A stretch of 64,000 bases of DNA. Origin: an uncultured Lachnospiraceae bacterium (lineage in GTDB: Bacteria > Bacillota > Clostridia > Lachnospirales > Lachnospiraceae). The position numbers were made by a program, and so were the translations under genes. Positions 1-64,000 of the stretch are shown in pieces; positions within the stretch are counted from its first letter, which is position 1; every line of letters begins with the position of its first letter. Under the pieces are notes generated by a model. The model ran no database searches. It saw only the letters and a program-made list of their open reading frames with translations, and was not told the DNA's origin. The DNA lies in NCBI GenBank assembly GCA_949484645.1, contig CASYOT010000002.1, positions 66,912-130,911 of the forward strand, given 5' to 3'.

Positions 1-747
1 GCAGAAGAAGCGTTTGAACGGTATGGGAACGAGGTCTGCGCAATGATTGTGGAGCCGCTGCTTCAGGGCAGCGCGGGCATGAGGATTTACCCGCCTGTAT
101 ATTTAAAGAAATTAAGGGAGCTGTGCAATCAGTATCACACGCTTTTAATTGCAGATGAGATTGCGACCGGATTTGGAAGAACCGGAAAAATGTTTGCATT
201 TTCCCATGCGCAGGTCAGCCCTGACATTATGTGTATTTCGAAAGGGCTTACGGGCGGGTATCTGCCCATGGCGATAACGGTTACAACGGATAGGGTTTAT
301 CAGGCGTTTTACGCAGATTATAATGAAGGAAAGGCATTTTTGCACAGCCATACCTATAGTGGGAATCCGCTTGGGTGTTCTGCGGCTCTGGCGGTATTGG
401 ATATTTTCCGTACAGAGCCGGTTTTGGAACGCGCGGCAAAACGCGCGGCATACTTGGGGAAAAGGCTTTTGGAGGAGTTCGGCGAATCTGTGAATATCGG
501 GGAAATCCGCCACATCGGTTTGATTCATGCGATGGAGCTGACGCCAGACCGCAGGACGAAAGCGCAATATCCGGCAGAACTTAGGGCAGGGTATCAAGTG
601 TATCAAAAGGCATTAGAAAAGGGGCTGATTTTAAGGCCGCTTGGGAATGTGATTTATTTTAATCCGCCGCTTGTGATAAATGAAGATGAGATTGACAGGG
701 CGGTTCGGGTGTGTAAGGAATGTTTGGCGTTTTTGCATAGGTTTTAG
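1..747 (+). CDS. bioA: Adenosylmethionine-8-amino-7-oxononanoate aminotransferase (class III aminotransferase), C-terminal part; 5' end lies outside the window
   Basis: Open reading frame runs from base 1. It carries the motifs LLIADEIATGFGRTGKMFA, PDIMCISKGLTGGYLPMA and HSHTYSGNPLGC, which are typical of BioA and class III aminotransferases. Confidence 0.7.
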   Translation, partial: AEEAFERYGNEVCAMIVEPLLQGSAGMRIYPPVYLKKLRELCNQYHTLLIADEIATGFGRTGKMFAFSHAQVSPDIMCISKGLTGGYLPMAITVTTDRVYQAFYADYNEGKAFLHSHTYSGNPLGCSAALAVLDIFRTEPVLERAAKRAAYLGKRLLEEFGESVNIGEIRHIGLIHAMELTPDRRTKAQYPAELRAGYQVYQKALEKGLILRPLGNVIYFNPPLVINEDEIDRAVRVCKECLAFLHRF

Positions 748-830
748 GGAAAAGTTGAAATATTTACTGTAATCTTTGGATAAATCTGTTATAATGTGAG
801 TATCATTATTTACAGATTGGAGGACTTTAA

Positions 831-1754
831 ATGAACAAACCGGTATTGGTTGTGATGGCGGCTGGCATGGGCAGCCGTTATGGAGGATTAAAGCAGATGG
901 ACCCGATGGACGATGCGGGACATGTTATCTTGGATTTTTCGGTTTATGATGCGATGTTGGCGGGGTTTGAAAAAGTGATTTTCATTATTAAAAAGGAAAA
1001 TGAGGCTGTTTTCAAAGAGTGCGTCGGCGATCGCATTGCAAAGCGTATTCAGGTGGAGTATGCGTATCAGGAGCTTACAGCGCTTCCGGAAGGGTTTGAA
1101 CTGCCGGAGGGAAGGCAGAAGCCGTTTGGCACAGGACATGCGGTTTTATGTTGTAAAGATAAGGTTGACGGGCCGTTTGCCGTGATTAATGCAGATGATT
1201 TTTATGGGCGTCATGCGTTTGAAGTGATTTATAAATATTTAAGCGGGGAAAAAGACGGGGATAAATATCATTATGTAATGGTAGGCTACATCATGGAAAA
1301 TACGCTGACGGAAAACGGGCATGTGGCAAGAGGGGTTTGTAAAATTGATGACGATGGGCATCTTGTGGAAATCCATGAACGCACCCGTATAGAAAAAAGA
1401 GGCGCGCAAACGGCATATACGGAGGACGATGGCGCTTCTTGGGTGACGATTCCGGAAGGAAGCATTGTTTCTATGAATATGTGGGGCTTTGAAGCGAATT
1501 TGATGGACGAACTTAAGAAAGGGTTTCCGGCGTTCTTAGAGGAGAACCTTGCGAAAAACCCGCTGAAATGTGAATATTTCCTGCCGTCAGCCGTTCAGAA
1601 GCTTATGGAGGAAGATAAGGCGGAAGTTACGGTTTTGAAATCGGAAGACCGCTGGTATGGCGTGACTTATAAAGAGGATAAAGAGACAGTTATGCAGGCG
1701 ATAGCGGATTTTAAGGCGAATGGCGTTTATCCGAAATATTTATGGGAAGAATAG
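831..1754 (+). CDS. Sugar-phosphate nucleotidyltransferase (NTP_transferase family); candidate UDP-HexNAc pyrophosphorylase partner of NahK
   Basis: N-terminal VMAAGMGSRYGGLKQ glycine-rich nucleotide-binding loop. Length 307 aa. Start is 13 nt upstream of the NahK-like gene. Confidence 0.6.
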   Translation: MNKPVLVVMAAGMGSRYGGLKQMDPMDDAGHVILDFSVYDAMLAGFEKVIFIIKKENEAVFKECVGDRIAKRIQVEYAYQELTALPEGFELPEGRQKPFGTGHAVLCCKDKVDGPFAVINADDFYGRHAFEVIYKYLSGEKDGDKYHYVMVGYIMENTLTENGHVARGVCKIDDDGHLVEIHERTRIEKRGAQTAYTEDDGASWVTIPEGSIVSMNMWGFEANLMDELKKGFPAFLEENLAKNPLKCEYFLPSAVQKLMEEDKAEVTVLKSEDRWYGVTYKEDKETVMQAIADFKANGVYPKYLWEE

Positions 1755-1766
1755 GGGGAGAATGCA

Positions 1767-2840
1767 ATGGATAAGAAACAACTCGTAATGCAGTTTCAAG
1801 TGGAACAGGAAGTGGCATCAGTGGAGCCGTATGGGAGCGGCCATATTAACCATACATATTTGGCGCAGATGTCGGAAGGCAAAAAATATATTTTACAGGG
1901 GATTAATACGACGATATTTAAAGATACGGATCAACTAATGGAAAATATATTAAATGTGACTTCTTACCTGCGTAAAGAGATTGAACGGACGGGCGGCGAT
2001 CCCAAAAGGGAGACGCTCACAGTGGTTTTAACAAAGGACGGGAAATCTTATTTTACCGATGAAGACGGCGGCAAGTGGCGTGTGTATGAATTTATTGAAG
2101 GCGCGCAGACTTTTGATGCAGTTGAGAGCGACGAGGATTTTTATCAGAGCGCCGTTGCGTTTGGCAAGTTTCAGGCTATGCTTGCAAACTTTCCAGCGGA
2201 CACGCTGCATGAGACGATTCCGCAGTTCCATGATACGGCAAAGCGGTACCGCGATTTTGAGAAAGCGGTAGAAGCGGACGTGAAAGGGCGCGCCGCAAAG
2301 GTAGAAAAGGAAATCGCGTTTGTGCGCGAGCATAGCGGCGAGGTTTCCATGCTTCATGACATGCTTGCAAAAGGGGAGCTTCCGCTCCGCGTGACGCATA
2401 ACGATACGAAGTTAAATAATATTATGATAGATGCGGACAGCCATAAGGCGATTTGCGTTATTGATCTGGATACGGTTATGCCGGGGCTTTCGGCGCATGA
2501 TTTTGGCGATGCGATTCGGTTTGGCGCCAATACGGCGGCAGAAGATGAGCCGGACACTTCAAAAGTTTCCCTGTCTTTGAAATTGTTTGAGATTTATGTA
2601 AAAGGATTTCTGGAGGGATGCGGCGGCAGATTGACGGAAAATGAAATTAAAGCGCTTCCGATGGGGGCGAAGATGATGACGTTAGAGTGCGGTATGCGGT
2701 TCCTTGCGGATTATCTGGAAGGTGACGTTTATTTTAAGACCTCGCGTGAAGATCATAATCTTGACCGTTGCCGGACGCAGTTTGCGCTGGTCGCCGATAT
2801 GGAAAAGAAATGGCAGCGGATGTGTGAGCTTTGTAAATAG
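1767..2840 (+). CDS. nahK: N-acetylhexosamine 1-kinase (APH-family sugar anomeric kinase)
   Basis: Close match to the Bifidobacterium longum NahK sequence as I recall it: EPYGSGHINHTYL, QFHDT, PLRVTHNDTKLNNIMID, IDLDT, ECGMRFLADYLEGDVYF. Confidence 0.8.
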   Translation: MDKKQLVMQFQVEQEVASVEPYGSGHINHTYLAQMSEGKKYILQGINTTIFKDTDQLMENILNVTSYLRKEIERTGGDPKRETLTVVLTKDGKSYFTDEDGGKWRVYEFIEGAQTFDAVESDEDFYQSAVAFGKFQAMLANFPADTLHETIPQFHDTAKRYRDFEKAVEADVKGRAAKVEKEIAFVREHSGEVSMLHDMLAKGELPLRVTHNDTKLNNIMIDADSHKAICVIDLDTVMPGLSAHDFGDAIRFGANTAAEDEPDTSKVSLSLKLFEIYVKGFLEGCGGRLTENEIKALPMGAKMMTLECGMRFLADYLEGDVYFKTSREDHNLDRCRTQFALVADMEKKWQRMCELCK

Positions 2841-2872
2841 GAGAGACGACGGAAAAGAACGGGAGGGAGCAG

Positions 2873-3598
2873 ATGAGACTGCTGTTTATACGGCATGGAG
2901 AGCCGGATTATGAAAAGGATTCTCTGACAGAAAAGGGATTTCGGGAAGCGGAATATTTGGCAGAGTATCTTGCTGATGTAAAAATCGACGCATGTTATGT
3001 TTCGCCGCTTGGAAGGGCAAAAGATACGGCTGCCCCGACCCTTTTGAAAAAGCAGATGACGGGCGTGGAATGCCAGTGGCTGGAAGAATTTCCGGCCAAG
3101 GTAGTTCGTCCCGACAAAGGATTTCCGATAAATTGCTGGGATTTTCTGCCTCAGGACTGGACGGGGGTAAATGAGTATTATGACAAGAGCCTTTGGGCAA
3201 AAACGGAATTGATGGAAGAAGGAAATGTCGCCCAGATTTACCAGAATGTGACGCAGGAGTTTGACGGGCTGCTTGCAAAACATGGATATGCGCGGGAAGG
3301 CAATATCTATCGCGTTGAACGGGCAAACCGTGACACGATCGCGTTTTTCTGTCATTTCGCATTGGAATGTGTATTGTTAGGGCATTTAATTGGAGCTTCT
3401 CCTATGGTATTATGGCATGGATTCTGCGCCGCGCCTTCTTCTGTGACGACAGTGTTTACGGAAGAACGCAGGGAGGGCGTGGCTTCTTTCCGGATTAGCA
3501 GGTTTGGGGATATTTCGCATCTCTTTGTGAAAGGGGAAGAACCGTCATTTTATGCGAGGTATTGCGAGACGTTTGACAGTGATGAGAAGCGCGATTAA
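2873..3598 (+). CDS. Histidine phosphatase family protein (phosphoglycerate-mutase-like)
   Basis: N-terminal LLFIRHGEPDY catalytic RHG motif. Length 241 aa. Confidence 0.7.
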   Translation: MRLLFIRHGEPDYEKDSLTEKGFREAEYLAEYLADVKIDACYVSPLGRAKDTAAPTLLKKQMTGVECQWLEEFPAKVVRPDKGFPINCWDFLPQDWTGVNEYYDKSLWAKTELMEEGNVAQIYQNVTQEFDGLLAKHGYAREGNIYRVERANRDTIAFFCHFALECVLLGHLIGASPMVLWHGFCAAPSSVTTVFTEERREGVASFRISRFGDISHLFVKGEEPSFYARYCETFDSDEKRD

Positions 3599-3635
3599 GG
3601 CAGAGTTAAAAAACAGCTCGAAAGGAAGATGAGTC

Positions 3636-3998
3636 ATGGAAATAAGTTATTCCAAGCAGACAGAATGTCTCCTGAAAAAACAAAATGAAGCGAACAGGAA
3701 ACAGCTAATAAAAGGCATTCAGGAATTTCGCTGTTGCTGCATGAAAAAATTAAAGGAATAACTTGAAAACGAGCGGAATCTGAATGAAATCAGACAGGCA
3801 ATCTTTGATGTGATTGACGACATTTCACCGTCTAAAATGAAAGAATGTTATCAGTTCGTGGAACGGCAAATATCGGTTTCGTGGGAGGATCTGAAAGAGG
3901 AAGAAGCGGATTCAGAAGACATTCAGATGTTAGAAGCGATGAAAAACGATCCAGACTGCAATGTGTTTACAAAGGCTTATGAGATAAATTGGGAGTGA
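3636..3998 (+). pseudogene. Small conserved-looking ORF (~120 codons) interrupted by an in-frame TAA at 3759-3761; the N-terminal 41-aa part carries a CCC motif
   Basis: ATG at 3636 with an AGGAAG Shine-Dalgarno sequence. The same reading frame continues sensibly after the stop into the 62-aa ORF at 3810..3998. Confidence 0.3.
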
Positions 3999-4115
3999 GC
4001 CTTTGAGAGATTTCTAATAAAATTCAAACAGGCATAAAAAATCGAGGTATAAAATTCCTTCACTTACAGATACTACTACCACACAGTAGAAAATGTAAAT
4101 GGAGGAATTTTTCAT

Positions 4116-4664
4116 ATGAAAGCAACAGGAATTGTGCGTAGAATAGACGATTTGGGAAGGGTGGTTGTTCCAAAAGAAATCCGCAGGACATTGAGGATTC
4201 GAGAAGGGGATCCACTTGAAATTTTTACGGACAGGCAGGGGGAAATTATCTTAAAAAAATATTCACCGATTGGGGAGCTAGGACAGTTTGCAGGGCAGTA
4301 TGCGGAGAGCCTTTCCCAGACAACCGGAAATCTGGTCTGCATTACGGACAGGGACCATGTCGTCGCTGTAGCGGGCAATGGAAAAAAAGAATTTGACGGT
4401 AAACCGTTAAGCAAGCAGATGGAGGGCATTATTGAAAACCGGGCGGACTTTGTTGCAAATAAAGATGATGATTCGTTTGTAAAAATTACGTTAGACGACA
4501 CGGGGGAGCAGTGTTCTCAGGCAGTGGCGACAATAATCTGTCAGGGAGACGCGATTGGCGCAGTTGTCATTTCTGATAAGAACGAAAAACGGCAGATGGG
4601 AGATACGGAACATAAGCTGGCGATTACGGCAGCGGGCTTTTTGGGGAGACAGATGGAGCAGTAG
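4116..4664 (+). CDS. spoVT: Stage V sporulation protein T (AbrB-N + GAF domain regulator)
   Basis: Near-identical N-terminus to B. subtilis SpoVT (MKATGIVRRIDDLGRVVVPKEIRRTLRIREGDPLEIF). C-terminus ...TAAGFLGRQMEQ. Length 182 aa. Confidence 0.9.
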   Translation: MKATGIVRRIDDLGRVVVPKEIRRTLRIREGDPLEIFTDRQGEIILKKYSPIGELGQFAGQYAESLSQTTGNLVCITDRDHVVAVAGNGKKEFDGKPLSKQMEGIIENRADFVANKDDDSFVKITLDDTGEQCSQAVATIICQGDAIGAVVISDKNEKRQMGDTEHKLAITAAGFLGRQMEQ

Positions 4665-4667
4665 AAC

Positions 4668-4700
4668 CTTGAAAGTAAGGTTGCTTTATTTTGGCAAAAA
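4668..4700 (+). terminator. Candidate intrinsic terminator after spoVT
   Basis: Hairpin aaccttgaaagtaaggtt followed by gctttattttgg. Confidence 0.4.
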
Positions 4701-4743
4701 GGGTAGAATAATCAAAAATACAATGTGATAAAAAGGAAGCCAT

Positions 4744-6771
4744 ATGAGCCGTAAAAAGAAAAAGAAAAAATACCGTGTGTTTTGGTTTTTTGCAAAACTT
4801 CAGTTTGTTCTGATGCTTTTGGTAGCCGCCGCCCTAGGCTACTATTATTATGGAGGATATGCCGTACAGGTTCAGAAGATGAAAGCGGAAGCTGTGCGGT
4901 TTGTGCGCGGGTCGACAGAAGCCACGTTTTGCGTGGCTCAGACCAGCGTTGTGTATGACAAAGACGGAAATACGATTTCAACGTTAAAAGGGGAAAAAGA
5001 CGTTTACTATCTGCCATATGAGGATATTCCGTCTGATGCATGCGCCGCTATCGTAAGCATAGAAGATAAAAAATTTTATCAGCATAATGGAATTGATTAC
5101 CGGGCGATTTTCCGCGCGGCAAGAGCCGCGATTGAAAACGGAGAAGTGACACAGGGCGGGAGCACGATAACACAGCAGCTTGCAAGGACGATTTTTTTGA
5201 CACAGGATCGGACATGGCAGAGAAAAGTCGAGGAAATGTTTATTGCAACAGAGCTGGAAAAAAAGTACAGTAAAAATAAAATCCTAGAATTTTATCTGAA
5301 TAATATATATTTTGGCAATGGTTATTATGGGATTCAGGCGGCGAGCAGAGGATACTTTAATGCAGACGTGAATGACTTGGATTTGTCACAAATTGCGTTT
5401 TTATGCGCCATTCCCAATAATCCGACGCTTCATGACCCGCTGACGAATATGCAAAACACGTTAGGGCGCAGAGACCGCATTCTTTTAAATATGTATGAAG
5501 ACGGGAAAATTTCAAAAGGCGCGTACCTGATGGCAAAATCGGAGGAAATCACATTAAACCGGCCAGAGCATACAAAAAATAACTATGTGGAGACGTATAC
5601 ATATTATTGCGCAATACGTCTGTTAATGGAACGGGAAGGCTTTGTTTTTCAGACAGAATTTAAAAATGACGAAGAAAAAAGCCTGTATGATACGCGTTAT
5701 AGTGATTTGTATGCGGAATGCCAGAAAAAACTGTTTACAGCGGGCTACCGCATCTATACGTCAATGGATTTAAAATTACAGGAACTTCTTCAAAAGACAA
5801 TAGATGAAAAACTCTCCGGTTTTACAGACGTAAATGAAGAAGGCGTATTTAAACTACAAGGAGCAGGCGTCTGCATAGAGAATGAGACAGGATATGTCAG
5901 GGCAATCGTCGGGGGCAGAAGCCAAGACTTTGCGGGATATACGTTAAACCGGGCATATCAAAGCTATAGGCAGCCAGGAAGCGCAATTAAGCCGATACTA
6001 GTGTATACGCCGGCGTTGGAACAGGAATATACGCCGGATTCGATTGTAGTGGACGAACCGATTGAAGAAGGCCCGTCGAATGCAGACGGAAGTTATAGTG
6101 GAGAGATGACGCTGCGTTCTGCGCTGGCCCGTTCGAAAAACACGATTGCATGGAAACTATTAGAGGAGATAACGCCAAAAAAAGGACTCTCTTATTTAAA
6201 AGCAATGAAATTTTCGCGGATTGCAGACGAAGACGAGCGGCTTACGTCAGCTTTAGGAGGATTGACAAACGGAGTGTCCCCAGTCGAACTTACAGCGGCT
6301 TACGCAACGCTTGAAAACGACGGAAAATACCGCGCTCCAACCTGCATCATAAAAATTACAGATGCCGACGGCAACGAAATTCTCTCCACTTCACAAGAAG
6401 AAACAAACATCTATAAAACAACTGCCGCCCGCATGGCGACGAATATGCTTGTTACGGCAATAACGGAAGGAACCGGCAGAGGGCTTGGCGTAACGGGAAT
6501 GCCGTCCGCAGGAAAAACAGGGACGACGAATGACAATAAAGACGGTTGGTTTGCAGGGTATACGCGTTATTATACGACAAGTGTCTGGGTCGGCTACGAT
6601 ATGCCGGAAAAACTTCCCGGTTTATCTGGATCTTCCTATCCGGGGGAGATATGGCGCAGTTTCATGGAAACCTGCCATGCCGGACTGCCGGCGCTTGAGT
6701 TTTTGCCTTATGTAGATGTGGAAATGGATTTGTACCAGAAGATACGGCAGGATGCCCTAGGAGAACAATAA
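4744..6771 (+). CDS. Class A penicillin-binding protein (bifunctional transglycosylase/transpeptidase, PBP1A family)
   Basis: N-terminal transmembrane segment. GT51 motifs (EDKKFYQHNGID, RTIFL). Transpeptidase SAIKP/KTG motifs. Length 675 aa. Confidence 0.85.
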   Translation: MSRKKKKKKYRVFWFFAKLQFVLMLLVAAALGYYYYGGYAVQVQKMKAEAVRFVRGSTEATFCVAQTSVVYDKDGNTISTLKGEKDVYYLPYEDIPSDACAAIVSIEDKKFYQHNGIDYRAIFRAARAAIENGEVTQGGSTITQQLARTIFLTQDRTWQRKVEEMFIATELEKKYSKNKILEFYLNNIYFGNGYYGIQAASRGYFNADVNDLDLSQIAFLCAIPNNPTLHDPLTNMQNTLGRRDRILLNMYEDGKISKGAYLMAKSEEITLNRPEHTKNNYVETYTYYCAIRLLMEREGFVFQTEFKNDEEKSLYDTRYSDLYAECQKKLFTAGYRIYTSMDLKLQELLQKTIDEKLSGFTDVNEEGVFKLQGAGVCIENETGYVRAIVGGRSQDFAGYTLNRAYQSYRQPGSAIKPILVYTPALEQEYTPDSIVVDEPIEEGPSNADGSYSGEMTLRSALARSKNTIAWKLLEEITPKKGLSYLKAMKFSRIADEDERLTSALGGLTNGVSPVELTAAYATLENDGKYRAPTCIIKITDADGNEILSTSQEETNIYKTTAARMATNMLVTAITEGTGRGLGVTGMPSAGKTGTTNDNKDGWFAGYTRYYTTSVWVGYDMPEKLPGLSGSSYPGEIWRSFMETCHAGLPALEFLPYVDVEMDLYQKIRQDALGEQ

Positions 6772-6782
6772 ATCCGAACGCC

Positions 6783-7006
6783 AAACAGAGCGCCGGGTAT
6801 TCTGTCGGCGAAGTGTTCAGGGATTAAGGAGTTCTAAAGTATCCCATGTTTTATGCCGGTGACGGACGAAACCGCTCTAAAAGCGCCGTCCATGGCGCAT
6901 TAGAGCTTCCGCAGACATCGTGTCTGCGGATTTCTGTTTGTTGAAGGGATACTTAAGAACTCCTAAATCCCATCACAAGGCGCCAACAGAATACCCGGCG
7001 CTCTGT
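6783..7006. repeat. Large imperfect palindromic intergenic element, family copy 1
   Basis: Terminal inverted repeats aaacagagcgccgggtattctgt / acagaatacccggcgctctgtt. Inner inverted pair gggattaaggagttctaaagtatccc / gggatacttaagaactcctaaatccc. Core gccgtccatggc. Confidence 0.8.
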
Positions 7007-7465
7007 TCGTCTGGTAGTTGGGGGTGGAACGTATGAGAGAGTTGGAAGTTGAAGAAAGAAGAAAGTTACGCTTTCAAGTCCTAAAGTTCATTAAAGGCGC
7101 CAATAGGAAACCCGGCGCTCTGTTCGTTTGGTAGTTGGGGGTGGAACATATGAGAGAGTGGAAGTTGAAGAAAGAAGAAAGTTACGCTTTCAAGTCCTAA
7201 AATTCATTAAAGGCGCCAATAGGAAACCCTGCGTTTTGTTGGTCTGGTAGTTGGGTGTGGAACATATGAGAGAGTGGAAGTTGAAGAAAGAAAATATGTG
7301 CGCATTAAAGACCTAAATTCCATCAAAGGCGCCAATAGAAAACCCAGCTCTAAGTTGGTCTGGTAGTTGGAGGCTGGAACGTATGATAAGGCGCTGATAG
7401 AATCTACGGCGCTCAGTTTGTCTGGTAGTAGTTAGGGAGTGAAACGTATGAAAACGTGGCGATTT
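6979..7465. repeat. Tandem array of ~4.5 degenerating 116-117-bp units, derived from the right arm of palindromic element 1
   Basis: Units begin at 6979, 7096, 7212, 7328 (truncated) and 7390. Each starts ggcgccaa(c/t)ag...ggtggaacgtatgagagag...caagtcctaaa. Confidence 0.85.
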
Positions 7466-7585
7466 TTAAAGAGGTGAAAAGTTAAACAAAAATCCTAAAA
7501 ACCTACACATCTATATTTATGTAGATATACCAAAACAAAAAGAAACAAAGCCAAAACCCTATCGGGCAGCCAGTAACGTAGTCAG

Positions 7586-7806
7586 GGGGTGGCGCTTGGC
7601 GGGTGGCGTTATGATTGGATTTAGAACTTCTTAACAGTCACATTTCGATTCAGGAATCCGCGAACAGGACGTTCGCGGAAGCTCCATTCACGCCATGGAC
7701 GGCGTGTATGGAGCGGTTCCGTCCGTATTCAAGATAGCTGCGGGACTGTTTAGAAGTTCTTAATCCATGAATAAGTCACCCGCCAAGCGCCACCCCATGA
7801 CGGACA
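7586..7806. repeat. Large imperfect palindromic intergenic element, family copy 2
   Basis: Terminal inverted repeats ggggtggcgcttggcgggtg / cacccgccaagcgccacccc. Inner ggatttagaacttcttaacag / ctgtttagaagttcttaatcc. Core cacgccatggacggcgtg. Confidence 0.8.
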
Positions 7807-7824
7807 CATTTATTTAATTATGGA

Positions 7825-7853
7825 TTGACATTAACCCCCCACAATTTTATACT
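7825..7853 (+). promoter_or_regulatory. Sigma-A-type promoter for the glucokinase gene
   Basis: TTGACA-N17-TATACT, about 35 nt upstream of the ATG at 7888. Confidence 0.5.
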
Positions 7854-7887
7854 TAAAGTCAGAATAAAAGAAAAGGAGAAGGCATAT

Positions 7888-8826
7888 ATGAAAAAATATG
7901 GTTTTGGCGTAGACATTGGCGGGACGACCTGTAAGATTGGACTGTTCGAGACGACAGGGGGGCTTGTGGAAAAATGGGAAATTCCCACAAGAAAAGAAAA
8001 TAATGGAGAAAATATCCTTCCGGACGTTGCGGCGTTTATAACGGCGAAAATGGTGGAAAAGGATATTTTAAAAGGAGACATTCAGGGAATTGGAATTGGG
8101 GTTCCGGGGCCTGTGACTGGGGAAGGCGTTGTATTAAAATGCGTCAACTTGGGCTGGGATGTGATTAATGTTGCAAAGGATATGGAAGAACGGACGGGCT
8201 TTACCGTAAAAGTCGGCAATGACGCAAATGTGGCTGCGCTTGGCGAAATGTGGCAGGGCGGCGGCAAAGGATATACGAATGTTGTAATGATTACGCTTGG
8301 GACCGGAGTGGGCGGCGGCGTAATCGTTGATGGAAAAGTTGTCAGTGGAAATAAAGGAGCCGGCGGGGAAATCGGGCATATTATTGTCAATGAGAATGAG
8401 ACGGAATCTTGTGGATGTGGACAGAAAGGCTGTTTGGAGCAGTATGCATCCGCAACTGGGATTGTCCATATGGCAGAGCGTAAGTTAGAGGAATCGGAGA
8501 AGAAAAGCCAGCTTCGTGAGATTAAGCCGTTGACGGCAAAAGATATTTTTGACGCGGCAAAAGGGGGCGACGCCTTAGCCGATGAAATTGTGGAAGATAT
8601 GACTAAGATATTAGGCGGTGCGCTTGCAAATGTTGCCCGTGTCGTAAATCCTGAGACTTTTGTAATTGGCGGAGGCGTGTCGAAAGCAGGCAGCATTATT
8701 ACGGAGCGTGTCAAAAAATACTATGACGCCAAGTCGTTTAATGCGTGTCTGGACGCTCATTTTGACCTTGCAACTTTGGGAAATGATGCAGGAATTTACG
8801 GTTGTGTGCGTATGATTTTAGAATAA
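7888..8826 (+). CDS. glcK: ROK-family glucokinase
   Basis: MKKYGFGVDIGGTTCKIGLF ATP-binding N-terminus. ROK Cys/His zinc motif (HIIVNENETESCGCGQKGCLE). AAGGAGA Shine-Dalgarno sequence before the ATG at 7888. Confidence 0.85.
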   Translation: MKKYGFGVDIGGTTCKIGLFETTGGLVEKWEIPTRKENNGENILPDVAAFITAKMVEKDILKGDIQGIGIGVPGPVTGEGVVLKCVNLGWDVINVAKDMEERTGFTVKVGNDANVAALGEMWQGGGKGYTNVVMITLGTGVGGGVIVDGKVVSGNKGAGGEIGHIIVNENETESCGCGQKGCLEQYASATGIVHMAERKLEESEKKSQLREIKPLTAKDIFDAAKGGDALADEIVEDMTKILGGALANVARVVNPETFVIGGGVSKAGSIITERVKKYYDAKSFNACLDAHFDLATLGNDAGIYGCVRMILE

Positions 8827-8834
8827 AGACAGAT

Positions 8835-8879
8835 ACGACGTGAGCCAACGGCAGTTCGTTTGGCGCACGTCGTTTTTTT
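8835..8879. terminator. Intrinsic terminator between the convergent glcK and minus-strand gene
   Basis: Stem acgacgtg...cacgtcgt followed by T7. Confidence 0.7.
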
Positions 8880-10092
8880 AGACAGTTGTATTTCGTCCAT
8901 TGACGATTGCGTGTTCATTTTCTTCCATAGGAATAACGATACATTTTCTTCCATTAATGATTTGGGATTGGATTTGCTGTTCTTTTTCCGGTTTTACACG
9001 CAGGATTACGTCGTATGTTTTTGTGTTTCCAAGCTGTTCTTCTAGGGCGGCAACCTTTTTTACTAAGTCTTTCTGCTGGCGGAGTTTGGAGCCGGCAAGG
9101 GCGGCTTTGCTGTCCATTAGGTTTTCTAAAAGGGGCGTTTCGTCTTGAAATTCTTCACGGTAAGAAGAAGCGATGACTTCTGCGGCTGTCTTTGGCATAT
9201 CGGATTCTTCCATTAGTTTTCCAATGTCATCTGCGCTTAAGCGCGCCGGATCTTTTTGCGTTGCGTCTTCGTCTGGCTCTTGCCCTGCGGCAAAGTCTGA
9301 GAGTTCCTGCTGGATTTCATTAAAGGCTTCCGTGGATTTTTCCTCATCTCCGCCAAAGGCTTTCTGGACAATCGACTGAAACGCTTGTTTTTGTTCGGCG
9401 GCAGTGCGTCTTGCAACACAGCCTAAAGCGCCTTCCATGAATTCTGTATGCGGTTCTTTCGGGTTTTTATGATAGGTCATTACTGCATGGATATCTGAAC
9501 TTCTGTCGGTAAATGCCGGAAATAGAAAGCCGCTTTCCGGCGCGCCAACAACCCAGTCGCGGACTCTTGCGCCAATGCGGTTTTCGTCCGAGCGGTACCC
9601 AAGCGCAGGCTTGCTTAAGCTGACCGGGCAAATGGCGCAGAGCAGATATTCATAGACTTCTTCGGATTCGTCCAGACTGTTTTTGTCTTTTGTCTTTATG
9701 ATGACGTCATATGCATCATGAAAAATCAAAATAAGGTAATTTCCGGTATATTCGTAATTGTCAATGATTAAATCGTAGAACCGCTCTAAGAGATCCGGAT
9801 TTTTCAGCGCGCTGCTTTTTAATGCGGAGAGAAAATGCTGCCGTCCCCCGACGGCTTCTTCTTCCAGTGGAAATTCCAGTTCTAAAAGCTGGTTTCCAAT
9901 TACGCCGGAGAGGGCTTTTCTTGCAATTTCCAAATATTTGTAAAATTCTTCTTCGTCTAAATTGAGAAAAGTTTCTTCCAGCTTTACAATTCGGTTTCGT
10001 TCTCCGTCAACGTAACAGCCACACATGCGTGTAAAGGTGCAGGCGTCTTTTTTCAGACGGCGTTTAAGTTCTAATACTTCTGATTTATTCAT
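8878..10092 (-). CDS. Conserved hypothetical protein (DUF4317-like, acidic C-terminal half)
   Basis: 404 aa. GGAGGT Shine-Dalgarno sequence 7 nt before the ATG at 10092 (MNKSEV...). No recognisable catalytic motif. Confidence 0.5.
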   Translation of the reverse strand: MNKSEVLELKRRLKKDACTFTRMCGCYVDGERNRIVKLEETFLNLDEEEFYKYLEIARKALSGVIGNQLLELEFPLEEEAVGGRQHFLSALKSSALKNPDLLERFYDLIIDNYEYTGNYLILIFHDAYDVIIKTKDKNSLDESEEVYEYLLCAICPVSLSKPALGYRSDENRIGARVRDWVVGAPESGFLFPAFTDRSSDIHAVMTYHKNPKEPHTEFMEGALGCVARRTAAEQKQAFQSIVQKAFGGDEEKSTEAFNEIQQELSDFAAGQEPDEDATQKDPARLSADDIGKLMEESDMPKTAAEVIASSYREEFQDETPLLENLMDSKAALAGSKLRQQKDLVKKVAALEEQLGNTKTYDVILRVKPEKEQQIQSQIINGRKCIVIPMEENEHAIVNGRNTTV

Positions 10093-10097
10093 AAGAT

Positions 10098-10766
10098 TTA
10101 CCTCCAAGCCGATTTATTTTTATTGCGTATGATTTTATTAATATCTTCCTGTCTGCCAATGACAATCAGGTTTTCCCCGTTTTGGAAGACATAATCTGCG
10201 TTCGGCATGATTTTTGTCTGGTCGTCGACTTTTACCCCGATAATGCTTAAGTGGTATTTTGTGCGGAAATTTACTTCAAGAATCGTTTTGCCGATCCATT
10301 CTTTTAGCGGAGAAATTTCACATATGGAATATCCGTCCGTCAGGTTAAAATAATCCAGAATACTGTCTGAGCTTAACTGGACGGCAAGTTTTTCTGCGAT
10401 GTCCCGATCCGGAAAGATCACTTTGTCCGCTCCGTTACGCAACAGGAATTTGGCGTACAAGTCCCGGTTTGCTTTGCTGACCACCCGTTTGGCTCCTAAG
10501 TCTTTTAATTGGCTTGTGATTTCAAGGCTGTCTTGAAAAGAATCCCCGATACATACGACGCAGATGTCGAAATTCGAAACGCCAAGGCTTTCAAGCACTT
10601 TTGCATTTGCGCAGTCGCCTATTTTTGCGCTTGTGACATAAGGAAGCAGGTCTTCTAACTGTTCTTCGCATTTATCTACAATCATAATCTCATTATTTAA
10701 TTTTGATAAATTCATACATAAATGAGAGCCGAAATGGCCTGTCCCGATAATTAATATGGATTTCAT
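10098..10766 (-). CDS. ktrA: K+ uptake system regulatory subunit KtrA/TrkA (TrkA-N + TrkA-C)
   Basis: MKSILIIGTGHFGSHL Rossmann NAD-binding motif. Length 222 aa. Immediately downstream of the TrkH-family gene. Confidence 0.85.
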   Translation of the reverse strand: MKSILIIGTGHFGSHLCMNLSKLNNEIMIVDKCEEQLEDLLPYVTSAKIGDCANAKVLESLGVSNFDICVVCIGDSFQDSLEITSQLKDLGAKRVVSKANRDLYAKFLLRNGADKVIFPDRDIAEKLAVQLSSDSILDYFNLTDGYSICEISPLKEWIGKTILEVNFRTKYHLSIIGVKVDDQTKIMPNADYVFQNGENLIVIGRQEDINKIIRNKNKSAWR

Positions 10767-10794
10767 AATGGTTCCTCCTGAAACTAAAATTTGG

Positions 10795-12138
10795 TCAGCC
10801 GACGTTTATTTTTTCAGCGGGCTGCATAATATGCGCGATTTTCTTTTTGTCTGTAAAGGACATGGCAAAAGATAAGCTTCCGACACGGCCTAAATACATC
10901 AGCAAGATAAGGATTAGCAGGGCGGGCGTTTGAAGCTGTGTCGTCAGTCCGGCGGACATGCCGACTGTCCCGATTGCAGAAAACACTTCCAGCAAAACGT
11001 CTATGCCGTTTAAGTTTTGCAGCGCGCAGATAGCAATCGCGGATAGTGTGGCAAGCGTTAAGTTTGTACAAAAAATAGCGGAAGATTTTCGGAGCGCATC
11101 GTCTTCAATGCGTCTGCCAAATACATTATAGCCGACGGAACGCGTCAGGTTTGCTTTGATGTAGATAAAAAGCGCGACAACGGAAGTGACTTTAACCCCG
11201 CCTGCCGTAGATCCGGAGCCTCCGCCGATAAACATTAGGACAATCGTAAGCAGTTTTCCGGCTTGCGTCATGTCGCTTACTTCAATCGAGTTAAATCCCG
11301 CAGTCCTTGGCGTTACGGCGCAGAACATGGAATTTAACAGTTTTTCCGTCTGTGTCATGTTGGCAAACAGATTGTTGCGTTCCATAAAATAAAAAGCGGC
11401 TGCGCCGCAAAAAAGCAGCGCCGCAGTAGCGGTAAGGACAATTTTAGTATGCAGGGAGTAATGGCGGAACTTTAGCCTGTGTTCATATAAATCGTTCCAG
11501 ACATAGAAACCTATGCCGCCAATTATGATTAAGAGCATAATTGTAATCATTACGACTGGATTGCTGTGATAGCCAGTCAGGGACGAGAAGGGGGAATATT
11601 TTCCCATTAAGTCAAACCCTGCGTTGCAAAATGCGGAAACGGAGTGGAAAATACCATAGTAAATTCCGGCCGCGACTCCGGTTTTTGGAATAAAACACAA
11701 AGAAAGTATGACAGCTCCGGTTAGTTCAAACAGGAGCGTTCCTATAAGGATGCGTTTCGTCAGACGCACTAAGCCCCTTAGTTCAATGACATTAAAACTT
11801 TCCCGTAACAGACCCCGTTCGCTAAGGCCGATTTTCTTTCGGAGAATCATAGAGACGGAGATGCCAAGAGTGATAAATCCAAGACCGCCGATCTGGATTA
11901 AGAATAAAAGCACAACCTGCCCAAATATCGTCCAGTGCGTAAAGGTGTCTGCGACAATCAGGCCGGTTACGCATGTGGCGCTGGCAGATGTGAATAACGC
12001 TGTTAAAAAGGAGGTGTGTTCTCCGGATTTTGTTGCGAACGGAAGCATTAAAAGGAAGGCGCCTATAAAAATGATAATGCAAAAGCCGCCTGCGATAAGC
12101 TGCATTCCTGACAGCCGTTTGGCTATTTTTGATAACAT
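10795..12138 (-). CDS. ktrB: K+ transporter membrane subunit KtrB/TrkH family
   Basis: 447 aa polytopic membrane protein with repeated selectivity-filter-like GxG motifs (IGGLGF, MSAGLT, TAGF, IGGGSGSTAGG). Confidence 0.85.
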   Translation of the reverse strand: MLSKIAKRLSGMQLIAGGFCIIIFIGAFLLMLPFATKSGEHTSFLTALFTSASATCVTGLIVADTFTHWTIFGQVVLLFLIQIGGLGFITLGISVSMILRKKIGLSERGLLRESFNVIELRGLVRLTKRILIGTLLFELTGAVILSLCFIPKTGVAAGIYYGIFHSVSAFCNAGFDLMGKYSPFSSLTGYHSNPVVMITIMLLIIIGGIGFYVWNDLYEHRLKFRHYSLHTKIVLTATAALLFCGAAAFYFMERNNLFANMTQTEKLLNSMFCAVTPRTAGFNSIEVSDMTQAGKLLTIVLMFIGGGSGSTAGGVKVTSVVALFIYIKANLTRSVGYNVFGRRIEDDALRKSSAIFCTNLTLATLSAIAICALQNLNGIDVLLEVFSAIGTVGMSAGLTTQLQTPALLILILLMYLGRVGSLSFAMSFTDKKKIAHIMQPAEKINVG

Positions 12139-12236
12139 GATATTTTTTCCTTTCTGAAAGGCTTCCCCTTATTTTAGGAATAGTTTTTGCATCTGTCAAG
12201 ACGGATGCCGTTTAAAGTTTCATTTGGCAGAGGATT

Positions 12237-12983
12237 TTACTGTTTATGGGATTGATTGTGCTTTTTATCGTGGTGGTGGCAGCGGGTTTCTTTGGAAGGA
12301 GCGTTTTCGCCGTCCGTGGTTTCGTTCTGCTCATGCTCGCAGGTAAGCTCATGGATTGTGGAAATATCCATATGTTTACAGTCTTCAGGCGTGACGCCGC
12401 TGTCATATTGGCTTAATTGGAGGTATGCGTAATACTTGCCGAAAGAAAGTCCGTAACTGTGCGCGTCCTCTACGATTTCTATATCAGCGCGGATATGCTG
12501 GCATTCATGGCTTAGGTGGTTCGAACAGGCTTTCATTCTCCGGTTTAAGCCCCGTTGCGTTTTTTCCTCAGCAACCGTTAAAACAAGCTCCGCTTCATCA
12601 GATAAAAAGGTTTGCATCGTTTCATTTTCAATAATTTCATGGACAGCCGTTGTGTCGCGTTTTCCTTTTAAGGAAAGAGTTTCTAATATTTTTCTGCCTT
12701 CCGCATTGAATGCCGTTGCAGAAACGACGCGGCCAAAGCGGTTTAAGGAAAGTTCTATAGAGGGATTGACGTCAATGCTGATATATGAGACGGGCGTTTT
12801 TGTCCATGAATATCCTGTAATTCCGATGGCCAGAAGCAGCGCAGCGCAGGCGGTGGCAAATGTCTTTTGGAAACGCATCCGCGGTTTTTTCTGATTGTTT
12901 TGTGTAATAAATTGCTTCGTTGATTCAATTAAATGTTCGTCTGCTTTTATGTGGTCAAATGCGTCGCGTATGTCATTCGCCAA
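12237..12983 (-). CDS. Membrane-anchored anti-sigma factor with a Cys/His-rich extracytoplasmic C-terminal tail
   Basis: The gene overlaps the upstream ECF sigma gene. It has a cytoplasmic N-terminus, one transmembrane segment (TFATACAALLLAIGITGYSW) and an extracytoplasmic domain. The tail contains CSNHLSHECQH...CKHMD...HELTCEHEQ...RCHHHDKKHNQSHKQ. Confidence 0.65.
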   Translation of the reverse strand: MANDIRDAFDHIKADEHLIESTKQFITQNNQKKPRMRFQKTFATACAALLLAIGITGYSWTKTPVSYISIDVNPSIELSLNRFGRVVSATAFNAEGRKILETLSLKGKRDTTAVHEIIENETMQTFLSDEAELVLTVAEEKTQRGLNRRMKACSNHLSHECQHIRADIEIVEDAHSYGLSFGKYYAYLQLSQYDSGVTPEDCKHMDISTIHELTCEHEQNETTDGENAPSKETRCHHHDKKHNQSHKQ

Positions 12984-13500
12984 TTCCTTCCCCTCCCGTC
13001 TTTTTTTGATAATATTTTGCCGCTGAAGGGCAGTCTTTTAAATAGTCTTTTAACAGCCGCCGCCCTCTTGATAATAAGGAATAAACCGTATTTTCTTTTT
13101 TTCCAAGAATGGCTCCGATTTCAGCGGCAGAATATCCTTCATAATAATGCAGGTAGATCGGATTTTTGTATTTTTCCGGCAAAGAAAGCACCGCTTCTAA
13201 TACGTCCCTAAAATCTTCCGGAATCTCGGCTTCCAGTTCCGTTATCGTTTCCAAAGGAAGGGTATTCCGGCGGAAAAAGTTTCTCAAGTCGTCTTTGCAG
13301 GCGTTAATGGTAACACGCAGAAGCCATGCTTTTTCATGTTCACTGTCACGAAAAGGCGCATCACACATCATATATTTCATAAATACTTTTTGGAACACAT
13401 CTTCCGTGTCTTCACGGTTTTTCAGATAATAAAAGCAGATACGCCGCACCATGTCCGCATAGGTTTCCACTGCGCGGCATACCTCCTGTTCGCTTCGCAT
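12973..13500 (-). CDS. ECF-type RNA polymerase sigma factor (sigma-70 family regions 2 and 4)
   Basis: 175 aa. Region 2 residues (DTEDVFQKVFMKYMM) and region 4 HTH (SAAEIGAILGKKENTVYSLLSRGRRLLK). GGAAGGTGGGG Shine-Dalgarno sequence before the ATG at 13500. Confidence 0.85.
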   Translation of the reverse strand: MRSEQEVCRAVETYADMVRRICFYYLKNREDTEDVFQKVFMKYMMCDAPFRDSEHEKAWLLRVTINACKDDLRNFFRRNTLPLETITELEAEIPEDFRDVLEAVLSLPEKYKNPIYLHYYEGYSAAEIGAILGKKENTVYSLLSRGRRLLKDYLKDCPSAAKYYQKKTGGEGIGE

Positions 13501-13648
13501 CGTAATCCCCACCTTCCCGCAAACGGTAAAAAAAGAAACCCTCTCTTGCCATAGTATACCTTTTTACAGTAAATCACAACAAAAAAGGCAATGATGGAAA
13601 AATTTAATTCCATACACCGCCTTTTACGCTAAAATAGCTGTCTGAAAC

Positions 13649-14011
13649 TTAATGATGTTTAGAAGTATGATGTTTTTTCCCATTTGCATGGGTGGTGTGA
13701 TGTTTTGTACAGTATTTTTTGCAGTTTGTTTTCTTTTTGTGGTATTTATCGTGGTATTCGCAGTATGCGCCTTTCTTTTTGGTCGGTCCATAGTATTTAC
13801 AGATTGCGCCCTGTTTATGGTTTTTCTCATGGTAAGCGCAGTAAGTCCCCTGCTGGCTGTTGTTAGACGTGTTAGAATAGCAGCCGGAATTGTTGTGGTG
13901 ATTTCCGCCCGAATGGCCATGCGCCCAAACAGGCGCTGCAAAACTGCCTGAGAGCAAAACTGACGCGAATAAAACGAGAACTGCTTTTTTTAGGTTCCGA
14001 AAAGATTTCAT
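13649..14011 (-). CDS. Secreted His/Cys/Lys-rich low-complexity repeat protein (putative metal-binding)
   Basis: Signal peptide MKSFRNLKKAVLVLFASVLLSGSFAAPVWA. Mature part has repeats of the form G-x-YC-x-YH-x-K-x-HKxx (TYCAYHEKNHKQG / AICKYYGPTKKKG / AYCEYHDKYHKKK / TNCKKYCTKHH) and ends HHTSKHH. AAGGAGGAG Shine-Dalgarno sequence. Confidence 0.6.
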   Translation of the reverse strand: MKSFRNLKKAVLVLFASVLLSGSFAAPVWAHGHSGGNHHNNSGCYSNTSNNSQQGTYCAYHEKNHKQGAICKYYGPTKKKGAYCEYHDKYHKKKTNCKKYCTKHHTTHANGKKHHTSKHH

Positions 14012-14197
14012 TTGTCTCCTCCTTTTGATTTTGTTGCTGTTTTTTTCCTCTACATAAGTAATACGATTGAAATAGAAAAATCCTTGCAAAAAAAAAACCA
14101 ATCGCTATTAAAATTTTGGAATCTGCGCTATACTGAATAAAAGAACTCTCCTTTTCAAATACTGATAGAAAAAAACAGACCAGAGGGAAAGGGGATT

Positions 14198-14968
14198 TTG
14201 GAGATGGAAAAAAAACGCGCGCTTTTCTTTGTGCCGGCAATGATATTAGCCGCAGCGGCCGGATGTGGGACAAAGACGCCGGATAATGCCGGTGTAGATA
14301 CAAACCGTCCGCAGAATACGCAGGCGGTTCATGGGACGGAGACGGAAATTGCAGTAGATACGGAACATACAAGCCAGCTTCAGTTAGGCAATGCAGTCGA
14401 GATACCGGAAGGATTTGAAGGGCGGATTGCGGAAGAAGAAGCGCATCGGGAATTAGAGCAGGCGATCGCCAAATATTGCGGCATAAGGGAAGAAGATTTT
14501 GAAAAGACGCGTTATTATTATAATTATGTTGACTTAAATGAAGATGGGCAAAATGAAATACTTGCTTTTGTGTTCGGGCAGGACGTCCCGCAGATACAGG
14601 GAAATGTTTTGTTATGGCTAAATGTGGAACGGGGAAGCCTATCAAAAGATTCTGTGCGCCAGTCGTTTGAACAGGTTGGAACTCCGGTGTATATCAGCAG
14701 CCAGAAGACAGAGGGCTACAGGAATTTAATTTTAACGGAAAATACGCAGACAGTGTCTGTATTAAAAGAACAGGGGACAGAGCCGGTTTCCATCGGACAG
14801 AGCTATCGGGAGCTTACTTATACCGGAGAGAAGTATCAGGAGTTGGAAGAAGGGGCCACATTAGACGATATCCGTGATAAAAAAGGGACGGCGATATTCA
14901 CAAATCCTATAGAAAGCGGTTTGGCAAATGAAAATTGCCATATTTTGGGAGAAGCTATTCGAAAATAA
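14198..14968 (+). CDS. Lipoprotein, function unknown
   Basis: Lipobox LAAAAGC after a hydrophobic N-terminus. Length 256 aa. Confidence 0.6.
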   Translation: MEMEKKRALFFVPAMILAAAAGCGTKTPDNAGVDTNRPQNTQAVHGTETEIAVDTEHTSQLQLGNAVEIPEGFEGRIAEEEAHRELEQAIAKYCGIREEDFEKTRYYYNYVDLNEDGQNEILAFVFGQDVPQIQGNVLLWLNVERGSLSKDSVRQSFEQVGTPVYISSQKTEGYRNLILTENTQTVSVLKEQGTEPVSIGQSYRELTYTGEKYQELEEGATLDDIRDKKGTAIFTNPIESGLANENCHILGEAIRK

Positions 14969-14987
14969 GAAAAAAGGGGGACTTATT

Positions 14988-16478
14988 ATGTTGAGACAGT
15001 ATGAGACACGCAGGTATCAAATGCCGCAAGAGGAGATTAAGGCGTTAGTCAGGGAGAAACGGGCGGAGCTTGTCCGCCAGCAGCTTTTAATTAAAGAGCA
15101 GGCGCTTCCGGTTTTTGTGTTAGTGGAAGGCTGGGGAGCTTCCGGCAAAGGCACCTTAATTGGCAATTTAATCGAAGATTTAGATCCGAGGTTTTTCCAT
15201 GTGAAAAAAATGAATGCGCCGACTGAGGAAGCGCAGCGCCGTCCGTTTTTATGGCGGTACATGGAAGTTATGCCGGCGGCAGGGCAGTTTCTGTTTCTAA
15301 ATTCCGGCTGGTTAAGTGAGACGGCGGACGCAATGGCGGACAGCAAGATAGACGACGTTTCTTTAGAGCAGAGGTTAAGGCAAATCCGTATTTTTGAGCG
15401 TCAGTTAAAAGACAACGGTTATCTTGTTGTAAAATTGTTTTTACAGATTCCGCCGGAGGAACAAAAACAGCGGATAGAGAAATTGCTGGGGGATAAGGAT
15501 ACAAAATGGCGGGTGTCTGAAAAAGATCTTCTTCAAGTAAAGAAGCGGGAAAAGTACGAGAAGCTCTACGACAGGCTGTTAGAAGCGACGAATACCGGAT
15601 ATGCGCCGTGGAACATTGTCGATGCCACAGACAAAAAGCAGGCTCTGCTTCAGGCGCTTCATATTTTAACGATTCAAATTAATCAGGCGGAAGTAAACAG
15701 AAAGGCGCTTCCGGAAATCTTGTACAAAGACTATCCGCTGCTTAAAATGCCAAAGCTTTCCGAAGTTCCGTTGAACCAGAGTTTGTCGAGGGAAGAATAT
15801 GAGGTCCAGTTAAAGGAACTGCAAAAGAAGCTGAAGAAGCTTCATAATAAGATTTACCGCAAAAAGATCCCTGTGATCATTGCTTACGAAGGCTGGGACG
15901 CCGCTGGAAAAGGCGGGAATATTAAGCGGCTGGCAAGCGCGCTCGACCCAAGGGGGTTTGAAGTTTATCCAATCGCATCTCCGGAACCGCATGAAAAATC
16001 ACGTCACTACCTCTGGCGGTTTTACCACAGGCTCCCTAAAAGCGGGCATATTGCAATTTTTGACCGCACATGGTACGGCAGGGTGATGGTAGAGCGGATT
16101 GAAGGGTTTTGTTCGGAAAATGATTGGAAACGGGCGTATAATGAAATCAATGAATTTGAAAAAGAATTGACGGACTGGGGTGCGGCAGTCATTAAATTCT
16201 GGGTGCATATAGATAAAGAAACACAGCTTGCCCGTTTTACTGAACGGCAGAATACGCCGGAAAAGCAGTGGAAAATCACAGACGAGGACTGGCGGAACCG
16301 TGAGAAATGGGACGTATATGAAACAGCCATTGATGAAATGATTGAGAAAACTTCAACGGAAAATGCGCCATGGTTTATTATTCAGTCAAATAATAAATAT
16401 TATGCAAGGCTTCAGGCAATTCAGATTGTAATTGATGAAATTGAGAAGCGGCTGGCTTTGCCGCCGCGTAAAAAATAA
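14988..16478 (+). CDS. Two-domain polyphosphate kinase 2 family protein (polyphosphate:AMP/nucleotide phosphotransferase-like)
   Basis: Two PPK2 domains, each with a Walker A loop (EGWGASGKGT and EGWDAAGKGG). AAGGGGGA Shine-Dalgarno sequence before the ATG at 14988. Confidence 0.8.
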   Translation: MLRQYETRRYQMPQEEIKALVREKRAELVRQQLLIKEQALPVFVLVEGWGASGKGTLIGNLIEDLDPRFFHVKKMNAPTEEAQRRPFLWRYMEVMPAAGQFLFLNSGWLSETADAMADSKIDDVSLEQRLRQIRIFERQLKDNGYLVVKLFLQIPPEEQKQRIEKLLGDKDTKWRVSEKDLLQVKKREKYEKLYDRLLEATNTGYAPWNIVDATDKKQALLQALHILTIQINQAEVNRKALPEILYKDYPLLKMPKLSEVPLNQSLSREEYEVQLKELQKKLKKLHNKIYRKKIPVIIAYEGWDAAGKGGNIKRLASALDPRGFEVYPIASPEPHEKSRHYLWRFYHRLPKSGHIAIFDRTWYGRVMVERIEGFCSENDWKRAYNEINEFEKELTDWGAAVIKFWVHIDKETQLARFTERQNTPEKQWKITDEDWRNREKWDVYETAIDEMIEKTSTENAPWFIIQSNNKYYARLQAIQIVIDEIEKRLALPPRKK

Positions 16479-16976
16479 CGGCAATTCAGAAAGAGTTAGA
16501 AAAGCCGCGGCGGGGATTCAAGCGGCGTAAGTAATGATAAGTTGAAAAAAAGGACGCATTGAGTATGATTGACTTGAAAGATAAGAACGCCTGTCCTGTT
16601 TTAGAGGAAATAGGGCAATATGTCAATAATCCTGTTTTTATGCAGTTTTGTTCAGAAATAAAAACTACATATAAATGTAAGGGTCTGATAGAATTTAGTT
16701 CCTGCAGTTGGGAAAAGGCTGGAATGTTAAGTTCAAGAAAGCGGGAGGATTTATGAACAAACCAAAGAGGGGAATGGGCAAAAGTGGCTGATGGCTGATT
16801 TAGAAGATAAAGAAAGTTTATATCAAGATATTCTTCGTTTAATCCAAATTCGGCGGAATAGCTGAACAGGGGGAGCCTGTTTTAAAGTTTAAAAAATGAT
16901 TTTCAAAAAATTCTGGAAATTTGCTTCAAGTATAGTATAATAGGAGATGGTAAGGAGAAGAAAGCGAGGTACTAAT

Positions 16977-19013
16977 ATGAAGAAGAAAAACCAAATGGAA
17001 CGCCAGAAACTTACAAAAAAGAAAAAACAGCAGTCTTCAGAAAAGACGACGATCCAAAGGGAAATCAAACTGCATATCGTCCGTCTGAGCGCCATATCAC
17101 TGGCGGTTATGGGTTTGTTGTCCGGTATATTGAATTACATATCGACTATGAGTACCCTGCAGAAAACGTTAGTGGAAGAAGCGGAGACTTCAGCGGAAGT
17201 TGTGGAGCATACGCTCCGCGCTGAAATTAATCTTGTGGAAATTATTGGGACGATTGCCCGCCTGAGCAATGAAGAAATTCCGGCAGAACAGCGCCAGACG
17301 CTTTTAGAAGGCTACCGCAATCATTATAATTGGCAGTCGATTATGATTACAGATGAAAAAGGAGTTGACAGGTTAGGATCCGGAAAGGATATTTCGGGGG
17401 AGGCCTATTTTAAAGATGGAATGGAAGCGAAATCGGTAATCTCTGATCCGTTTTGTGATTCCGTTACAGGCCAAATGCTGTTAGCGGTTACAGTTCCCCT
17501 TTGGGAAAACGGTGTGCAAAACACAGCTACAGTCGGGGTGGTGACAGTTACATTTGATGCATCGAAGTTATCGGATATTGTGTCAGAGATTAACGTCAGC
17601 AAGAATGGAAACGCATTTGTCATTGATGCGCAAGGAAGGTTTATTGGGCATCCAGATCATACGTTGGTGACGTCGGAGACGAATTACATAAAAGACAGCA
17701 GCCATTCCGCAGGAAAAAGCCTTGCAAAAATAGAATCCAAGATGATTACGGGAGAAAAAGGATTTGGAAAGTATCGGGAAGGAATTGACACAAAAATTGT
17801 AGCGTATGCCCCGATTGAGTTAAATGGCTGGAGTTTAGCGGTTTATGCGCCTTTTATGGATTTTATGAGCTTATCCGTTTTAAGCGTGGCGCTTATTATA
17901 ATTGTGCTTATTGTTTCCGTTTATGTGGGCGCGAGAATTGCGAAACGGGTTGGCTCGTCAATAGGCGAACCGATCAGCGAATGCGCGGAAAGGCTGAAGC
18001 TTTTGGCAGAGGGAGACTTGGACGCTCCGATTCCGGTCATACATACGGACGACGAAACATTAATTTTGGCGGATTCGACGCGGACGATTGTAGAAGGCTT
18101 GCGTGACATTATCGGAGATGCGGCGTACGTGTTAAGAGAAATGGCGCAGGGGAACTTTGACGTTAAAACTGTCATTGGCGATGAAGCGTATGTGGGGGCA
18201 TTCCGCGAGCTGATTCTTTCTATGAGGACGTTAAACATAGATTTAAGCAATACGCTGAGAGAAATCAATGAAGCGTCATCTCAGGTTGACGCCGGAGCGT
18301 CCCAGATGGCGGACAGCGCGCAGAGCCTTGCAGTCGGGGCGACGGAGCAGGCAGGAGCGGAAGAATTGCTAGCCACTGTAACTGACGTGACAAATCATGT
18401 AGAAGAAAATGCAAGGGCTACTGATGAAGCGCATGAACAGGCAAAGGCCATGGCGTTAGTGGCAAAAGCAAGTCAGGATAAGATGCAGGAACTGACGGGG
18501 GCGATGAGAAAAATTGAAGATACTTCCAAGCAGATCGGCAATATTATAGAAAATATTGAAGACATTGCCTCACAGACTAACCTGCTTTCCTTAAATGCCG
18601 CGATTGAAGCGGCAAGAGCCGGAGAAGCGGGAAAAGGATTTGCAGTTGTAGCGGATCAGATCCGTAAACTTGCGGAGCAGAGCGCAGAATCTGCAGTGGA
18701 TACGAGAAAATTAATAGAAGCGTCGATTGCAGAAGTAGCGGTTGGCGGCAGGATAACAAAAGATACGGCAGATCATCTTGACAATGTGATGCAGGGATTA
18801 GATGAAATACTGCTTGTAATTAGCGACGTGCGGATGGCATCGGATAAACAGGCGGTCGCAATTAAAAACATTGAACAGGGAGTTGCTCAGATTACATCTG
18901 TCGTAGAGAACAATTCCGCGGCCGCAGAAGAATCTTCCGCAACCAGTGAAGAACTTTCGGCGCAGTCAGAAAGCTTAAATTCTCTGGTAAACCGTTTTCA
19001 ATTAAGAAAGTAA
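16977..19013 (+). CDS. Methyl-accepting chemotaxis protein (dCache-like sensor + HAMP + MCP signalling domain)
   Basis: Transmembrane segment, periplasmic sensor domain, second transmembrane segment, HAMP domain, and the highly conserved signalling motif [39 protein letters not shown]. Confidence 0.9.
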
Positions 19014-19071
19014 GTTAGGCATTGCGTGACAAAAACGAAACAGTAGGCTGGTTTTTTCCGGTTTATGCTGG

Positions 19072-19108
19072 AAACCGCCCGTTATTGGCAGTAACGGGCG
19101 GTTTTATT
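19072..19108. terminator. Bidirectional intrinsic terminator between the convergent MCP and ABC permease genes
   Basis: Stem ccgcccgttat...taacgggcgg flanked by an A-run and a T-run. Confidence 0.75.
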
Positions 19109-19123
19109 TATGCGCTCTCTCTT

Positions 19124-21517
19124 TTACTCACACCGAATCCTCTCGACAAGCGATTCTTTTTTTACATTTTTGCTTAACGTGGAAGCTAAGATTCCTTGAA
19201 GCGCCAGAATGCCAACGGTCAAAAAGCCAAGTTCTGGAAGCGGCAGATGATATTCAAACAAGCCGATTACTCCGTTTTCCCTGCACAGCAAAAACGCGTA
19301 ATATCCTAAAATATTGCCCAAAAGCATGGAAATAAACAAAGTTCCCACCGTAAAAACAAGCCCTTCTAACTGTAACATCTGGTTTAACTGTCTGTTGCTC
19401 ATGCCAATCGCCTGCATAATGCCAAATTCACGCTTCCGCGTCAGAATATTCGTAATCATCGTATTCGCCATATTCATAAATCCAATTACGCCCAATATGA
19501 TCAAAAACGTATAGCACCCGCTTTTCGTAAACGAAATCGCTAAATCCAGAAGTTTCGTCTTATTCTCCAACGTATTCAGAGAAATATGCTCCATGGTTCC
19601 GGTAATGTTTTCAAGCTCCTTTTTTACAGAAGCTTCGTCTTTTTCGTCACAGTCCACAAACAGAATGGAAGTCATATCTGTTTTGATCCCCAGTTTCCGG
19701 AAAGTGTCTTCCGTCATTGTAATCGTGGAATCATTCGAATGGCCGCAGCTTCCAAGAATCGGACCCGAAAAAGGAACCGTCTGATCACCGTCTGCAATCT
19801 CACATTCATAAGTGTCTCCAATCTGATATTCCTCATCTAAAAAGTGGTCATACATATAAATCACGCCATCTTTAGCGGCAGTGTTCCGATAATCCACTTC
19901 GCCCCGCTCGGCGTTTCGCGCAAGCCAGTCAAATTCTTCTTCCGTTACGACGGAAATTGCAGAATAAATGTTTACTCCTGTATTTTTATTTTTTTCATAG
20001 GCTTTTATCAGCTTTCTTGTCCGCACTTCCGTCACGCCCGGAATAGAACGCAGGCGGTTTAGAAAGGATTCGTCAAAAGGCGCTTGTTTTTGTATTTCAT
20101 TTAAGTTATTTTCCGGATAATCTTTATCGTCTAATTTTGCATCCAGTTCTATCCGGAACCGGCCATATTCAATATCCTCCCGCGCCTGCCGCTCTGCGCT
20201 CATATTGCCTGCGACATTGGCAATGACGACAAACAGAATACAGGAAAGTCCCATGGTTAAAATCGTCGTAATCGTCTGTTTTTTATGCAGTGTGAGGCTT
20301 GACAGGGTCAGGCTTTTCACAGTCACATTGGTTTTTCCTTTGCGTAACGTTTCTTTTTTATCCGTTTCAAATCGGATCGCTTCCACCGGAGAAGTTTTCG
20401 CCGCCATGCGCATAGGCTTTCGCATAGATAAATAAACTGTGCAGACAGTCAGCAGAATCACCAGAGCAGTCAGTGGCAATGAAAAAACAGTGGTTTCTAT
20501 TTTAAGGAAAGCGTTTAACCAAATTTTTAAAATAAGCAGTCCAAGTAAGATTCCCGCTGGCGCTGCGGCGGCGGATAGAATCAATCCTTCCGTCCGGATA
20601 ATGCTTTTTAACTGTTTTTGGTTTGCGCCAAGCGCTTTTAACCGTCCATATTCCCTTATTTTTTGGATAATCGACACGTGGAAGATATTGTAGATGACAA
20701 GCGCTGACATAAACATAATAATCAAAAGAATACATACGCTTGGCAGAATCACTTCCGTGTTTGGCTCTAAAGACCAAAACAGATAATCTTCATTTACGCT
20801 TACCTGACTTTTCTCTATGCCGATGCCTTCTGCAAGCTTTTTTATTTTTTCAGCCATTTCTGACGAATTTAACCGTTCGCCGTTTAAAACCTTAAATCCC
20901 ATAAAAGTAAGTCTGTCATCGGGATTCGGGATATAGCGGTCTAAAAAGGCTTTCGAAACATATGCGCTGTATTGTTTTGCGAGGTCATTTGAATCGGAAG
21001 AAGGAAGAAAACCGCTGATGGAAAATTCCTGTTCCAAAATCGTCCCTTCCCCATTTATGCGGATAGGAACCGTAATAGAGTCGCCTAGCTTTGGATTTTT
21101 TAAACCATGTACCATAAAAAACTCTTTTTGGGCAATCAGCTCATTCTCCGCCTTCGGGTATTCCCCCGAATCAAGTGTAAAATGCGATAATTTCCGCATA
21201 CCGTCGTCCGTCCGGTAATAATTGATCCGATAGCCCTTGCAGACGCCCTCCGCCGCATATTGCTGGATGCCAGTATCATAAAACTGGGAATGAAGCATCA
21301 CGGCGTCCGCCTGTTCCGGAGAAAGCTGGCTGAATATGCCAAAATGCTCTCCATATGTTTCCCCTGCGCTGTCGATTTGCTGTTGAATTAACGCTTTACA
21401 GCCAAAAGAAATCACAGTCAGAAGAGTAGTCGTCAAAAAGATAGCGATTCCGGTCAAAAGGCTTCTCGTTTTTCCTGATTTCATGCTGCTAAGGGCAAGT
21501 TTAGTCGTCGTCTTCAT
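19124..21517 (-). CDS. ABC transporter permease, FtsX/MacB-like with two large extracytoplasmic domains
   Basis: 797 aa. Two FtsX-type four-helix modules, each preceded by a ~200-aa extracellular domain. Start is adjacent to the stop of the upstream ATPase gene. Confidence 0.8.
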   Translation of the reverse strand: MKTTTKLALSSMKSGKTRSLLTGIAIFLTTTLLTVISFGCKALIQQQIDSAGETYGEHFGIFSQLSPEQADAVMLHSQFYDTGIQQYAAEGVCKGYRINYYRTDDGMRKLSHFTLDSGEYPKAENELIAQKEFFMVHGLKNPKLGDSITVPIRINGEGTILEQEFSISGFLPSSDSNDLAKQYSAYVSKAFLDRYIPNPDDRLTFMGFKVLNGERLNSSEMAEKIKKLAEGIGIEKSQVSVNEDYLFWSLEPNTEVILPSVCILLIIMFMSALVIYNIFHVSIIQKIREYGRLKALGANQKQLKSIIRTEGLILSAAAAPAGILLGLLILKIWLNAFLKIETTVFSLPLTALVILLTVCTVYLSMRKPMRMAAKTSPVEAIRFETDKKETLRKGKTNVTVKSLTLSSLTLHKKQTITTILTMGLSCILFVVIANVAGNMSAERQAREDIEYGRFRIELDAKLDDKDYPENNLNEIQKQAPFDESFLNRLRSIPGVTEVRTRKLIKAYEKNKNTGVNIYSAISVVTEEEFDWLARNAERGEVDYRNTAAKDGVIYMYDHFLDEEYQIGDTYECEIADGDQTVPFSGPILGSCGHSNDSTITMTEDTFRKLGIKTDMTSILFVDCDEKDEASVKKELENITGTMEHISLNTLENKTKLLDLAISFTKSGCYTFLIILGVIGFMNMANTMITNILTRKREFGIMQAIGMSNRQLNQMLQLEGLVFTVGTLFISMLLGNILGYYAFLLCRENGVIGLFEYHLPLPELGFLTVGILALQGILASTLSKNVKKESLVERIRCE

Positions 21518-22204
21518 TTAAAACGCCTCCCTTTCATTTTCTGCCACAACGCCGTCTTCAATGATTAAAATCCGATCCGCCATCTGCGCCAGTTCTTCAT
21601 CATGGGTAATCATAATTAAAGTCTGCCCATACTTTTTGACAGAAACTTTTAAAAGATTCATCACTTCCATGCTGGTTTTGCTGTCAAGATTTCCGGTCGG
21701 TTCATCTGCGAGGATAATGTCCGGCTTTGCGGCAAGCGCGCGCGCAATCGCCACACGTTGCTGCTGGCCTCCGGAAAGGGTGTTCGGCATACTGTTGCGT
21801 TTTTCCGTTAAGCCCAGCGCGCATATAATATCCTCAATAAAAGCAACGTCCGCCTTTTTATGATCCAGCCCAATCGGCAAGACAATATTTTCCCAGACAT
21901 TAATCGAAGTCACAAGGTTAAACGATTGGAATACAAATCCAATTTTGCGTCTGCGGAATGCAGAAAGTTCATTTTCCTTCATAGAAAAAATAGACTGCGT
22001 CCCGATGATGACTTCCCCGCAGGTTGGATAATCCAGCCCGCCCAAAAGATGGAGCAGCGTAGACTTCCCAGAACCGGATTTCCCAACGATTGCGGCAAAC
22101 TCACCTTTTTCAACCGAAATATTCGTGTGGTTGACAGCTTTTACCTCATTATCGCCTTTGCCATAGTATTTGCATAAGTCTTTCGTCTGTAAAATTGTAT
22201 TCAT
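21518..22204 (-). CDS. ABC transporter ATP-binding protein (MacB/LolD-like)
   Basis: Walker A GKSGSGKST, signature LSGGQQQRVAIARAL, Walker B ILADEPTGNLD. Length 228 aa. Confidence 0.9.
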   Translation of the reverse strand: MNTILQTKDLCKYYGKGDNEVKAVNHTNISVEKGEFAAIVGKSGSGKSTLLHLLGGLDYPTCGEVIIGTQSIFSMKENELSAFRRRKIGFVFQSFNLVTSINVWENIVLPIGLDHKKADVAFIEDIICALGLTEKRNSMPNTLSGGQQQRVAIARALAAKPDIILADEPTGNLDSKTSMEVMNLLKVSVKKYGQTLIMITHDEELAQMADRILIIEDGVVAENEREAF

Positions 22205-22283
22205 AAAAAACCTCCTGTGTTTTGCTTGATGGAATTAGTATAACGCCGTTTTCTTTCCGTTCGCTTACAAAAAAGAAAAAAAG

Positions 22284-22301
22284 TCTTACAGATTTGTAAG
22301 A
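22284..22301. promoter_or_regulatory. Imperfect palindrome TCTTACAGATTTGTAAGA in the ABC-transporter promoter region; a second CTTACA half-site lies 21 bp upstream. Candidate response-regulator binding site.
   Basis: Located ~80 bp upstream of the ABC ATPase start, in a divergent intergenic region. Confidence 0.3.
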
Positions 22302-22397
22302 AAAGAAAAAAGTTTTCTTCTCCTTGATTTTTCTATCCAAACAAGACATAATAAAAACAGCCCCAAACGAAAAAAACAGAAAACATGGAGGAAAACA

Positions 22398-22748
22398 ATG
22401 ACATTTATCGAATATGCAAAATGCAGCACATGTAAAAAAGCAAAAAACTGGCTGGACGAAAACGGGATTTCATATGAAACGCGTCCAATCAGAGAAGAAA
22501 ACCCAACTGCGGAAGAATTAAAAGAATGGCAGAAAAAAAGCAAGCTTCCACTCAAGCGTTTTTTCAATACAAGCGGAAACCTCTATAAAGAACTGAAATT
22601 AAAAGACAAACTAAAAGAAATGAGCGAGGAGGAGCAGTTTGAGCTTTTAGCGACAGACGGAATGCTAGTCAAACGCCCGCTCCTCATTTCCGAGACGTCA
22701 GTTCTCGTCGGATTTAAAGAAACCGAATGGGAGGAGCTACTTCGGTAA
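22398..22748 (+). CDS. ArsC/Spx-family thioredoxin-fold protein (YffB-like)
   Basis: 116 aa. N-terminal CSTC redox motif in an ArsC-like fold (IEYAKCSTCKKAKNWLDENGISYE). Confidence 0.7.
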   Translation: MTFIEYAKCSTCKKAKNWLDENGISYETRPIREENPTAEELKEWQKKSKLPLKRFFNTSGNLYKELKLKDKLKEMSEEEQFELLATDGMLVKRPLLISETSVLVGFKETEWEELLR

Positions 22749-23969
22749 CTGTATCGAAAAAATACAGCCCCGTTTCCCGCTAGGCTTCGACCGGACAAAA
22801 ACAGCGCCGCTTTGCCTTTCCATAATTTCTCTGGCAAGATAAAGCCCGATGCCGGACCCTTCCACCATAGAAACCGCTTTCCCGCGGTAAAACCGTTTAA
22901 AAATTTTATGATACTCCGATTTTGGAATCCCGATTCCTTCGTCCTCAACGTCGATCCGGACAAAATTCGTCAGGCATTCCACATGAATGCAGATCTTCGT
23001 GTCTGCGCCGCTATATTTAATCGCATTGTCAATAAGATTAACAAGCGTTTCCGTCGTCCACTTCCTATCCTGTCTTACAATAACAGGATATTTCGGCGAA
23101 TCCTCAGACATTTCAATCAAAATGCCCTTTGCCGCCGCCTTCCCGTACAGCCTGTTGACGGCGTCCAAAATAGTTTCATTCAGATCACAAGGCTCCATAT
23201 GAAGCTCGATCATGCCTTTTTCCATACGGGAAACATTAACAAGCGCCTTCGTCAGATTTTCAAGCCCATTCAGTTGATATAGGCAGTTTTCATAAAATTC
23301 GTCCTCCTCCTCTTGCGTAAGATCTTCTGATGCAAGCAATTCCATACTAGTTTTCAAAGCGGCGACAGGCGTTTTCAACTGATGGGAAATATCCGTCACA
23401 AGCGCCTTCGTTGTCTCCTTCTCCCGGATCAAACATTCCCGATCCGTCTGAATCTGTTCCCATAAAGAAAGAATGCGATCCTTCAAAACCTCGTCAAAAT
23501 GCGTAAACTCAAACTCCGGCCGGAGAGAATCCGTCGTTTGAAGCTTTCGGAACACAGATTCCAACTCCATAAAAATAACCGCATTCCCCTTTTCCCTCCG
23601 ACGCCAAATAGCGGCAAAAGCCGCAAACAGCGCCAAATCCAAACAAACAGACACAATCAGTACGCCACGCCTAGCCTCCGAAAACTTCCTATCCCAAACA
23701 GTGTCCGTTTCCAAATCATACCCATAAAAACCCATCAGACGTTCTCCCGACAAAAGCCAATCCGCATCCGGCGCCTCCTTCTGCCAGCGTAAAAGCCCGC
23801 TACCCGCTTCATTGCTACCCGCAATGCCCATAATCACCAGTTCCGTTTCCTGATAACTGCGTTTCAGCTCCCTCAAAACCCAAAAATCCAAAAACGCCGT
23901 AAACAAAACAAGCATAATGCCAAACAAAAACACAAAACTCACATTTTTTGCATGACTTCGCAATCCCAT
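22737..23969 (-). CDS. Sensor histidine kinase (two transmembrane segments, HisKA + HATPase_c)
   Basis: H-box ISHQLKTPVAAL, N-box LVNLIDNAIKYS, G-boxes DEGIGI / GSGIGL. Overlaps the end of the upstream response-regulator gene. Confidence 0.85.
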   Translation of the reverse strand: MGLRSHAKNVSFVFLFGIMLVLFTAFLDFWVLRELKRSYQETELVIMGIAGSNEAGSGLLRWQKEAPDADWLLSGERLMGFYGYDLETDTVWDRKFSEARRGVLIVSVCLDLALFAAFAAIWRRREKGNAVIFMELESVFRKLQTTDSLRPEFEFTHFDEVLKDRILSLWEQIQTDRECLIREKETTKALVTDISHQLKTPVAALKTSMELLASEDLTQEEEDEFYENCLYQLNGLENLTKALVNVSRMEKGMIELHMEPCDLNETILDAVNRLYGKAAAKGILIEMSEDSPKYPVIVRQDRKWTTETLVNLIDNAIKYSGADTKICIHVECLTNFVRIDVEDEGIGIPKSEYHKIFKRFYRGKAVSMVEGSGIGLYLAREIMERQSGAVFVRSKPSGKRGCIFSIQLPK

Positions 23970-24658
23970 ACATACCCCATTCCCCGGACATTCCGAATCA
24001 TCCGGTTATCATCACTATCCAAAATTTTCGCTCTCAGCCGCCGGATATTCACCGCAACTGTATTATCATCAACAAAATGCCCATCTGCATCAAAAATCTG
24101 TTCAAGAATCTGCGTTTTCGACAAAATCTGCCTAGGATAATTCAAAAACAACTGTAACAGCCGATACTCATTTTTCGTCAGCGTCACAGGCGCATGATCC
24201 ACCAAAAGCCGCATTTCATTTGGATAATAAGTCAGCTTCCCAGAAACAAAAACAGTCTGCCCGTTCCCCGCTCCAGAATCCGAATGCATATTCAAACGTT
24301 TAAACACCGAATGCACCTTCGACATCAACACAGCAAGGCTAAACGGTTTCGTCACATAATCATCTGCGCCCGTATCATAACCCATCACAATATCAACTTC
24401 CGAATCCATCGCAGTCAAAAAAATAAACCGCACATCATCATGCAAATCCTCACGTAAATACCTGCAAAACGAAATCCCGCTTCCGTCCGTTAAAGTAATA
24501 TCACATAACACAAGCCCAATTTCATGCGAACGAAACAACCGCTTACCCTCCGCCACCGAGCCACAAGAAAACACCCGATACCCTTCCTTTTCCAATTTAA
24601 AACAGATCCCCCTCCGCAAACTCTCCTCATCTTCCAACAACAAAATAGTATCCATCAA
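23939..24658 (-). CDS. OmpR-family response regulator
   Basis: Receiver domain (LLEDEE...LCDITLTDGSG...KPF) plus a winged-helix trans_reg_C domain. Length 239 aa. Confidence 0.9.
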   Translation of the reverse strand: MMDTILLLEDEESLRRGICFKLEKEGYRVFSCGSVAEGKRLFRSHEIGLVLCDITLTDGSGISFCRYLREDLHDDVRFIFLTAMDSEVDIVMGYDTGADDYVTKPFSLAVLMSKVHSVFKRLNMHSDSGAGNGQTVFVSGKLTYYPNEMRLLVDHAPVTLTKNEYRLLQLFLNYPRQILSKTQILEQIFDADGHFVDDNTVAVNIRRLRAKILDSDDNRMIRNVRGMGYVWDCEVMQKM

Positions 24659-24699
24659 AACCTCCTTTCAAAAGAATCCCATCATAAAAAAGCATTTAC

Positions 24700-24960
24700 A
24701 AACAGAAACAAAATAACCCGCCAAAAAAGAAACACATACTTACAGAATGCGCAAACCTCCCAAAACATATCAATTCCAGCCCAAATTCCAGCTTTAAAAA
24801 CAGCAAAAGCGAAACAAACCAATCAATGAAACCAACAAAAGCGAAACAAGGTAACAAAACAGCAAAAGTAAAACAAGTCAATATAGAACCCACAACACAC
24901 ACATAGTTATAACATAAAAAAACAAAGTACATTTTAGCCTGCGAATTAGCAGATAACATT
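24700..24960. repeat. A/C-rich (plus strand) low-complexity tract with ~3 degenerate direct repeats (cagcaaaagcgaaacaa)
   Basis: Strong strand compositional skew. Repeats aaacagcaaaagcgaaacaaacc / aaccaacaaaagcgaaacaagg / aaacagcaaaagtaaaacaagtc. Confidence 0.6.
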
Positions 24961-25043
24961 CACAGCCAACCGTATAGCCATACACCCTTAAGCGCCACCG
25001 ATATAATATAAAAAAGTAAATTCAGCCAAAGCGCCGCAAAAAA

Positions 25044-25252
25044 GCCGTCTATGCTAGCGGGGCATTGTGATGGGATTTAGGGATTCTTATGTGTTCCTGC
25101 AACATACAGCAATGCCCTGCCATGGACGGCAGGGCAAACTGCAGCCACGCCATGGAAGGCGTGTCTGCAGTGGTTGCGTCCGAAACCAAAAAGCAGAAGG
25201 AACACATTAGAACCCCTTAATCCCAGAACACAGCCCCGCTAGCATAGACGGC
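25044..25252. repeat. Large imperfect palindromic intergenic element, family copy 3 (inverted orientation relative to copy 1)
   Basis: Termini gccgtctatgctagcggggc / gccccgctagcatagacggc. Shares the 17-mer ttgtgatgggatttagg with copy 1 (reverse complement) and the ccatggacggc core. Flanked by A6 and T6 runs. Confidence 0.8.
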
Positions 25253-25317
25253 TCTTTTTTGCGTATTTTGCCACCCCAAAATCCTACCACATTTTTTATA
25301 TTAATTCAAATTAGCAG

Positions 25318-25346
25318 TTGACATTTATTTCCTACTGTATTATACT
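25318..25346 (+). promoter_or_regulatory. Sigma-A-type promoter of the acpP-fab operon
   Basis: TTGACA-N17-TATACT, about 75 nt upstream of acpP. Confidence 0.55.
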
Positions 25347-25351
25347 TTGCC

Positions 25352-25374
25352 TGTCAAATAATTTGACAATCAAA
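25352..25374. promoter_or_regulatory. Overlapping palindromes TGTCAAATAATTTGACA and TTTGACAATCAAA; candidate FabT (MarR-type) operator
   Basis: Perfect 17-bp palindrome immediately downstream of the -10 element. The TTTGA-N3-TCAAA half-sites resemble streptococcal FabT boxes. Confidence 0.4.
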
Positions 25375-25420
25375 ACATTTGAACTTCAAATCAAAAATGT
25401 CTTAAAAAGGAGAATCAGTT

Positions 25421-25654
25421 ATGTTAGAGAAATTAAAAACAATCATTGCGGAGCAGTTAAGCATCAATGAGGAAGAAATCAGCGCAGAAAGTAATTTCAA
25501 AGATGATTTAGGAGCAGATTCCTTAGATTTATTTGAATTAGTCATGAGTTTAGAAGAAGAATATGGCGTTGAGATCCCGTCAGAAGATTTAGAAAAAATC
25601 GCTACAGTAAATGATGTTATGGAATATATGAAAGCTAAAGGCGTGGAAGATTAA
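25421..25654 (+). CDS. acpP: Acyl carrier protein
   Basis: 77 aa. [13 protein letters not shown] phosphopantetheine attachment-site motif. Confidence 0.95.
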
Positions 25655-25655
25655 T

Positions 25656-26585
25656 ATGGGATTGAAAACTAAGATAACAGAATTGCTTGGAATAGAATAT
25701 CCAATTATACAAGGCGGCATGGCGTGGGTAGCTGAGTATCATCTGGCTTCGGCTGTTTCAGAAGCCGGAGGGCTTGGGATCATCGGGGCGGCCAGCGCGC
25801 CCGCGGAAGTTGTCAGGGAACAGATCCGCAAGGTAAGGGAGCGGACAGACCGGCCGTTTGGCGTAAATGTCATGCTGATGAACCCGAATGCCCCAGAGGT
25901 GGCTTCGGTTGTCGCAGAGGAAGGCGTAAAAGTTGTTACGACGGGAGCGGGGAATCCGGCTAAATTTATGGAATTATGGAAAAACGCTGGGATAACAGTA
26001 ATGCCTGTTGTAGCAAGCGTAGCGATGGCGCGTATGATGGAAAAAGCAGGCGCAGATGCGGTTGTGGCGGAAGGAACAGAGTCCGGCGGGCATATTGGAT
26101 CTGCGACGACAATGACATTAGTTCCCCAGATAGTGGATGCAGTAAATATTCCGGTTGTGGCAGCCGGAGGGATTGGAGACGGGAGAGGCGTTGCGGCTGC
26201 ATTTATGTTAGGTGCCGAGGCGGCGCAGATGGGCACGCGTTTTATCGTCGCAAAAGAATCTATTGTGCATGAAAATTATAAAGAAAAAGTAATTAAGGCA
26301 AAAGACATTGATTCAGAAGTGACCGGAAGAAGCACGGGACATCCGATTCGCGTTCTTAGGAATAAGATGACGCGGGAATACCTGAAAATGGAAGCGGACG
26401 GCGTGGGGCTTGATGAGTTGGAGCAGTTGACGTTAGGCTCTTTGCGGAAAGCCGTAATGGACGGCGATGTGGTCAATGGAAGCCTGATGGCAGGCCAGAT
26501 TGCAGGTTTGGTAGGAAAAGAGCAGACTTGCCGCGAAATGATAGAAGAAATTATAAAACAAGCAAAAGAGCTGCTTGGCAGATAG
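25656..26585 (+). CDS. fabK: Enoyl-[ACP] reductase II, FMN-dependent (FabK; nitronate monooxygenase fold)
   Basis: Strong match to S. pneumoniae FabK (ITELLGIEYPIIQGGMAWVA..AGGLGIIG; VKVVTTGAGNP). Position within the fab cluster. Confidence 0.9.
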   Translation: MGLKTKITELLGIEYPIIQGGMAWVAEYHLASAVSEAGGLGIIGAASAPAEVVREQIRKVRERTDRPFGVNVMLMNPNAPEVASVVAEEGVKVVTTGAGNPAKFMELWKNAGITVMPVVASVAMARMMEKAGADAVVAEGTESGGHIGSATTMTLVPQIVDAVNIPVVAAGGIGDGRGVAAAFMLGAEAAQMGTRFIVAKESIVHENYKEKVIKAKDIDSEVTGRSTGHPIRVLRNKMTREYLKMEADGVGLDELEQLTLGSLRKAVMDGDVVNGSLMAGQIAGLVGKEQTCREMIEEIIKQAKELLGR

Positions 26586-26603
26586 TGGGAGAGAGGAAAA
26601 GAA

Positions 26604-27518
26604 ATGGGTAAGCTGGTATTTATGTTCCCCGGTCAGGGTTCCCAGTATGTGGGAATGGGGAAAGAATTTTATGATTCGTTTCCGGTGTGCAGGGAAGTGT
26701 ATGAGTTGGCAAGTAAAGCTTCCGGTCTTGACGTTGCAAAACTTTGTTTTGAGGAAAATGAAAAAATCCATATCACAGAGTTCACGCAGATTGCCATGCT
26801 GGCAACGGAAGCGGCTTTGTTTGCCGCTTTAAAAGAAAAGGGAATTGCGCCAGACGTTACGGCGGGGCTTAGTCTGGGAGAGTATGGGGCATTGATAGCT
26901 TCCGGCGTAATGGAAATGGAAGATGCATTTTCGATTATTCGAAAAAGAGGAATTTTTATGCAAAACGCAGTTCCTTCCGGCGGGGCGATGAGCGCTGTGA
27001 TGGGATTAGAAGCCGCTCCGATTGAAGAAATCTGCCAAAAGACGGAAGGCATAGTGTCGATTGCAAATTATAACTGCCCGGGGCAAATTGTAATTACCGG
27101 AGAGCAGGCGGCTGTCGATGCGGCGGGCATGGCTTTAAAGGAAGCGGGCGCGAGAAGGATTGCGCCTTTAAAAGTAAGCGGGCCGTTCCATTCCCAGATG
27201 CTTTCCGGCGCTGGAGAGCAGCTTGCGCAGGCGCTTGAGGAAGTGCAAATTGCGGATACATTTCTTCCATATGTAGCAAATGTCACAGCGGATTATGTGA
27301 CGGAAGCGTCCGAGGTAAAACCGCTTTTGGCGAAACAAGTGGCGTCCAGCGTCCGCTGGCAGCAGACAATAGAGCGTTTAATTGCGGACGGGGCGGACAC
27401 GTTTGTGGAAATTGGGCCGGGTAAGACGCTTTCCGGCTTTATGCGGAAAATAAATCGGGAAATGACGGTTTACAATATTGATAAGCTGGAGGATTTTATT
27501 AAGTATGTTGACAGGTAA
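26604..27518 (+). CDS. fabD: Malonyl-CoA:ACP transacylase
   Basis: FMFPGQGSQYVGMG, active-site GLSLGEY, Q/H motifs. Length 304 aa. Confidence 0.9.
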   Translation: MGKLVFMFPGQGSQYVGMGKEFYDSFPVCREVYELASKASGLDVAKLCFEENEKIHITEFTQIAMLATEAALFAALKEKGIAPDVTAGLSLGEYGALIASGVMEMEDAFSIIRKRGIFMQNAVPSGGAMSAVMGLEAAPIEEICQKTEGIVSIANYNCPGQIVITGEQAAVDAAGMALKEAGARRIAPLKVSGPFHSQMLSGAGEQLAQALEEVQIADTFLPYVANVTADYVTEASEVKPLLAKQVASSVRWQQTIERLIADGADTFVEIGPGKTLSGFMRKINREMTVYNIDKLEDFIKYVDR

Positions 27519-28245
27519 AATCGCGTTAGTGACAGGGGCAAGCCGCGGAATCGGCGCGCAGATTGCAAAATCCCTTGCGGAATGCGGCGCGGCGGTAATT
27601 ATAAATTATAATGGTTCGGCGGATAAGGCGCAGGCGGTTGCAGATGAGATTTATTCGGCAGGCGGCAAGGCGGAGATTTATCCATGCAATGTGGCGGATT
27701 TTGCGGCGTGTGGCGAAATGATTCAGGCAATCGTCAAAAAGCATGGGCGTTTAGATATTCTGGTGAATAATGCTGGGATTACAAAAGACGGTCTTTTGAT
27801 GAAAATGTCGGAAGAAGAATTTGATCAGGTAATTTCGGTGAATTTAAAAGGCGCATTTCAGACGATACGCCATGCATCCCGTTATTTTTTAAAACAGAGA
27901 AGTGGGAAAATTATCAATATTTCTTCCGTTTCCGGCATTTTGGGAAATGCGGGGCAGGCAAATTATGCATCGAGCAAAGCTGGCATGATAGGTCTGACAA
28001 AAAGCGTGGCGAGAGAGCTTGCGTCACGGGGAATTACGGTCAATGCCATTGCGCCCGGCATGATTGCAACGGACATGACAGACGCTATGACGCAGGAAGC
28101 TAGGGAAAAAATGACGGAAGCAATCCCGCTTGGACGAATGGGGACGCCGGAAGACGTCGCAAACATGGCGGTATTTCTAGCTTCTCCGAAATCGGATTAT
28201 ATTACGGGGCAGGTGTTTGCAGTGGACGGCGGCATGGCGATATAA
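27505..28245 (+). CDS. fabG: 3-oxoacyl-[ACP] reductase
   Basis: Short-chain dehydrogenase/reductase TGASRGIG Rossmann motif, NNAG, catalytic Y-x3-K (YASSKAG). Start chosen at the MLTGKIALV ATG (27505), which overlaps the fabD end. Confidence 0.9.
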   Translation: MLTGKIALVTGASRGIGAQIAKSLAECGAAVIINYNGSADKAQAVADEIYSAGGKAEIYPCNVADFAACGEMIQAIVKKHGRLDILVNNAGITKDGLLMKMSEEEFDQVISVNLKGAFQTIRHASRYFLKQRSGKIINISSVSGILGNAGQANYASSKAGMIGLTKSVARELASRGITVNAIAPGMIATDMTDAMTQEAREKMTEAIPLGRMGTPEDVANMAVFLASPKSDYITGQVFAVDGGMAI

Positions 28246-28255
28246 GGAGGAAATC

Positions 28256-29491
28256 ATGGGCAGAAGAGTTGTGGTAACAGGCATGGGGGCGATTACCCCG
28301 ATTGGGCTAAACATAGAGGAATTTTGGCAGTCAGTTCAGGCTGGGGAAATTGGCTTTGCGCCAATTACAAAATTCGATGCGTCGGAATATAAGTGCCGCA
28401 TAGCGGCGGAAGTAAAAGGTTTTGAAGGCAAAAACTTTATGGATGCAAAAGCGGCAAAACGCATGGAATTATTTTCGCAGTACGCAGTTGCGGCGGCAAA
28501 AGAAGCGCTTTGTGATTCTGGGATTGAGATGGAAAAGGAAGACCCCTATCGGGTAGGGACTGCGATTGGTTCCGGCATAGGAAGCCTGCAGGCAATCGAG
28601 CGGGAGCATAAAAAATTGATGGAAAAAGGGCCAAACCGGGTGAATCCGCTGTTTGTGCCGATGATGATAGGAAATATGGCGGCAGGAAACGTTTCCATTC
28701 AGTTTGGCTTAAAAGGAAAGAGCATTAACTCCGTAACGGCATGCGCCACGGGGACGAATACGATTGGGGAAGCGTTCCGCGCAGTTGCGTATGGCGAAGC
28801 AGATGTGATGGCGGCAGGCGGGACGGAAAGCTGTATTACGCCGATAGGAATTGCGGGATTTACGGCATTGACGGCGTTATCTGCCGTGGACGATCCGAAA
28901 AAATGTTCTCTGCCGTTTGATAAGGACAGAAGCGGCTTTGTGATGGGAGAGGGCGCGGCAGTTGTGATTTTGGAAGAATTGGAACATGCAAAGGCGAGAG
29001 GAGCCAAAATTTATGCGGAAGTCGTTGGCTATGGCTGTTCGTCTGATGCATATCATATTACTTCTCCGGAAGAAAGCGGGGCAGGGGCGGCAAGGGCGAT
29101 GACGAATGCGATTGCCGACGCCGGGTTAAAGCCGGAAGATATTCCTTATATTAATGCGCATGGGACGGGAACGCATCACAATGACTTGTTTGAAACAAGG
29201 GCGATAAAGCTTGCGTTTGGGGAACATGCAAAAAAATTAAGAATCAATTCCACGAAGTCGATGGTGGGCCATCTGTTAGGGGCGGCAGGGGCGATTGAAT
29301 TTGTCACTTGTGTGAAAGAGTTAGAAGAAGGGTATCTGCATCGCACGGTTGGTTATTCCAAGCCAGATGAAGAAATGGATTTGGATTACTGTAAGGAAGC
29401 GGCAACGGGCGATTATTCGTATGCGCTCAGTAATTCCCTTGGGTTTGGCGGCCACAATGCAAGCATTCTTCTGGCAAAGTATAAGGAGTAA
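28256..29491 (+). CDS. fabF: 3-oxoacyl-[ACP] synthase II
   Basis: [14 protein letters not shown]-terminus, active-site Cys (SVTACATG), HGTGT and KSMVGH motifs. AAGGAGG Shine-Dalgarno sequence before the ATG at 28256. Confidence 0.9.
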
Positions 29492-29493
29492 AA

Positions 29494-29931
29494 ATGGCAT
29501 TATTAAACACGAAACAGATTATGGAAATTATCCCGCACAGGCAGCCGTTTCTTTTGATAGACACGATAGAGGAGCTAGAAGCGGGCAAACGGGCGGTTGG
29601 GAAAAAATGCGTTAGTTTTAACGAGCCGTATTTTGCAGGGCATTTTCCAAACGAACCTGTTATGCCGGGGGTTTTAATTATAGAAGCAATGGCGCAGGCG
29701 GGCGCCGTCGCGATTTTAAGTAAGCCGGGGCAAGAAGGAAAAACGGCGTATTTTGCAGGCATACAGAACGCAAAATTTAAAAAGAAAGTAAAACCGGGCG
29801 ACGTTTTAACGCTTGAACTTGAAATTATAAAGGAAAAAGGGCCGATAGGAGTAGGAAAAGGAACGGCAAAAGTGGACGGCGCCCTTGTGGCGTCTGCGGA
29901 ATTGACATTTGCAATCGGAAATGGGGAATAA
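29494..29931 (+). CDS. fabZ: 3-hydroxyacyl-[ACP] dehydratase
   Basis: [11 protein letters not shown]...[17 protein letters not shown] hot-dog fold motifs. Length 145 aa. Confidence 0.9.
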
Positions 29932-29933
29932 AT

Positions 29934-31628
29934 ATGGCATCAATTTTTAAGAAAAGAAAGAACGCTCCGGTAAAAGAGAAAGAGACGGAAAATCCAAATC
30001 TTATTGTCTGTCCGTCCTGTAAAAATGATCTGGACAAATCCAAAGTGGTAGAGAATAAATATGTCTGCTATGAATGCGGCGCTTATTTCAGGGTGCGCAC
30101 CTCAAACCGGATCAAAATGGTAGCGGACGCTAAAAGCTTTACGCCATGGTTTGACGAAATGGAATCAAAAAACCCGCTGGATTTTCCGGATTACCATGAA
30201 AAAATCGAAGCGGCTCAGGAAAAAACGGGACTTCGTGAAGGAGTGACGGTTGGCGAGGCGAAAATTTATGGAGAGCCGGTTGCGCTTGGCATTTGCGATG
30301 CAAGGTTTTTAATGGGCAGCATGGGGCATGTGGTAGGCGAAAAAATTGCGTCAGCCGTGGAAAAAGCGACTGCGCTCAGGCTTCCCGTGGTTTTATTCTG
30401 CTGTTCGGGCGGAGCTAGGATGCAAGAGGGGATTATTTCCCTGATGCAGATGGCGAAAACATCAGCGGCGCTGAAGAAACATTCGGACGCAGGGCTTTTG
30501 TATATTCCGGTGCTGACGGACCCGACGACTGGAGGCGTAACGGCAAGTTTTGCTATGTTAGGCGATATTATTCTGGCGGAACCGGGGGCGCTGATTGGGT
30601 TTGCCGGACCGCGCGTCATAGAGCAGACCATTGGGCAGAAGCTCCCAGAAGGGTTCCAGAGGGCGGAATTTCAGTTGGAACATGGTTTTGCGGATGCGAT
30701 TGTAGAGAGAAAAGATTTAAAGAAAACGCTGTATAAGCTTCTGAAAATGCACACGGTAAAAGAAGGCTATGCGAACTTTATGCCGGCGACGGATTTTAAG
30801 TTTGAGCCAAGTGAACTGATGAAGGAACGCAGCGCAAAGAGTAAGAGTTTTAGCGCATGGGAGAAAGTAAAAGCGGCAAGGAATACAAGCCGTCTGGCTT
30901 CCGTGGATTATATAGAAGAAATATTTGACGGGTTTATAGAGCTGCATGGAGACCGCTGTTACAGAGATGATCCGGCGGTGGTAGGCGGCATTGCAAATCT
31001 TGACGGGCAGCCGGTAACAGTAATTGGCGTACATAAAGGCAGGGATTTAAAAGACTGCGTAAACCGCAACTATGGGATGCCTTCTCCGGAGGGGTACCGC
31101 AAAGCGCTCAGGCTGATGAAACAGGCGGAGAAATTCCACCGTCCGGTGATTACATTTGTCAATACGTCCGGCGCATTCTGCGGCATGGAAGCGGAAGAAT
31201 GCGGGCAGGGAGAAGCGATTGCAAGGAACCTGTATGAAATGTCTGATTTAAAAGTTCCGGTTTTATGTCTGATGATTGGAGAAGGCGGCAGCGGCGGCGC
31301 GCTTGCGCTGGCAGTCGGCAATGAAGTCTGGATGATGGAAAATGCAACCTATTCCATTTTGTCGCCAGAAGGGTTTGCATCGATTCTTTGGAAAGACGGA
31401 AAACGCGCAAAGGAAGCGGCGGAAGTTATGAAGATTACGGCTCAGGATTTGTACCGCTTGAAAGTCATTGAGAAAATTATTCCGGAATTTGGAAAAGCGG
31501 ATCAGGATTCACTGCATGATATTTCAATGTTTATCAAATATCATATCAGGGAATTTTTAGAACAGAGCGGCAAAATGAGCGGAACAGAGCTGGCAGAAGC
31601 CCGTTATCAGCGTTTCCGCGCGTTTTAA
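29934..31628 (+). CDS. accDA: Acetyl-CoA carboxylase carboxyltransferase, fused beta (AccD) and alpha (AccA) subunits
   Basis: N-terminal Zn-ribbon CPSC...CYEC of AccD. C-terminal half carries AccA motifs ([22 protein letters not shown]). Single 564-aa ORF. Confidence 0.8.
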
Positions 31629-31670
31629 CCAATAGAAAAAACGAAAAACGGCAGGTTAGAGGGAAAGCAG

Positions 31671-32636
31671 ATGAGAAGCAGAATATGTGGAACAGGAAGT
31701 GCGCTTCCAAAGCGGGAAGTGACCAATGATGATTTAAGCAAAATCATGGATACTTCAGATGAATGGATTAAGAGCCGGACAGGAATCGGCGCAAGGCATC
31801 TTGCAGTAGAGGAAACCCTTACGCAGTTAGCGGCGCAGGCGGCAAGTCAGGCATTACAGGAAGCCGGAGTCCAATCAGAAGAATTGGATATGATAATAGC
31901 GGCGACGCTTTCAGCGGATAATATTTTGCCGTCACTCTCCTGCGAACTCCAGCGGGAACTTGGCGCGAAAAATGCAGTCGCTTTTGACATTAACGCGGCG
32001 TGTTCCGGTTTTCTATTTGCGTTACAGACGGCGGATGCGTATATCCGCTGTGGGCAATGCCAAAAGATCCTTATCGTAGGCGGTGAAATTTTATCTAAAA
32101 TGGTGGACTGGAATGACCGATCCACTTGTGTCTTGTTTGGGGACGGCGCGGGCGCGGCAGTGATTCAGGGCTCAGAGACGCCGGGAATCCTTAGCAGCGT
32201 CTCTGGTTCTGACGGGGCAAAAGGAGAGGCGCTTTTCTGCAAAAACAGAGAAAACCATAACCCATATGTAAAAGGCGCCACAGAAGTTTCTTATGTATCC
32301 ATGAATGGGCAGGAAGTATATAAATTTGCAGTCCGTACAGTGCCGAAAGCGATTTTAGAGGCAGTGAACAAGGCAGGTCTTTTGATAGAAGACATTGACT
32401 TGTTTGTACTGCATCAGGCAAATATGCGGATTATAGAGTCCGTTTCAAAGCGTCTGAAAGTTCCGATAGAGAAATTTCCGGTTAATCTGGAAACTTGCGG
32501 AAACATTTCGGCAGGCAGTGTTCCAGTTCTTTTAGATGCGGTAAATCAGAAAGGGATGCTGAAAAAAGGAGATAAAATTGTTCTTGCAGGGTTTGGCGCG
32601 GGCCTGTCGTGGGGAGCGTGCGTATTGGTTTGGTGA
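31671..32636 (+). CDS. fabH: 3-oxoacyl-[ACP] synthase III
   Basis: Active-site Cys in AACSGF, His/Asn region (HQANMRI...GNISAGSVP). Length 321 aa. Confidence 0.9.
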   Translation: MRSRICGTGSALPKREVTNDDLSKIMDTSDEWIKSRTGIGARHLAVEETLTQLAAQAASQALQEAGVQSEELDMIIAATLSADNILPSLSCELQRELGAKNAVAFDINAACSGFLFALQTADAYIRCGQCQKILIVGGEILSKMVDWNDRSTCVLFGDGAGAAVIQGSETPGILSSVSGSDGAKGEALFCKNRENHNPYVKGATEVSYVSMNGQEVYKFAVRTVPKAILEAVNKAGLLIEDIDLFVLHQANMRIIESVSKRLKVPIEKFPVNLETCGNISAGSVPVLLDAVNQKGMLKKGDKIVLAGFGAGLSWGACVLVW

Positions 32637-32641
32637 CGGAC

Positions 32642-33115
32642 ATGGAGGAAGAAATGAGGACAGACTGCAGACGGGATACAGATGGGGTTTTAAATGAATT
32701 GCTGGTAAAATTATTTAAAAATATTGTAGAAATAGAAGAAAAATTTTTGATTACGCCAGAATTTAAAGATATAAGCGTGAATGATATGCACGTCATAGAA
32801 GCAGTCGGGATCACTGAGCCAAAGAGTATGTCCATGATTGCGAAATTAATGTCTGTCACGACAGGTACGCTAACGAAATCTATGGACGGGCTTTCTGAAA
32901 AAGGATATGTATTCCGAAACCGTGGGACGAAGGATAAGCGGGTGATGTTTGTGTCCCTGACTGAAAAAGGCAGAAACGCTTTTTTTCACCATGAAAGGTT
33001 TCATAGGAATATGATTTCCAAAATAAAAGACGGAATCAGCGAGCATGAAACGACAGTGCTTATATATGCGCTGGCAAAATTAAATGATTATTTTCATCAA
33101 ATTTATAAACGGTAA
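32642..33115 (+). CDS. MarR-family transcriptional regulator; FabT-like by context
   Basis: Winged-HTH MarR fold (LTKSMDGLSEKGYVFRNRGTKDKRVMFVSLTEKG) at the 3' end of the fab cluster. Confidence 0.65.
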   Translation: MEEEMRTDCRRDTDGVLNELLVKLFKNIVEIEEKFLITPEFKDISVNDMHVIEAVGITEPKSMSMIAKLMSVTTGTLTKSMDGLSEKGYVFRNRGTKDKRVMFVSLTEKGRNAFFHHERFHRNMISKIKDGISEHETTVLIYALAKLNDYFHQIYKR

Positions 33116-33123
33116 TTGTCTGA

Positions 33124-33165
33124 AAAGAATGGATTGGGCGTAAGGTTCAATCCATTCTTTTCTAA
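33124..33165 (+). terminator. Intrinsic terminator closing the fab operon
   Basis: Perfect 14-bp stem aaaagaatggattg...caatccattctttt. Confidence 0.6.
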
Positions 33166-33338
33166 TCTGCGGCGGCAATTTTCTGACTGGGGACAGAGAA
33201 ACGGGAGGAAAGCAAATATATGCCTGTCGGGAGAAACGGAATCCAAAGAAATACGGGATTAAGGAAATCTTAAGATTCCCTTTCTTGCGTGTGATATAGG
33301 GCTATGGTATAATTGATAAGATTTAAGGAGGAAAAAGA

Positions 33339-34313
33339 ATGGAACCATTATTGAACGCCCCGGCGGCAGTGCAGCAGGCGAAGGCCTCGCAGAAGGGGCT
33401 GCATTGGGCGTTGGAAATTGTCATTTTTATTGCGGTGTTTTTTGTCTGTATGATTGGAGAAATGCTGCTTATGCTCCCGATTCAGGCAATGCTTTTGATG
33501 AGGGACAAAACTTATTTGTCGGCTTTAAAATCCGGCAATCCGGATTTTATTATAGAAGCTTCCGAAAATGCAATCAGTGGAGACGTAAGTCTTATCCTCT
33601 CCTTGTTTGTAACGGCTGTTATGACGGCCATTGTTTTTCTGTTCTGTAAGTTTATCCAAAAAAGGAGGCTTTCATCTTTAGGCTTTGTCAAAAAGGGCTT
33701 TGCATCTGCATATCTGAAAGGTCTTTTGCTTGGCTTTCTTATGTTTTCCGCAGCAGTGTTAATTTGCGTTTTAACGGGTTCATTAAAACTTACATATTCG
33801 CCCGAACGGTTTGCGTTTCCGGCATTCCTGTTCATAGCGGCCGGCTATATGGTTCAGGGAATGGCTGAGGAAGTTTTATGCCGCGGGTATTTTATGGTGT
33901 CTTTGGGGCGGCGCTATCCTATGGCGGCCGCGGCTGTCATTAATGCCACAGCATTTGCGGCCATGCATCTGTTTAATCCCGGAATTTCGCCATTGGCGGT
34001 TATAAATTTAATATTGTTTGGCATTTTTGCATCCGTTTGTTTTATCCAGACAAATAATATCTGGCTGATTGGCGCCCTGCATTCCGTTTGGAATCTGACG
34101 CAGGGAAATGTGTATGGAATTAAAGTCAGCGGCATGGATTCAAGATGCAGTGTTTTTTCGGCTTCAACGCCGGAAGGCATGGAGATATTTCATGGCGGGG
34201 CGTTTGGGCTGGAGGGCGGCCTTGCAGTGACGATTGTGCTAATGGCAGGAATAGCAGCCATGCTGTTTCTGTTAAAAAATAATAAAAAAGAGATGGCGGT
34301 GGAAAAACTATGA
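33339..34313 (+). CDS. CPBP-family intramembrane metalloprotease (CAAX protease / Abi-type immunity protein)
   Basis: Polytopic membrane protein with CPBP motifs EEVLCRGY (EExxxR), FAAMHLFNP (FxxxH) and HSVWN (HxxxN). Confidence 0.8.
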   Translation: MEPLLNAPAAVQQAKASQKGLHWALEIVIFIAVFFVCMIGEMLLMLPIQAMLLMRDKTYLSALKSGNPDFIIEASENAISGDVSLILSLFVTAVMTAIVFLFCKFIQKRRLSSLGFVKKGFASAYLKGLLLGFLMFSAAVLICVLTGSLKLTYSPERFAFPAFLFIAAGYMVQGMAEEVLCRGYFMVSLGRRYPMAAAAVINATAFAAMHLFNPGISPLAVINLILFGIFASVCFIQTNNIWLIGALHSVWNLTQGNVYGIKVSGMDSRCSVFSASTPEGMEIFHGGAFGLEGGLAVTIVLMAGIAAMLFLLKNNKKEMAVEKL

Positions 34314-35200
34314 AACTGGAATTAAAAGACATTCAGAAAAGTTTTGGGGAAAAAGAAGTGCTCAAAGGCATTTCGTTTTCCGCGGTCAGCGGCAAGGCAT
34401 TTGGTCTGCTGGGAAGGAACGGGGCGGGAAAAACGACGACAATCCGTATTTTAATGGATGTGTTTTCCGCAGATGGCGGGAAAGTGACGATTGATGGCGC
34501 GCCGGTAAATTATCAAGCAATTAAAATTGGTTATCTGCCGGAAGAACGCGGGCTGTACCCGAAGAAAAAAATCATCGACCAGTTGCGCTATTTTGCCGAA
34601 CTGCATGGAATGAAAAGCAGTGAAGCGGTGAAAGCGATCGATTATTGGCTTGACCGGCTTGATATGATGGAACACCGGGACAAACGCCTTGATACGCTTT
34701 CAAAAGGAAACCAGCAGAAAATACAGCTTATTACGGCGCTTGCCCATAATCCAGACATTGTAATTTTAGATGAACCGTTTTCCGGATTAGATCCGGTCAA
34801 TGCCATGCTGTTAAAAGATGTGGTGAAAGAAGAAATTGCAAATGGAAAAATTGTGCTTTTTTCAAGTCATCAAATGAACTATATTGAGGAATTTTGTGAC
34901 AGAATTGCGATCTTAAACAATGGAAGCGTAGCAATACAAGGAGACATTAATGAAATAAAGCGGAATTATGTGCGTGATAAGCTGGTGGCGCGTTCCGATC
35001 AGGCAGGTGAGATTCTTACAGAGTTAGGGGCTTGCTGTACGAAAAAAGAAGATGGAAGCCTGCTCATTCAGTTGAAGTCGGAAGGGCAGAAACAGGAAAT
35101 GATGAAGCGTCTGACGGAAGCGTATGATATTGATGAAATCAAAGTGTTTGAGCCGTCGCTGAATGACATTTTTGTCGAGCATGCCGGAGATCATGTCTAA
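34310..35200 (+). CDS. ABC transporter ATP-binding protein (ABC-2 type exporter)
   Basis: Walker A GRNGAGKTT, signature LSKGNQQK, Walker B ILDEPFSGLD. Overlaps the CPBP gene end. Confidence 0.9.
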   Translation: MKLELKDIQKSFGEKEVLKGISFSAVSGKAFGLLGRNGAGKTTTIRILMDVFSADGGKVTIDGAPVNYQAIKIGYLPEERGLYPKKKIIDQLRYFAELHGMKSSEAVKAIDYWLDRLDMMEHRDKRLDTLSKGNQQKIQLITALAHNPDIVILDEPFSGLDPVNAMLLKDVVKEEIANGKIVLFSSHQMNYIEEFCDRIAILNNGSVAIQGDINEIKRNYVRDKLVARSDQAGEILTELGACCTKKEDGSLLIQLKSEGQKQEMMKRLTEAYDIDEIKVFEPSLNDIFVEHAGDHV

Positions 35201-35230
35201 TGGCATATTATTTATGGAAGGAGAAAAACG

Positions 35231-36493
35231 ATGAAGCAGTTTGGGACGATTTTGAAATTCGAATTAAACAGCTATTTTAAAAATAAAGTATTTGTAGGGA
35301 TTACGTTATTTCTGGCGGCGGCGATTGCGGCCGTGATGTTTTTCCCAAGGATAAAGGAAAGCATAGAAGGGAAAGAGACGCAGACGGAAACGGCGGAAAC
35401 AGGAAGCTCGATTGAAGGAATGATATTATTTTCCACGGGCGGCGCGGGAACGGAAAATGCTGAGGCAATCCGTCAGGCGCTGGATCAGGCGTTTACGGAT
35501 TATGCGGTTTGCTTAACGGAAGACGGCATAGAGCAGATAAAGGAAAAAGTGGTTTCGGGGGAAGCGGAGTGCGCATTTGTGATGAATGGGACGTTGTCAT
35601 ATACTTATTACGTCAATAACCTTTCTTTATATGACAGGAATACAGAGATTGCCGATGAAATCTTTTCCACTGTCCATGGCATAGAAACGCTGACAGCGTC
35701 CGGCATGACATATGAAGAAGCGGGCGCAGCCCTTACGGCGCCGGTTACGCATGAAACGGAGAGCCTTGGCAAGGATCAGATGAAAAATTTCTTCTATACT
35801 TATATTATGATTTTTGCGTTGTATATGGTAATCCTTCTCTATGGGCAGATGGTGGCGACAAATGTTGCGACGGAAAAAAGCTCAAGGGCGATGGAGCTTT
35901 TGATTACAAGCGCAAAGCCGGTAAACATGATGTTCGGGAAAGTCATAGCGTCCTGTCTGGCTGGATTTATCCAGCTTTTGGCCGTGTTTGGCTCGGCAAT
36001 TATATTCTATAGCATGAACAAATCGTATTGGGGTGACAGTATGATCATTGAGTCGGTGTTTGGAATGCCGGCTGATTTGCTTATTTATATGCTGATTTTC
36101 TTTGTGCTGGGATTCTTTATTTACGCATTCTTATTTGGCGCGATTGGGTCGACGGCTTCAAAGGTGGAAGACATTAACACTTCAGTTATGCCGCTGACGC
36201 TCCTCTTTGTTGCAGGATTTTTAGTTGTTATGTTTTCCATGCAGGGAGGCAGCGTAGACAGCCTTTTGATGCGGATTTGCTCTTATGTGCCGTTTACGTC
36301 GCCAATGGCGATGTTTACGCGGATTGCGATGAGTACCGTTCCGTTTTATGAGATTGCGCTTTCGATTGCCGTTTTAATCATAAGCGTAATCGGCGTTGGC
36401 GTGGTTTCTGCAAAAATTTACCGTGTCGGCGTGTTGCTGTACGGGACGAAACCGAAAATTAGCGCAATTATCAAAGCAATTAGAAAAGCATAG
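35231..36493 (+). CDS. ABC-2 family transporter permease
   Basis: 420 aa. N-terminal transmembrane segment, large extracytoplasmic loop, then six C-terminal transmembrane segments. Confidence 0.75.
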   Translation: MKQFGTILKFELNSYFKNKVFVGITLFLAAAIAAVMFFPRIKESIEGKETQTETAETGSSIEGMILFSTGGAGTENAEAIRQALDQAFTDYAVCLTEDGIEQIKEKVVSGEAECAFVMNGTLSYTYYVNNLSLYDRNTEIADEIFSTVHGIETLTASGMTYEEAGAALTAPVTHETESLGKDQMKNFFYTYIMIFALYMVILLYGQMVATNVATEKSSRAMELLITSAKPVNMMFGKVIASCLAGFIQLLAVFGSAIIFYSMNKSYWGDSMIIESVFGMPADLLIYMLIFFVLGFFIYAFLFGAIGSTASKVEDINTSVMPLTLLFVAGFLVVMFSMQGGSVDSLLMRICSYVPFTSPMAMFTRIAMSTVPFYEIALSIAVLIISVIGVGVVSAKIYRVGVLLYGTKPKISAIIKAIRKA

Positions 36494-36551
36494 GTATAAA
36501 TCTCCTTCTTTTGGGAAAAATGTAAGAAACAAGCAAAAAGGAGGAACGCTT

Positions 36552-36740
36552 ATGCATGCAGTTGTAGACAAAAACACTTGCATTGGATGCGGGTTATGCG
36601 CTTCTACGGAGCCAGACGTTTTCAAAATAGATGATGACGGTAAGGCTGTCAGTTTTGCGGAGACGACGGAAGAAAACAAAGATTCCGTTGAAACCTGTAT
36701 AGAAGGCTGTCCGGTGAATGCAATCCATTCGGAGGATTAA
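36552..36740 (+). CDS. 4Fe-4S ferredoxin (single-cluster type)
   Basis: 62 aa. CIGCGLC ... C-terminal C...CP motif. AGGAGG Shine-Dalgarno sequence before the ATG at 36552; the longer ORF-track start at 36396 is rejected. Confidence 0.8.
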   Translation: MHAVVDKNTCIGCGLCASTEPDVFKIDDDGKAVSFAETTEENKDSVETCIEGCPVNAIHSED

Positions 36741-36745
36741 ACAAA

Positions 36746-36784
36746 AAACATTCTGCGTATTTTCTCGCAGAATGTTTTTTTATG
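36746..36784 (+). terminator. Intrinsic terminator after the ferredoxin gene
   Basis: Stem aaacattctgcg...cgcagaatgttt followed by a T-run. Confidence 0.8.
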
Positions 36785-36869
36785 TCCTGCTTTACATTTT
36801 CGTTTAGAACGATTATTATAGACATGAAGTTACCTGAATATCGAGTGAAAGAAAGAAATGAGGCAGATT

Positions 36870-38276
36870 ATGGGAGGATTTTTTGGAGCAGCATCCACGC
36901 AGGATTGTGTATTTGATTTATTTTTCGGAATTGATTACCATTCGCATTTGGGAACGAAACGCGGCGGCATGGTGGTTTATGGGGAGAACGGCTTTGATCG
37001 GGCGATCCATAATATTGAAAATGCGCCGTTCCGCACGAAGTTTGATAAAGACGTTCAGAAAATGTCAGGCAGAATGGGAATTGGCTGTATTTCGGATTAT
37101 GAGCCACAGCCGCTATTGGTCCGCTCCCACCATGGCACATATGCGATTACCACGGTGAGTAAAATTAATAACATGAAAGAGCTTACGAAGATGTTGTTTG
37201 AACAGGGACATTCACATTTTCTGGAAATGAGCGGCGGGGACATCAATGCGACGGAGATGATCGCATCGCTGATTAACCAGAAGGAAAACCTGATTGAAGG
37301 AATCCAGTATGCGTTAGAATCTGTAGACGGTTCTGTATCAATTTTATTGATGAACGAAAAAGGGATTTATGCGGCGCGGGATAAATATGGCCGCACCCCT
37401 GTTGTAATCGGAAAAAAAGAGGATGCGTTCTGCATTTCTTTTGAAAATTTTGCGTACCGGAATCTTGGATATAAAGATTACAAAGAGCTTGGCGCGGGTG
37501 AGGTTGCAGTGATTACGGATAAAAGCTGCAAGACCTTGTTAAAAGCCGGAGAAGAAATGAAAGTCTGCGCCTTTTTATGGGTTTATTATGGGTATTCCGC
37601 AAGCTCCTATGAAGGGACAAGCGTAGAGCAGATGCGGTATGCGTGTGGAAGCAAGATGGCGAAACGGGACAGCGTAAAGCCGGATATTGTCGCAGGCGTT
37701 CCAGATTCAGGGACAGCCCATGCGATTGGCTATGCGAATGAATCTGGAATACCGTTTTCCCGCCCGTTTATCAAGTACACTCCGACGTGGCCGCGGTCTT
37801 TTATGCCGACGATACAAAGCCAGCGTGATTTGATTGCCAGAATGAAACTTTTGGCGGTGGAGGAGCTGATTCGGGATAAAAGCCTGCTTTTGATTGACGA
37901 TTCCATTGTCAGGGGGACGCAGTTAAGGGAAACGACAGAATTTTTGTATGAAAGCGGAGCGAAAGAAGTGCATATCCGCCCTGCCTGCCCTCCTCTTTTA
38001 TATAGCTGTAAATATTTGAATTTTTCTCGCTCAACTTCGGAAATGGATTTAATTACCAGAAGAATGATTGCCCGTTTAGAAGGCAAAACCGTTACGGAGG
38101 AGGTTCTTCAGGAATATGCAGATCCAGAATCAGAGAAGTATGAACAAATGGTGGAGGAAATCCGCAAAGAACTGAATTTTACTTCGCTTCGGTTTAACCG
38201 CCTTGACGATATGCTGGATGCGGTTGGCATTGATAAGTGTAAGCTATGCACTTATTGCTGGAATGGAAAAGAATAA
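36870..38276 (+). CDS. Amidophosphoribosyltransferase (PurF)-like protein lacking the N-terminal Cys nucleophile; retains PRTase motif and C-terminal Cys cluster
   Basis: N-terminus MGGFFG (compare PurF MCG[IV][FV]G). PRTase type I motif LLIDDSIVRGTQL. C-terminal CKLCTYC. GAGG Shine-Dalgarno sequence before the ATG at 36870. Confidence 0.6.
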   Translation: MGGFFGAASTQDCVFDLFFGIDYHSHLGTKRGGMVVYGENGFDRAIHNIENAPFRTKFDKDVQKMSGRMGIGCISDYEPQPLLVRSHHGTYAITTVSKINNMKELTKMLFEQGHSHFLEMSGGDINATEMIASLINQKENLIEGIQYALESVDGSVSILLMNEKGIYAARDKYGRTPVVIGKKEDAFCISFENFAYRNLGYKDYKELGAGEVAVITDKSCKTLLKAGEEMKVCAFLWVYYGYSASSYEGTSVEQMRYACGSKMAKRDSVKPDIVAGVPDSGTAHAIGYANESGIPFSRPFIKYTPTWPRSFMPTIQSQRDLIARMKLLAVEELIRDKSLLLIDDSIVRGTQLRETTEFLYESGAKEVHIRPACPPLLYSCKYLNFSRSTSEMDLITRRMIARLEGKTVTEEVLQEYADPESEKYEQMVEEIRKELNFTSLRFNRLDDMLDAVGIDKCKLCTYCWNGKE

Positions 38277-38337
38277 AATAGAATGAATTTAAAATTGCCT
38301 CATAGAATAGTACAAAAGAAATTTTGTCAGGGTGTAT

Positions 38338-39138
38338 ATGAAATACAAGAAAACATTGTTACTTGTCGTACTTTTTCTCTTTATGTATGGGGCAGGCGCA
38401 GGGGCTGCTAAAATCGTAGATGTTTTTAGCGGCTCTCCGTTTATACGGGGAGAGACAGAAAACTGGGGGCTGGGATTTGGGACGGAAGGGACGGCGCCGA
38501 CGGGAAACGTCAGTTCCGAAGAATTGGAAAAATACGATGCGTATTATATGGGGGACGCATCAGAAAAGAAAATCTATCTGACGTTTGACTGCGGTTATGA
38601 AAATGGAAACACGGAAAAGATATTAGATGCATTGAACAAACATGATGCAAAAGGGACGTTTTTTGTGGTGGGAAATTTTTTGGAAACTGCTCCTGAGATT
38701 GTGAAACGGATGCAAAAAGAGGGGCATTTGGTCGGAAACCATACTTACCACCATCCCGATATGTCGAAAATCGGAGATTTAGAATCGTTCCGCAAAGAAA
38801 TGGAGGACGTGGAGACGCTTTATCAGGAAATCACGGGAGAAAAGATGTTAAAACTGTACCGTCCGCCACAGGGAAAATTCAATTCCGATAATTTAGAGAT
38901 GGCAAAGCAGCTTGGATACCACACTTTTTTCTGGAGCCTTGCTTATGTGGACTGGTATGAAGAAAAACAGCCGACGCCTCAAGAAGCTTACAGCAAACTG
39001 CTTCCCAGAATCCATTCGGGAGCGGTCGTGCTTTTACACGCGACTTCTAGGACAAATGGAGAGATTTTAGATGAGCTTTTGACAAAATGGGAAGATCTTG
39101 GCTATACATTTGGGTCTTTAGAGGAATTTTTGGAGTGA
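38338..39138 (+). CDS. Polysaccharide deacetylase (NodB homology domain; PdaA-like, sporulation-associated candidate)
   Basis: Signal peptide. TFDCGYE, HTYHHPD and LLHA NodB motifs. Confidence 0.75.
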   Translation: MKYKKTLLLVVLFLFMYGAGAGAAKIVDVFSGSPFIRGETENWGLGFGTEGTAPTGNVSSEELEKYDAYYMGDASEKKIYLTFDCGYENGNTEKILDALNKHDAKGTFFVVGNFLETAPEIVKRMQKEGHLVGNHTYHHPDMSKIGDLESFRKEMEDVETLYQEITGEKMLKLYRPPQGKFNSDNLEMAKQLGYHTFFWSLAYVDWYEEKQPTPQEAYSKLLPRIHSGAVVLLHATSRTNGEILDELLTKWEDLGYTFGSLEEFLE

Positions 39139-39292
39139 CAAAACGCCGCGGCAGGGACGTATCAGACGTTCTTGCCGCTTTTTTTATGTTTATTTAACAA
39201 AATAAATATAAAACTATTCAATATATAAAATATAATTGACAAAATGGATGGCAATATGATAAGATGCAAAATAGAAAAAAGGAGGGGTTCAT

Positions 39293-39835
39293 ATGACGGA
39301 ATATGATTCAGGTTATTTGATAGGGGCAATGTTCGGCGTGATTTTGGCTTGCGCAGCGCTTGCGGCCATGTTTGGCGTTTTTAGAAAAAAACATTCGTTA
39401 AAGGGCGATTACGACGAAAGACAGCGGCTTGTACAGGGCAAAGGGTTCCATTATGCTTATGAAACGCTTTTTGTCTGTGTGGTTTCGTACATATTATTTG
39501 GCAGTTTCACGGAACCGTTTGTGTCGGGAAAGGCGCTTCTCTTTGCGGGCCTTACCATTAGCGCCCTAGTTTATGTGGCTTATGTCATTTGGAATGACAG
39601 CTACTTTGCATTAAATGACAAGCCGGCAGGCTTTATCTGGACATTTGCGGCAATCGCTGTTTGGAATCTGTTTGAAGGCATACTGGAATTGTCTAATGAC
39701 GGCATGGGAATAGAAAACAGAGATTTAGACTTTGGCATCGTTCAAATAATTACTGGGATAGCGATATTGCTGGTTTTAGCGCTTCTTTTGTTCCGGCGTT
39801 TTTGCAAAAAAGAAGAAACCATGGAGGAAGAATGA
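39293..39835 (+). CDS. Membrane protein, function unknown (four transmembrane segments)
   Basis: 180 aa, hydrophobic. Stop overlaps the start of the downstream XRE regulator. Confidence 0.5.
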   Translation: MTEYDSGYLIGAMFGVILACAALAAMFGVFRKKHSLKGDYDERQRLVQGKGFHYAYETLFVCVVSYILFGSFTEPFVSGKALLFAGLTISALVYVAYVIWNDSYFALNDKPAGFIWTFAAIAVWNLFEGILELSNDGMGIENRDLDFGIVQIITGIAILLVLALLLFRRFCKKEETMEEE

Positions 39836-40041
39836 AAAATTTAAGGTTAAAAGCGGCACGGGCAGGGCTTGACCTTTCCCAGCAGGAACTGGCGGAAAAA
39901 GTGGGCGTGACGAGACAGACGATTAGCGCGATCGAAAAAGGAGACTATAACCCGACGATTCATCTATGTATTGCAATCTGCAAAGCGCTTGGCAAGACGT
40001 TAGATGAATTGTTTTGGCAGGAAGATGGCAAAACATCTTAA
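39832..40041 (+). CDS. XRE-family helix-turn-helix transcriptional regulator
   Basis: LSQQELAEKVGVTRQTISAIEKG HTH motif. Length 69 aa. Confidence 0.8.
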   Translation: MKNLRLKAARAGLDLSQQELAEKVGVTRQTISAIEKGDYNPTIHLCIAICKALGKTLDELFWQEDGKTS

Positions 40042-40117
40042 ATTTCCATGATTTTCCATGTACAAAGAACCTCATTTTTACAAATAGTACATGTAAGAAC
40101 ACTAGGAGGTCTTTGGA

Positions 40118-41533
40118 ATGAAACAGTTTATGGATAGGGATTTTCTGCTTACAACGGAATGCGCAAAAAAGCTGTATCATGGCATTGCAAAACGCTTGCC
40201 GGTTTTGGATTATCATTGCCATATTAACCCAAGGGAAATTGCGGAAAATAGGAAATTTGAGACGATAACACAGGTCTGGCTGGGCGGCGATCATTATAAA
40301 TGGCGGCAGATGCGAGCAAACGGGGTAGAGGAACGCTATATTACCGGCGATGCATCGGACTATGAGAAGTTTATAAAATGGGCAGAGACGCTTGAACAGG
40401 CGGTTGGAAATCCCCTGTATCACTGGAGCCATTTGGAATTGCAGAGATATTTCGGATATAGGGGCGCTTTAAACAGAGAAACGGCAGATGAAGTCTGGCA
40501 GCTCTGCAATGAAAAACTGCGTCAGGATACAATGTCGGCGCGAAGCTTAATTGAAACGTCGAATGTGACATTGATTTGCACGACTGACGATCCGGCAGAC
40601 AGTTTAAAATGGCATAAAGAAATCGCGTCAGATGAAAGTTTTTCTGTTCAGGTTCTTCCGACATTTCGTCCGGATCGCGCGATGCAGATAGAAAAACCGG
40701 ATTATCTTGATTATTTAGAAAATCTGGCTCAGGTGAGCGGAGCGCGGATTCAGTCGTTTGATACATTAATTGAGGCATTGCGGCGCCGAATGGATTTTTT
40801 CGCTGAAATGGGATGCCGGATTTCAGATCATGGGCTTTATTTTGTGATGTGCCGTCCGTCAGGCATAGAAGAAACAGAAGCGGTCTTTCGAAAAAGGCTT
40901 TTGGGAGAATTGCTTACAAAAGAAGAAACGCTGATGTTTCAAACTGCGTTTATGCTGGAAATGGGCAAGGAATATTATGACAGAAATTGGGCGATGCAGC
41001 TTCACTATGGATGCAGGCGTGATAATAACGGCAAAGCTTTCCGGATGCTTGGGGCGGATTCCGGTTTTGACTGCATTTCAGATTTTACGCCGGCAGAGGA
41101 GCTTGCGGAGTTTTTAAATGCTCTGAGTGAGCTTGGAAAACTGCCCAAAAGCATTTTATATTCGCTTAACCCGAATGACAATGCAGTGATTGGGACTCTG
41201 GCAGGCTGTTTTCAGGACGCATCCGCCATCGGCAAAATCCAGCAGGGTTCGGCATGGTGGTTTAATGACCATAAAGAAGGCATGAAAGCGCAGATGACGT
41301 CTCTTGCAAACTTAGGGCTGTTAGGGAATTTTATCGGAATGCTGACGGATTCGAGAAGCTTCCTTTCTTATACAAGGCACGAATATTTCCGCAGAATTTT
41401 GTGCTCACTCATTGGCGGCTGGGTGGAAAATGGGGAATATCCGGCAGACGAAGCGGCTCTTACGCGGATCATTAAAGGAATTTCCTATAACAATGCAGTC
41501 CGGTATTTTGGGTTTTCTGTCGATCCGGCATAA
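40118..41533 (+). CDS. uxaC: Glucuronate (uronate) isomerase
   Basis: FLL...AKKLYHGIAKRLPVLDYHCHINPREIAEN...GDHYKWRQMRANGV matches the UxaC N-terminal signature. Length 471 aa. Confidence 0.9.
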   Translation: MKQFMDRDFLLTTECAKKLYHGIAKRLPVLDYHCHINPREIAENRKFETITQVWLGGDHYKWRQMRANGVEERYITGDASDYEKFIKWAETLEQAVGNPLYHWSHLELQRYFGYRGALNRETADEVWQLCNEKLRQDTMSARSLIETSNVTLICTTDDPADSLKWHKEIASDESFSVQVLPTFRPDRAMQIEKPDYLDYLENLAQVSGARIQSFDTLIEALRRRMDFFAEMGCRISDHGLYFVMCRPSGIEETEAVFRKRLLGELLTKEETLMFQTAFMLEMGKEYYDRNWAMQLHYGCRRDNNGKAFRMLGADSGFDCISDFTPAEELAEFLNALSELGKLPKSILYSLNPNDNAVIGTLAGCFQDASAIGKIQQGSAWWFNDHKEGMKAQMTSLANLGLLGNFIGMLTDSRSFLSYTRHEYFRRILCSLIGGWVENGEYPADEAALTRIIKGISYNNAVRYFGFSVDPA

Positions 41534-41535
41534 TG

Positions 41536-41590
41536 GCAAAAGCGGCAAACCGTCGGGAAAGGACAAGTTTGCCGCTTTTGCTGAAATTTG
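41536..41590 (+). terminator. Intrinsic terminator after uxaC
   Basis: Perfect 15-bp stem gcaaaagcggcaaac...gtttgccgcttttgc. Confidence 0.6.
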
Positions 41591-41698
41591 GCCGAATGTT
41601 TGGGAAAAAGAGTTTCTGTAAGAAAATGCCTGACGGCTCTTGTGTTCCATTTATTTTCAGGTATAATATAAGAAAATTGCTCTGGGGAGGGGAAACTA

Positions 41699-42892
41699 GT
41701 GCGGATTTTAGTATATAAATGGCGGGCATATAACTATGCGGATATCTGTGAAGCGTTTTTGGCGCTTGGCTATGACATTCTTACATACGAGCAGGATTTG
41801 GACAACTATGATGAAGACAGTGAATTTGAAGCTTTACTAGCGAATATGATAGTAGAAGAAGCCTGTGATATGGTGTTTACCGTGAATTACTTTGCGCTCG
41901 TGACGTCTGTCTGTGAAAAAACCCATGTCCCGTATGTGGTTTGGACTTGTGACAATCCACTGATTAGTATGTACCACAAAAATGTGTTTTGTCCCTGCAA
42001 TTATTTTTTTACTTTTGATAAGACTAATTTCCTTGAATTTCGGGAAATGGGCGTTTCCCATATCTGGCATTTGCCTTTAGCAGTGAATACGAAGCGGCTT
42101 GACTATCTTTTAGGGCGTTTTGATGATCAGGCGTTATATGAAAATGACATTGCATTTGTGGGAAGCTTGTATGAGCGGAACAGCTATGACAGGCTGCGTC
42201 CTTCTCTGCCGGAGTATTTACAGGGATATTTTGATGCGGCAATCTGGGCGCAGCAGTGCATAAGCGGCGGCAATATAATAGAAGAAATGCTTCCGGTAGG
42301 CATATTAGAAAGATTACAGCAATATTTTAAGCTGGAAAAATCAGAAGGCTCTTTTTCGGATTTGGGGCTGATCTTTTCCACTACTGTTCTTGGATTTAAA
42401 ACGGCGGCGGAACAGCGGCGGCGCGCGCTGTTAGAACTTTCCAAAAAATATCATGTGACAATTTACAGCAACAGTGACACAAGCGGTTTGTTTAAAGTCC
42501 GTTATGGCGGGTCTTTGGATTATTGGAGCGAAATGCCAAAAGTGTTTGCGGCGTCGAAAATTAATCTGAACTTTACGATTCCAAATATCAAAAGCGGCCT
42601 TCCGCTTCGGATTTGGGATATTTTGGGCAGCGGCGGATTTTTAATGACAAATTTCCAAGCGGAAATTCCTGCTTACTTTAAAAATAAAGAAGATTTAGTT
42701 TGTTTTGAAAGCATAGAAGAATTGTCGGAACTTTCCGGTTACTATCTGGCGCATGAGGAAGAACGCAGGCGGATAGCCGGAAACGGCTATAAAAAAGTGA
42801 AAAAATATCATACATTTGAGCAGAGAATAGAACAAATGATGGAACTTGTAAAAAAAGAAAATGGAGGCGGGAAAAAGTGGAACAAATCATAA
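41699..42892 (+). CDS. CgeB-family glycosyltransferase-like protein (spore maturation protein CgeB family, DUF3880 + GT1-like)
   Basis: 397 aa. Apparent GTG start with a GGGGAGGGG Shine-Dalgarno sequence. C-terminal ...RIAGNGYKKVKKYHTFEQRIEQM is typical of CgeB-like proteins. Confidence 0.55.
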   Translation: MRILVYKWRAYNYADICEAFLALGYDILTYEQDLDNYDEDSEFEALLANMIVEEACDMVFTVNYFALVTSVCEKTHVPYVVWTCDNPLISMYHKNVFCPCNYFFTFDKTNFLEFREMGVSHIWHLPLAVNTKRLDYLLGRFDDQALYENDIAFVGSLYERNSYDRLRPSLPEYLQGYFDAAIWAQQCISGGNIIEEMLPVGILERLQQYFKLEKSEGSFSDLGLIFSTTVLGFKTAAEQRRRALLELSKKYHVTIYSNSDTSGLFKVRYGGSLDYWSEMPKVFAASKINLNFTIPNIKSGLPLRIWDILGSGGFLMTNFQAEIPAYFKNKEDLVCFESIEELSELSGYYLAHEEERRRIAGNGYKKVKKYHTFEQRIEQMMELVKKENGGGKKWNKS

Positions 42893-43860
42893 GGCCGAGA
42901 AGGTTACGGGGCGGGGAGACGCTTCGCAAAATGGTTCGGGAAACGAGAATCAGTAAAGCATCGCTGGTTTATCCGATGTTTGTCACGGAAGGCGAAAATA
43001 TCAAAGAAGAAATCGCTTCCATGCCGGGACAATTCCGCTACAGCATAGAACGCATGGGCGAAAAACTCAGTGAACTGGAACGGGCGGGCGTAACGAATGT
43101 GATGTTTTTTGGGATACCGAAACGAAAAGATGCATATGGCAGTATGGCGTATGCGGAAGACGGGATTGCGCAAAAGGCGTTTGCAAGAGCGAAGCAGGAA
43201 TTTCCCAATCTGTATTTCATCGGCGACGTCTGTATGTGTGAATACACGTCGCATGGACACTGCGGCATTTTATGCGGGAAAGAAGTGGACAATGACGGGA
43301 CGCTTTCCTATCTGGGAAAAATAGCCGTATCCCAAGCGCAGGCGGGCGCGGATATGGTGGCGCCTTCCGATATGATGGATGGAAGGGTTCTGGCAATCCG
43401 TCAGGCGTTAGATGCAAACGGTTTTAGCAATACGCCAATTATGGCATATTCAGCAAAATATGCATCTTCTTTTTACGGCCCATTTCGGGACGCAGCAGAC
43501 AGCGCTCCGGCTTTTGGAGACAGGAAAACGTATCAAATGGATTTCCATAACCGGAAAGAGGCTTTAAAAGAAGCCATGCTTGACATAAAAGAAGGCGCGG
43601 ATATTGTGATGGTAAAACCTGCGATGGCATATGGAGACATTATTTGGGAAGTGAAAGAATGCGCGAATGTTCCGGTGGCATCCTACAGCGTAAGCGGAGA
43701 ATACGCCATGGTTAAGTCTGCGGCTGCCAATGGGTTTATAGAGGAAGAAGGGATCATGTGTGAAATGGCAGCGGCGGCATACCGCGCCGGATCGGATATT
43801 TATATTACATATTATGCGAAAGAATTGGCGGACTGCATAAAACGGGGAAGAATCGGGTAG
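42877..43860 (+). CDS. hemB: Porphobilinogen synthase (delta-aminolevulinate dehydratase)
   Basis: RPRRLR N-terminus, Zn-binding Cys cluster (DVCMCEYTSHGHCG), active-site Lys regions. Length 327 aa. Confidence 0.9.
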   Translation: MEQIIRPRRLRGGETLRKMVRETRISKASLVYPMFVTEGENIKEEIASMPGQFRYSIERMGEKLSELERAGVTNVMFFGIPKRKDAYGSMAYAEDGIAQKAFARAKQEFPNLYFIGDVCMCEYTSHGHCGILCGKEVDNDGTLSYLGKIAVSQAQAGADMVAPSDMMDGRVLAIRQALDANGFSNTPIMAYSAKYASSFYGPFRDAADSAPAFGDRKTYQMDFHNRKEALKEAMLDIKEGADIVMVKPAMAYGDIIWEVKECANVPVASYSVSGEYAMVKSAAANGFIEEEGIMCEMAAAAYRAGSDIYITYYAKELADCIKRGRIG

Positions 43861-43916
43861 CAAACAAGGCGGACTTCAATATATTATTCTAAAAGAATAT
43901 ATTAGGAGCGCTTATT

Positions 43917-44468
43917 ATGGAAGAACAGAAAATGCCTTTGGAAAATCAATGCAGTTTTACAGGCATCCGGCCAGTTATGGTGGATTTGCCTTATCCAAAG
44001 ATTCAGGCAGAGCGTCAAAATCCTGCATACGCCAATCTGCTTAGCAATGACTACTGTGGCGCGGTGTCTGAAATGTCTGCGATCACACAGTACATTAACA
44101 ACGAAAACCGTCTGTCAGCCGTCCAATGTCCCCTTGCAAAGACATTGCTTGGAATTGCAATGGCGGAAATGATGCATTTGCAAAAACTGGGGGAGCTCAT
44201 TGTTTTATTGGGCGGAGAAATCAGTTTTGCGGCGATGCAGCAGAATGGCAGGAGAAAAATGTGGACGCCGGAATACATTACAATTCCGCAACATGCAAGG
44301 CAAATGCTGTCGGCGGACATAGAATCTGAAAAACAAGCGATACGCCAGTACCAGATGCATATGAAAGCGATACAGGATTCGGGCGTGAACGCGTTGCTTT
44401 CACGGATTATTTTGGACGAAGAATATCACATCATGATACTGCATACATTGCTGGACGAAGTGAAATAG
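43917..44468 (+). CDS. Ferritin-like / manganese-catalase-family protein (CotJC-like)
   Basis: 183 aa. Di-iron/Mn ligand motifs in a ferritin-like fold (AEMMHLQKLGE ... EEYHIMILH). Confidence 0.6.
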   Translation: MEEQKMPLENQCSFTGIRPVMVDLPYPKIQAERQNPAYANLLSNDYCGAVSEMSAITQYINNENRLSAVQCPLAKTLLGIAMAEMMHLQKLGELIVLLGGEISFAAMQQNGRRKMWTPEYITIPQHARQMLSADIESEKQAIRQYQMHMKAIQDSGVNALLSRIILDEEYHIMILHTLLDEVK

Positions 44469-44506
44469 ATGGAAGAACAAAAGCAATATGAGTGAAAATC
44501 CATAAG

Positions 44507-44550
44507 GGGACGCCAAGTTTGACGCTGTTCAGGCTTGGCGTTTTTTTGTT
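44507..44550 (+). terminator. Intrinsic terminator
   Basis: Stem acgccaag...cttggcgt followed by T7. Confidence 0.7.
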
Positions 44551-44856
44551 TGTTTTTAATACTCGAAGAATCGTTGACAAAAGAACGTTATGGAAGTATA
44601 ATAAAATAAACCAAAAATCGGCTGTTTTTTTTGTATATTATTTATGAGATGTCCGATCCGAGCCATTCTTCCGAATGTAACAAAGATACAATCGAGGGAG
44701 AGGTTTTTTTATCTATGGAAATCTTCCCTGTATGAGCGGAAATCTCAGAGGTTTTAGCAGAGGACAGGGGATTTTATAAAAGGAACCGCAGACTTACGGG
44801 GTAAACGCCTGCGGTTTGATGTAACTAATCATTTGTTTTAAAAAGGAGGAATTGTA

Positions 44857-47800
44857 ATGAAAGAAACGGGCAGTAAAAGAAAAATACGTTCTTTTATAGC
44901 GGGAACATTGGCTTTTCTGCTGATGGTTACGACTGCATTGTCAGGCTTTCCACCCATTCAGGCGCAAGCGGCTGCGAGGAAAATCTGGCATCGTGTAGAA
45001 ACAGGAAGCGGCAATGGGAATGGGCATGCGTATTCAGATGCATCGACGAATCCGGCAGCCGTATTATTGCATCAGGATAAGATTGAATGGGAGTCGACAT
45101 TTAACGTTACTTATGAAAAACAGGGTGATGCGCCTAATAAAGCGCGGCTGGGGTTTTTCTATTCTTACTTAAATGATTCGAATTGGCTGTACGTAGGATC
45201 GAATCCGGATGGGAGCTGGTATTATGAATATAACTTAGGTGGAAGTACAGGTTATCCGTCATTAGAAGGGCTTCCAGCAATTACGGATACCAGTCGCGCA
45301 GAGATTTCTGTATCGGTAGCCCGCGAGGCATTGACGGTGACAGTAAACGGCGTGAAAGTTCAGGTAGCAAATAAAGATGTTTTTGAAGGTTTAAAGGAGG
45401 CTATCGGCAATGAAGGAAGACCGGGGTTCCGCGCTGGAAAAAATGGGACTGAGCATACGTTCTTCCGTTTTACAGATGCGAAAACCAAAGGCGCTCCCCT
45501 TAGTGATGACGGCTGGAGTTTTTTGGCTGACTGCGAAGGGCAGGTACATAATCAGGAAACGATTCCAGTATATTCCGTGACAGGCGCCGTGAAAGATGGG
45601 AACACTCCGGTTGAAAATGCGGTTGTGCGCGTTGGGGAGGAAAGCGTGAGGACGGCAGCGGACGGTTCGTTTTCTCTTTCGGTGGAACAGGGAACGTATG
45701 TGGTGTCTGTATCTGCATCAGGCTATCAGGCATATTCCCAAGAGAATGTGGAAATAAATGCGGATAAAGATCTGGGAGAGATTGCGCTTACCAAAAAGGA
45801 TGCTGTTAATTACGAGTATTTTATTAGCAATGGAACAATAAAAGCTGCAGTCAGCAACGAATTTCCGCAGGTGTTCCAATATGAATTGACTTTAGGTGAA
45901 GACGGCGCAAAGAAAATATTTGCCGGACAGGAAACCAAATTAACGGAAATGAGAATTGGGGCCTATAATCCTGCTTATGGAGAGGATAAATCGGTTCCGC
46001 AGGTCAATTTAAAGGACATAGAGCCAACCTTAAAAAGTTTTGAAAAAGAAGAGGATCATGCAGTTTATGTGATGAATCTAAAAGACGCAGAAGCGCAGAT
46101 TGATTTTGACATGACAGTGAAGATTTCAGTTTCCGAGAATGATTTAATCTGGGAAGTGACAAATATCACAAAGAATAGCGGCTGTGTGAAAATTAATACG
46201 ATCGACGTGCCGGAATTAAATCTTGTGACGATTACAGACTTACAGGTGGATACCCAGTTTATGGGCGCGGTAATTTCCGGCGATACAAATGCGATCGGCG
46301 ACAGGGAGATTACCTTTGAAGATGGGTTTGTTGCGAACAATTCCGGCGGTTACGCATATGGTTTTTTGTCTGCTGACGGGATTAGCGCAGGCGTATGGAG
46401 TAATTCTGAGATGGTAAGTGACAACCGTCTTGTGCGTAATAACGGCGTGGACAGTATGTCTCTGACAAGCGCGGCATGGTATTATGATTATAATAATGAC
46501 GCGACTTTCAGTTATACAGATTATACGGACGCTACAAAAAATAAAACCCTGACATTTTCGGATTATGATTCTGTAGCGGGCGTAGCGGGCGGCGTTCCTA
46601 TTAGTGAACTGCCTTGCGCAAAGGTATGTTTTGCCGCTGATGAGAATGAGGATAGCGTTGTAGACTGGCAGGACGGCGCGATTGCATACAGGGATATTAT
46701 GAATAACCCGTATGGATCGGAAAACACAAAAGATCTTGTGAATTACCGTATTTCCATGAACTTTAACAGTCAGGCGACAAATCCATATTTAAAGACGGCT
46801 GACAATATTAAAAAAGTATATCTTGCAACGGACGGGCTTCCGCAGGCAGTTATGATGAAAGGATACGGAAGTGAAGGCCATGATTCTGCGAACTCCGAGT
46901 ATGGATATATTGCGGATCGTCTTGGCGGTTTGGAAGAATTGAAGCAGTTGAATACGATTGCGCATAATTATAATGTCCAGATGGGTATTCATATTAATGC
47001 GCAGGAATGTTATCCGGAAGCGCAGACATTTTCTAATGATTTGGTAAATGGCGTTAATTCCCGCGGCTGGGGCTGGTTAGATCAGTCTTATAACATTAAC
47101 CGCGCATATGACTTGGGCAGCGGCCTTCGTTACAAACGTTTATTACAGCTTTATGATCAGTTAAATGACACTTCGCTCTATGCAAATAAATGGCCGGGCG
47201 TTGCTGGCCAAGGTGAAGACGAGACTGTGGCGGACGCAGAGACGATTGCGCGCACAGTTGCAGAGAAGAAAAAGACAACGACGGAAAATCTTGATTTTAT
47301 GTATCTTGACGTATGGTACGGGGCTTCATGGGAGACGCGTAAAATTGCGCAGCAGTTTAACAGTCTGGGCTGGAGATTTTCTACAGAGTTTGGCGATGAA
47401 GGGGAATATGACTCGACATGGCAGCACTGGGCAACAGAAGGCCATTATGGCGGTTCCGCGAAGAAAGGGTTAAACAGTGATGTGATCCGTTTTATCCGGA
47501 ACCATCAGAAAGATTCTTTTGTATTGAACTATCCAAGCTATGGCGGCACAGCGGATAATCCTCTGCTCGGCGGATTTGACCTTGGCGGATTTGAAGGCTG
47601 GGGCGGCAGTAATGACAGTTTTAACGACTATATCATTAAGACATTTTTAGTAAACCTTCCAACTAAATTTTTACAGCATTATAAAGTGTATAAATGGGAA
47701 AATTATGAAGATGGCGGCTCCCCTGTTGGAAACCATGAAAAAGAAATTACGTTAGTAAATGATGATAAAACAGAGAAAGTGGTTGTAACGAGAAATGAAG

Positions 47801-50800
47801 ATCAGATTACAAGCGTAAGCGGCAACCAGAGTTTGGATTATGTAGAGCGGACAATCAAATTAAACGGCAAAAAAGTGCTGGATAATGCAACTTATCTGCT
47901 TCCATGGACAGATTGGGAAACGGATGAAGAAAAATTATACCACTTCAACTATGAAGGCGGCGCAACTACATGGGAATTGCAGGATAGCTGGAAAAACCTT
48001 GGGAGTGTTACGGTTTACGCTTTGACAGATGTAGGAAGAACAGCTAAGAAGACAGTTCCGGTTACAAATGGCAGCATTACGTTAGATGCGGATGCAAAGA
48101 TGCCGTATATTGTTGTAAAAGATGAAACCTCAGAAAAGAAGGAAATCAAAGAGCCATGGAGTGAGCATGCGCATGTAGTGGATTCCGGATTTAATAATTA
48201 CAGCGGCGTAAACGTTGATTTAGGTGAGGAAGGCCCAGAGTGCCCAGAATGTAAGAAAGAAGATAAAACTACAAAAACAAAGTATAATTATTATATGGGA
48301 TCAAAATTCGTGTGTCCGGTATGCAAATACGAGATGGGCGCAGATGCTGCGGATAAGTTCAAATATGAAGAACAGGGAAATCCTTTAGATAAAGAAATTT
48401 GGAGCGGTGACATAAACGATGTGAAGGTCGTGCGCATCGGATCTACGGGAAATAAATATCTTCAGATGGGCAGTGAGACAGAAACACAATCCGTATCTAC
48501 AACAATCTCAGACTTAGAGCCGGGGACGGATTATGTAGCTCAGGTTTATGTGGAAAATAAGAGTGACGCAAAAGCATGGATTAAGGTAACGGGAGGAAGC
48601 GAGGACGTTTCTAACTATACACTGAGATCTCTTGCGGAAAATTATGTACAGTGTGACGCACATAGCAGGAGAGCGGTATCTGGAAGCAGGATGCAAATTA
48701 TGCAGGTTCCTTTTACTGCGGACTCTTCCACAGCGACATTGACTTTAGAACGTGAGGCAGGCGAGGATATCACATATTTTGACGATATTCGTATCGTAGA
48801 TAAAAAAATCAATAATATTCAGGCGGACGGGAGCTTTAAACAGGATTTTGAATCTGTTGTATCGGGAATGTATCCATTTGTATTAGGACCGGCGCAGGGA
48901 GTTACAGACCATGTAACTCATTTGTCTGAGCTTCATGCTCCATATACACAGTCAGGCTGGGGCGGCAAAGAATCCTTAGATGACGTTTTGGAAGGAAAAT
49001 GGTCGTTAAAACATCATGGAAACAATACAGGAATCATTTACCGGACGATTCCGCAGAATCTCCATTTTGAAGCAGGTCAGACGTATAATATCAGTTTTGA
49101 CTATCAGTCAGGTCAAAGAGGTCAATATTATATTGTCATTGGCGAAGGCGACGAAGTGATTCAGACTTTAGATTATATGGAGAATACAGCAGAGAATCCG
49201 TTAGGCGGGCCATCTGAAACAAAGACTTATGAATTTAGGATGGTAGGCGCTGACAGTGGGCAGTCATGGTTTGGTTTAGCAAGCGCGGCGGCATCTCTGT
49301 CAAAAGATGAAAATGATAATATTAAAGCATATGGTTTAGTGGATTTTGTTTTAGATAATCTGGAAGTGAAGAAAGTTGGCGTAAAGATTTCCGCTTCCGC
49401 TTCGACTGTAACGTCAGCCAAAGATCCGATTACATTGACAGCAGAGTTTTCCGATGAATTAGATGAATCTAATCTGGTTACATGGACTTCTTCTGATGAA
49501 AACGTTGTAAAGGTCGTTCCGGACCCGGAAGACAGCAAGATATGTCACGCATATTTTGTAGGTTTTGGGAATGCGACTATTACGATGAGAACTATGGTAG
49601 GAGTGCAAGAAATTGAATTGCCGTGGGCGGTTTCTTTCCCAGAGATTTTTGAACTTCCATCAGAGGAGCAGAAGAAGGCAGAATGGGCAGGGGTTTATGC
49701 AAATACAGAATCTGCGACTGATAATGACACTAAGGAGAAAGCGATTGATGGAGAGTCAGGCACTCAATGGCATTCGCAGTGGGCGTCGCCTGCATTTGTC
49801 GTATCGGAAACGAATCCGGCTCTTTTAACAGTAAAAATTGCAGATGGAGACAATATTTCAAATTACAACAGAGTTACGATACAACAGAGAACTGGTAATG
49901 TTAATGGTTTAGTTAAAAAATATAAATGTGTCGTTGGGGATGAGTTTGACGAAACAACTCATACTGTTTCAGGGAATGTATATACTACGGATGTTATTAC
50001 TGCGAAAAAGACAGGTCAGGGAGAAAGAGAAGTTTGTGTGCTTCCGGCAGGAACTGCTGGTAAGTATTTACAGATTCAGGTACTTGAAGGTGAAGGAACT
50101 TTCGCATCGATTGCAGAACTGGAATTGGATAAAGCAGGCACAAATAATACAGATGAAGAACAAGGTTATTTTGAAGAGAATGGCAGTAGCTGGTCAAATA
50201 AAATAACAGAAGCTCTGGAAGCAACGCTGGAAAATGCAGACGCTGTAGAGAAGGCCGGACGAGGAGATTATTCAGAAGAAAGCTGGGCTGTGTTTGAAGC
50301 GGCTCTAAACGCTGCAAAGGATCGACCGGCAGACGCTACGCCACAGCAATTATTAGAATTGCAGCAGGATCTTGTTTTGGCGATCTCTAATTTAACGGTT
50401 TCATTGGATAAGGCAAGAACGGAATTTGAAAAGGTCTTTGATGAAGCAAAGAACATATATAATGCGGGCCAAGGCAATTATACAGATGCGAGCTGGGAGT
50501 CATTTAAGAAGGTTTATGAAGATGTAGATGTAATAAAAGATTCCCAAGATCCAAAAGTTTTGGTAAAAGGCAGGCAGATGTTAGAAAAAGCTTTGGAAGG
50601 ATTGAAAGAAAAAACTCCAGAACAGATTGAATTTGAGCAGGCGCAGCAAGAATTGAAACAATCTATGGACTCTGCATCAAAGAAGATTAGCGAGGGTCAG
50701 GGAAATTATACGACGACAAGCTGGAAGAAATTAGTCAAAGCATACGAGGATGCAAAAGAAGGGAAAAATTCTGAGGATAAAGAAACGTTGAAAGCATTGA

Positions 50801-51852
50801 CAAAAGCTTTGGACGATGCGATGAAAGGTTTAGCAGAGAAATCTGATGACCTGATAGAAGCAGAAGAAGCTTTGGCAAAGACAATCGAATCTGCAGGAGA
50901 AAAAATTGAAGCAGGTCAGGGAGAGTATACAAACGCAAGTTGGAAAGCATTCCAAGATGCCTACAATGCAGCCTTGAAAGGGAATGAGTCAGATGACAAG
51001 GCAGAAGTGCAGAAGCTGGATAATGCTTTAAAGAAAGCAATGGCAGGCTTAATTACAAATGCCCAGCAGGCAGAAAACGATAAAGCGGCGGCAATCCAAT
51101 CTGCAAAGAATGCCTTGCAGAATGAAATAAACGCTTCCAAAACTAAATATAGCGCAGGAGCTAAGAAATATACATCTGCAACATGGACTCCATTTAAAAA
51201 AGCTTACGATGCTGCAGTTGCAGGTAAAAATTCAACTGATGTAAACAAGTTGAAGAAGCTAAGAACTGATCTATATAACGCAAGGATAAAATTAAAAATT
51301 CAACCGCCGGCATCGTCCTCTGGTACAGGATCTACACAAACGAAGAAATTAAGCAAGTCAGATTATACAGATGTAAAAGACATTCGTTATACAGTAATCG
51401 ATCCGGAGAAATGTACAGTTGAAGCGGCAGGCTTAAAAAAGAATATGAAAAAAGCCAACATTCTGTCGACAGTAGAAGTGAAGGGCATAGAATGTAAAGT
51501 AACTCAAATTAAAGCCAACGGCTTTAAAAAGTACACGAAATTAACGACTGTCACAATTGGCGCAAATGTTGAGAAGATTGGAAAAGCCGCTTTTTCAGGA
51601 TGTAAATCCATCACAAAGCTTACAATCGGCGCAAATGTGAAATCAATAGATGCGCAGAGTTTCTCAGGTTGTAAAAAAATTAAGAATATTGTGATTAAGT
51701 CAAAGAAACTTACTTCGATTGGGAAGAAAGCATTTAAAGGCGTCACTGCAAAAGCAAAAGTGAAACTTCCGAAACTGAAGGGCAGCGCCGCTAAAAAATT
51801 AAAACAAAAGTTGATAAAAGCAGGCGTGAATAAGAAAGCAAAAATAAAGTAA
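44857..51852 (+). CDS. Giant secreted multi-domain glycoside hydrolase, GH101-like (putative endo-alpha-N-acetylgalactosaminidase) with CarboxypepD_reg-like, CBM32/F5-8 type C, Big_2, multiple FIVAR repeats, BspA-type leucine-rich repeats and a Lys-rich C-terminal tail
   Basis: Signal peptide. Central region contains YLDVWYG ... FSTEFGDEGE, consistent with a GH101 nucleophile and acid/base. Galactose-binding-like motif KAIDGESGTQWHSQW. Six or seven repeats GQGNYTxxSWxxFxxAYxxA (FIVAR). Leucine-rich repeats TIGANVEKIGKAAFSGCKSI. Length 2331 aa. Confidence 0.55.
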   Translation: MKETGSKRKIRSFIAGTLAFLLMVTTALSGFPPIQAQAAARKIWHRVETGSGNGNGHAYSDASTNPAAVLLHQDKIEWESTFNVTYEKQGDAPNKARLGFFYSYLNDSNWLYVGSNPDGSWYYEYNLGGSTGYPSLEGLPAITDTSRAEISVSVAREALTVTVNGVKVQVANKDVFEGLKEAIGNEGRPGFRAGKNGTEHTFFRFTDAKTKGAPLSDDGWSFLADCEGQVHNQETIPVYSVTGAVKDGNTPVENAVVRVGEESVRTAADGSFSLSVEQGTYVVSVSASGYQAYSQENVEINADKDLGEIALTKKDAVNYEYFISNGTIKAAVSNEFPQVFQYELTLGEDGAKKIFAGQETKLTEMRIGAYNPAYGEDKSVPQVNLKDIEPTLKSFEKEEDHAVYVMNLKDAEAQIDFDMTVKISVSENDLIWEVTNITKNSGCVKINTIDVPELNLVTITDLQVDTQFMGAVISGDTNAIGDREITFEDGFVANNSGGYAYGFLSADGISAGVWSNSEMVSDNRLVRNNGVDSMSLTSAAWYYDYNNDATFSYTDYTDATKNKTLTFSDYDSVAGVAGGVPISELPCAKVCFAADENEDSVVDWQDGAIAYRDIMNNPYGSENTKDLVNYRISMNFNSQATNPYLKTADNIKKVYLATDGLPQAVMMKGYGSEGHDSANSEYGYIADRLGGLEELKQLNTIAHNYNVQMGIHINAQECYPEAQTFSNDLVNGVNSRGWGWLDQSYNINRAYDLGSGLRYKRLLQLYDQLNDTSLYANKWPGVAGQGEDETVADAETIARTVAEKKKTTTENLDFMYLDVWYGASWETRKIAQQFNSLGWRFSTEFGDEGEYDSTWQHWATEGHYGGSAKKGLNSDVIRFIRNHQKDSFVLNYPSYGGTADNPLLGGFDLGGFEGWGGSNDSFNDYIIKTFLVNLPTKFLQHYKVYKWENYEDGGSPVGNHEKEITLVNDDKTEKVVVTRNEDQITSVSGNQSLDYVERTIKLNGKKVLDNATYLLPWTDWETDEEKLYHFNYEGGATTWELQDSWKNLGSVTVYALTDVGRTAKKTVPVTNGSITLDADAKMPYIVVKDETSEKKEIKEPWSEHAHVVDSGFNNYSGVNVDLGEEGPECPECKKEDKTTKTKYNYYMGSKFVCPVCKYEMGADAADKFKYEEQGNPLDKEIWSGDINDVKVVRIGSTGNKYLQMGSETETQSVSTTISDLEPGTDYVAQVYVENKSDAKAWIKVTGGSEDVSNYTLRSLAENYVQCDAHSRRAVSGSRMQIMQVPFTADSSTATLTLEREAGEDITYFDDIRIVDKKINNIQADGSFKQDFESVVSGMYPFVLGPAQGVTDHVTHLSELHAPYTQSGWGGKESLDDVLEGKWSLKHHGNNTGIIYRTIPQNLHFEAGQTYNISFDYQSGQRGQYYIVIGEGDEVIQTLDYMENTAENPLGGPSETKTYEFRMVGADSGQSWFGLASAAASLSKDENDNIKAYGLVDFVLDNLEVKKVGVKISASASTVTSAKDPITLTAEFSDELDESNLVTWTSSDENVVKVVPDPEDSKICHAYFVGFGNATITMRTMVGVQEIELPWAVSFPEIFELPSEEQKKAEWAGVYANTESATDNDTKEKAIDGESGTQWHSQWASPAFVVSETNPALLTVKIADGDNISNYNRVTIQQRTGNVNGLVKKYKCVVGDEFDETTHTVSGNVYTTDVITAKKTGQGEREVCVLPAGTAGKYLQIQVLEGEGTFASIAELELDKAGTNNTDEEQGYFEENGSSWSNKITEALEATLENADAVEKAGRGDYSEESWAVFEAALNAAKDRPADATPQQLLELQQDLVLAISNLTVSLDKARTEFEKVFDEAKNIYNAGQGNYTDASWESFKKVYEDVDVIKDSQDPKVLVKGRQMLEKALEGLKEKTPEQIEFEQAQQELKQSMDSASKKISEGQGNYTTTSWKKLVKAYEDAKEGKNSEDKETLKALTKALDDAMKGLAEKSDDLIEAEEALAKTIESAGEKIEAGQGEYTNASWKAFQDAYNAALKGNESDDKAEVQKLDNALKKAMAGLITNAQQAENDKAAAIQSAKNALQNEINASKTKYSAGAKKYTSATWTPFKKAYDAAVAGKNSTDVNKLKKLRTDLYNARIKLKIQPPASSSGTGSTQTKKLSKSDYTDVKDIRYTVIDPEKCTVEAAGLKKNMKKANILSTVEVKGIECKVTQIKANGFKKYTKLTTVTIGANVEKIGKAAFSGCKSITKLTIGANVKSIDAQSFSGCKKIKNIVIKSKKLTSIGKKAFKGVTAKAKVKLPKLKGSAAKKLKQKLIKAGVNKKAKIK

Positions 51853-51923
51853 AAGGCAAAATCACAAAGTTATCATTAGAAAGGGGCATACGTTTGTATG
51901 CCTCTTTCAAGTAGAGAATAAGA

Positions 51924-52679
51924 ATGGAACGAACGGAAAGAGAAAAGCAAATAGAGTATGAAACATATCTGGCGAAGCGGCGGGCTTTGAAAAGAAAGAA
52001 ACGGCAGAGGAAAGCGGCTTTTCAGATACTAATGTCACTTATAATCATTATTATAATAGGAATCATAGGCTGGCAATCTGTGAAATTCATAAAAGGCAGA
52101 AATGGAAAGCCTGTTTCAGTAAAATCAGAATTGCCAAAAAAAATTGTAAAAACGCCGCCGGATTACGACATACAGTATTTAACGGTTAATCCTTATTCAA
52201 GGCCGGGGATTCCGTTAGAAAAAGTGAACGGGGTTGTTGTGCATTATACGGCAAACCCTTCCACAACAGCGCAGCAAAACAGAGATTATTTTGAGGGATT
52301 GAGTTTGTCAGGTGAAACGTCCGTCAGCAGTCATTTTGTAATAGGAATAGAGGGGGAAGTGATTCTGTGCATTCCCTGTGATGAAATTGCATATGCTTCA
52401 AATGAGAGAAATGCGGATACCATCTCTATTGAGTGCTGTATTCCGGACGAATCAGGAAAATTTGCTGATGCGACATACGATACATTAATCCATTTACTGG
52501 CATGGCTGGCGGGAAAATATGATTTGGAAACAGATGACATTATCCGTCATTATGACGTTACGGGGAAAAACTGCCCAAAATATTATGTGGAGTATGAATC
52601 CGCATGGGAAGCATTGAAAATGGACGTCAGAAATTATATAGAACATAACGGAGCGATTGAGGAAACGACAGAGGAGTAA
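51924..52679 (+). CDS. N-acetylmuramoyl-L-alanine amidase (Amidase_2/PGRP domain) with an N-terminal membrane anchor
   Basis: VVHYTANP...SSHFVIG...ISIECC...IIRHYDVTGKNCPKYY Zn-amidase motifs. Length 251 aa. Confidence 0.8.
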   Translation: MERTEREKQIEYETYLAKRRALKRKKRQRKAAFQILMSLIIIIIIGIIGWQSVKFIKGRNGKPVSVKSELPKKIVKTPPDYDIQYLTVNPYSRPGIPLEKVNGVVVHYTANPSTTAQQNRDYFEGLSLSGETSVSSHFVIGIEGEVILCIPCDEIAYASNERNADTISIECCIPDESGKFADATYDTLIHLLAWLAGKYDLETDDIIRHYDVTGKNCPKYYVEYESAWEALKMDVRNYIEHNGAIEETTEE

Positions 52680-52683
52680 AAAT

Positions 52684-54171
52684 ATGATAGAAAAGCTTTT
52701 TCATAAGGCGCTGCGTCAAGAAGAAACACGCAAAGCGTTAAGTGAAATACGGGCGGCAATTAAGGAAGAAGAATTATACTGGGAAGCGTTAGAATTTTTT
52801 GGAAATGGGGAAGCGTTAGGGCCATTTCTTCTGCATGAAGATGCGAAAGTAAGAAAAAATGCCGCCGCCCTGCTTGGCGATTTGGAAATGGAAGAAGCGG
52901 CAGAAGAACTATACCGCGCATATCAGAGAGAAGAAAAATTATTTGTAAAAAGCGCGTTGCTTTGGGCTTTGGATAAGACGAATCCATACCCATATATGGA
53001 AGAACTTTTAAAGAGATATGATTATTTACGCAGTAAGGAAGTAAAGGAGGAGGAAAAAAAGCATATTCGGGAAGAACTCCATGCTCTGGAACGGATATTA
53101 CGAAAAGATGGAGAAAGCGGGCGGCATATATTTTCTGGTTGGAATCAAAAATATGCCGTTCTTTTGACAACTCCTTCCAATTATGCGAAATTGACGGCGG
53201 ATAAGATACAGGCGTACAAAAAAGGGGTCACTCCGCTTGGCGTACAGGCGATTGTGGATTCATTGCGGGAGATAACCAAACTTAGGACATACCGTGAATT
53301 GTTGTTTTTGGTTGCTTTAGGACGGGATATTGGCATAGAAGACGGGCCAAAAGCTCTTGGGGAAGCGCTGGCGGATTCCAAACTGCTTCAGTTACTGGAA
53401 CGAAGCCATGAGAAAGGAGAGGCTTTTTTCTTCCGTCTGGATTTTAAAAGCCGCCTGACTTTGGAAGAAAGGAGCCGTTATCTGAGACGGGCGGCGGCAG
53501 TCTTAGAGGAAAAGACAAACCGCAGAATGGTAAATATGCCGGAGGATTATGAATTTGAGATCCGCTTGTATATCAATAAAAATGGGAAAATCCGCGCGTT
53601 TCTAAAAATGCTTTCTATCCCGATGGAGCGTTTTTCTTATCGTAAACAAACAATTTCCGCTTCTATCCATCCGTCGCTTGCCGCATTGCTTTTAGAACTT
53701 GCTAGACCATATTTGAAACCAAATGCGCAGATTTTAGACCCTTGCTGCGGCGTTGGGACGATGTTGGTGGAGCGGCATAAGATAATGCCTGTCAGGGAGG
53801 CATATGCGATTGATATTTTTGGGGAGGCAGTTGAAAAGGGCAAAGAGAATGCTCTGGCGGCGGGAATGGACGTGAATTTTATCCATAAAGATTATCTGGT
53901 ATTCCGGCATAACTATCCATTTGATGAAATTATTGCCAATCTGCCGCTTAGGGGAAAGAGGAGTAAAGAAGAACAGGATGCGTTTTATGAGGGATTTTTT
54001 GAGAAATCTCAGGAACTCTTGGCGCAAAACGGCATTATGGTTTTATATTCAAATGAAAACGGATTTGTGAAAAAACAGCTCCGTCTGAATCCGTGTTTTC
54101 GGTTATATCAGGAGTATCTTATTTTTGAAAAAGAAGGTTTTTATCTGTATATAATTGGAATAAAGAAATAA
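52684..54171 (+). CDS. HEAT-repeat protein fused to an UPF0020/RlmL-like SAM-dependent methyltransferase domain with a degenerate catalytic motif
   Basis: N-terminal PBS-lyase/HEAT-like repeat (VRKNAAALLGDLEMEEAAEEL). C-terminal SAM-binding DPCCGVGTMLVE. The motif IV position reads ANLPLRG instead of (D/N)PPYG. Confidence 0.5.
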   Translation: MIEKLFHKALRQEETRKALSEIRAAIKEEELYWEALEFFGNGEALGPFLLHEDAKVRKNAAALLGDLEMEEAAEELYRAYQREEKLFVKSALLWALDKTNPYPYMEELLKRYDYLRSKEVKEEEKKHIREELHALERILRKDGESGRHIFSGWNQKYAVLLTTPSNYAKLTADKIQAYKKGVTPLGVQAIVDSLREITKLRTYRELLFLVALGRDIGIEDGPKALGEALADSKLLQLLERSHEKGEAFFFRLDFKSRLTLEERSRYLRRAAAVLEEKTNRRMVNMPEDYEFEIRLYINKNGKIRAFLKMLSIPMERFSYRKQTISASIHPSLAALLLELARPYLKPNAQILDPCCGVGTMLVERHKIMPVREAYAIDIFGEAVEKGKENALAAGMDVNFIHKDYLVFRHNYPFDEIIANLPLRGKRSKEEQDAFYEGFFEKSQELLAQNGIMVLYSNENGFVKKQLRLNPCFRLYQEYLIFEKEGFYLYIIGIKK

Positions 54172-54310
54172 GAAACCGGCTGAATGTCTGGAGGCCGTAA
54201 ATCTGAAAAAACTATTAAAATTCCTTAATTTCATTTTCGTGGAAGTGAATTTGTGATAAAATACAAGCGTTTCTTAGGAGAAAGAAAACAGCGTTGCGAT
54301 GGAGGATGAG

Positions 54311-57300
54311 ATGATTAAGTATAGCGTGAAAAAGCCATTTACGGTATTAGTCGCAGTGATTATTGTATTGGTAATTGGATTGGTTTCACTTACAGGAATG
54401 AAAACGGATTTACTGCCGGACATGAGTATGCCGTACATGATGGTGATTACGACTTATCCGGGGGCAAGCCCGGAAAAAGTGGAGGAAAGCGTTACAAAAC
54501 CAATGGAGGGAGCATTGGGGACGATAAACGGCGTAGAAGACGTGACAAGTTCCAGTTCTGAAAATTACAGTATGGTTATGCTGGAGTTTGAAGAAGACAC
54601 GAGCATGGATTCTGCGATGGTAAAAGTTTCCTCGGCGATTAACCAAATAGAATCGGCGCTGCCGGAGACATGCGGCGCGCCGAATATTTTAGAGATTAGC
54701 ATGGATATGATGGCGACGATGTACGCCAGCGTCAGTTATGAAGGGAAAGACATTTATGAGTTGTCTGGCTTTACGGAAGAAGTGGTGATTCCGTATTTTG
54801 AACGGCAGGCGGGCGTGGCGAGCATATCGGAAATCGGCATAGTGGAAAAGTCGGTGGAAGTTCGGCTGAATCAGGAAAAAATTGATAAAATAAATGATCA
54901 AATATTGGTAAAGACAAATGACAAGCTTTCAGAGGCGCAGTCAGAGCTTTCCGAAGCGGAAAATTCATTGGCGGACGCAAAGTCAAAAATCAATAAACAA
55001 GAGCAGGATTTGTCAAATCAGCAAAATTCGACAACGACGGAACTTGCGGATGCGACATTAAAATTAAATGAAGCGGTTGCTTCGAGGGCGGCGTATGAAT
55101 CCCAGCTTACCAGCCTAAAAGCAAGTAAAAGCGCTTTAGAAGGTGAGAAAAAGGCATATAAAGAGAATAAAATAGAAAGTACATATAACAGCATAAACGA
55201 TATGTTTGCGCAGCTTTCCGCCGCTGTTGCAGGGATTTCCGCGCAGCTAGGGGAAGCCAGCCCGTTGGATGCGTCTGCGATGCCGGCAGATATAAAAGAT
55301 GCAATCGACAATCCGGATAAATTGAACTATTTCAAAACGGCAGTGGAAACGCTTGCGGGAATGCCTAATTCACAGATAGATAAGGGCATGGTTCGTCAGG
55401 CAAAGGAACTAGACAAAAAAACATTAAAACAGCTTTATGACATTGTAAACGTCCGCCTTCCGCAAATAGAGACGGAGCTGGCGAATCTGGAGGTAGAGAT
55501 TAAAGTAGCGGAAGAAGTCTTAAAGCAGGTGGAAACCCAGATGGCGTCCATTGACGAGGCGTATAAGCAGGCGGAACAAGGCAAAATATCTGCGGCGGCG
55601 GGGTTTGGTTCCGGCGGCGCGCAGATTGCCGCGGCAAAGACGGCAATGGAAGAAGCGCAGGAAGAATTGGAAAATGCCAATAAGACGTATCAGGATTCTG
55701 TTGCGGAAGCGAGGAAAAATGCGAATATCAATCAAATGTTGACGTTAGAAGCGCTTTCTGGCATGATCTATGCGCAAAATTTTTCTATGCCGGCAGGATA
55801 TATCGACGATGAAAATGAGAAACAATGGCTTTTAAAAGTAGGGGAAAATTATACTTCGGCGGAAGAATTAGAAAAAATGACGCTCTGTGAGATAGACGGC
55901 ATTGGGGACGTTCATTTGAATGACGTTGCGGATATTACGACGATTGACAATGCCGGAGAAACATATGCGAAGGTCAATCAGGACGCCGGAGTGATTCTAT
56001 CTATTTTTAAAGGCAGTACGGCGGGCACAAGCGATGTTTCAGAAGCCTGTTTAAACGCAATAGAGGAATTAAAAGAGGACTACCCAAAATTGAACATTAC
56101 GCCGTTAGTGAATCAGGGGGAATATATTTCTATGCTGATTCAAAGCATTGTGTCCAGCATGGTGATTGGGGCGCTGCTTGCGATTTTCATTTTGGCAGTC
56201 TTTTTGATGGATATACGCCCAACGATCGTCGTTGCGTTTAGTATCCCGTTCAGCGTTTTGACGGCAATCGTCATTATGTATTTTGCAGGCATTTCCATCA
56301 ACATGATGTCCCTGTCAGGGCTTTCTTTGGCAGTAGGTATGCTGGTGGATAACTCCATTGTTGTAATAGAAAATATTTACCGTCTGCGGTATCGGGGCTT
56401 AAGTTCTCCCCGTTCTGCCGTTCAAGGGGCAAAACAGGTGGCTGGGGCGATTATAGCGTCAACGCTTACGACGATTTGCGTATTTTTCCCGATGGTGTTT
56501 ACGACGGGCATGGTGAGGGATTTGCTGTTGCCGTTTGCTTTGACGATTACGTTTGCCCTGACGGCTTCCTTAGCTGTTGCGCTGACAGTAGTGCCTACGA
56601 TGGGGGCGGCAATGCTTCGGAAGGCGAAACCGAAACAGCATCGTATTTTTGATAAGATTCAGGAAGGCTATGCGGCGGCGCTTAAGTTTTGCCTGAGATT
56701 TAAAATTGTTCCGCTTGGAATTTCTGTCGGGCTTTTGGCGATTTGCATTGCCGCGGTTATGAAAATGGGGATCGTGTTAATCCCGGATATGGGTAGCGAC
56801 CAGATTTCCGTAACGGTGACGATCCCGGAAGAAGACACGAAAGAAACGGCTTATCAAAAAGCAGACGATGTGATGGAAGCGATTCTTGGGATTGAGGGAG
56901 TTGGATATGTAGGAGCCATGGACGGCAGCAGTTCTGCCGGATTAATGGGCGGCATGACGGGCGGTTCTTCGGATAATTTCAGTAATTTTTCGTATTTTGT
57001 TCTTCCCGCGGAGGAATATAACAGCAAATCTCAGGTGGAGGGCATTTGCGATGCGATTTTAGAACATACGAAAGAGTTTGAGTGCGAAGTGGCAGTGTCA
57101 AATTCTATGATGGGTGAAATGGATCAAATGCTTGGCAGCGGCCTTCAGCTTGACATAGGCGGTTCGGATTTGGATCAACTGCTGTTGGTAAGTGAAGAAA
57201 TTATGGAGATGTTGGAGGGTGTGGAAGGTTTTTCTAATATCAGCAATGGGCAGGAGGAAGCGGACGAGGAAATTCATCTGAATATTGATAAAGATGCATC

Positions 57301-58309
57301 TATGCGGCTTGGTTTGACGGGAGCGCAGATTTATGGAGATATTTCTGACAGGCTGACAACGGATAAAACGGCGGTTACGCTGACAGTAGACGACACTGAC
57401 ATGGACGTGAAAATAGTCGATGAAACGAATCTGCTGACGAAAGAAAACCTGATGGATATGGAATTTGAAACGCAGAAGACGGACGACGATGGCAAAACTG
57501 TGACGGAAACGCACAAGCTGAGTGAATTTGCGACGCTGGAGTATGGTAACAGCGTAGCGGGGATAAACCGCGCAAACGGACAAAGGCAGATGAGCGTGAC
57601 TGCGGAGACAAAAGAGGGGTACAATACTACGATTTTGTCAAGGGAAGTGGAAGAACTGCTGGCAGAGTATGAATTGCCGGAAGGCTATAGCGTAGAATTT
57701 GGCGGGGAAACGTCAAATACAAATGATATGATGAACCAGATGTCAAAGCTTCTGCTTTTAGGCTTCCTTCTGATTTATCTTGTCATGGTGGCGCAGTTTC
57801 AAAGCCTTCTGTCTCCATTTATCGTTATTTTTACGGTTCCGCTGGCATTTACGGGCGGGCTGCTTGCTATGCTGTTTACGGGCGAGCAGATGTCTTTAAT
57901 TACGCTGATGGGATTTTTGGTGCTGATGGGGACGGTTGTAAATAACGGGATTGTGTTTGTGGATTATACGAACCAGCTTCGCATAGGAGGAATGGAGCGA
58001 AAAGATGCTCTGGCAGCGACTGGGAAAACGCGTATGCGTCCCATTTTAATGACGGCGTTTACGACTATTCTGGCCATGCTTGCAATGGTGTTCAGCCAAG
58101 ATACGGCAAGTGAGCTTGGCAGGGGAATGGCGCTTGTCGTAGCGGGCGGCTTGTTCTATGCAACGTTTATGACGATGTTTATCGTTCCGGTGATGTACGA
58201 TATTCTTTACCGCAAAGAAGTAATCGTCGTAGACGTTGGGGACGATTCTATGGACGATGCGCCGGACGACGCCGCGGAATTTATTGAACAGATGGAGCGT
58301 GGGAACTAG
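54311..58309 (+). CDS. RND-family efflux permease (AcrB/HAE1-like) with a ~280-aa coiled-coil insertion in the first periplasmic loop
   Basis: AcrB-like N-terminus (TYPGASPEKVEESVTKPME). Twelve transmembrane segments in two 6-TM bundles. Residues ~190-480 are heptad-rich coiled coil (SEAQSELSEAENSLADAKSKINKQEQDL...). GGAGGA Shine-Dalgarno sequence before the ATG at 54311. Confidence 0.8.
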   Translation: MIKYSVKKPFTVLVAVIIVLVIGLVSLTGMKTDLLPDMSMPYMMVITTYPGASPEKVEESVTKPMEGALGTINGVEDVTSSSSENYSMVMLEFEEDTSMDSAMVKVSSAINQIESALPETCGAPNILEISMDMMATMYASVSYEGKDIYELSGFTEEVVIPYFERQAGVASISEIGIVEKSVEVRLNQEKIDKINDQILVKTNDKLSEAQSELSEAENSLADAKSKINKQEQDLSNQQNSTTTELADATLKLNEAVASRAAYESQLTSLKASKSALEGEKKAYKENKIESTYNSINDMFAQLSAAVAGISAQLGEASPLDASAMPADIKDAIDNPDKLNYFKTAVETLAGMPNSQIDKGMVRQAKELDKKTLKQLYDIVNVRLPQIETELANLEVEIKVAEEVLKQVETQMASIDEAYKQAEQGKISAAAGFGSGGAQIAAAKTAMEEAQEELENANKTYQDSVAEARKNANINQMLTLEALSGMIYAQNFSMPAGYIDDENEKQWLLKVGENYTSAEELEKMTLCEIDGIGDVHLNDVADITTIDNAGETYAKVNQDAGVILSIFKGSTAGTSDVSEACLNAIEELKEDYPKLNITPLVNQGEYISMLIQSIVSSMVIGALLAIFILAVFLMDIRPTIVVAFSIPFSVLTAIVIMYFAGISINMMSLSGLSLAVGMLVDNSIVVIENIYRLRYRGLSSPRSAVQGAKQVAGAIIASTLTTICVFFPMVFTTGMVRDLLLPFALTITFALTASLAVALTVVPTMGAAMLRKAKPKQHRIFDKIQEGYAAALKFCLRFKIVPLGISVGLLAICIAAVMKMGIVLIPDMGSDQISVTVTIPEEDTKETAYQKADDVMEAILGIEGVGYVGAMDGSSSAGLMGGMTGGSSDNFSNFSYFVLPAEEYNSKSQVEGICDAILEHTKEFECEVAVSNSMMGEMDQMLGSGLQLDIGGSDLDQLLLVSEEIMEMLEGVEGFSNISNGQEEADEEIHLNIDKDASMRLGLTGAQIYGDISDRLTTDKTAVTLTVDDTDMDVKIVDETNLLTKENLMDMEFETQKTDDDGKTVTETHKLSEFATLEYGNSVAGINRANGQRQMSVTAETKEGYNTTILSREVEELLAEYELPEGYSVEFGGETSNTNDMMNQMSKLLLLGFLLIYLVMVAQFQSLLSPFIVIFTVPLAFTGGLLAMLFTGEQMSLITLMGFLVLMGTVVNNGIVFVDYTNQLRIGGMERKDALAATGKTRMRPILMTAFTTILAMLAMVFSQDTASELGRGMALVVAGGLFYATFMTMFIVPVMYDILYRKEVIVVDVGDDSMDDAPDDAAEFIEQMERGN

Positions 58310-58327
58310 GTTCCATTCGCATATCGT

Positions 58328-58532
58328 GGGATTGAAGGATAATAATATAAAAAACAGAATCGAAGAATTTGTAGGAAATTATCATGAAAAACAGAATTGA
58401 TGAGTTTGTAGAAAATTATCATAAAAAACAGAATCGAAGAATCTGTAGGAAATTATCATAAAAACAGAATTGATGAGTTTGTAGAAAATTATCATAAAAA
58501 ACAGAACCGATGTATTTGTAAAAAATTATATT
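58328..58532. repeat. Five tandem ~37-bp units in an alternating A-B-A-B-A' pattern
   Basis: aaaaacagaatcgaagaatttgtaggaaattatcat / aaaaacagaattgatgagtttgtagaaaattatcat alternate. The last unit pairs with a downstream ggttctgttttt sequence to form a hairpin. Confidence 0.8.
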
Positions 58533-58617
58533 ACAATCATTGGTTCTGTTTTTGTAAATTAAGGCTCTATTTATAAAGTATACAAAAAAACGGTAAAAAG
58601 TGGGAATGTAAATTATA

Positions 58618-58914
58618 TTATGCTTTTACGGTTGGCAGATGGCTCAGGTTGTTGTCGTCAGTTCCGTCGGGAATGGATTTTAAATATTCCGTGTCTTTCC
58701 GGTGCGCAATGCCGACGCCGGAAATGCCGCCTGCTTTGGCAAGGGCAACGCCTTCCTGCTTATCCACAATGCGGTTATCTGATAACTGGTATCCGGTGAT
58801 TTTTCCGCCTTTTTTCACAAGGCCGATAATTTCTTTTGCATCTGCGGAAGGTGTGGGAATTTCATCTAATGTGTTTGCGGCAAAAGAAATGCCGGTATTT
58901 TCTTCTAAGTTCAT
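58618..58914 (-). CDS. DUF3892-like small protein
   Basis: 98 aa. C-terminal ...YLKSIPDGTDDNNLSHLP resembles the DUF3892 signature. Confidence 0.4.
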   Translation of the reverse strand: MNLEENTGISFAANTLDEIPTPSADAKEIIGLVKKGGKITGYQLSDNRIVDKQEGVALAKAGGISGVGIAHRKDTEYLKSIPDGTDDNNLSHLPTVKA

Positions 58915-59142
58915 GTTTAATTCCTCCTTTCGACATTAGTTTGTGAAGGAAATAGGGAAAATATGACTGGAAAATCTTTGGGTCGGCTTGCTGAATAAAC
59001 GGCTGGAATTTGTAACTTGTGTTGTGTGGAATTGAATTGTAAAGATGTTTAAAATATTTTTTAATATGAAAAAAATAAGGAGTGACGGAAGATAGGATAC
59101 ATGCTATAATAAATATATTGTAAAAAAGAAAAACGGATAGAT

Positions 59143-60111
59143 ATGGAGAAAGGTATGAACAGTAAAGAAGTAGAAAAAACAGAGCAGTTAATTCAGTATT
59201 ATAAAGAAGATTCAGCTCAGGAGAATCTTCAGGCATTAGTGCATCAGATGAAAAAGACGGTGTTTTTGATTCCGGCTATGCTTCCGGACACGCCGGAGAT
59301 TAATGAGATTAAACAGAAGGTGAAGGAAAATCCGGGGGTAAAAATTAATCTGCCGAAAGGGACGGCGCCTATGCCGGCGATTTTGACGAATCAGAATGGG
59401 GGGAAATTTTTTCCGGTCTATTCTTCAAAAGAGCAGGTTCCAAAGGAGCCGAAGTTTGACTTATTGATGAATATGCCGTTTGGGGCATGTTGTTCGTTTG
59501 CTTTAGATGAAAGGCTGGAGGTGGAGGGGATTGCCGTAAATCCATTTACGGACAACCTTTTATTTAAAAAACCGCTGTTAGAAGCGATTAAGAAAGCGGA
59601 AGAAGAATCGAAAAAAGGCGTGAATCAAATCCAGATGTCTCCGAAGCAATTTCAGATTATGATGCGTCAGAGGGCGGAGCTGCATGAGTTTCCGGCTTTG
59701 GCTTTTCGGGAAGGGGCGCAGTTTATCCAGCGTCTGAGTGATGAGAAAGAAGCGGTTGTAAATGAGATATATTCGAAATCGTTTCAGAAGCAGGAATTGT
59801 ATCCTTTTGAGGAAAGCAGTTTTTCTGTGATGGCTTTGAATATCAGTGAGGAATTATTGTTGGTGCGGGTGGACTTGCCGCCGGTCCGTGAAGCGGCGCA
59901 GTTGTGTTATCGTGTTTATGTGACATTAAACCCGAAGTCCGGGGAAATTCATTATTTTACGATTGAACGCGGCCGCGGGAAGGACGAGCGGAATCTTTGC
60001 GGCGTTGGGAAAGATGGAAAACATATTGAGTATGGGGAAGCTCCCGTGGAAGGCGTGGAGATTCAAAGGATTATTGATATTATTTCAGGGGAAAAAGAGA
60101 TTGGGAATTAA
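59143..60111 (+). CDS. SseB-family protein (function unknown); alternative start at 59155
   Basis: 322 aa. The N-terminal domain pattern (TVFLIPAM...GGKFFPVYSS) resembles SseB. Confidence 0.4.
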   Translation: MEKGMNSKEVEKTEQLIQYYKEDSAQENLQALVHQMKKTVFLIPAMLPDTPEINEIKQKVKENPGVKINLPKGTAPMPAILTNQNGGKFFPVYSSKEQVPKEPKFDLLMNMPFGACCSFALDERLEVEGIAVNPFTDNLLFKKPLLEAIKKAEEESKKGVNQIQMSPKQFQIMMRQRAELHEFPALAFREGAQFIQRLSDEKEAVVNEIYSKSFQKQELYPFEESSFSVMALNISEELLLVRVDLPPVREAAQLCYRVYVTLNPKSGEIHYFTIERGRGKDERNLCGVGKDGKHIEYGEAPVEGVEIQRIIDIISGEKEIGN

Positions 60112-60127
60112 ATCTGGCTGTTTTTAA

Positions 60128-60190
60128 AGAAACGCCGCTTATATCTGTTCGCCCGATGGAGCGGGCTCTATGACGATAAGCGGCGTTTTT
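60128..60190. terminator. Bidirectional terminator between the convergent sseB-like gene and the anti-sigma factor gene
   Basis: Stem acgccgcttat...ataagcggcgt with a T5 run on the plus strand. Confidence 0.65.
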
Positions 60191-60217
60191 AAGATCTATG
60201 GATTTGGTTTTTGCGCG

Positions 60218-61126
60218 TTATTTCCGAATTGCTTTTAATACATCATTAGGAATCACAAATTCTCTGCATCCCATATACATCGGAGCTACATCGCCTTCGT
60301 TAAAGCAGATAACAACTTCCCCGTTATTATTGAGGTAAAACTGTGTTTCGTCCGTAATTTTTTCAAAATTTAATTCCGGCATATCTTTGTTATCGACCCA
60401 ATAGAATAAATTTTCATCTTTAGCCATCTGCTCTTTCATCTGCTGTTTGATATTTTCACTGATTGCCGTAATATAGTCGCTGTCTTCTGTAAATAAGCCG
60501 CTTAACTTTAAGCGTTCCCCTGTTTCTAAGTCAATCGTGTAAAAATAATTCCATTCCGCGCCGCTTCCGGAAGCTTGGTAGCAGTTCAGTTTTAAAGTGA
60601 AATACTGTTCTGTAGTGGCAATGACCTCGGAGTCTACATGAACGTCTTGGTACCCTTCTTGATCTTCGGCAAATTCCTTAAATTCTTTAATTAGCTGATC
60701 CGTAATCGTTTTGATCTCCGCATTGATTTCTTCCGCAGTTTTCTGGACTTTTTTCTGCGCGGCATCAGTTTGTTCCGTCCCGTTGGCTGTTTCTGTCGGA
60801 ATCTGGGGAACAATTTCCGGCACTTGAATGTCGGCGTTATTTCGCTCGCTTTCGTACTTGTAATCCCGAAAGGTCACTACCTCGACCCATTTCGAAAGAA
60901 TTGGAATCCGGCTCATCGCATAGGCAAGATCGCCGGAGGCGTTTGGCAGGACGGTAAGCAGTAGAACAACTGACGCGGCGGCGGCCGCAATCGTTTTAAA
61001 TACTTTGCGGTTGCTTTTTTTTGCTTTTTCAATCGTGGCTTTCAGATTTTTAATTTGTTCCGGTGACATATTTGGTTTTTGGTAATCCTGTTTCATTTGA
61101 TTCAATTCTTCTTTCCTATTACGCAT
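60218..61126 (-). CDS. Anti-sigma factor, RsiV-like (one transmembrane segment + DUF4163/DUF3298-type extracytoplasmic domain)
   Basis: Transmembrane segment TIAAAAASVVLLLTVL. C-terminal YFTLKLNCYQASGSGAEWNYFYTIDLETGERLKLSGLF matches the DUF3298 pattern. 8-nt overlap with the sigma gene when started at 61126. Confidence 0.65.
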   Translation of the reverse strand: MRNRKEELNQMKQDYQKPNMSPEQIKNLKATIEKAKKSNRKVFKTIAAAAASVVLLLTVLPNASGDLAYAMSRIPILSKWVEVVTFRDYKYESERNNADIQVPEIVPQIPTETANGTEQTDAAQKKVQKTAEEINAEIKTITDQLIKEFKEFAEDQEGYQDVHVDSEVIATTEQYFTLKLNCYQASGSGAEWNYFYTIDLETGERLKLSGLFTEDSDYITAISENIKQQMKEQMAKDENLFYWVDNKDMPELNFEKITDETQFYLNNNGEVVICFNEGDVAPMYMGCREFVIPNDVLKAIRK

Positions 61127-61646
61127 TGAGAACCTCCTGATTTGTGCTTTCTGTATATATCCATTCTCCTTCAATCATCACCTTTAATTTCTTTAGGCTT
61201 CGGTAAAGACGGCTTTTTACGGTATTGATGTTTTCTTCTAGAATGTCTGCGATTTCCTCTAGTTTCATATCCTCAAAATATTTTAATTCTACAATCATGC
61301 GGTCATTTTCGGGTAAATGTTCCAGCGCCCGCTTTAAGTCAAGGTCTTCGTAGGAATCTTCCGCATAAGTTTCTTTAGCATCTTCTAATGAAAGTGTTTT
61401 TTGCTGTCTGCAATATGTAAAAATTTCATTTATGACGATACGGTACAGCCAAGTAGACGCAAAATTTTCCTGTTTTAATGAGCCGCTGTTTTTAATTGCT
61501 TTATAAGCGGCGTTTTGGACAATGTCGTAAGCGTCATTTTCATTGTGGACATAACTGTATGCCAAACGGTAATACTGATTGTAGTTTGTAAGAAGAAGCG
61601 TTTCCACCGCTTTTTCTTTCGTCTTTTGCCTTGATAATCGTTTCAA
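61119..61646 (-). CDS. ECF sigma factor (SigV-like)
   Basis: 175 aa. Region 2 (AYDIVQNAAYKAIKN) and region 4 (LEEIADILEENINTVKSRLYRSLKKL). Confidence 0.85.
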   Translation of the reverse strand: MKRLSRQKTKEKAVETLLLTNYNQYYRLAYSYVHNENDAYDIVQNAAYKAIKNSGSLKQENFASTWLYRIVINEIFTYCRQQKTLSLEDAKETYAEDSYEDLDLKRALEHLPENDRMIVELKYFEDMKLEEIADILEENINTVKSRLYRSLKKLKVMIEGEWIYTESTNQEVLNA

Positions 61647-61682
61647 GTTTTTCGCCTCCTGTTTTTCGTTTTCTAATAATTA

Positions 61683-61709
61683 GACGTAAGGCGTAACGGA
61701 AAAGTTTCA
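61683..61709 (-). promoter_or_regulatory. ECF-type autoregulatory promoter TGAAAC-N17-CGTC
   Basis: Minus-strand sequence TGAAACttttccgttacgccttaCGTCtaa, about 36 nt upstream of the sigma gene ATG. Confidence 0.6.
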
Positions 61710-61894
61710 AACAAAATAAAAAATTTTACTATTTTTCATTTTTTACTGTATGCAGTCTTTGGAAGTCTTGGAATTTGGAGTACAGAAAGAAAAACCCCTG
61801 TTCCAGTTCAGATTCTGCGTTTCAAAGAGCGGCGGTTCTGAATGGAATAGAGGTTTATGATAAAAGATTGCGTTTTTGGATTGAAAAACAGGGT

Positions 61895-63235
61895 TTATTT
61901 ATTGCTCCTGCGCCAAATCTTTAATTTCTCCGCTTCTGTAATTAATTCATCGCGGAAATCAGGATGCGCAATCGAAATTAAGGCTTCTGCGCGCTGCCAT
62001 GCGGAAAGTCCTTTTAAATTGACTTTTCCGTATTCCGTTACAATGTAATGGACGTTTGCGCGTGTGTCCGTTACAATCGATCCGGGATTTAACGTAGGTA
62101 AAATACGGGATTTTAACTGCCCGTCTTTGGTTTTAAAGGAAGAAGAACAGCAGATGAAGCTTTTCCCGCCATTGGAAAGATAAGCTCCCAGCACAAAATC
62201 AAGCTGCCCGCCTGCTCCGCTGATATGTTTCGTTCCGGCCGACTCGGCATTGATCTGGCCAAATAAATCCAAATCCACTGCGTTGTTAATGGAAATAAAG
62301 TTATCCAAAGCGGAAATGGAGCGTATGTCATTTGTATAGCTTACTGGGGCGCTGAGGAGTTCCGGGTTGTCGTCTATATAGTCGTACATTTTTTTCGTTC
62401 CGCATCCAAATGCAAAGGCTTGGCGGAAACGATCGATATTTTTCTTTGACCCATTAATTTTTCCGGCTTTTGCAATGTCGACAAAAGCGTCAACGTACAT
62501 TTCCGTGTGAACGCCGAGGTCTTTTAAATCGGATTCTGCAATCATAGAGCCGACTGTATTTGGCATGCCGCCAATGCCAAGCTGTAAACATGCGCCGTTT
62601 GGAATTTCTTCTACGATTAATTTTGCAACTGCAATATCGACGTCGGTTGGCGCGCCGCCTGAACCTAATTCTCCGATAGGCGGGTTTTCCCCTTCGACAA
62701 TAAAGTCAACGTCTGAAATATGGACGCTGTTTTCAAAACCGCCAAGACAGCGCGGCATATTTTGGTTGACCTCAACAATGATTTTTTTAGAGGTTTCGCA
62801 TACCGCCATCATATGGGAAGCGTTTGGCCCGAAATTGAAATATCCATGCGCATCCATTGGAGAAACCTGAAACATCGCTACGTCGTCAGGCGTGTCTGAT
62901 TCACGGTAGTAACGCGGCAGTTCGGAATATCGGATTGGCGCATAATATGCGCAGCCGCGGGCAATTAATTTACGTTCAATGCCGGACATATGCCATGAGT
63001 TCCATGTAAAATGCTCTCCTGAATCTTCCCGTTCAAAAACGGCGGGCGTCTTTAGGAGAATACCGCCCCTTAGGTTAATGTCTTTCAGCTCGTCCGTCCG
63101 TTTAGCTAATGCTTTGTCCAAAGCGTCTACGGTTGCGTTACACCAGCCGTAATCGACCCAGTCGCCGGATTTAATGACTTTTACTGCTTCTTCTGCGCTT
63201 ACAAGTTTCTGCTCATATTCTTTTGCGTAATCCAT
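61895..63235 (-). CDS. but: Butyryl-CoA:acetate CoA-transferase (acetyl-CoA hydrolase/transferase family)
   Basis: Very close to Roseburia/Eubacterium But as recalled ([71 protein letters not shown]). Length 446 aa. Confidence 0.85.
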
Positions 63236-63281
63236 AATAACCTCCTATAAATGTTATATTTGCTGTCTCCTAATAGTAACA

Positions 63282-64000
63282 TTATATATTAAATTTGTCT
63301 ACAAGGCTTACCATCGATTCTACTTGGGCTTTCTGTTCTTCGCTGACGGCGGCTGTTTCTTCTGAGGTTGCAGAGTTGTTGTCTACGATTTCTGCAACGC
63401 GGACGATGTTTTCATTGATCCGCTGCATATTGCTGACGTCGTTGGTAAGGTTTTGTGAAGTCTGCTCCATTTTTTCCGTTGCCTGTTTTGCGCCTTTCAT
63501 AACTTCCGTCATATTTTCGGCTGCTTCATCTGCGATGGCAATGCCTCTTTCAACGGCAAGAATCGTCCGTTCGATCAGTTTGTTTGTCTCTCCGGCTGCT
63601 TTTGCGGATTCGTCGGCAAGATTTTTGACTTGTCCGGCAACAATGGCAAATCCCCTTCCGGCTTCTCCGGCGCGCGCGGCTTCAATCGATGCATTCAGGG
63701 AAAGCAGGTTTGTTTCAGAAGCAATGGCTTCGATTGCGCCAATGATTTCCCCAATTTCTTCTGAGCATTTGCTGATTTCTCCAATCGCATCTTTTAATTC
63801 CTGCATTTTGGCGTTTCCGGCAATAAGGACTTGGCTTGCGCTTGATGCAAGATTTACAGTGGCGGTCGCTTCGCGCGCGCTGTTTTCCATGCTTTGGTAG
63901 AGAACGTCCATTAGGTTGACTAAGTCGGATACTTTGCCGGCCTGTTCTGTGCTTCCTTCTGCTAAATCAACGGCGGCGCAGGCAAGTTGTTCTGAGCCGC
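63282..64000 (-). CDS. Methyl-accepting chemotaxis protein, C-terminal signalling domain; N-terminus lies beyond the window end
   Basis: [38 protein letters not shown] conserved MCP hairpin tip. The ORF is open to position 64000. Confidence 0.85.

Follow-up and report, generated by a model that had tools for sequence, protein, structure and literature searches.

The TwoAYGGAY RNA motif (Rfam RF01731) was first described by Weinberg et al. in 2010 (PMC2864571) from gut Clostridiales hosts. Its discoverers remarked that the outer stem, P1, is 'often very large' and often about 24 bp; they offered no function and made no mention of pairs of elements (PMC2864571). Gardner and Eldai (2015; PMC4333381) recognized that both TwoAYGGAY loops fit the hairpin consensus bound by CsrA and suggested that the motif is a CsrA-binding sRNA of the Clostridia. 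In Roseburia, Agathobacter and other Lachnospiraceae, CsrA is functional and binds GGA hairpins (PMC13443453). The motif was still termed relatively unexplored in a 2025 preprint. The family is already catalogued, and the CsrA-decoy role is a published proposal. New here are (i) insertion, (ii) divergent pairing, (iii) variable arrays derived from the element feet and (iv) outer stems that covary and use Watson–Crick pairs only; the available TwoAYGGAY literature holds no account of divergent pairs, 5′ tandem repeats, G-poor flanks, insertion relative to sister species or missing G-U pairs. In other respects the finding in the window (the whole 64,000-nucleotide stretch of Lachnospiraceae DNA that was analysed) is ordinary, consisting of new copies of a known motif and a variable-number tandem repeat (VNTR).

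Rfam assigns RF01731 to clan CL00106, which we confirmed to be the clan of E. coli CsrB. The Csr/Rsm sponges (CsrB, CsrC, RsmY and RsmZ; CL00106) resemble the window elements in presenting GGA in hairpin loops, in a CANGGANG context, but they have 7–22 sites per RNA, whereas TwoAYGGAY has two, placed inside a near-perfect hairpin of ~230 nt. Unlike the sponges, TwoAYGGAY is multi-copy and dispersed, has no dedicated promoter that could be found and resides in Firmicutes hosts. A two-site decoy with a 30-bp perfect stem is likewise unlike known Csr/Rsm sponges. To our knowledge, the FliW protein is the only known CsrA antagonist in Firmicutes.

Similarities to several DNA-level systems are also evident. 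The hallmarks of REP/REPIN–RAYT systems are a GC-rich palindrome of 20–40 nt headed by GTAG, a copy number in the hundreds and a RAYT gene lying between REPs. TwoAYGGAY shares with REP, BIME and REPIN sequences the dispersed extragenic palindromes, the compensatory pairing, the inverted doublets and, in one subfamily, a ..GTAG.. foot, but it is 5–10 times longer, is conserved in its centre rather than its arms and is present in tens rather than hundreds of copies. With a 266–303 bp unit, at least 13–18 copies per genome and no RAYT-like gene seen in the flanks of the copies, it falls outside the REP/REPIN–RAYT class. The RNA-folding MITEs (Correia/NEMIS, ERIC/IRU, RUP and bcr1) are similar in being long imperfect palindromes of ~150–300 bp that are intergenic and polymorphic for insertion between related species. 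They differ from TwoAYGGAY, for which we found no shared terminal repeats, target-site duplication or parent insertion sequence; only short foot motifs are common within its subfamilies, in place of the terminal inverted repeats of a MITE. The foldback transposons of eukaryotes have a similar arrangement of long inverted ends, inner tandem sub-repeats and a variable middle, an analogy of layout only.

Two of the three TwoAYGGAY copies in the window lie in the 1116 bp of intergenic DNA between a PBP-like gene (4744–6771) and the ROK glucokinase gene glcK (7888–8826), where the ORF list contains no frame longer than 42 codons. This interval is occupied by two long hairpins and a tandem array between them, a three-part structure that the initial annotation had described with nearly the same coordinates. 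Hairpin 1 spans 6784–7007, with 62-nt arms (6784–6845 and 6946–7007) that are 85% complementary, and folds as RNA at −143.5 kcal/mol (z = −15.2 relative to shuffled sequences). Hairpin 2 had been correctly detected, but its span is 7581–7801 rather than 7586–7806. Its arms pair in two segments, 7581–7605 with 7777–7801 (96%) and 7609–7639 with 7744–7774 (84%), and its RNA fold reaches −138.3 kcal/mol (z = −13.3). Hairpins 1 and 2 are mutually inverted copies with 70% core identity. The third element (25040–25260, + strand) folds at −145.7 kcal/mol (z = −16.5), and the three window cores are 66–72% identical in pairwise comparisons.

The three hairpins are almost certainly copies of the TwoAYGGAY motif, because all three match the full model at 120–137 bits against a gathering score of 43. 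The left core (copy 1, A type; 6813–6978, − strand) aligns to model positions 1–168 with 135.2 bits (E = 6e-26), the right core (copy 2, B type; 7609–7774, + strand) aligns to the full model with 120.5 bits (E = 1e-22) and the core of the third element (25065–25231) scores 137.2 bits. The copies agree with RF01731 in the full model, the two terminal AYGGAY loops, the long P1 and the gut Clostridiales hosts. GGA is present in five of the six loops: copy 2 has it in both, (C)AGGAC and AUGGAC, as does copy 3, AUGGAC and AUGGAA, and copy 1 has AUGGAC in loop 2 and the variant ACACGAUGU, which has no GGA, in loop 1.

Each of the three cores is closed by a P1 outer stem of 25–30 bp that lies outside the Rfam model. 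In copy 1 (− strand), the 5′ arm (6981–7007), whose 27 nt also open array unit 1, pairs with the 3′ arm (6784–6810) with one U-G. Arm pairing and the predicted fold place the P1 of copy 2 (+ strand) at 7581–7605 (5′ arm) and 7777–7801 (3′ arm), and copy 3 has its own P1 at 25040–25064 and 25233–25260. Beyond P1, the left element has a 3′ tail at 6772–6783 (− strand; ATCCGAACGCCA on the + strand) that abuts the PBP stop codon. A CGAAC/TTCGG tail like this one also occurs in Lachnospira and Hespellia copies. The right element is preceded by an A/C-rich, G-poor leader (7466–7580, + strand) that is 90.5% identical between strains and includes the foot motif ..GCCAGTAACGTA|GTCAG, common to copies of the Roseburia clade. 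An A/C-rich leader also precedes the third copy (24659–25039, + strand). Copies 2 and 3 end 24 and 58 bp, respectively, upstream of near-consensus TTGACA-17-TATACT promoters of glcK and acpP.

Every full-length copy of the family has the outer stem, and the 45-nt flanks of these copies pair at a median of −62 kcal/mol, compared with −24 kcal/mol for shuffled partners. The arms themselves are unrelated among the three window copies, with matches at 11–16 of 27–28 positions. An RNAalifold consensus of 15 paralogs from one Lachnospira genome has 79 pairs, 34 of them with compensatory double changes that fall mainly within P1, and one P1 pair follows a stepwise compensatory path across strains, from C:G in the window through A:G in L127 to A:T in L002. 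The proposal that the hairpins belong to a repeat family folding into a conserved structure is upheld. The stems are nearly pure Watson–Crick, with isolated G-U pairs no more frequent than A-C mismatches (35 versus 26 in P1 and 9 versus 9 in P2). Since there is no G-U/A-C asymmetry, the strand test does not confirm an RNA strand.

The tandem array (6977 to ~7465, no strand assigned) was delimited by TRF, repeat families, unit dissection, strain comparison and alignment to the B-type foot. TRF reports an array at 6977–7386 with a period of 116, 3.5 copies, 88% matches and a score of 592; repeat families extend it to ~7465 by two further units, the fourth truncated to 62 bp and the fifth degenerate. 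The 116/117-bp units start at 6977, 7094 and 7210, followed by the 62-bp unit at 7326 and the degenerate unit at 7388, and the earlier description of ~4.5 copies decaying in identity is a fair one. Every unit consists of three pieces: (i) the reverse complement of the P1 5′ arm of the left element, (ii) GTAGTTGGGGGTGG...ATGA, whose counterpart in the alignment is the right element's 5′ foot, GTAGTCAGGGGGTGG...ATGA, and (iii) the reverse complement of the first ~25–40 nt of the core (A type). Judged from these alignments, the array unit is the pair of back-to-back 5′ feet of the hairpin pair, repeated head to tail. The initial annotation had the repeated unit begin with the right arm of hairpin 1. 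Such a copy indeed opens every unit (repeat family D2), but simple amplification of that arm does not describe a unit that joins the 5′ feet of both hairpin types.

Comparison of three strains shows intergenic lengths of 1116, 1237 and 1350 bp, corresponding to 0, 1 and 2 extra internal units, with TRF copy numbers of 3.5, 4.5 and 5.5; these counts come from short-read assemblies, in which identical 117-bp units may be miscounted. The array G-tracts vary among strains as well (5, 6 or 9). The suggestion that tandem amplification is in flux thus agrees with what the strains show. In the diverged strain L127, the array is 75.6% identical to that of the window and contains indels, whereas the hairpins are 97.8% and 95.0% identical and the flanking genes 98–99%. 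The likeliest origin of the array would be recombination, slipped-strand or unequal, at the long palindrome's base.

The array is non-coding, and its copy-number variation between strains is probably real. The alternative that its units encode small peptides would draw on the Shine-Dalgarno-like motif GGGGGTGG, which precedes an ATG by 5 nt in units 1–3, and on a 41-aa ORF annotated by one gene caller in strains L127 and L128. We regard it as extremely improbable. The frames behind GGGGGTGG-ATG have 33, 16 and 16 codons and are out of register, shifting between the 116- and 117-bp units, as had been argued from the frameshifts when the locus was first annotated; the diverged strain retains just one of them. 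The short frames are not conserved between strains, which rules out coding by the array, and the apparent Shine-Dalgarno sequence of GGGGGTGG-ATG is explained by the G-rich B-type foot.

The glucokinase protein matches many contigs named 'Eubacterium sp.' by NCBI. The block is present in five strains of the window's own species. In sister species whose glcK is 90, 85 and 80% identical, only 76, 61 and 63 bp separate the PBP stop codon from glcK, and this spacer contains just the stop codon, the TTGACA-17-TATACT promoter and the RBS. Given this short spacer, the ~1.05 kb at about 6772–7824, which carries its own outer stems, has very probably been inserted after the stop codon and ahead of the −35 box. 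Its left edge is the tail of the left element and its right end lies between the 3′ arm of copy 2 and ~7824; the glcK promoter (7825–7853, + strand) is outside the insertion and is kept at the empty site of the sister species. Comparison with the sister species identifies a second insertion at copy 3, which is missing there along with its leader (224 bp, compared with 762 bp in the window) and homology restarts just upstream of the acpP −35 box. At the corresponding position ahead of acpP, the related genome L139 carries a plain 25-bp hairpin. The TwoAYGGAY motif is absent from all sister-species loci compared. Insertion into a pre-existing palindrome at PBP–glcK was ruled out, as the empty sites have no such arms. 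A target-site duplication is not evident at either empty site, in a comparison with species that are ~10% diverged and that place the edges within ~10–20 bp.

That the elements might be a local duplication artefact, the outcome that would have undermined the initial annotation, is contradicted by the third copy in the window and by more than 230 further loci. A degenerate pattern search found at least 119 loci in genome contigs and at least 120 in gut metagenome contigs, and an iterated nhmmer profile collected 158 elements from the genome set and 148 from the gut metagenome set, about 300 in total. Among the matches listed, nearly all genome loci carry Lachnospiraceae-type names, with a few labelled just 'bacterium' and one Acutalibacteraceae. 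Single genomes contain at least 18 (Lachnospira sp.), at least 17 (Roseburia sp.) and at least 13 ('Dorea' sp.) copies, and identity within one genome is at most 91%. Copies at different loci have in common a repeat unit of 266–303 bp, and their flanks are unrelated. The CGTA|GYC foot motif is conserved in one clade only. On the Rfam strand, the flanks are G-poor, with a GC skew of approximately −0.15 over 50–250 nt on both sides (p ~1e-8).

The orientation of neighboring copies is strongly constrained. Among the matches listed, adjacent copies in genome contigs form (−,+) pairs in 27 of 29 cases, with the window counted once, and the metagenome set contains 14 (−,+) pairs and no (+,−) pairs; metagenome pairs separated by less than 400 bp are (−,+) in 11 of 11 cases, representing six distinct loci. 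Eight same-orientation metagenome cases are all one pilus-operon locus that was sampled repeatedly. A-type (left) and B-type (right) copies are distinct subtypes that cluster across genera, and the right copy of the window groups with the right-hand (B-type) copies of Roseburia. The recurrence of left and right subtypes across genera suggests that the pair is an old unit. The spacer between pair members shows no conservation, even among pairs of one genome, and the GC-skew switch that two outward G-poor transcripts would produce was not seen inside the pair spacers, even though flanks are G-poor on average. An invertible promoter (inverton) was considered for the window spacer and rejected: no promoter was found between the two hairpins, the spacer has the same orientation in five of five strains and a recombinase is absent nearby.

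Tandem arrays adjoin TwoAYGGAY elements far more often than expected. Among the matches listed, 20 of 46 arrays (period ≥20) in the genome set are no more than 300 bp away from an element, on its 5′ side in 17 cases; the metagenome set has 35 arrays, of which 10 are close to an element, each of them on the 5′ side. As in the window, the array unit includes the P1 5′ arm in several other loci. TwoAYGGAY elements are a dispersed Lachnospiraceae repeat family under selective maintenance, of which the divergent pair is the usual unit.

As an overall explanation we favor an inserted divergent TwoAYGGAY pair, its two 5′ ends pointing toward one another, with a foot-derived variable array and, as a working model, a CsrA-decoy role, a combination whose chances we consider evenly balanced. 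In this model, each element would be expressed as a hairpin RNA of ~230–260 nt, the two A(N)GGA loops of each RNA would clamp one CsrA dimer, the long outer stem would delimit the RNA and shield it, and the family as a whole would act as a distributed CsrA decoy. The published CsrA decoy is the likeliest function, although taken by itself less likely than not, and a REP- or MITE-like DNA element is a close rival. The A(N)GGA loops are conserved on one strand and, among the matches listed, 96 of 121 copies have GGA in the loop that was outside the search-pattern constraint. This GGA frequency counts for the CsrA model, as do the fit of the loops to the CsrA consensus, the clan shared with CsrB and the GGA-hairpin binding of Lachnospiraceae CsrA proteins. 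A strand-specific role is favored by this one-strand loop conservation together with the G-poor flanks and the fixed polarity of the pairs and tandem repeats.

Five observations speak against an RNA role on the Rfam strand: the Watson–Crick-only stems, the scarcity of sense promoters, the lack of a −10 or T-run excess, the ~20% of copies without GGA in loop 1 and the absence of csrA, fliW and flagellin genes from the flanks. The copies without GGA in loop 1 (~20% of 121 copies among the matches listed, window copy 1 included) have CACGAYG in place of the GGA loop. No canonical sense-strand promoter was found for the window copies, and a strong sigma-70-like promoter driving the sense strand within 150 nt is present for 2 of 109 elements among the matches listed, where 22 nearby strong promoters point away from elements and 8 into them. 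Neither -10 boxes nor T-runs are in excess on the sense side: the 12 nt after P1 contain on average 3.3 T in the sense and 3.7 T in the antisense direction, with six or more T in 17 and 10 of 110 elements, respectively. The elements are thus not intrinsic terminators, there being no U-tract excess after P1. In Lachnospira copies, the sequence ahead of P1 retains weak −10-like motifs. The 930 kb of flanks contain no csrA, fliW or flagellin gene, but an RNA acting in trans could do without such a neighbor.

TwoAYGGAY, an Rfam entry since 2010, is one of few candidate RNA antagonists of CsrA outside Proteobacteria, with abundant butyrate-producing gut bacteria as hosts. Based on the locus anatomy (inserted, paired, Watson–Crick-only and associated with unstable repeats), the 'sRNA' label for the family may be incomplete. 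The behavior as inserted DNA, the divergent pairs, the Watson–Crick-only stems and the unstable flanking tandem repeats each provide an experimental handle.

One alternative to the decoy model is that the elements are cis-acting transcription barriers or transcript-end stabilizers similar to BIME/REP, insulating the glcK and acpP promoters from read-through, with the GGA loops incidental. The placement of the window copies fits this, with the left copy directly after the PBP stop codon and copies 2 and 3 just ahead of strong promoters, as do the 22:8 excess of promoters pointing away from elements, the plain hairpin upstream of acpP in L139 and the A-run/T-run flanks that are seen in some subfamilies. 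We nevertheless consider it quite improbable. T-tracts are not enriched after the stem in either direction, a simple terminator scan finds nothing specific and the sister species manage without the element at both sites. In addition, a barrier has no need of a conserved three-way junction with two identical loops.

A DNA-level reading, in which the elements are non-autonomous palindromic mobile elements (REPIN, MITE or foldback-like) that extrude as a hairpin or cruciform in single-stranded DNA, is rather unlikely in our judgment. A protein encoded elsewhere in the genome would move the element, a dimeric recombinase or nuclease would bind its two identical loops, and the divergent pair and the tandem repeats would represent, respectively, the inverted ends and the subterminal repeats of one mobile unit. 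The two independent insertions seen against the sister species, the dispersal of many copies through each genome in lineage-specific clusters, a discrete unit with unrelated flanks, stems without a G-U excess, pairs of fixed polarity like transposon ends, tandem repeats on the inner side, the absence of a recognizable promoter of their own and the conserved CGTA|GYC foot are all consistent with such an element. This foot is reminiscent of the GTAG head of REPs, which serves as a lead only. Against mobility, the outer stems, which would be the terminal repeats, are wholly different between copies in one genome, a target-site duplication was not recognized, the limited within-genome identity gives no sign of recent bursts and the pair spacer is not conserved within one genome. 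The description of the locus as 'MITE-like' thus holds for insertion and dispersal, but conserved terminal repeats, a target-site duplication and a related transposase were not found. A more specific version, which we regard as doubtful, is that TwoAYGGAY is the long hairpin end of an unrecognized Lachnospiraceae mobile palindrome moved by a protein encoded elsewhere. Such a palindrome would spread as inverted pairs whose 5′ feet face inward and bear tandem sub-repeats, and would seed genomes with CsrA-type GGA hairpins beside promoters.

The surroundings of the copies also bear on the mobile-element reading. The orientation of elements relative to co-directional genes is only weakly biased, and not significantly so (38 antisense, 23 same; p = 0.07), which counts against the mobile-element reading. 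Matches were absent from 2.9 million viral contigs, 72,556 plasmids and 50,697 phages. Among the matches listed, the ~755 clustered ORFs that flank the copies at 119 loci include no transposase or recombinase, the neighbors being housekeeping genes. Transposon cargo was ruled out, as widely spaced 'pairs' in three genomes (L013, L098 and L022) enclose housekeeping genes rather than transposases. The flanking ORF clusters are generic, consisting of ABC ATPases, two-component systems, EF-G, sigma-70 and aminoacyl-tRNA synthetases. One weak YhgA-like match adjoins a copy in L245.

Each TwoAYGGAY element (Rfam RF01731) is closed by a copy-specific outer stem, and the sequence at the base of this stem follows a common pattern in the Roseburia/window clade. 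Here the stem opens immediately behind an unpaired, conserved foot, ..GCCAAAAC(C)GTA | G(T/C)C(A/G)G, where the bar marks the stem boundary; it closes with ..C(T/C)G(A/G)C | GG, often followed by TTTTGCC. The motif is seen at window positions 7575–7585 and at L057, L099, L110, L081, L075 and other loci of the family; the GTAG within it offers a possible parallel to REP heads. In Hespellia sp. (loci L005, L016, L027, L050 and L073) the palindrome reaches ∼300–340 nt (GTCAAAAG...CTTTTGAC and beyond), with outward complementarity that declines gradually and reaches no sharp end.

The first loop of the hairpin is also variable. Family-wide, ∼20% of copies, distributed over several lineages, have CACGAYG in place of the GGA motif, and the first window copy is among them (6908–6930). 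This recurrent loop variant would be a poor match to a CsrA site, the GGA-in-loop feature on which a CsrA-decoy role has been proposed.

Two of the window copies share a promoter context. A near-consensus TTGACA-17-TATACT promoter is common to glcK (7825–7853) and acpP (25318–25346); at both genes a TwoAYGGAY element stops 24–58 bp short of the −35 box on its upstream side, pointing towards it. The element upstream of acpP, the third window copy (25040–25260, within the stretch 24659–25295), is preceded by a leader of ∼380 bp that is strikingly A/C-rich and G-poor. The sister species lacks both the copy and its leader; there, acpP lies 224 bp from the response-regulator gene. At the equivalent position upstream of acpP in L139 (∼270–330), a locus from a relative whose FabK is 90% identical, there is a plain hairpin with a ∼25-bp stem and a GTTTTTT loop (ATTCGCCGCCGGTTCTTAGCCGCT/AGCGGCTTAGTACCGCTGCGAGCGAAT); it lacks the TwoAYGGAY core and could represent a footprint or simply a terminator of the usual kind. 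In the window, a separate palindromic sequence, TTTGACA(A/G)TCAAAA.ATTTGA..., separates the promoter of acpP from its start codon (25355–25395); it is kept in the sister species (L137, ∼3190–3225) and is probably an operator for a regulator of fatty-acid synthesis.

A cluster in a single orientation is found at L245 (7063–11572), where four diverged copies are spaced 0.85–1.7 kb apart between the genes of a type II secretion/type IV pilus-like operon (T2SSF, pilin N-methylation motif), to which they are antisense. An ORF between these copies has a weak YhgA-like Transposase_31 match (26.9 bits).

Within the tandem array of 116/117-bp units, the G-tract (window 7024–7030, with equivalents in strains L001 and L002) consists of 5, 6 or 9 G, varying by unit and by strain. 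This variation is homopolymer slippage, additional to the change in unit copy number. The window carries two further tandem repeats, one of 73 bp × 2.5 (58347–58529) and one of 23 bp × 1.9 (54877–54921), both unrelated to the TwoAYGGAY elements.

Follow-up and report, generated by a model that had tools for sequence, protein, structure and literature searches.

A three-gene module of gut Lachnospiraceae comprising an ECF sigma factor, a SEAL-domain anti-sigma factor and a small secreted protein with a similar histidine-rich tip: a candidate metal-responsive switch

The stretch of DNA analyzed here, in the following referred to as the window, comprises 64,000 nucleotides of an uncultured Lachnospiraceae bacterium. 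On its minus strand three open reading frames were confirmed, encoding a small secreted protein of 120 aa, an ECF sigma factor of 175 aa and an anti-sigma factor of 248 aa, all of which are present and co-directional as described in a first-pass annotation of this sequence. The features of the locus are as follows.

14061..14088, minus strand: candidate ECF-type promoter TGCAAGGATTTTTCTATTTCAATCGTAT with a -35-like TGCAAGG, a 16-nt spacer and a -10-like CGTAT
13649..14011, minus strand: small His/Cys/Lys-rich secreted protein, open reading frame of 120 aa
13922..14011, minus strand: predicted signal peptide of the small protein, aa 1-30, ending in PVWA/HGH
13670..13774, minus strand: conserved core of the small protein, aa 80-114, YCxYHxxxHx5CxxYCxxHxxxHxNGxxH
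13577..13625, minus strand: terminator-like hairpin with downstream U-run, separating the small gene from the sigma gene
12973..13500, minus strand: ECF (group 4) sigma factor, 175 aa, with its real start at the ATG at 13500
12237..12983, minus strand: anti-sigma factor, 248 aa, single pass
12879..12983, minus strand: cytoplasmic N-terminal segment of the anti-sigma factor, aa 1-35, AF2 helices 4-11 and 16-31, no Cys
12798..12878, minus strand: transmembrane helix of the anti-sigma factor, aa 36-62, AF2 helix
12318..12797, minus strand: extracytoplasmic SEAL (RsgI_M) domain of the anti-sigma factor, aa 63-222
12762..12767, minus strand: predicted autocleavage site between N73 and P74
12240..12317, minus strand: disordered acidic linker and His-rich tip, aa 223-248, pLDDT 47-63
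12240..12281, minus strand: His-rich tip CHHHDKKHNQSHKQ

The small gene carries AAAGGAGG in front of its ATG start. A longer form of 150 aa from a TTG at 14101 was rejected, since this codon lies upstream of the promoter and is thus not the real start. The mature protein of 90 aa contains 15 His, 16 Lys and 6 Cys and has a pI of 9.6; at the window background of 1.5% His, the probability of finding at least 15 His in 90 residues is 7e-12. As annotated at first pass it ends in HHTSKHH, the His tip, but the description of a protein made almost entirely of repeats was overstated, as the two copies of G-x-Y-C-x-Y-H-x-K-x-H-K are preceded by a G/N/S/H spacer of about 25 aa. AF2 models the mature protein with a mean pLDDT of 58 and the core alone with 74-82, placing conserved i/i+4 His and Cys pairs of the core in short beta-hairpins. 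Searches of Pfam and NCBIfam assigned the window protein to no family and a Foldseek search of the PDB with the AF2 model returned no match. Queried with the window protein alone, a word-indexed search of proteins yielded three matches only; with a profile of 19 class A sequences, to which the window protein belongs, a family of 59 clusters was reached. In 53 of these 59 members HxH directly follows the Ala of the predicted signal peptide end (H-G-H after PVWA in the window), and the predicted mature sequence of class A would thereby have an ATCUN-like N-terminus, ATCUN proteins being defined by a His at position 3 behind a free N-terminus, next to a histatin-like H/K/Y composition. It had been pointed out that homologs lacking metal-binding residues, or lacking a linked sigma/anti-sigma pair, would speak against a metal-related module. 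Homologs of the first kind were not found, and linkage of the small-protein homologs to the pair is close to universal: of four members looked up for their neighborhood three lie adjacent to it and the fourth retains the promoter (in an unlinked class A gene the motif is kept 75 nt upstream).

The assignment of the second gene to the ECF sigma factors was borne out by profile searches, giving Pfam Sigma70_r2 (3e-11) and Sigma70_r4_2 (5e-15) as well as NCBIfam TIGR02937 sigma70-ECF with 77 bits versus a cutoff of 43. The protein contains regions 2 and 4 only, within the size of about 170-200 aa of ECF group 4, and the 175-aa form is also the one found in public collections. Its stop overlaps the TTG start of the anti-sigma gene by 11 nt, providing the cognate anti-sigma gene expected for an ECF sigma factor. 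A sigma-70 promoter scan ahead of the sigma gene revealed no qualifying promoter. The terminator-like hairpin located after the small gene and ahead of the sigma gene has an RNA fold of -29.7 kcal/mol (z = -5.2; none of 200 shuffles as stable), implying that the small gene is for the most part transcribed as a separate unit.

A search for ECF-type motifs upstream of position 14011, as had been proposed, resulted in the identification of a conserved candidate promoter directly upstream of the small gene, with an A/T-rich stretch on its 5' side. The motif TGCAAGGATTT-N11-AATCGTATTAT precedes the small gene in the window and in related loci and occurs with fixed spacing in 59 unique instances over 81 loci, one per locus and always preceding either the gene of the small secreted protein or that of the sigma factor. 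In these 59 loci the predicted promoter TGCAAGG-N16-CGTAT has the CGT-containing -10 element of ECF promoters. The 64-kb window holds one exact copy only; a copy with one mismatch at 38916 is within chance expectation. Moreover, scanning metagenomes with the motif alone recovered the order signal-peptide protein, sigma factor and SEAL anti-sigma factor in about 85 of 119 loci. The conserved promoter and the recovery of the gene order by the motif alone therefore argue that the small protein is the product of the sigma factor, i.e., the small secreted gene is its one predicted conserved target. Of the two roles considered at first pass, regulon product or co-sensor, the former is thus strengthened by a promoter found here and at about 60 related loci.

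That the three genes form one module, as originally suggested, is supported by an all-against-all BLAST of the flanking open reading frames of the 81 loci, in which consistent linkage was restricted to the sigma, anti-sigma and small-protein families, with sigma and anti-sigma factor linked in 79-80 of 81 loci. The neighboring genes for TrkH/TrkA, PPK2 and DUF4317 in the window are not consistently linked in the 81 loci and were for this reason placed outside the module. An identity of the small protein as RiPP or bacteriocin precursor was rejected as well: genes for modification, transport or immunity are not linked in the 81 loci and the sole match to an 'ocin' family is sub-threshold and limited to the signal peptide. 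The module was counted in at least 549 stretches of a collection with one genome per species and is also present on high-GC gut contigs; all public records examined for its proteins are labelled hypothetical. We consider the architecture of the three-gene switch as solid.

Across the loci the small proteins are hypervariable and fall into at least four unrelated repeat classes, with repeats of either C/H or D-x-N-x-D-G-x-C-D EF-hand-like type. Common to the unrelated small-protein classes, of which there are six or more, are only the signal peptide, metal-ligand-rich repeats and the His tip; nearly all small proteins are secreted and carry this sensor-like tip at their end, and the bodies range from strongly basic (pI 9.6 in the window) to acidic. 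One class D protein (L058) shows a sub-threshold match to SMBP (E 3e-4, 21 bits versus a cutoff of 29).

The anti-sigma factor shows the organization of an RsgI-type receptor. RsgI_M is its sole Pfam match at E <= 0.1, and the domain lies juxtamembrane and has the SEAL/RsgI_M fold. Around the predicted cleavage site, all 33 homologs compared share SIDVN73/P74S without change, and none of 119 homologs has lost N-P-S. For RsgI, in which this site was defined, experiments on autocleavage between N and P and on dependence on RasP have been reported with positive outcome (PMC10556640). A disordered extracytoplasmic region follows the SEAL domain as in RsgI-type proteins, and the tails of the homologs are of low complexity and variable length. 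On the other side of the membrane, the basic KKPRMRFQK precedes the transmembrane helix, and the N-terminal consensus MxNKIxDAFDxIKADxxLKESTKQFL is kept in 33 homologs. Neither RsgI_N nor zf-HC2 was matched in Pfam, and the protein is not a ZAS anti-sigma factor, the signature HxxxCxxC being absent from its Cys-free cytoplasmic residues 1-35. Compared to the RsgI/SigI systems of Bacillus subtilis (RsgI) and Clostridium thermocellum (RsgI1-9), the partner is a 175-aa ECF sigma factor (r2 and r4_2) and not of SigI type, the N-terminal domain comprises only two helices within 35 aa and has no RsgI_N match, a His-rich tip of about 12 residues forms the distal element where the known systems have carbohydrate-binding or PepSY modules, the promoter reads TGCAAGG-N16-CGTAT, and the output is a small secreted His-tipped protein instead of cellulosome or wall-homeostasis genes. 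Hence it is not a SigI/RsgI pair in the strict sense of RsgI_N plus SigI-type sigma factor: the sigma factor has a canonical Sigma70_r4_2 and no SigI model is among its best 25 NCBIfam matches listed.

The first-pass annotation had described a sensor tail with CxH, HxxxCxH and CHHH motifs. These motifs do match the Cys and His residues found (C153, H156, H159, C161, H163, H175, C202, H204, H211, C215, H217, C235, H236-238, H242 and H246); however, most of them (153-217) lie in the folded domain and the free tail covers residues 223-248 only. Residues 153-217 as a separate metal-sensor domain were therefore rejected, because they belong to the SEAL fold. This bears on the analogy to the Ni/Co-responsive CnrYXH of Cupriavidus metallidurans drawn at first pass, according to which the Cys/His-studded ectodomain would be a folded metal sensor releasing the sigma factor allosterically. 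Both systems would control an ECF sigma factor from outside the cytoplasm, in the module possibly by metal, and the short cytoplasmic segment (35 aa, two helices) resembles the class II anti-sigma domain of CnrY, which has 45 aa and two helices (PMC6851896). Moreover, the His-tipped clades show semi-conservation of positions C153-H163 and C202, which the His-less low-GC clade lacks. However, neither a CnrX-type sensor protein nor an efflux operon under control was found in the module or the 81 related loci, the host is Gram-positive, and the ectodomain is an RsgI-type SEAL domain of predicted autoproteolytic activity, implying a proteolytic instead of an allosteric mechanism. The analogy thus fails and a circuit of this kind is regarded as very improbable. 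The SEAL ectodomain rather points to regulated intramembrane proteolysis after ectodomain release than to allosteric metal sensing via a partner.

The distal tail of the anti-sigma factor is conserved in its chemistry; a lack of its conservation among orthologs had been named at first pass as an argument against the metal-responsive module. The window protein has five His in its last 15 residues (chance P = 2e-6), 110 of the 119 homologs have at least three there, and the His content of the anti-sigma homologs is 27.7% in the tail versus 3.6% elsewhere. After removal of redundancy, sensor and product alike bear His tips at 61 loci; sensors without His mostly come with no small gene or with a His-less one, an association with a Fisher p of 0.003 if kinship is ignored. 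Furthermore, one anti-sigma factor (P0036) contains the class C small-protein repeat within its own tail.

A tail type shared by sensor and product and lost together, and a product-like repeat fused into a sensor tail, are features expected if the module senses its product. In the sigma-E pathway of E. coli the signal lies in C-terminal peptides of secreted proteins, and the gene for RseB belongs to the same operon under sigma-E control. By analogy, a third component, i.e., a tail-recognising protease or receptor, might read the His tips, for which anti-sigma factor and product would compete so that the switch gauges the amount of product, or the product might bind the sensor tail via a bridging metal as co-sensor or inhibitor, as RseB binds RseA. 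The module resembles the sigma-E/RseA/RseB/DegS system in the regulated intramembrane proteolysis of a single-pass anti-sigma factor (presumed here from the RsgI precedent), in a secreted protein encoded in the same sigma-controlled locus and in the C-terminal tails of exported proteins as plausible signal. However, the protein families are unrelated, a PDZ protease or other candidate third gene is not linked to the module in the 81 loci, and the predicted autoproteolysis of the SEAL domain makes a site-1 protease dispensable. Altogether, a competition of tails or sensing of the product appears improbable.

We favor a self-contained three-gene signalling loop, in which a pre-cleaved SEAL anti-sigma factor would release the sigma factor and the His-rich product would act as a metal sponge resetting the switch; we assign it a probability of roughly 45%. 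As sequence, homologs and fold show, the ECF sigma factor is held at the membrane by its single-pass anti-sigma factor. Following the RsgI precedent, the ectodomain would be pre-cleaved and stay attached, and removal of its distal part would allow an RseP/RasP-type site-2 protease to cut the membrane stub, freeing the sigma factor. Composition suggests that divalent transition metals (Zn, Ni or Cu) might be bound by the His tips as well as by the C/H core of the small protein and its predicted mature N-terminus HGH, an ATCUN-like X-X-H, and metal loading of the sensor tip, or metal-bridging to His-rich partners, might destabilise or pull off the cleaved ectodomain. The induced product would then lower the free metal outside the membrane and compete with the sensor tip, resulting in a reset, i.e., a negative feedback in which the sensor bears a sample of its own product's chemistry. 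Such a product would resemble the PcoE/SilE/SmbP-type sponges and histatin-like peptides in being small, secreted, largely disordered, His-rich and induced by an envelope sensor. The window protein is nevertheless no member of the SmbP, PcoE or SilE families: it has no Pfam match and no detectable homology to them, contains Cys and is controlled by an ECF sigma factor instead of a two-component system, and its metal binding is suggested by composition. Metal sensing is the best-supported candidate reading of the module.

Several observations speak against metal. The products of loci L100 and L162 contain no His or Cys at all, that of L162 being Gly/Gln/Met-rich, and neither linkage to the module in the 81 loci nor a preceding copy of the promoter was seen for any metal transporter, efflux pump or metalloregulator. 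The Asp-rich repeat classes suggest Ca2+ over transition metals. Known SEAL receptors answer pulling force or wall gaps and not small ligands (PMC10556640, PMC9732909).

Alternatively, the His tip might bind the cell wall, either directly or via cations on anionic wall polymers, and thereby anchor the linker, so that stretch or damage of the wall would pull the pre-cleaved SEAL domain apart; the products would sit in the wall by the same tail, fortifying or modifying it or competing for tether sites. For SEAL/RsgI receptors a role as force sensors has been proposed, with disordered regions extending into the wall or across it (PMC10556640, PMC9732909). In the product of locus L009 exactly the position of the His tip is taken by a PG_binding_1 domain (E 7e-17), an exchange that wall attachment explains no worse than metal binding does, and the highly variable linker length, from about 20 to more than 150 aa among the homologs, would be expected of a spacer; the hypervariable product bodies retaining only the tail are consistent with it, too. 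On the other hand, no precedent was found for poly-His as wall-binding tail, wall binding would not account for the conserved HGH N-terminus and C/H core seen in class A, and the window linker of about 25 residues is short for a Gram-positive wall. We regard such a tethered force sensor as rather unlikely.

A further possibility is based on the titration of His side chains, which occurs near pH 6. Under acidic conditions in the gut the tips would turn into polycations that adhere to anionic polymers of the wall, or they would alter their conformation, tripping the switch; the products would serve to buffer the envelope or to shield it. The only feature conserved in both tips is their enrichment in His, which often alternates with Gly, Arg or Lys instead of following classical metal-site spacings, and the hosts, judged by their record titles, are gut bacteria facing pH swings. 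However, this reading would leave unexplained why Cys residues are conserved, and likewise the HxH behind the signal peptide Ala and the EF-hand-like Asp repeats, and no common charge-based protective role is evident for product bodies ranging from pI 9.6 to acidic. Sensing of pH therefore seems scarcely probable.

ECF sigma/anti-sigma pairs and SEAL-domain anti-sigma factors are known already. In a limited literature search, combining SEAL/RsgI with ECF, histidine-rich or ATCUN, no account of the module was found, in agreement with the first-pass remark that the arrangement was not recognised as a described system. What was not found in the literature searched is the combination of an ECF sigma factor and a SEAL anti-sigma factor bearing a His-tipped disordered tail with a single promoter-defined secreted product bearing the same tip.

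If the loop favored here operates, the module would take SEAL receptors beyond the sensing of force and polymers, a wider conclusion that we draw with considerable reservation. The receptor would carry a short copy of its product's metal-binding tail, and the pre-cleaved anti-sigma factor would gauge extracytoplasmic metal or the occupancy of a His-tail ligand. This would constitute a minimal homeostatic loop of sensor, sigma factor and sponge, widespread in gut Lachnospiraceae and high-GC gut bacteria, whose product is swapped wholesale while signal peptide, ligand-rich repeats and tip are kept. With three genes and one promoter the system is very small and experimentally tractable, and the conserved promoter offers an immediate reporter and a regulon prediction in any genome with the module. 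It lends itself to exploring which signals other than polysaccharides and wall gaps are sensed by SEAL receptors, and it may show how strictly anaerobic gut Firmicutes manage metals, cations or pH outside their membrane.

The three co-directional minus-strand open reading frames described in the first-pass annotation are all present in the window, in the following surroundings:

10098-12138, minus strand: trkH (447 aa) and trkA-like gene (222 aa), potassium uptake, directly downstream of the anti-sigma gene
12171-12199, minus strand: promoter-like site of trkH/trkA, near-consensus TTGACA-17-TAAAAT
12237..12983, minus strand: anti-sigma gene, 248 aa, TTG start
12973..13500, minus strand: ECF sigma gene, 175 aa, Sigma70_r2 and Sigma70_r4_2, passes the NCBIfam ECF model
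13649..14011, minus strand: small-protein gene, 120 aa, ATG behind AAAGGAGG
14198-14968, plus strand: 256-aa protein preceding PPK2, lipoprotein-like N-terminus LAAAAGC, without Pfam match
14928-16478, plus strand: two-domain PPK2 polyphosphate kinase, 516 aa, E 2e-135, divergent from the module
44857-51852, plus strand: very large ORF, 2331 aa, distal part of the window
54299-58309, plus strand: very large ORF, 1336 aa, distal part of the window

The end of the sigma gene, with its stop, and the TTG start of the anti-sigma gene share 11 nt, and the anti-sigma protein has one transmembrane helix (aa 36-62, AlphaFold model). The small protein carries a signal peptide of typical form ending PVWA/HGH (slash, predicted cleavage), and its mature part of 90 residues contains 15 His, 16 Lys and 6 Cys (pI 9.6), a His content far above what chance would give on the 1.5% background of the long ORFs of the window (P = 7e-12). 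It had been described as made almost entirely of repeats; repeats do exist, in only two copies preceded by a G/N/S/H spacer. A 150-aa form starting at the TTG at 14101 was ruled out, since this codon lies upstream of the candidate promoter.

In an all-against-all comparison of flanking ORFs, only the sigma, anti-sigma and small proteins were consistently linked. The adjacency of trkH/trkA is not conserved in the other compared loci, and the trkH/trkA, DUF4317 and PPK2 genes are bystanders. The PPK2 and 256-aa ORFs overlap by approximately 40 nt. The GC skew of the window turns from positive to negative between approximately 19 and 26 kb and drops to about zero again past 60 kb, changes that coincide with minus-strand gene blocks.

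An alignment of the 160-nt regions preceding the small genes in related loci revealed a conserved motif composed of an A/T-rich stretch, TGCAAGGATTT, 11 variable bases and AATCGTATTAT. Judged from its sequence it resembles an ECF promoter, having a -35 element, a CGT-type -10 element and a constant distance of 16 nt from GCAAGG to CGT. In the window, for which a search for ECF-type -35/-10 elements upstream of 14011 had been suggested, the exact motif occurs once, at 14061..14088 on the minus strand, 50 nt before the ATG of the small gene. Among 81 compared loci 59 unique instances were found, one per locus, lying before the small secreted gene and in a minority of loci directly before the sigma gene. 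As an independent test, metagenome contigs were scanned with the motif alone; approximately 85 of 119 matches were followed by a signal-peptide protein (usually His-tipped, i.e., with a His-rich extreme C-terminus), an ECF sigma and an anti-sigma with a SEAL (RsgI_M autoproteolytic) ectodomain, and no transporter or enzyme class recurred downstream of the 119 matches. Moreover, an unlinked small-protein gene of the window's type (P0218 in locus L204), which has no adjoining sigma/anti-sigma pair, still has the motif 75 nt upstream. The small and sigma genes of the window are separated by a strong hairpin followed by a U-run (-29.7 kcal/mol, z = -5.2), suggesting that the small gene is the main transcript from the candidate promoter. 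The earlier suggestion that the small protein is the regulon product is strengthened by the conserved motif and by the same gene order returned in the motif-only scan, and the small protein is the predicted product of the sigma factor. In another locus (L162:7797-8900, plus strand), a well-formed motif with an A/T-rich upstream stretch also lies ahead of the gene for a secreted repeat protein of 333 aa, rich in Gly, Gln and Met; this protein is without a His tip and may represent an additional product class or another regulon member.

The first-pass annotation had proposed a CnrYXH-like or metallochaperone-like circuit with a Cys/His-studded anti-sigma sensor tail. Every one of the motifs was found in the 248-aa protein; the bulk of this supposed tail, from C153 to H217, lies within a folded domain, so that the free tail is TTDGENAPSKETRCHHHDKKHNQSHKQ only. 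The protein gives a Pfam match to RsgI_M (PF23750, E 7e-28) over residues 65-188. In the AlphaFold model (33 homologs as input, mean pLDDT 86), residues 62-222 are well folded and residues 223-248 disordered. The ectodomain is a SEAL domain, RsgI-like rather than CnrY-like, which makes a CnrYXH-like allosteric sensor highly improbable; the sole point in its favor is the short cytoplasmic segment (35 residues, two helices), which is similar to CnrY's class II anti-sigma domain (PMC6851896). The SEAL domain has been shown to self-cleave between N97 and P98 in a conserved beta-hairpin, the fragments remaining associated until the distal one is removed and RasP cuts the membrane stub (Brogan et al., PMC10556640). 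The predicted cleavage motif of the window's protein, SIDVN73/P74S, is invariant across 33 aligned homologs, and N-P-S is kept in every one of the 119 homologs that are 200 aa or longer. RsgI_N gave no match in the 35-residue cytoplasmic segment, which together with the canonical ECF partner indicates a SEAL-type anti-sigma paired with an ECF sigma and not a strict SigI/RsgI pair.

A database search returned 234 anti-sigma homologs, mostly from Lachnospiraceae, and at least 549 encoding stretches were found in a set with a single genome for each species; public records label the module proteins hypothetical. The proposal had been made dependent on conservation of the anti-sigma tail, for which tip and linker behave differently. 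The post-SEAL linker is acidic, of low complexity and varies from approximately 20 to more than 150 residues. The tip is conserved, with at least three His among the last 15 residues in 110 of 119 homologs and a His content of 27.7% there vs. 3.6% in the remainder. Four metagenome contigs (L083, L084, L128 and L136) have a GC content of 51-67%, three of them 59-67%. Each of the four carries the motif, a gene for a secreted, His-tipped protein with Asp repeats, and the genes of an ECF sigma and a SEAL anti-sigma, showing that module and promoter span very different genome backgrounds. In a low-GC clade (L139, L141, L109, L164 and L198; contigs of L139, L141 and L198 31-46% GC) the small gene is absent, and the motif immediately precedes the sigma gene. 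The anti-sigma is mostly longer (351-408 aa; 261-297 aa in L198), with a Lys/Asn/Glu-rich tail without His tip; those ectodomains that were read completely are Cys-free. L198 contains two motif copies.

The proteins behind the motif belong to several unrelated classes:

Class A (the window's), A/HGH...GxYCxYHxxxHx5CxxYCxKHxTxHxNGxxHH, 59 clusters
CGHTDGNHPxDCPNWDG repeats
Class C, D-x-N-x-D-G-x-C-D repeats, EF-hand matches sub-threshold
HHTDG repeats, Cys-free, SmbP match sub-threshold
Gly/Tyr-rich proteins with the Asp repeats

Common to them are a signal peptide, many potential metal-ligating residues and, at the C-terminus, a His-rich tip (e.g., HHGGGHHGGGHH, HHSGGHH, HHTSKHH) of the same kind as that of the anti-sigma. 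At 61 loci of the non-redundant table, sensor tip and product tip both contain three or more His. Sensors without tip His mostly lack the small gene, as in the low-GC clade, or else have a His-less product (L071, L100); the association gives a Fisher p = 0.003, uncorrected for phylogeny. Furthermore, one anti-sigma homolog (P0036, 415 aa) carries two class C repeats in its disordered tail (~320-370) just before the His tip, the sole such case among 120 homologs, and looks like a product-like sequence fused onto the sensor. Such matching tips could reflect an RseB/DegS-like scheme, with either competition for a tail-recognizing partner or co-sensing from tip to tip, which we consider unlikely, or pH sensing via His protonation, which appears slightly less probable still.

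Sequence, model and comparison show the parts, their order, the fold, the cleavage motif, the promoter motif with its target gene and the tips common to sensor and product. For architecture plus product assignment, taken apart from the mechanism, we estimate a probability near 0.9. The preferred metal-sensing model including its feedback is tentative and has somewhat less than an even chance. By analogy to RsgI, the ectodomain would be constitutively self-cleaved yet retained; upon loss of the distal fragment a site-2 protease would free the sigma factor and the small gene would be transcribed. Judged by composition, putative transition-metal ligands are the His tips, the HGH sequence at the mature N-terminus (ATCUN-like X-X-H; A/HxH in 53 of 59 class A clusters) and the Cys/His pairs spaced i/i+4 in the class A core, which AF2 models as short hairpins with modest confidence. 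The anti-sigma tip would report extracytoplasmic metal, and the product would act as a secreted or wall-retained metal sponge, lowering free metal and competing with the tip in a negative feedback. The main weaknesses of this model are that no metal transport genes are linked to the module or lie under the motif and that certain products are without His and Cys. Moreover, no mechanism is known by which a small ligand could displace a SEAL ectodomain. A further weakness is a product with an AHGH start, C/H repeats and an upstream candidate promoter (L009:2951-3397, plus strand), in which a PG_binding_1 peptidoglycan-binding domain (E 7e-17) replaces the His tip while the anti-sigma of this locus retains a strong one (HHGGHHSGHSHH). 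This swap fits wall attachment, as in a wall-tether mechanosensor, a reading that is rather unlikely overall.

By fold and motif the anti-sigma is a member of the SEAL-domain family and the module would work like RsgI, and the sigma factor is a member of the ECF family; the module lacks both defining features of a SigI/RsgI pair (RsgI_N and a SigI partner) and belongs to none of CnrYXH, ZAS, SmbP and PcoE/SilE. Brogan et al. list seven types of domain attached to the disordered regions of RsgI-like proteins, and the word histidine is absent from their text (PMC10556640); no description of the module was found in the literature searched on SEAL, RsgI or ECF systems with histidine-rich or ATCUN features. 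The module is widespread in gut bacteria and has a predicted regulon of one gene and a ready-made reporter. Moreover, the tail mimicry between sensor and product makes the question of what SEAL receptors sense directly testable.

Follow-up and report, generated by a model that had tools for sequence, protein, structure and literature searches.

The GH101 gene and its scaffold

The window, by which we mean the whole 64-kb stretch of DNA that was analysed, carries on its forward strand an ATG-started open reading frame that is genuine and encodes a GH101 enzyme. Its extent agrees exactly with that given in an earlier note on this DNA, and the sequence strings cited there are all found in the protein (YLDVW at aa 816, STEFG at aa 842, and the discoidin-type motif AIDGESGTQWHS at aa 1629). 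The gene and the signals around it are the following:

44574..44602, + strand: promoter-like site, sigma-70 consensus TTGACA-17-TATAAT, 12/12 match
about 8 nt 5' of the GH101 start, + strand: strong RBS, AAAGGAGG
44857..51852, + strand: GH101 gene, 2331 codons plus stop
44857..44970, + strand: signal peptide, aa 1-38, likely cut after AQA, judged by eye
51885..51902, + strand: palindromic hairpin GGCATACGTTTGTATGCC then TCTTTC, weak candidate terminator, 33 nt past the stop codon

The gene is predicted to have its own perfect-consensus promoter, located 3' of the terminator of a ferritin-like gene (44502-44549) and conserved in the orthologue, since the -35 and -10 elements are kept, together with the RBS, in the syntenic orthologue locus L010. 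The leader of about 250 nt is conserved with the orthologue in sequence islands only. Its folding energy is ordinary (z = -1.0), and no regulatory RNA was matched in it by Rfam at E<=1. The N-terminus, MKETGSKRKIRSFIAGTLAFLLMVTTALSGFPPIQAQA followed by AA after the likely cut, reads by eye as a Sec signal peptide with its n, h and c regions in order, and this peptide is 82% identical in the orthologue P0002. The GH101 part of the protein is arranged as follows:

44971..45561, + strand: GH101 N-terminal domain, aa ~39-235 (PF17995, 26.7 bits vs 25)
45574..45771, + strand: CarboxypepD_reg / PEGA-like beta-sandwich, aa 240-305 (PF13620, E 1.5e-11)
45823..46668, + strand: galactose-mutarotase-like domain, aa 323-604 (PF18080, E 8e-43)
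46669..47652, + strand: GH101 catalytic (beta/alpha)8 domain, aa 605-932 (Pfam, PDB, homologue alignment)
47653..48042, + strand: GH101 C-terminal beta-sandwich, domain 4, aa 933-1062 (PF17451, E 1.3e-28)
48214..48372, + strand: 53-aa in-frame insert, aa 1120-1172, CPEC-x20-CPVC, zinc-ribbon-like, unique to the species
48382..48780, + strand: GH101 domain 5, aa 1176-1308 (PF21466, E 1.7e-38)
48781..49308, + strand: galactose-binding-domain-like domain 6, aa 1309-1484 (PF17974, E 9.7e-54)

The Pfam GH101 profile (PF12905) scores 335.5 bits against a cut-off of 25 (E 3.2e-100), and the best PDB matches are exclusively GH101 structures, namely EngBF (2zxq, E 5.6e-199) and SpGH101 (3ecq, E 3.5e-198). 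The scaffold domains of the family are all found by Pfam (Gal_mutarotas_3, Glyco_hyd_101C, GH101_dom-5, GalBD_like and GH101_N): PF18080, PF17451, PF21466 and PF17974 are each far over threshold in the whole-protein scan, and GH101_N passes its own when the N-terminus is scanned alone. Pfam and the EngBF and SpGH101 structures thus agree on the GH101 assignment proposed in the earlier note, and the catalytic region belongs neither to GH129 nor to another fold. By its family and its active site, as read from the sequence, the protein is a bona fide GH101 endo-alpha-N-acetylgalactosaminidase. It is nevertheless not an SpGH101 orthologue, since it scores 793.6 bits on the NCBIfam model endo_SpGH101 (NF040533), below the curated cut-off of 2900.

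The founding structural model of the family, EngBF from Bifidobacterium longum JCM 1217 (PDB 2ZXQ), has the same domain order from the mutarotase-like to the GalBD-like domain, is 54-57% identical over the catalytic stretches aa 584-770 and 802-921, and carries an identical catalytic D/E pair, Trp lid and motifs, but it has neither the Cys4 insert nor the LRR module described below. SpGH101, or EngSP, of Streptococcus pneumoniae (PDB 3ECQ, 5A55-5A5A) shares the fold and the mechanism and is 42% identical in domains 5-6. A segment of about 30 aa (aa 772-802) is missing in both EngBF and SpGH101 and common to the homologues P0002-P0039 (40-63% identity).

The protein is a GH101 of an already known type. 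The Tyzzerella nexilis GH101 pool, which reportedly goes back to Kulinich et al. 2020 (Carbohydr Res 490:107962), precedes it in the Lachnospiraceae. Members of this pool such as Tn2105 are biochemically characterised, according to PMC11861894. What is unusual here is a putative surface-attachment module, uncharacterised and highly positive, and the small species-specific insert with four cysteines.

This insert, overlooked in the earlier note, sits at the entry to domain 5 and is missing in 39 homologues, the syntenic orthologue P0002 included. When 1.84 billion representative proteins were searched with HMMER, the insert matched only a fragment of its own gene and two junk repeat proteins; no donor sequence was found by tblastn and blastn of the window and 11 loci, its borders are free of terminal repeats, direct or inverted, of the mobile-element kind, and its composition shows no anomaly. 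About 15 Zn-ribbon families of Pfam match it weakly, none close to threshold, and AlphaFold2 models the insert alone with low confidence (pLDDT 59).

Considering the protein as a whole, we think it quite probable that it is a Sec-secreted, cell-surface GH101 (EC 3.2.1.97) that releases core 1 and is held non-covalently by its LRR_5 module.

The presumed C-terminal stalk and the basic LRR_5 module

The AlphaFold2 model of the C-terminal part (pLDDT 90.7) consists of an Ig-like domain, a CBM32, five three-helix bundles, a linker, and an LRR module with a folded cap:

49381..49638, + strand: Ig-like beta-sandwich, aa 1509-1594 (AlphaFold2 strands, pLDDT ~90)
49684..50130, + strand: CBM32 / discoidin domain, aa 1610-1758 (PF00754, 31.3 bits; PDB CBM32 matches)
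50152..51288, + strand: five FIVAR-like three-helix bundles, aa 1766-2144, presumed stalk (AlphaFold2)
51289..51351, + strand: flexible P/S/G/T/K linker, aa 2145-2165 (pLDDT <50 at aa 2150-2162)
51352..51849, + strand: basic BspA-type LRR_5 module, aa 2166-2331 (PF13306, AlphaFold2, Foldseek)
51742..51849, + strand: K-rich strand-helix-strand cap, aa 2296-2331 (AlphaFold2)

The domain once read as Big_2 keeps its Ig-like fold in the model, but no Pfam PF02368 match is obtained at E<=1 over aa 1509-1628. Foldseek aligns the pair formed by the Ig-like domain and the CBM32 to the M. viridifaciens sialidase. The CBM32 had been recognised correctly: F5_F8_type_C, whose cut-off is 28.2 bits, reaches 31.3 bits on the isolated segment and 25.4 bits on the entire protein, and Foldseek matches it to the NanJ CBM32 (E 4e-9, TM 0.83) and, with TM of about 0.8, to CBM32s that bind galactose, LacNAc, Tn or LNB. 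From these fold matches, the domain would gather the enzyme on Gal/GalNAc-terminated glycans. The FIVAR array holds as a fold, with 15 helices modelled as 5 triplets, all five repeats being confident, around GQGNYT-type repeats centred at aa 1801, 1871, 1947, 2020 and 2101 that carry the Y-T-x-x-S-W motif. It does not hold at the PF07554 threshold of 29.2 bits, the scores being 18.1, 16.7 and 13.5 bits and falling on three of the five repeats. PF07554 is found as a precomputed annotation in the homologues P0006 and P0022, and the orthologue P0002 has one FIVAR-like repeat fewer. Judging from this architecture, the bundles and the flexible linker probably serve as a stalk.

The BspA-type leucine-rich repeats are confirmed by PF13306 LRR_5 (73.6 bits vs 27.7), by 4fs7 (E 8.7e-18, 31% identity over the aligned part) and by 4oju (TM 0.81-0.84). 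The fold is shared with the BspA-type LRR_5 gut proteins 4OJU, 4FS7, 4GT6 and 4H09, but these are structural-genomics proteins without an assigned function, whereas the present module is short, extremely basic, C-terminal and attached to a glycosidase. Its end had been described as a polylysine tail. It is indeed rich in lysine (14 K in the last 36 aa), but instead of a loose tail it forms a folded and conserved cap (pLDDT ~90). The module holds 41 Lys and has a net charge of +32 and a pI of 10.2, while the remaining mature protein is at about -120.

No LPXTG-like motif with a hydrophobic helix and a basic tail is present at the C-terminus. SpGH101 is LPXTG-anchored, and 15 of the 16 GH101 relatives without LRR end in an LPXTG-like or xTGD motif followed by a TM segment and a basic tail, the remaining one (P0040) having SLH. 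In all 23 LRR-bearing homologue clusters, the C-terminal module is charged +24 to +42 and comes without a sortase motif. The architecture, which had been called unusual, is therefore not so, recurring in at least 23 protein clusters. The +32 module and this exchange of modules strengthen the idea that a charge-based anchoring takes over from LPXTG; they support a non-covalent wall anchoring via LRR_5 without proving it. From the comparison and the charge, the module would replace the sortase signal of the relatives, holding the acidic enzyme to anionic wall polymers non-covalently. A literature search found no published evidence of LRR_5 binding to cell walls, and LRRs more typically bind proteins.

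The basic LRR could also serve for adhesion or docking, to anionic host mucin (sialylated or sulfated), to host proteins, to other bacteria or to a surface protein acting as its partner. The enzyme would then be released or only indirectly tethered. We regard this as possible though somewhat unlikely. BspA-type LRR proteins are classically adhesins, and the positive charge would suit sialo- or sulfomucins equally well; in addition, GH101s of the POGase type are reported to double as adhesins (PMC11861894). However, the module sits exactly where the relatives have sortase signals or SLH domains, behind the same stalk-linker order, and another anchor is kept in none of the 23 LRR-bearing clusters. 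Furthermore, P0058 and P0062, two large and unrelated exoproteins, end in the same capped module. When the retrieved loci were all scanned for the motif, the K-rich cap turned up on GH101 proteins only, and the 166-aa module used as a query gave mostly short fragments on short contigs, which say little on architectures. Wall anchoring through the LRR_5 module remains our preferred reading, and it would make this module a candidate new wall-anchoring device in Lachnospiraceae.

Active site and substrate range

The catalytic triad is intact, with D676, the nucleophile D818 (codon at nt 47308-47310) and the acid/base E844 (codon at nt 47386-47388). D818 in YLDVW and E844 in STEFG, the pair singled out in the earlier note, align with the nucleophile and acid/base of EngBF and SpGH101, which we take to be D789/E822 and D764/E796, respectively. 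The Trp lid GWGWLDQ is found at aa 737-743, and the family motifs are present as VDWQD (602-606), EGHD (673-676), IHIN (711-714) and RFIRN (878-882), the last one with I where the GH101 motif list, taken from PMC11861894, has L. The catalytic residues, the lid and D1351 are invariant across 39-40 homologues, and M634 and F636 are near-invariant in the same set.

By homology, the (beta/alpha)8 domain would cut the GalNAc-alpha-Ser/Thr bond by a retaining double displacement, with D818 as nucleophile, E844 as acid/base and D676 completing the triad. W738 and W740 would shut as a lid over Gal-beta1,3-GalNAc, and we infer from this that at least the core-1 disaccharide is freed from desialylated mucin-type O-glycans.

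Three positions that gate the -2/-3 subsite, overlooked until now, are of another kind in this protein. With a residue offset calibrated on 5a55, which gives back the three published residues K1156, E1253 and D1254, the SpGH101 residues M616, F618 and D1254 are retained as M634, F636 and D1351, whereas Q868, K1156 and E1253 are replaced by G916 in the catalytic domain, Q1265 in domain 5 and T1350 in domain 6. EngBF has a Gln at the G916 position, and its E1294, which is SpGH101 E1253 by literature correspondence, is T1350 here. These replacements may affect specificity, and strict core-1 specificity is not to be assumed, since they fall on the -2 Gal contacts and the putative -3 border.

This could mean that the GH101 fold and chemistry are kept while the substrate range is wider or shifted, towards substituted core 1 (for example alpha2,3-sialyl-T) or other cores, so that the enzyme may be a naturally occurring equivalent of the POGases or of the SpGH101 variants obtained by engineering. 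We consider this unlikely, even though several observations point to it. G916, Q1265 and T1350, in a mapping checked on 5a55, stand where SpGH101 has the residues that hold Gal O3/O4 and shut the -3 subsite. Sialyl-T hydrolysis by SpGH101 is lifted by each of the substitutions Q868G, E1253K/G and K1156S/G/N, up to 250-fold when they are combined (PMC12550630). The POGases, which are Actinomycetota GH101s with a broad O-glycanase and adhesin activity according to PMC11861894, are like our protein in being large multidomain enzymes with F5/8 type C modules and in having residues that are small or neutral at the positions of Q868 and E1294, and POGase AS has similar residues at the Q868, K1156 and E1253 positions (PMC12550630; PMC11861894). 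The three positions also covary in the clade, as GG/Q/T or G/R/D, and one genome carries the two types as tandem paralogues, which suggests a functional differentiation.

Against a wider range, EngCP of Clostridium perfringens and T. nexilis Tn2105, two enzymes of gut Clostridia that have, like this protein, a Gly at the Q868 position, are reported without activity on sialyl core 1 (PMC11861894). The POGase motifs (AWGWMNQ, WANE/DEAY and YSAWAWV/IEI for Motifs 1 to 3) are not those of the query, which reads GWGWLDQ, WATEGHY and YVAQVYVENK at these places; its Motif-1 fits the O-glycanase pattern, and its Motif-2 is unlike that of the POGases. Finally, D1351, the equivalent of D1254, which is required for T-antigen activity, is kept. 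Release of at least core 1 by an otherwise ordinary GH101 is the reading that we retain.

GH129 and GH101 are related in structure (PMC8106489), but nothing specific favours either a GH101-like lectin or adhesin that has lost its catalysis or a GH129-type, exo-acting enzyme with specificity for Tn, and we reject both as very improbable, given the complete DDE triad, the Trp lid, the conservation of all the family motifs, and the absence of any GH129 family or structure among the Pfam and PDB matches.

A more far-reaching combination can be put forward tentatively, in which the basic LRR_5 module is a new class of non-covalent wall anchor and the G/Q/T residues, together with the Cys4 insert, make a GH101 that accepts sialylated or substituted core 1. 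If this were true, Lachnospiraceae would use a basic LRR_5 instead of sortase or SLH for giant exo-enzymes (the GH101s, P0058 and P0062). In any case, the natural G/Q/T variants and their G/R/D paralogues, such as P0006, are candidates as glycomics tools to free substituted O-glycans.

Host and relatives

The host had been described as a butyrate-producing, Lachnospiraceae-like organism, which fits well: a butyryl-CoA:acetate CoA-transferase equivalog is encoded within the window, the relatives of the protein come from Lachnospiraceae MAGs, and the neighbour proteins are found in an NCBI 'Eubacterium sp.' MAG. The direct mucin foraging deduced from the enzyme is not borne out within the 64-kb window, since no gene for a GNB/LNB phosphorylase, a sugar transporter, a sialidase or any other function in glycan utilisation is found there. 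A mucin context is offered by a related Eubacterium sp. locus, in which a gene for an M60-like peptidase is followed some 7 kb downstream by two GH101 genes in tandem.

GH101 enzymes make the final cut that frees the O-glycan cores from mucin. They are rare, GH101/GH129 having been found in 15 of 397 gut genomes in one survey (PMC5583593). The exact protein is present on 83 contigs and its host recurs in mouse-gut metagenomes. A scan of species-representative genomes gave relatives at 57% identity. An intact and strongly promoted GH101 in a butyrate producer would tie the harvest of mucin cores to butyrate production in a mouse model. At least one close relative is labelled merely 'leucine-rich repeat protein' by NCBI, so automated annotation under-reports the GH101 function.

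Gene, family membership and active site

Three variant features stand out in the 2331-aa GH101 protein: a basic LRR module that is a candidate anchor, a G/Q/T subsite, and a Cys4 insert. The ORF is single and uninterrupted (44857..51852, + strand, ATG start, 2331 codons); its coordinates, and all the sequence strings quoted in the earlier note, were found at the expected positions. It is preceded by a strong RBS and by a promoter that comes right after the terminator of the ferritin-like gene upstream:

44574-44602, + strand, promoter, perfect sigma-70 consensus TTGACA-17-TATAAT, ~255 nt 5' of the GH101 start

Both promoter hexamers, as well as the RBS, are kept in L010, the locus of the syntenic orthologue P0002. 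The leader of ~250 nt (promoter and leader together 44574-44856; L010 9653-10000) contains several stretches that both species have conserved; it has no Rfam match, and its folding energy is not unusual. Judged by eye, the N-terminus has the layout of a Sec signal peptide (basic, hydrophobic, AQA/A). Public databases already contain the sequence, and they list at least one relative simply as 'leucine-rich repeat protein'.

Six of the Pfam matches are to domains specific to GH101, and they follow the canonical order.

Pfam domains of the GH101 protein
N-terminal, first in domain order: GH101_N
after GH101_N: CarboxypepD_reg
aa 323-604: Gal_mutarotas_3
aa 605 to ~932: Glyco_hydro_101 (E 3.2e-100)
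aa 933-1062: Glyco_hyd_101C
aa 1176-1308: GH101_dom-5
aa 1309-1484: GalBD_like

The top solved structures are the GH101 enzymes of Bifidobacterium longum (EngBF, 2zxq, E 5.6e-199) and Streptococcus pneumoniae (SpGH101, 3ecq, E 3.5e-198), and glycosidase families other than GH101 were absent from the structure matches. The earlier note had proposed GH101, to be abandoned if another GH family or none was found; since Pfam, NCBIfam and PDB all lead to GH101, the assignment holds, and the protein is, as judged by every sequence-testable criterion, a GH101 member. Identity reaches 54-57% with EngBF (over aa 584-770 and 802-921, the parts of the catalytic domain that align) and 42% with SpGH101 (domains 5-6). 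Orthology to SpGH101 is ruled out, as the NCBIfam SpGH101 model scores 793 bits, well under its orthologue cut-off of 2900. A segment of ~30 aa within the catalytic domain (aa 772-802, 47170-47262) interrupts the Pfam GH101 match, leaving two parts; EngBF and SpGH101 lack it, but it is conserved in P0002-P0039, the homologues aligning at 40-63% identity. GH101 enzymes of Lachnospiraceae have been described before, in the T. nexilis pool (Kulinich 2020, as cited in PMC11861894).

Residues were transferred with chain-index offsets of 318 for 2zxq and 313 for 5a55 (SpGH101), the latter verified by the published K1156, E1253 and D1254, which land on K, E and D. On this calibrated alignment, D818 (YLDVW) is the predicted nucleophile and E844 (STEFG) the predicted acid/base, exactly the pair first suggested, and D676 (EGHD) completes the predicted 'DDE triad'. 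A Trp lid, GWGWLDQ (aa 737-743), and the motifs VDWQD, EGHD, IHIN and RFIRN, from the GH101 list in PMC11861894, were also found. Because catalytic residues, lid and motifs are (near-)invariant among 40 homologues, the enzyme should be active, via the family's retaining double-displacement mechanism (PMC10949244).

Variation at the -2/-3 subsites

In SpGH101, the galactose at -2 is held through its O3/O4 by K1156, E1253 and D1254, and the putative -3 subsite is bordered by Q868 and E1253. Sialyl-T hydrolysis was increased by each of Q868G, E1253K/G and K1156S/G/N, up to ~250-fold when combined, and the POGases, an Actinomycetota subclass, naturally carry small/neutral residues at these positions (PMC12550630; PMC11861894). 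In our protein, Q868/K1156/E1253 are replaced by G916/Q1265/T1350, while D1254 is kept as D1351; this variation was not in the earlier note. The three positions covary within the LRR-bearing clade (GG/Q/T versus G/R/D), and a Eubacterium sp. metagenome contig (L008) carries one GH101 of each type in tandem. This covariation, together with the tandem pair, points to specificity subtypes.

That the substitutions broaden specificity is a minority hypothesis: they fall where mutation of SpGH101 raises sialyl-T hydrolysis, but the natural Gly-868 enzymes EngCP and T. nexilis Tn2105 leave sialyl core 1 uncut (PMC11861894), and Motifs 1-3 of our protein do not match those of the POGases. Membership in the POGases themselves is ruled out by the same motifs. 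The L008 region (1-26513) forms a mucin-targeting cluster, in which a CBM32-bearing M60-like peptidase (1739 aa in the gene call, its gene overrunning the locus end) is followed ~7 kb on by the tandem pair (G/R/D and GS/Q/T) and then by another large LRR_5 protein.

Accessory domains and the basic LRR module

AlphaFold2 was run on aa 1497-2331 with an alignment of 22 homologues and gave a mean pLDDT of 90.7.

Domains modelled by AlphaFold2
aa 1509-1594: Ig-like sandwich
aa 1610-1758: discoidin sandwich
aa 1766-2144: five three-helix bundles (fifteen helices)
aa 2150-2162: disordered P/S/G/T linker
aa 2170-2331: LRR solenoid

In Foldseek, the Ig and CBM32 pair resembles the M. viridifaciens sialidase, the CBM32 resembles Gal-, LacNAc-, Tn- and LNB-binding modules (TM ~0.8), and the LRR resembles 4oju (TM 0.84). 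CBM32 and LRR_5 also exceed their Pfam thresholds, which bears out the CBM32 and BspA-type LRR labels. The Big_2 and FIVAR labels hold at the fold level only, since Pfam gives zero match for the former and 13.5-18.1 bits on three repeats, against a cut-off of 29.2, for the latter.

The final 36 residues, described as a polylysine tail, do hold 14 Lys, but they are modelled as folded (pLDDT ~90; strand 2301-2303, helix 2310-2321, strand) and are predicted to cap the LRR. The pattern AFKG..K.KV.LPKK..K..L.K.LKKAG..KKaKiK is conserved in 23/23 LRR-bearing GH101 clusters, and it also stands at the end of P0058 and P0062, giant exoproteins that are unrelated. The module of 166 aa contains 41 Lys (net charge +32, pI 10.2), versus ~-120 for the remaining mature protein; across the clade, it ranges from +24 to +42 and the rest from -75 to -146.

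A sortase motif is absent from our protein and all 23 LRR-bearing clusters. Of the 16 GH101 relatives that lack the LRR, by contrast, 15 have at their C-terminus an LPXTG-like or xTGD motif, a TM and a basic tail, and the distant P0040 carries SLH domains. The basic LRR thus sits where the relatives carry known wall anchors, and this swap makes the best case so far for charge-based attachment of the enzyme to the wall through the module. The absence of LPXTG noted earlier therefore stands, and the charge-based anchoring proposed with it is what we infer. The main rival is that the module would be a mucin- or protein-binding adhesin; no literature on an LRR_5 module as wall anchor was found. 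Directly 3' of the GH101 gene lies a membrane-anchored Amidase_2 gene (N-acetylmuramoyl-L-alanine amidase; 51924-52679, + strand), a pairing conserved in L010.

The Cys4 insert, host and neighbourhood

Between domains 4 and 5 lies a clean in-frame insertion of 53 aa (aa 1120-1172, nt 48214-48372), reading ...GPECPECKKEDKTTKTKYNYYMGSKFVCPVCKYEMG... and containing the motif CPEC-x20-CPVC. It is confined to our protein and its 98%-identical cluster and missing from all 39 other homologues; the syntenic orthologue (62% identity, same flanking genes) lacks it and has one helical repeat fewer. We found no homologue of the insert among 1.84 billion representative proteins, no donor in available DNA, no mobile-element termini at its borders and no anomaly of composition. 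Pfam gives weak zinc-ribbon matches only, and AlphaFold2 on the insert alone a low-confidence model (pLDDT 59); the insert would represent a Cys4 (zinc-ribbon-like) element inside a secreted enzyme. As every full-length member of the 90% cluster has 2331 aa, the insert is fixed in the species.

Identical copies of the protein are encoded on 83 contigs, among them some from mouse-gut metagenomes and from the MAG GCA_948576075.1. The neighbouring proteins are NCBI entries of a 'Eubacterium sp.' MAG, and relatives occur in Lachnospiraceae MAGs; these, together with the following gene, support the butyrate-producing Lachnospiraceae-like host proposed earlier:

61898-63235, - strand, butyryl-CoA:acetate CoA-transferase (TIGR03948 equivalog, 916.6 bits, cut-off 674.8)

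'Roseburia sp. 40_7' is among the members of its 90%-identity cluster. None of the genes flanking GH101 in the window is related to glycan use: upstream are UxaC, a glycosyltransferase, ALAD and the ferritin-like gene, with fab genes further upstream, and downstream are the amidase, a methyltransferase and an RND transporter. The fab genes together look like a complete cluster for type II fatty-acid synthesis (25656-32636, + strand: FabK-like NMO enoyl reductase, FabD, FabG, FabF, ACC carboxyltransferase, FabH), after which comes a MarR-type regulator gene. Three full-length, structured TwoAYGGAY RNA motifs (Rfam RF01731) score 120-137 bits, where the gathering score is 43 (6813-6978, -; 7609-7774, +; 25065-25231, +), and two of these copies flank the intergenic region at 6.8-7.8 kb.
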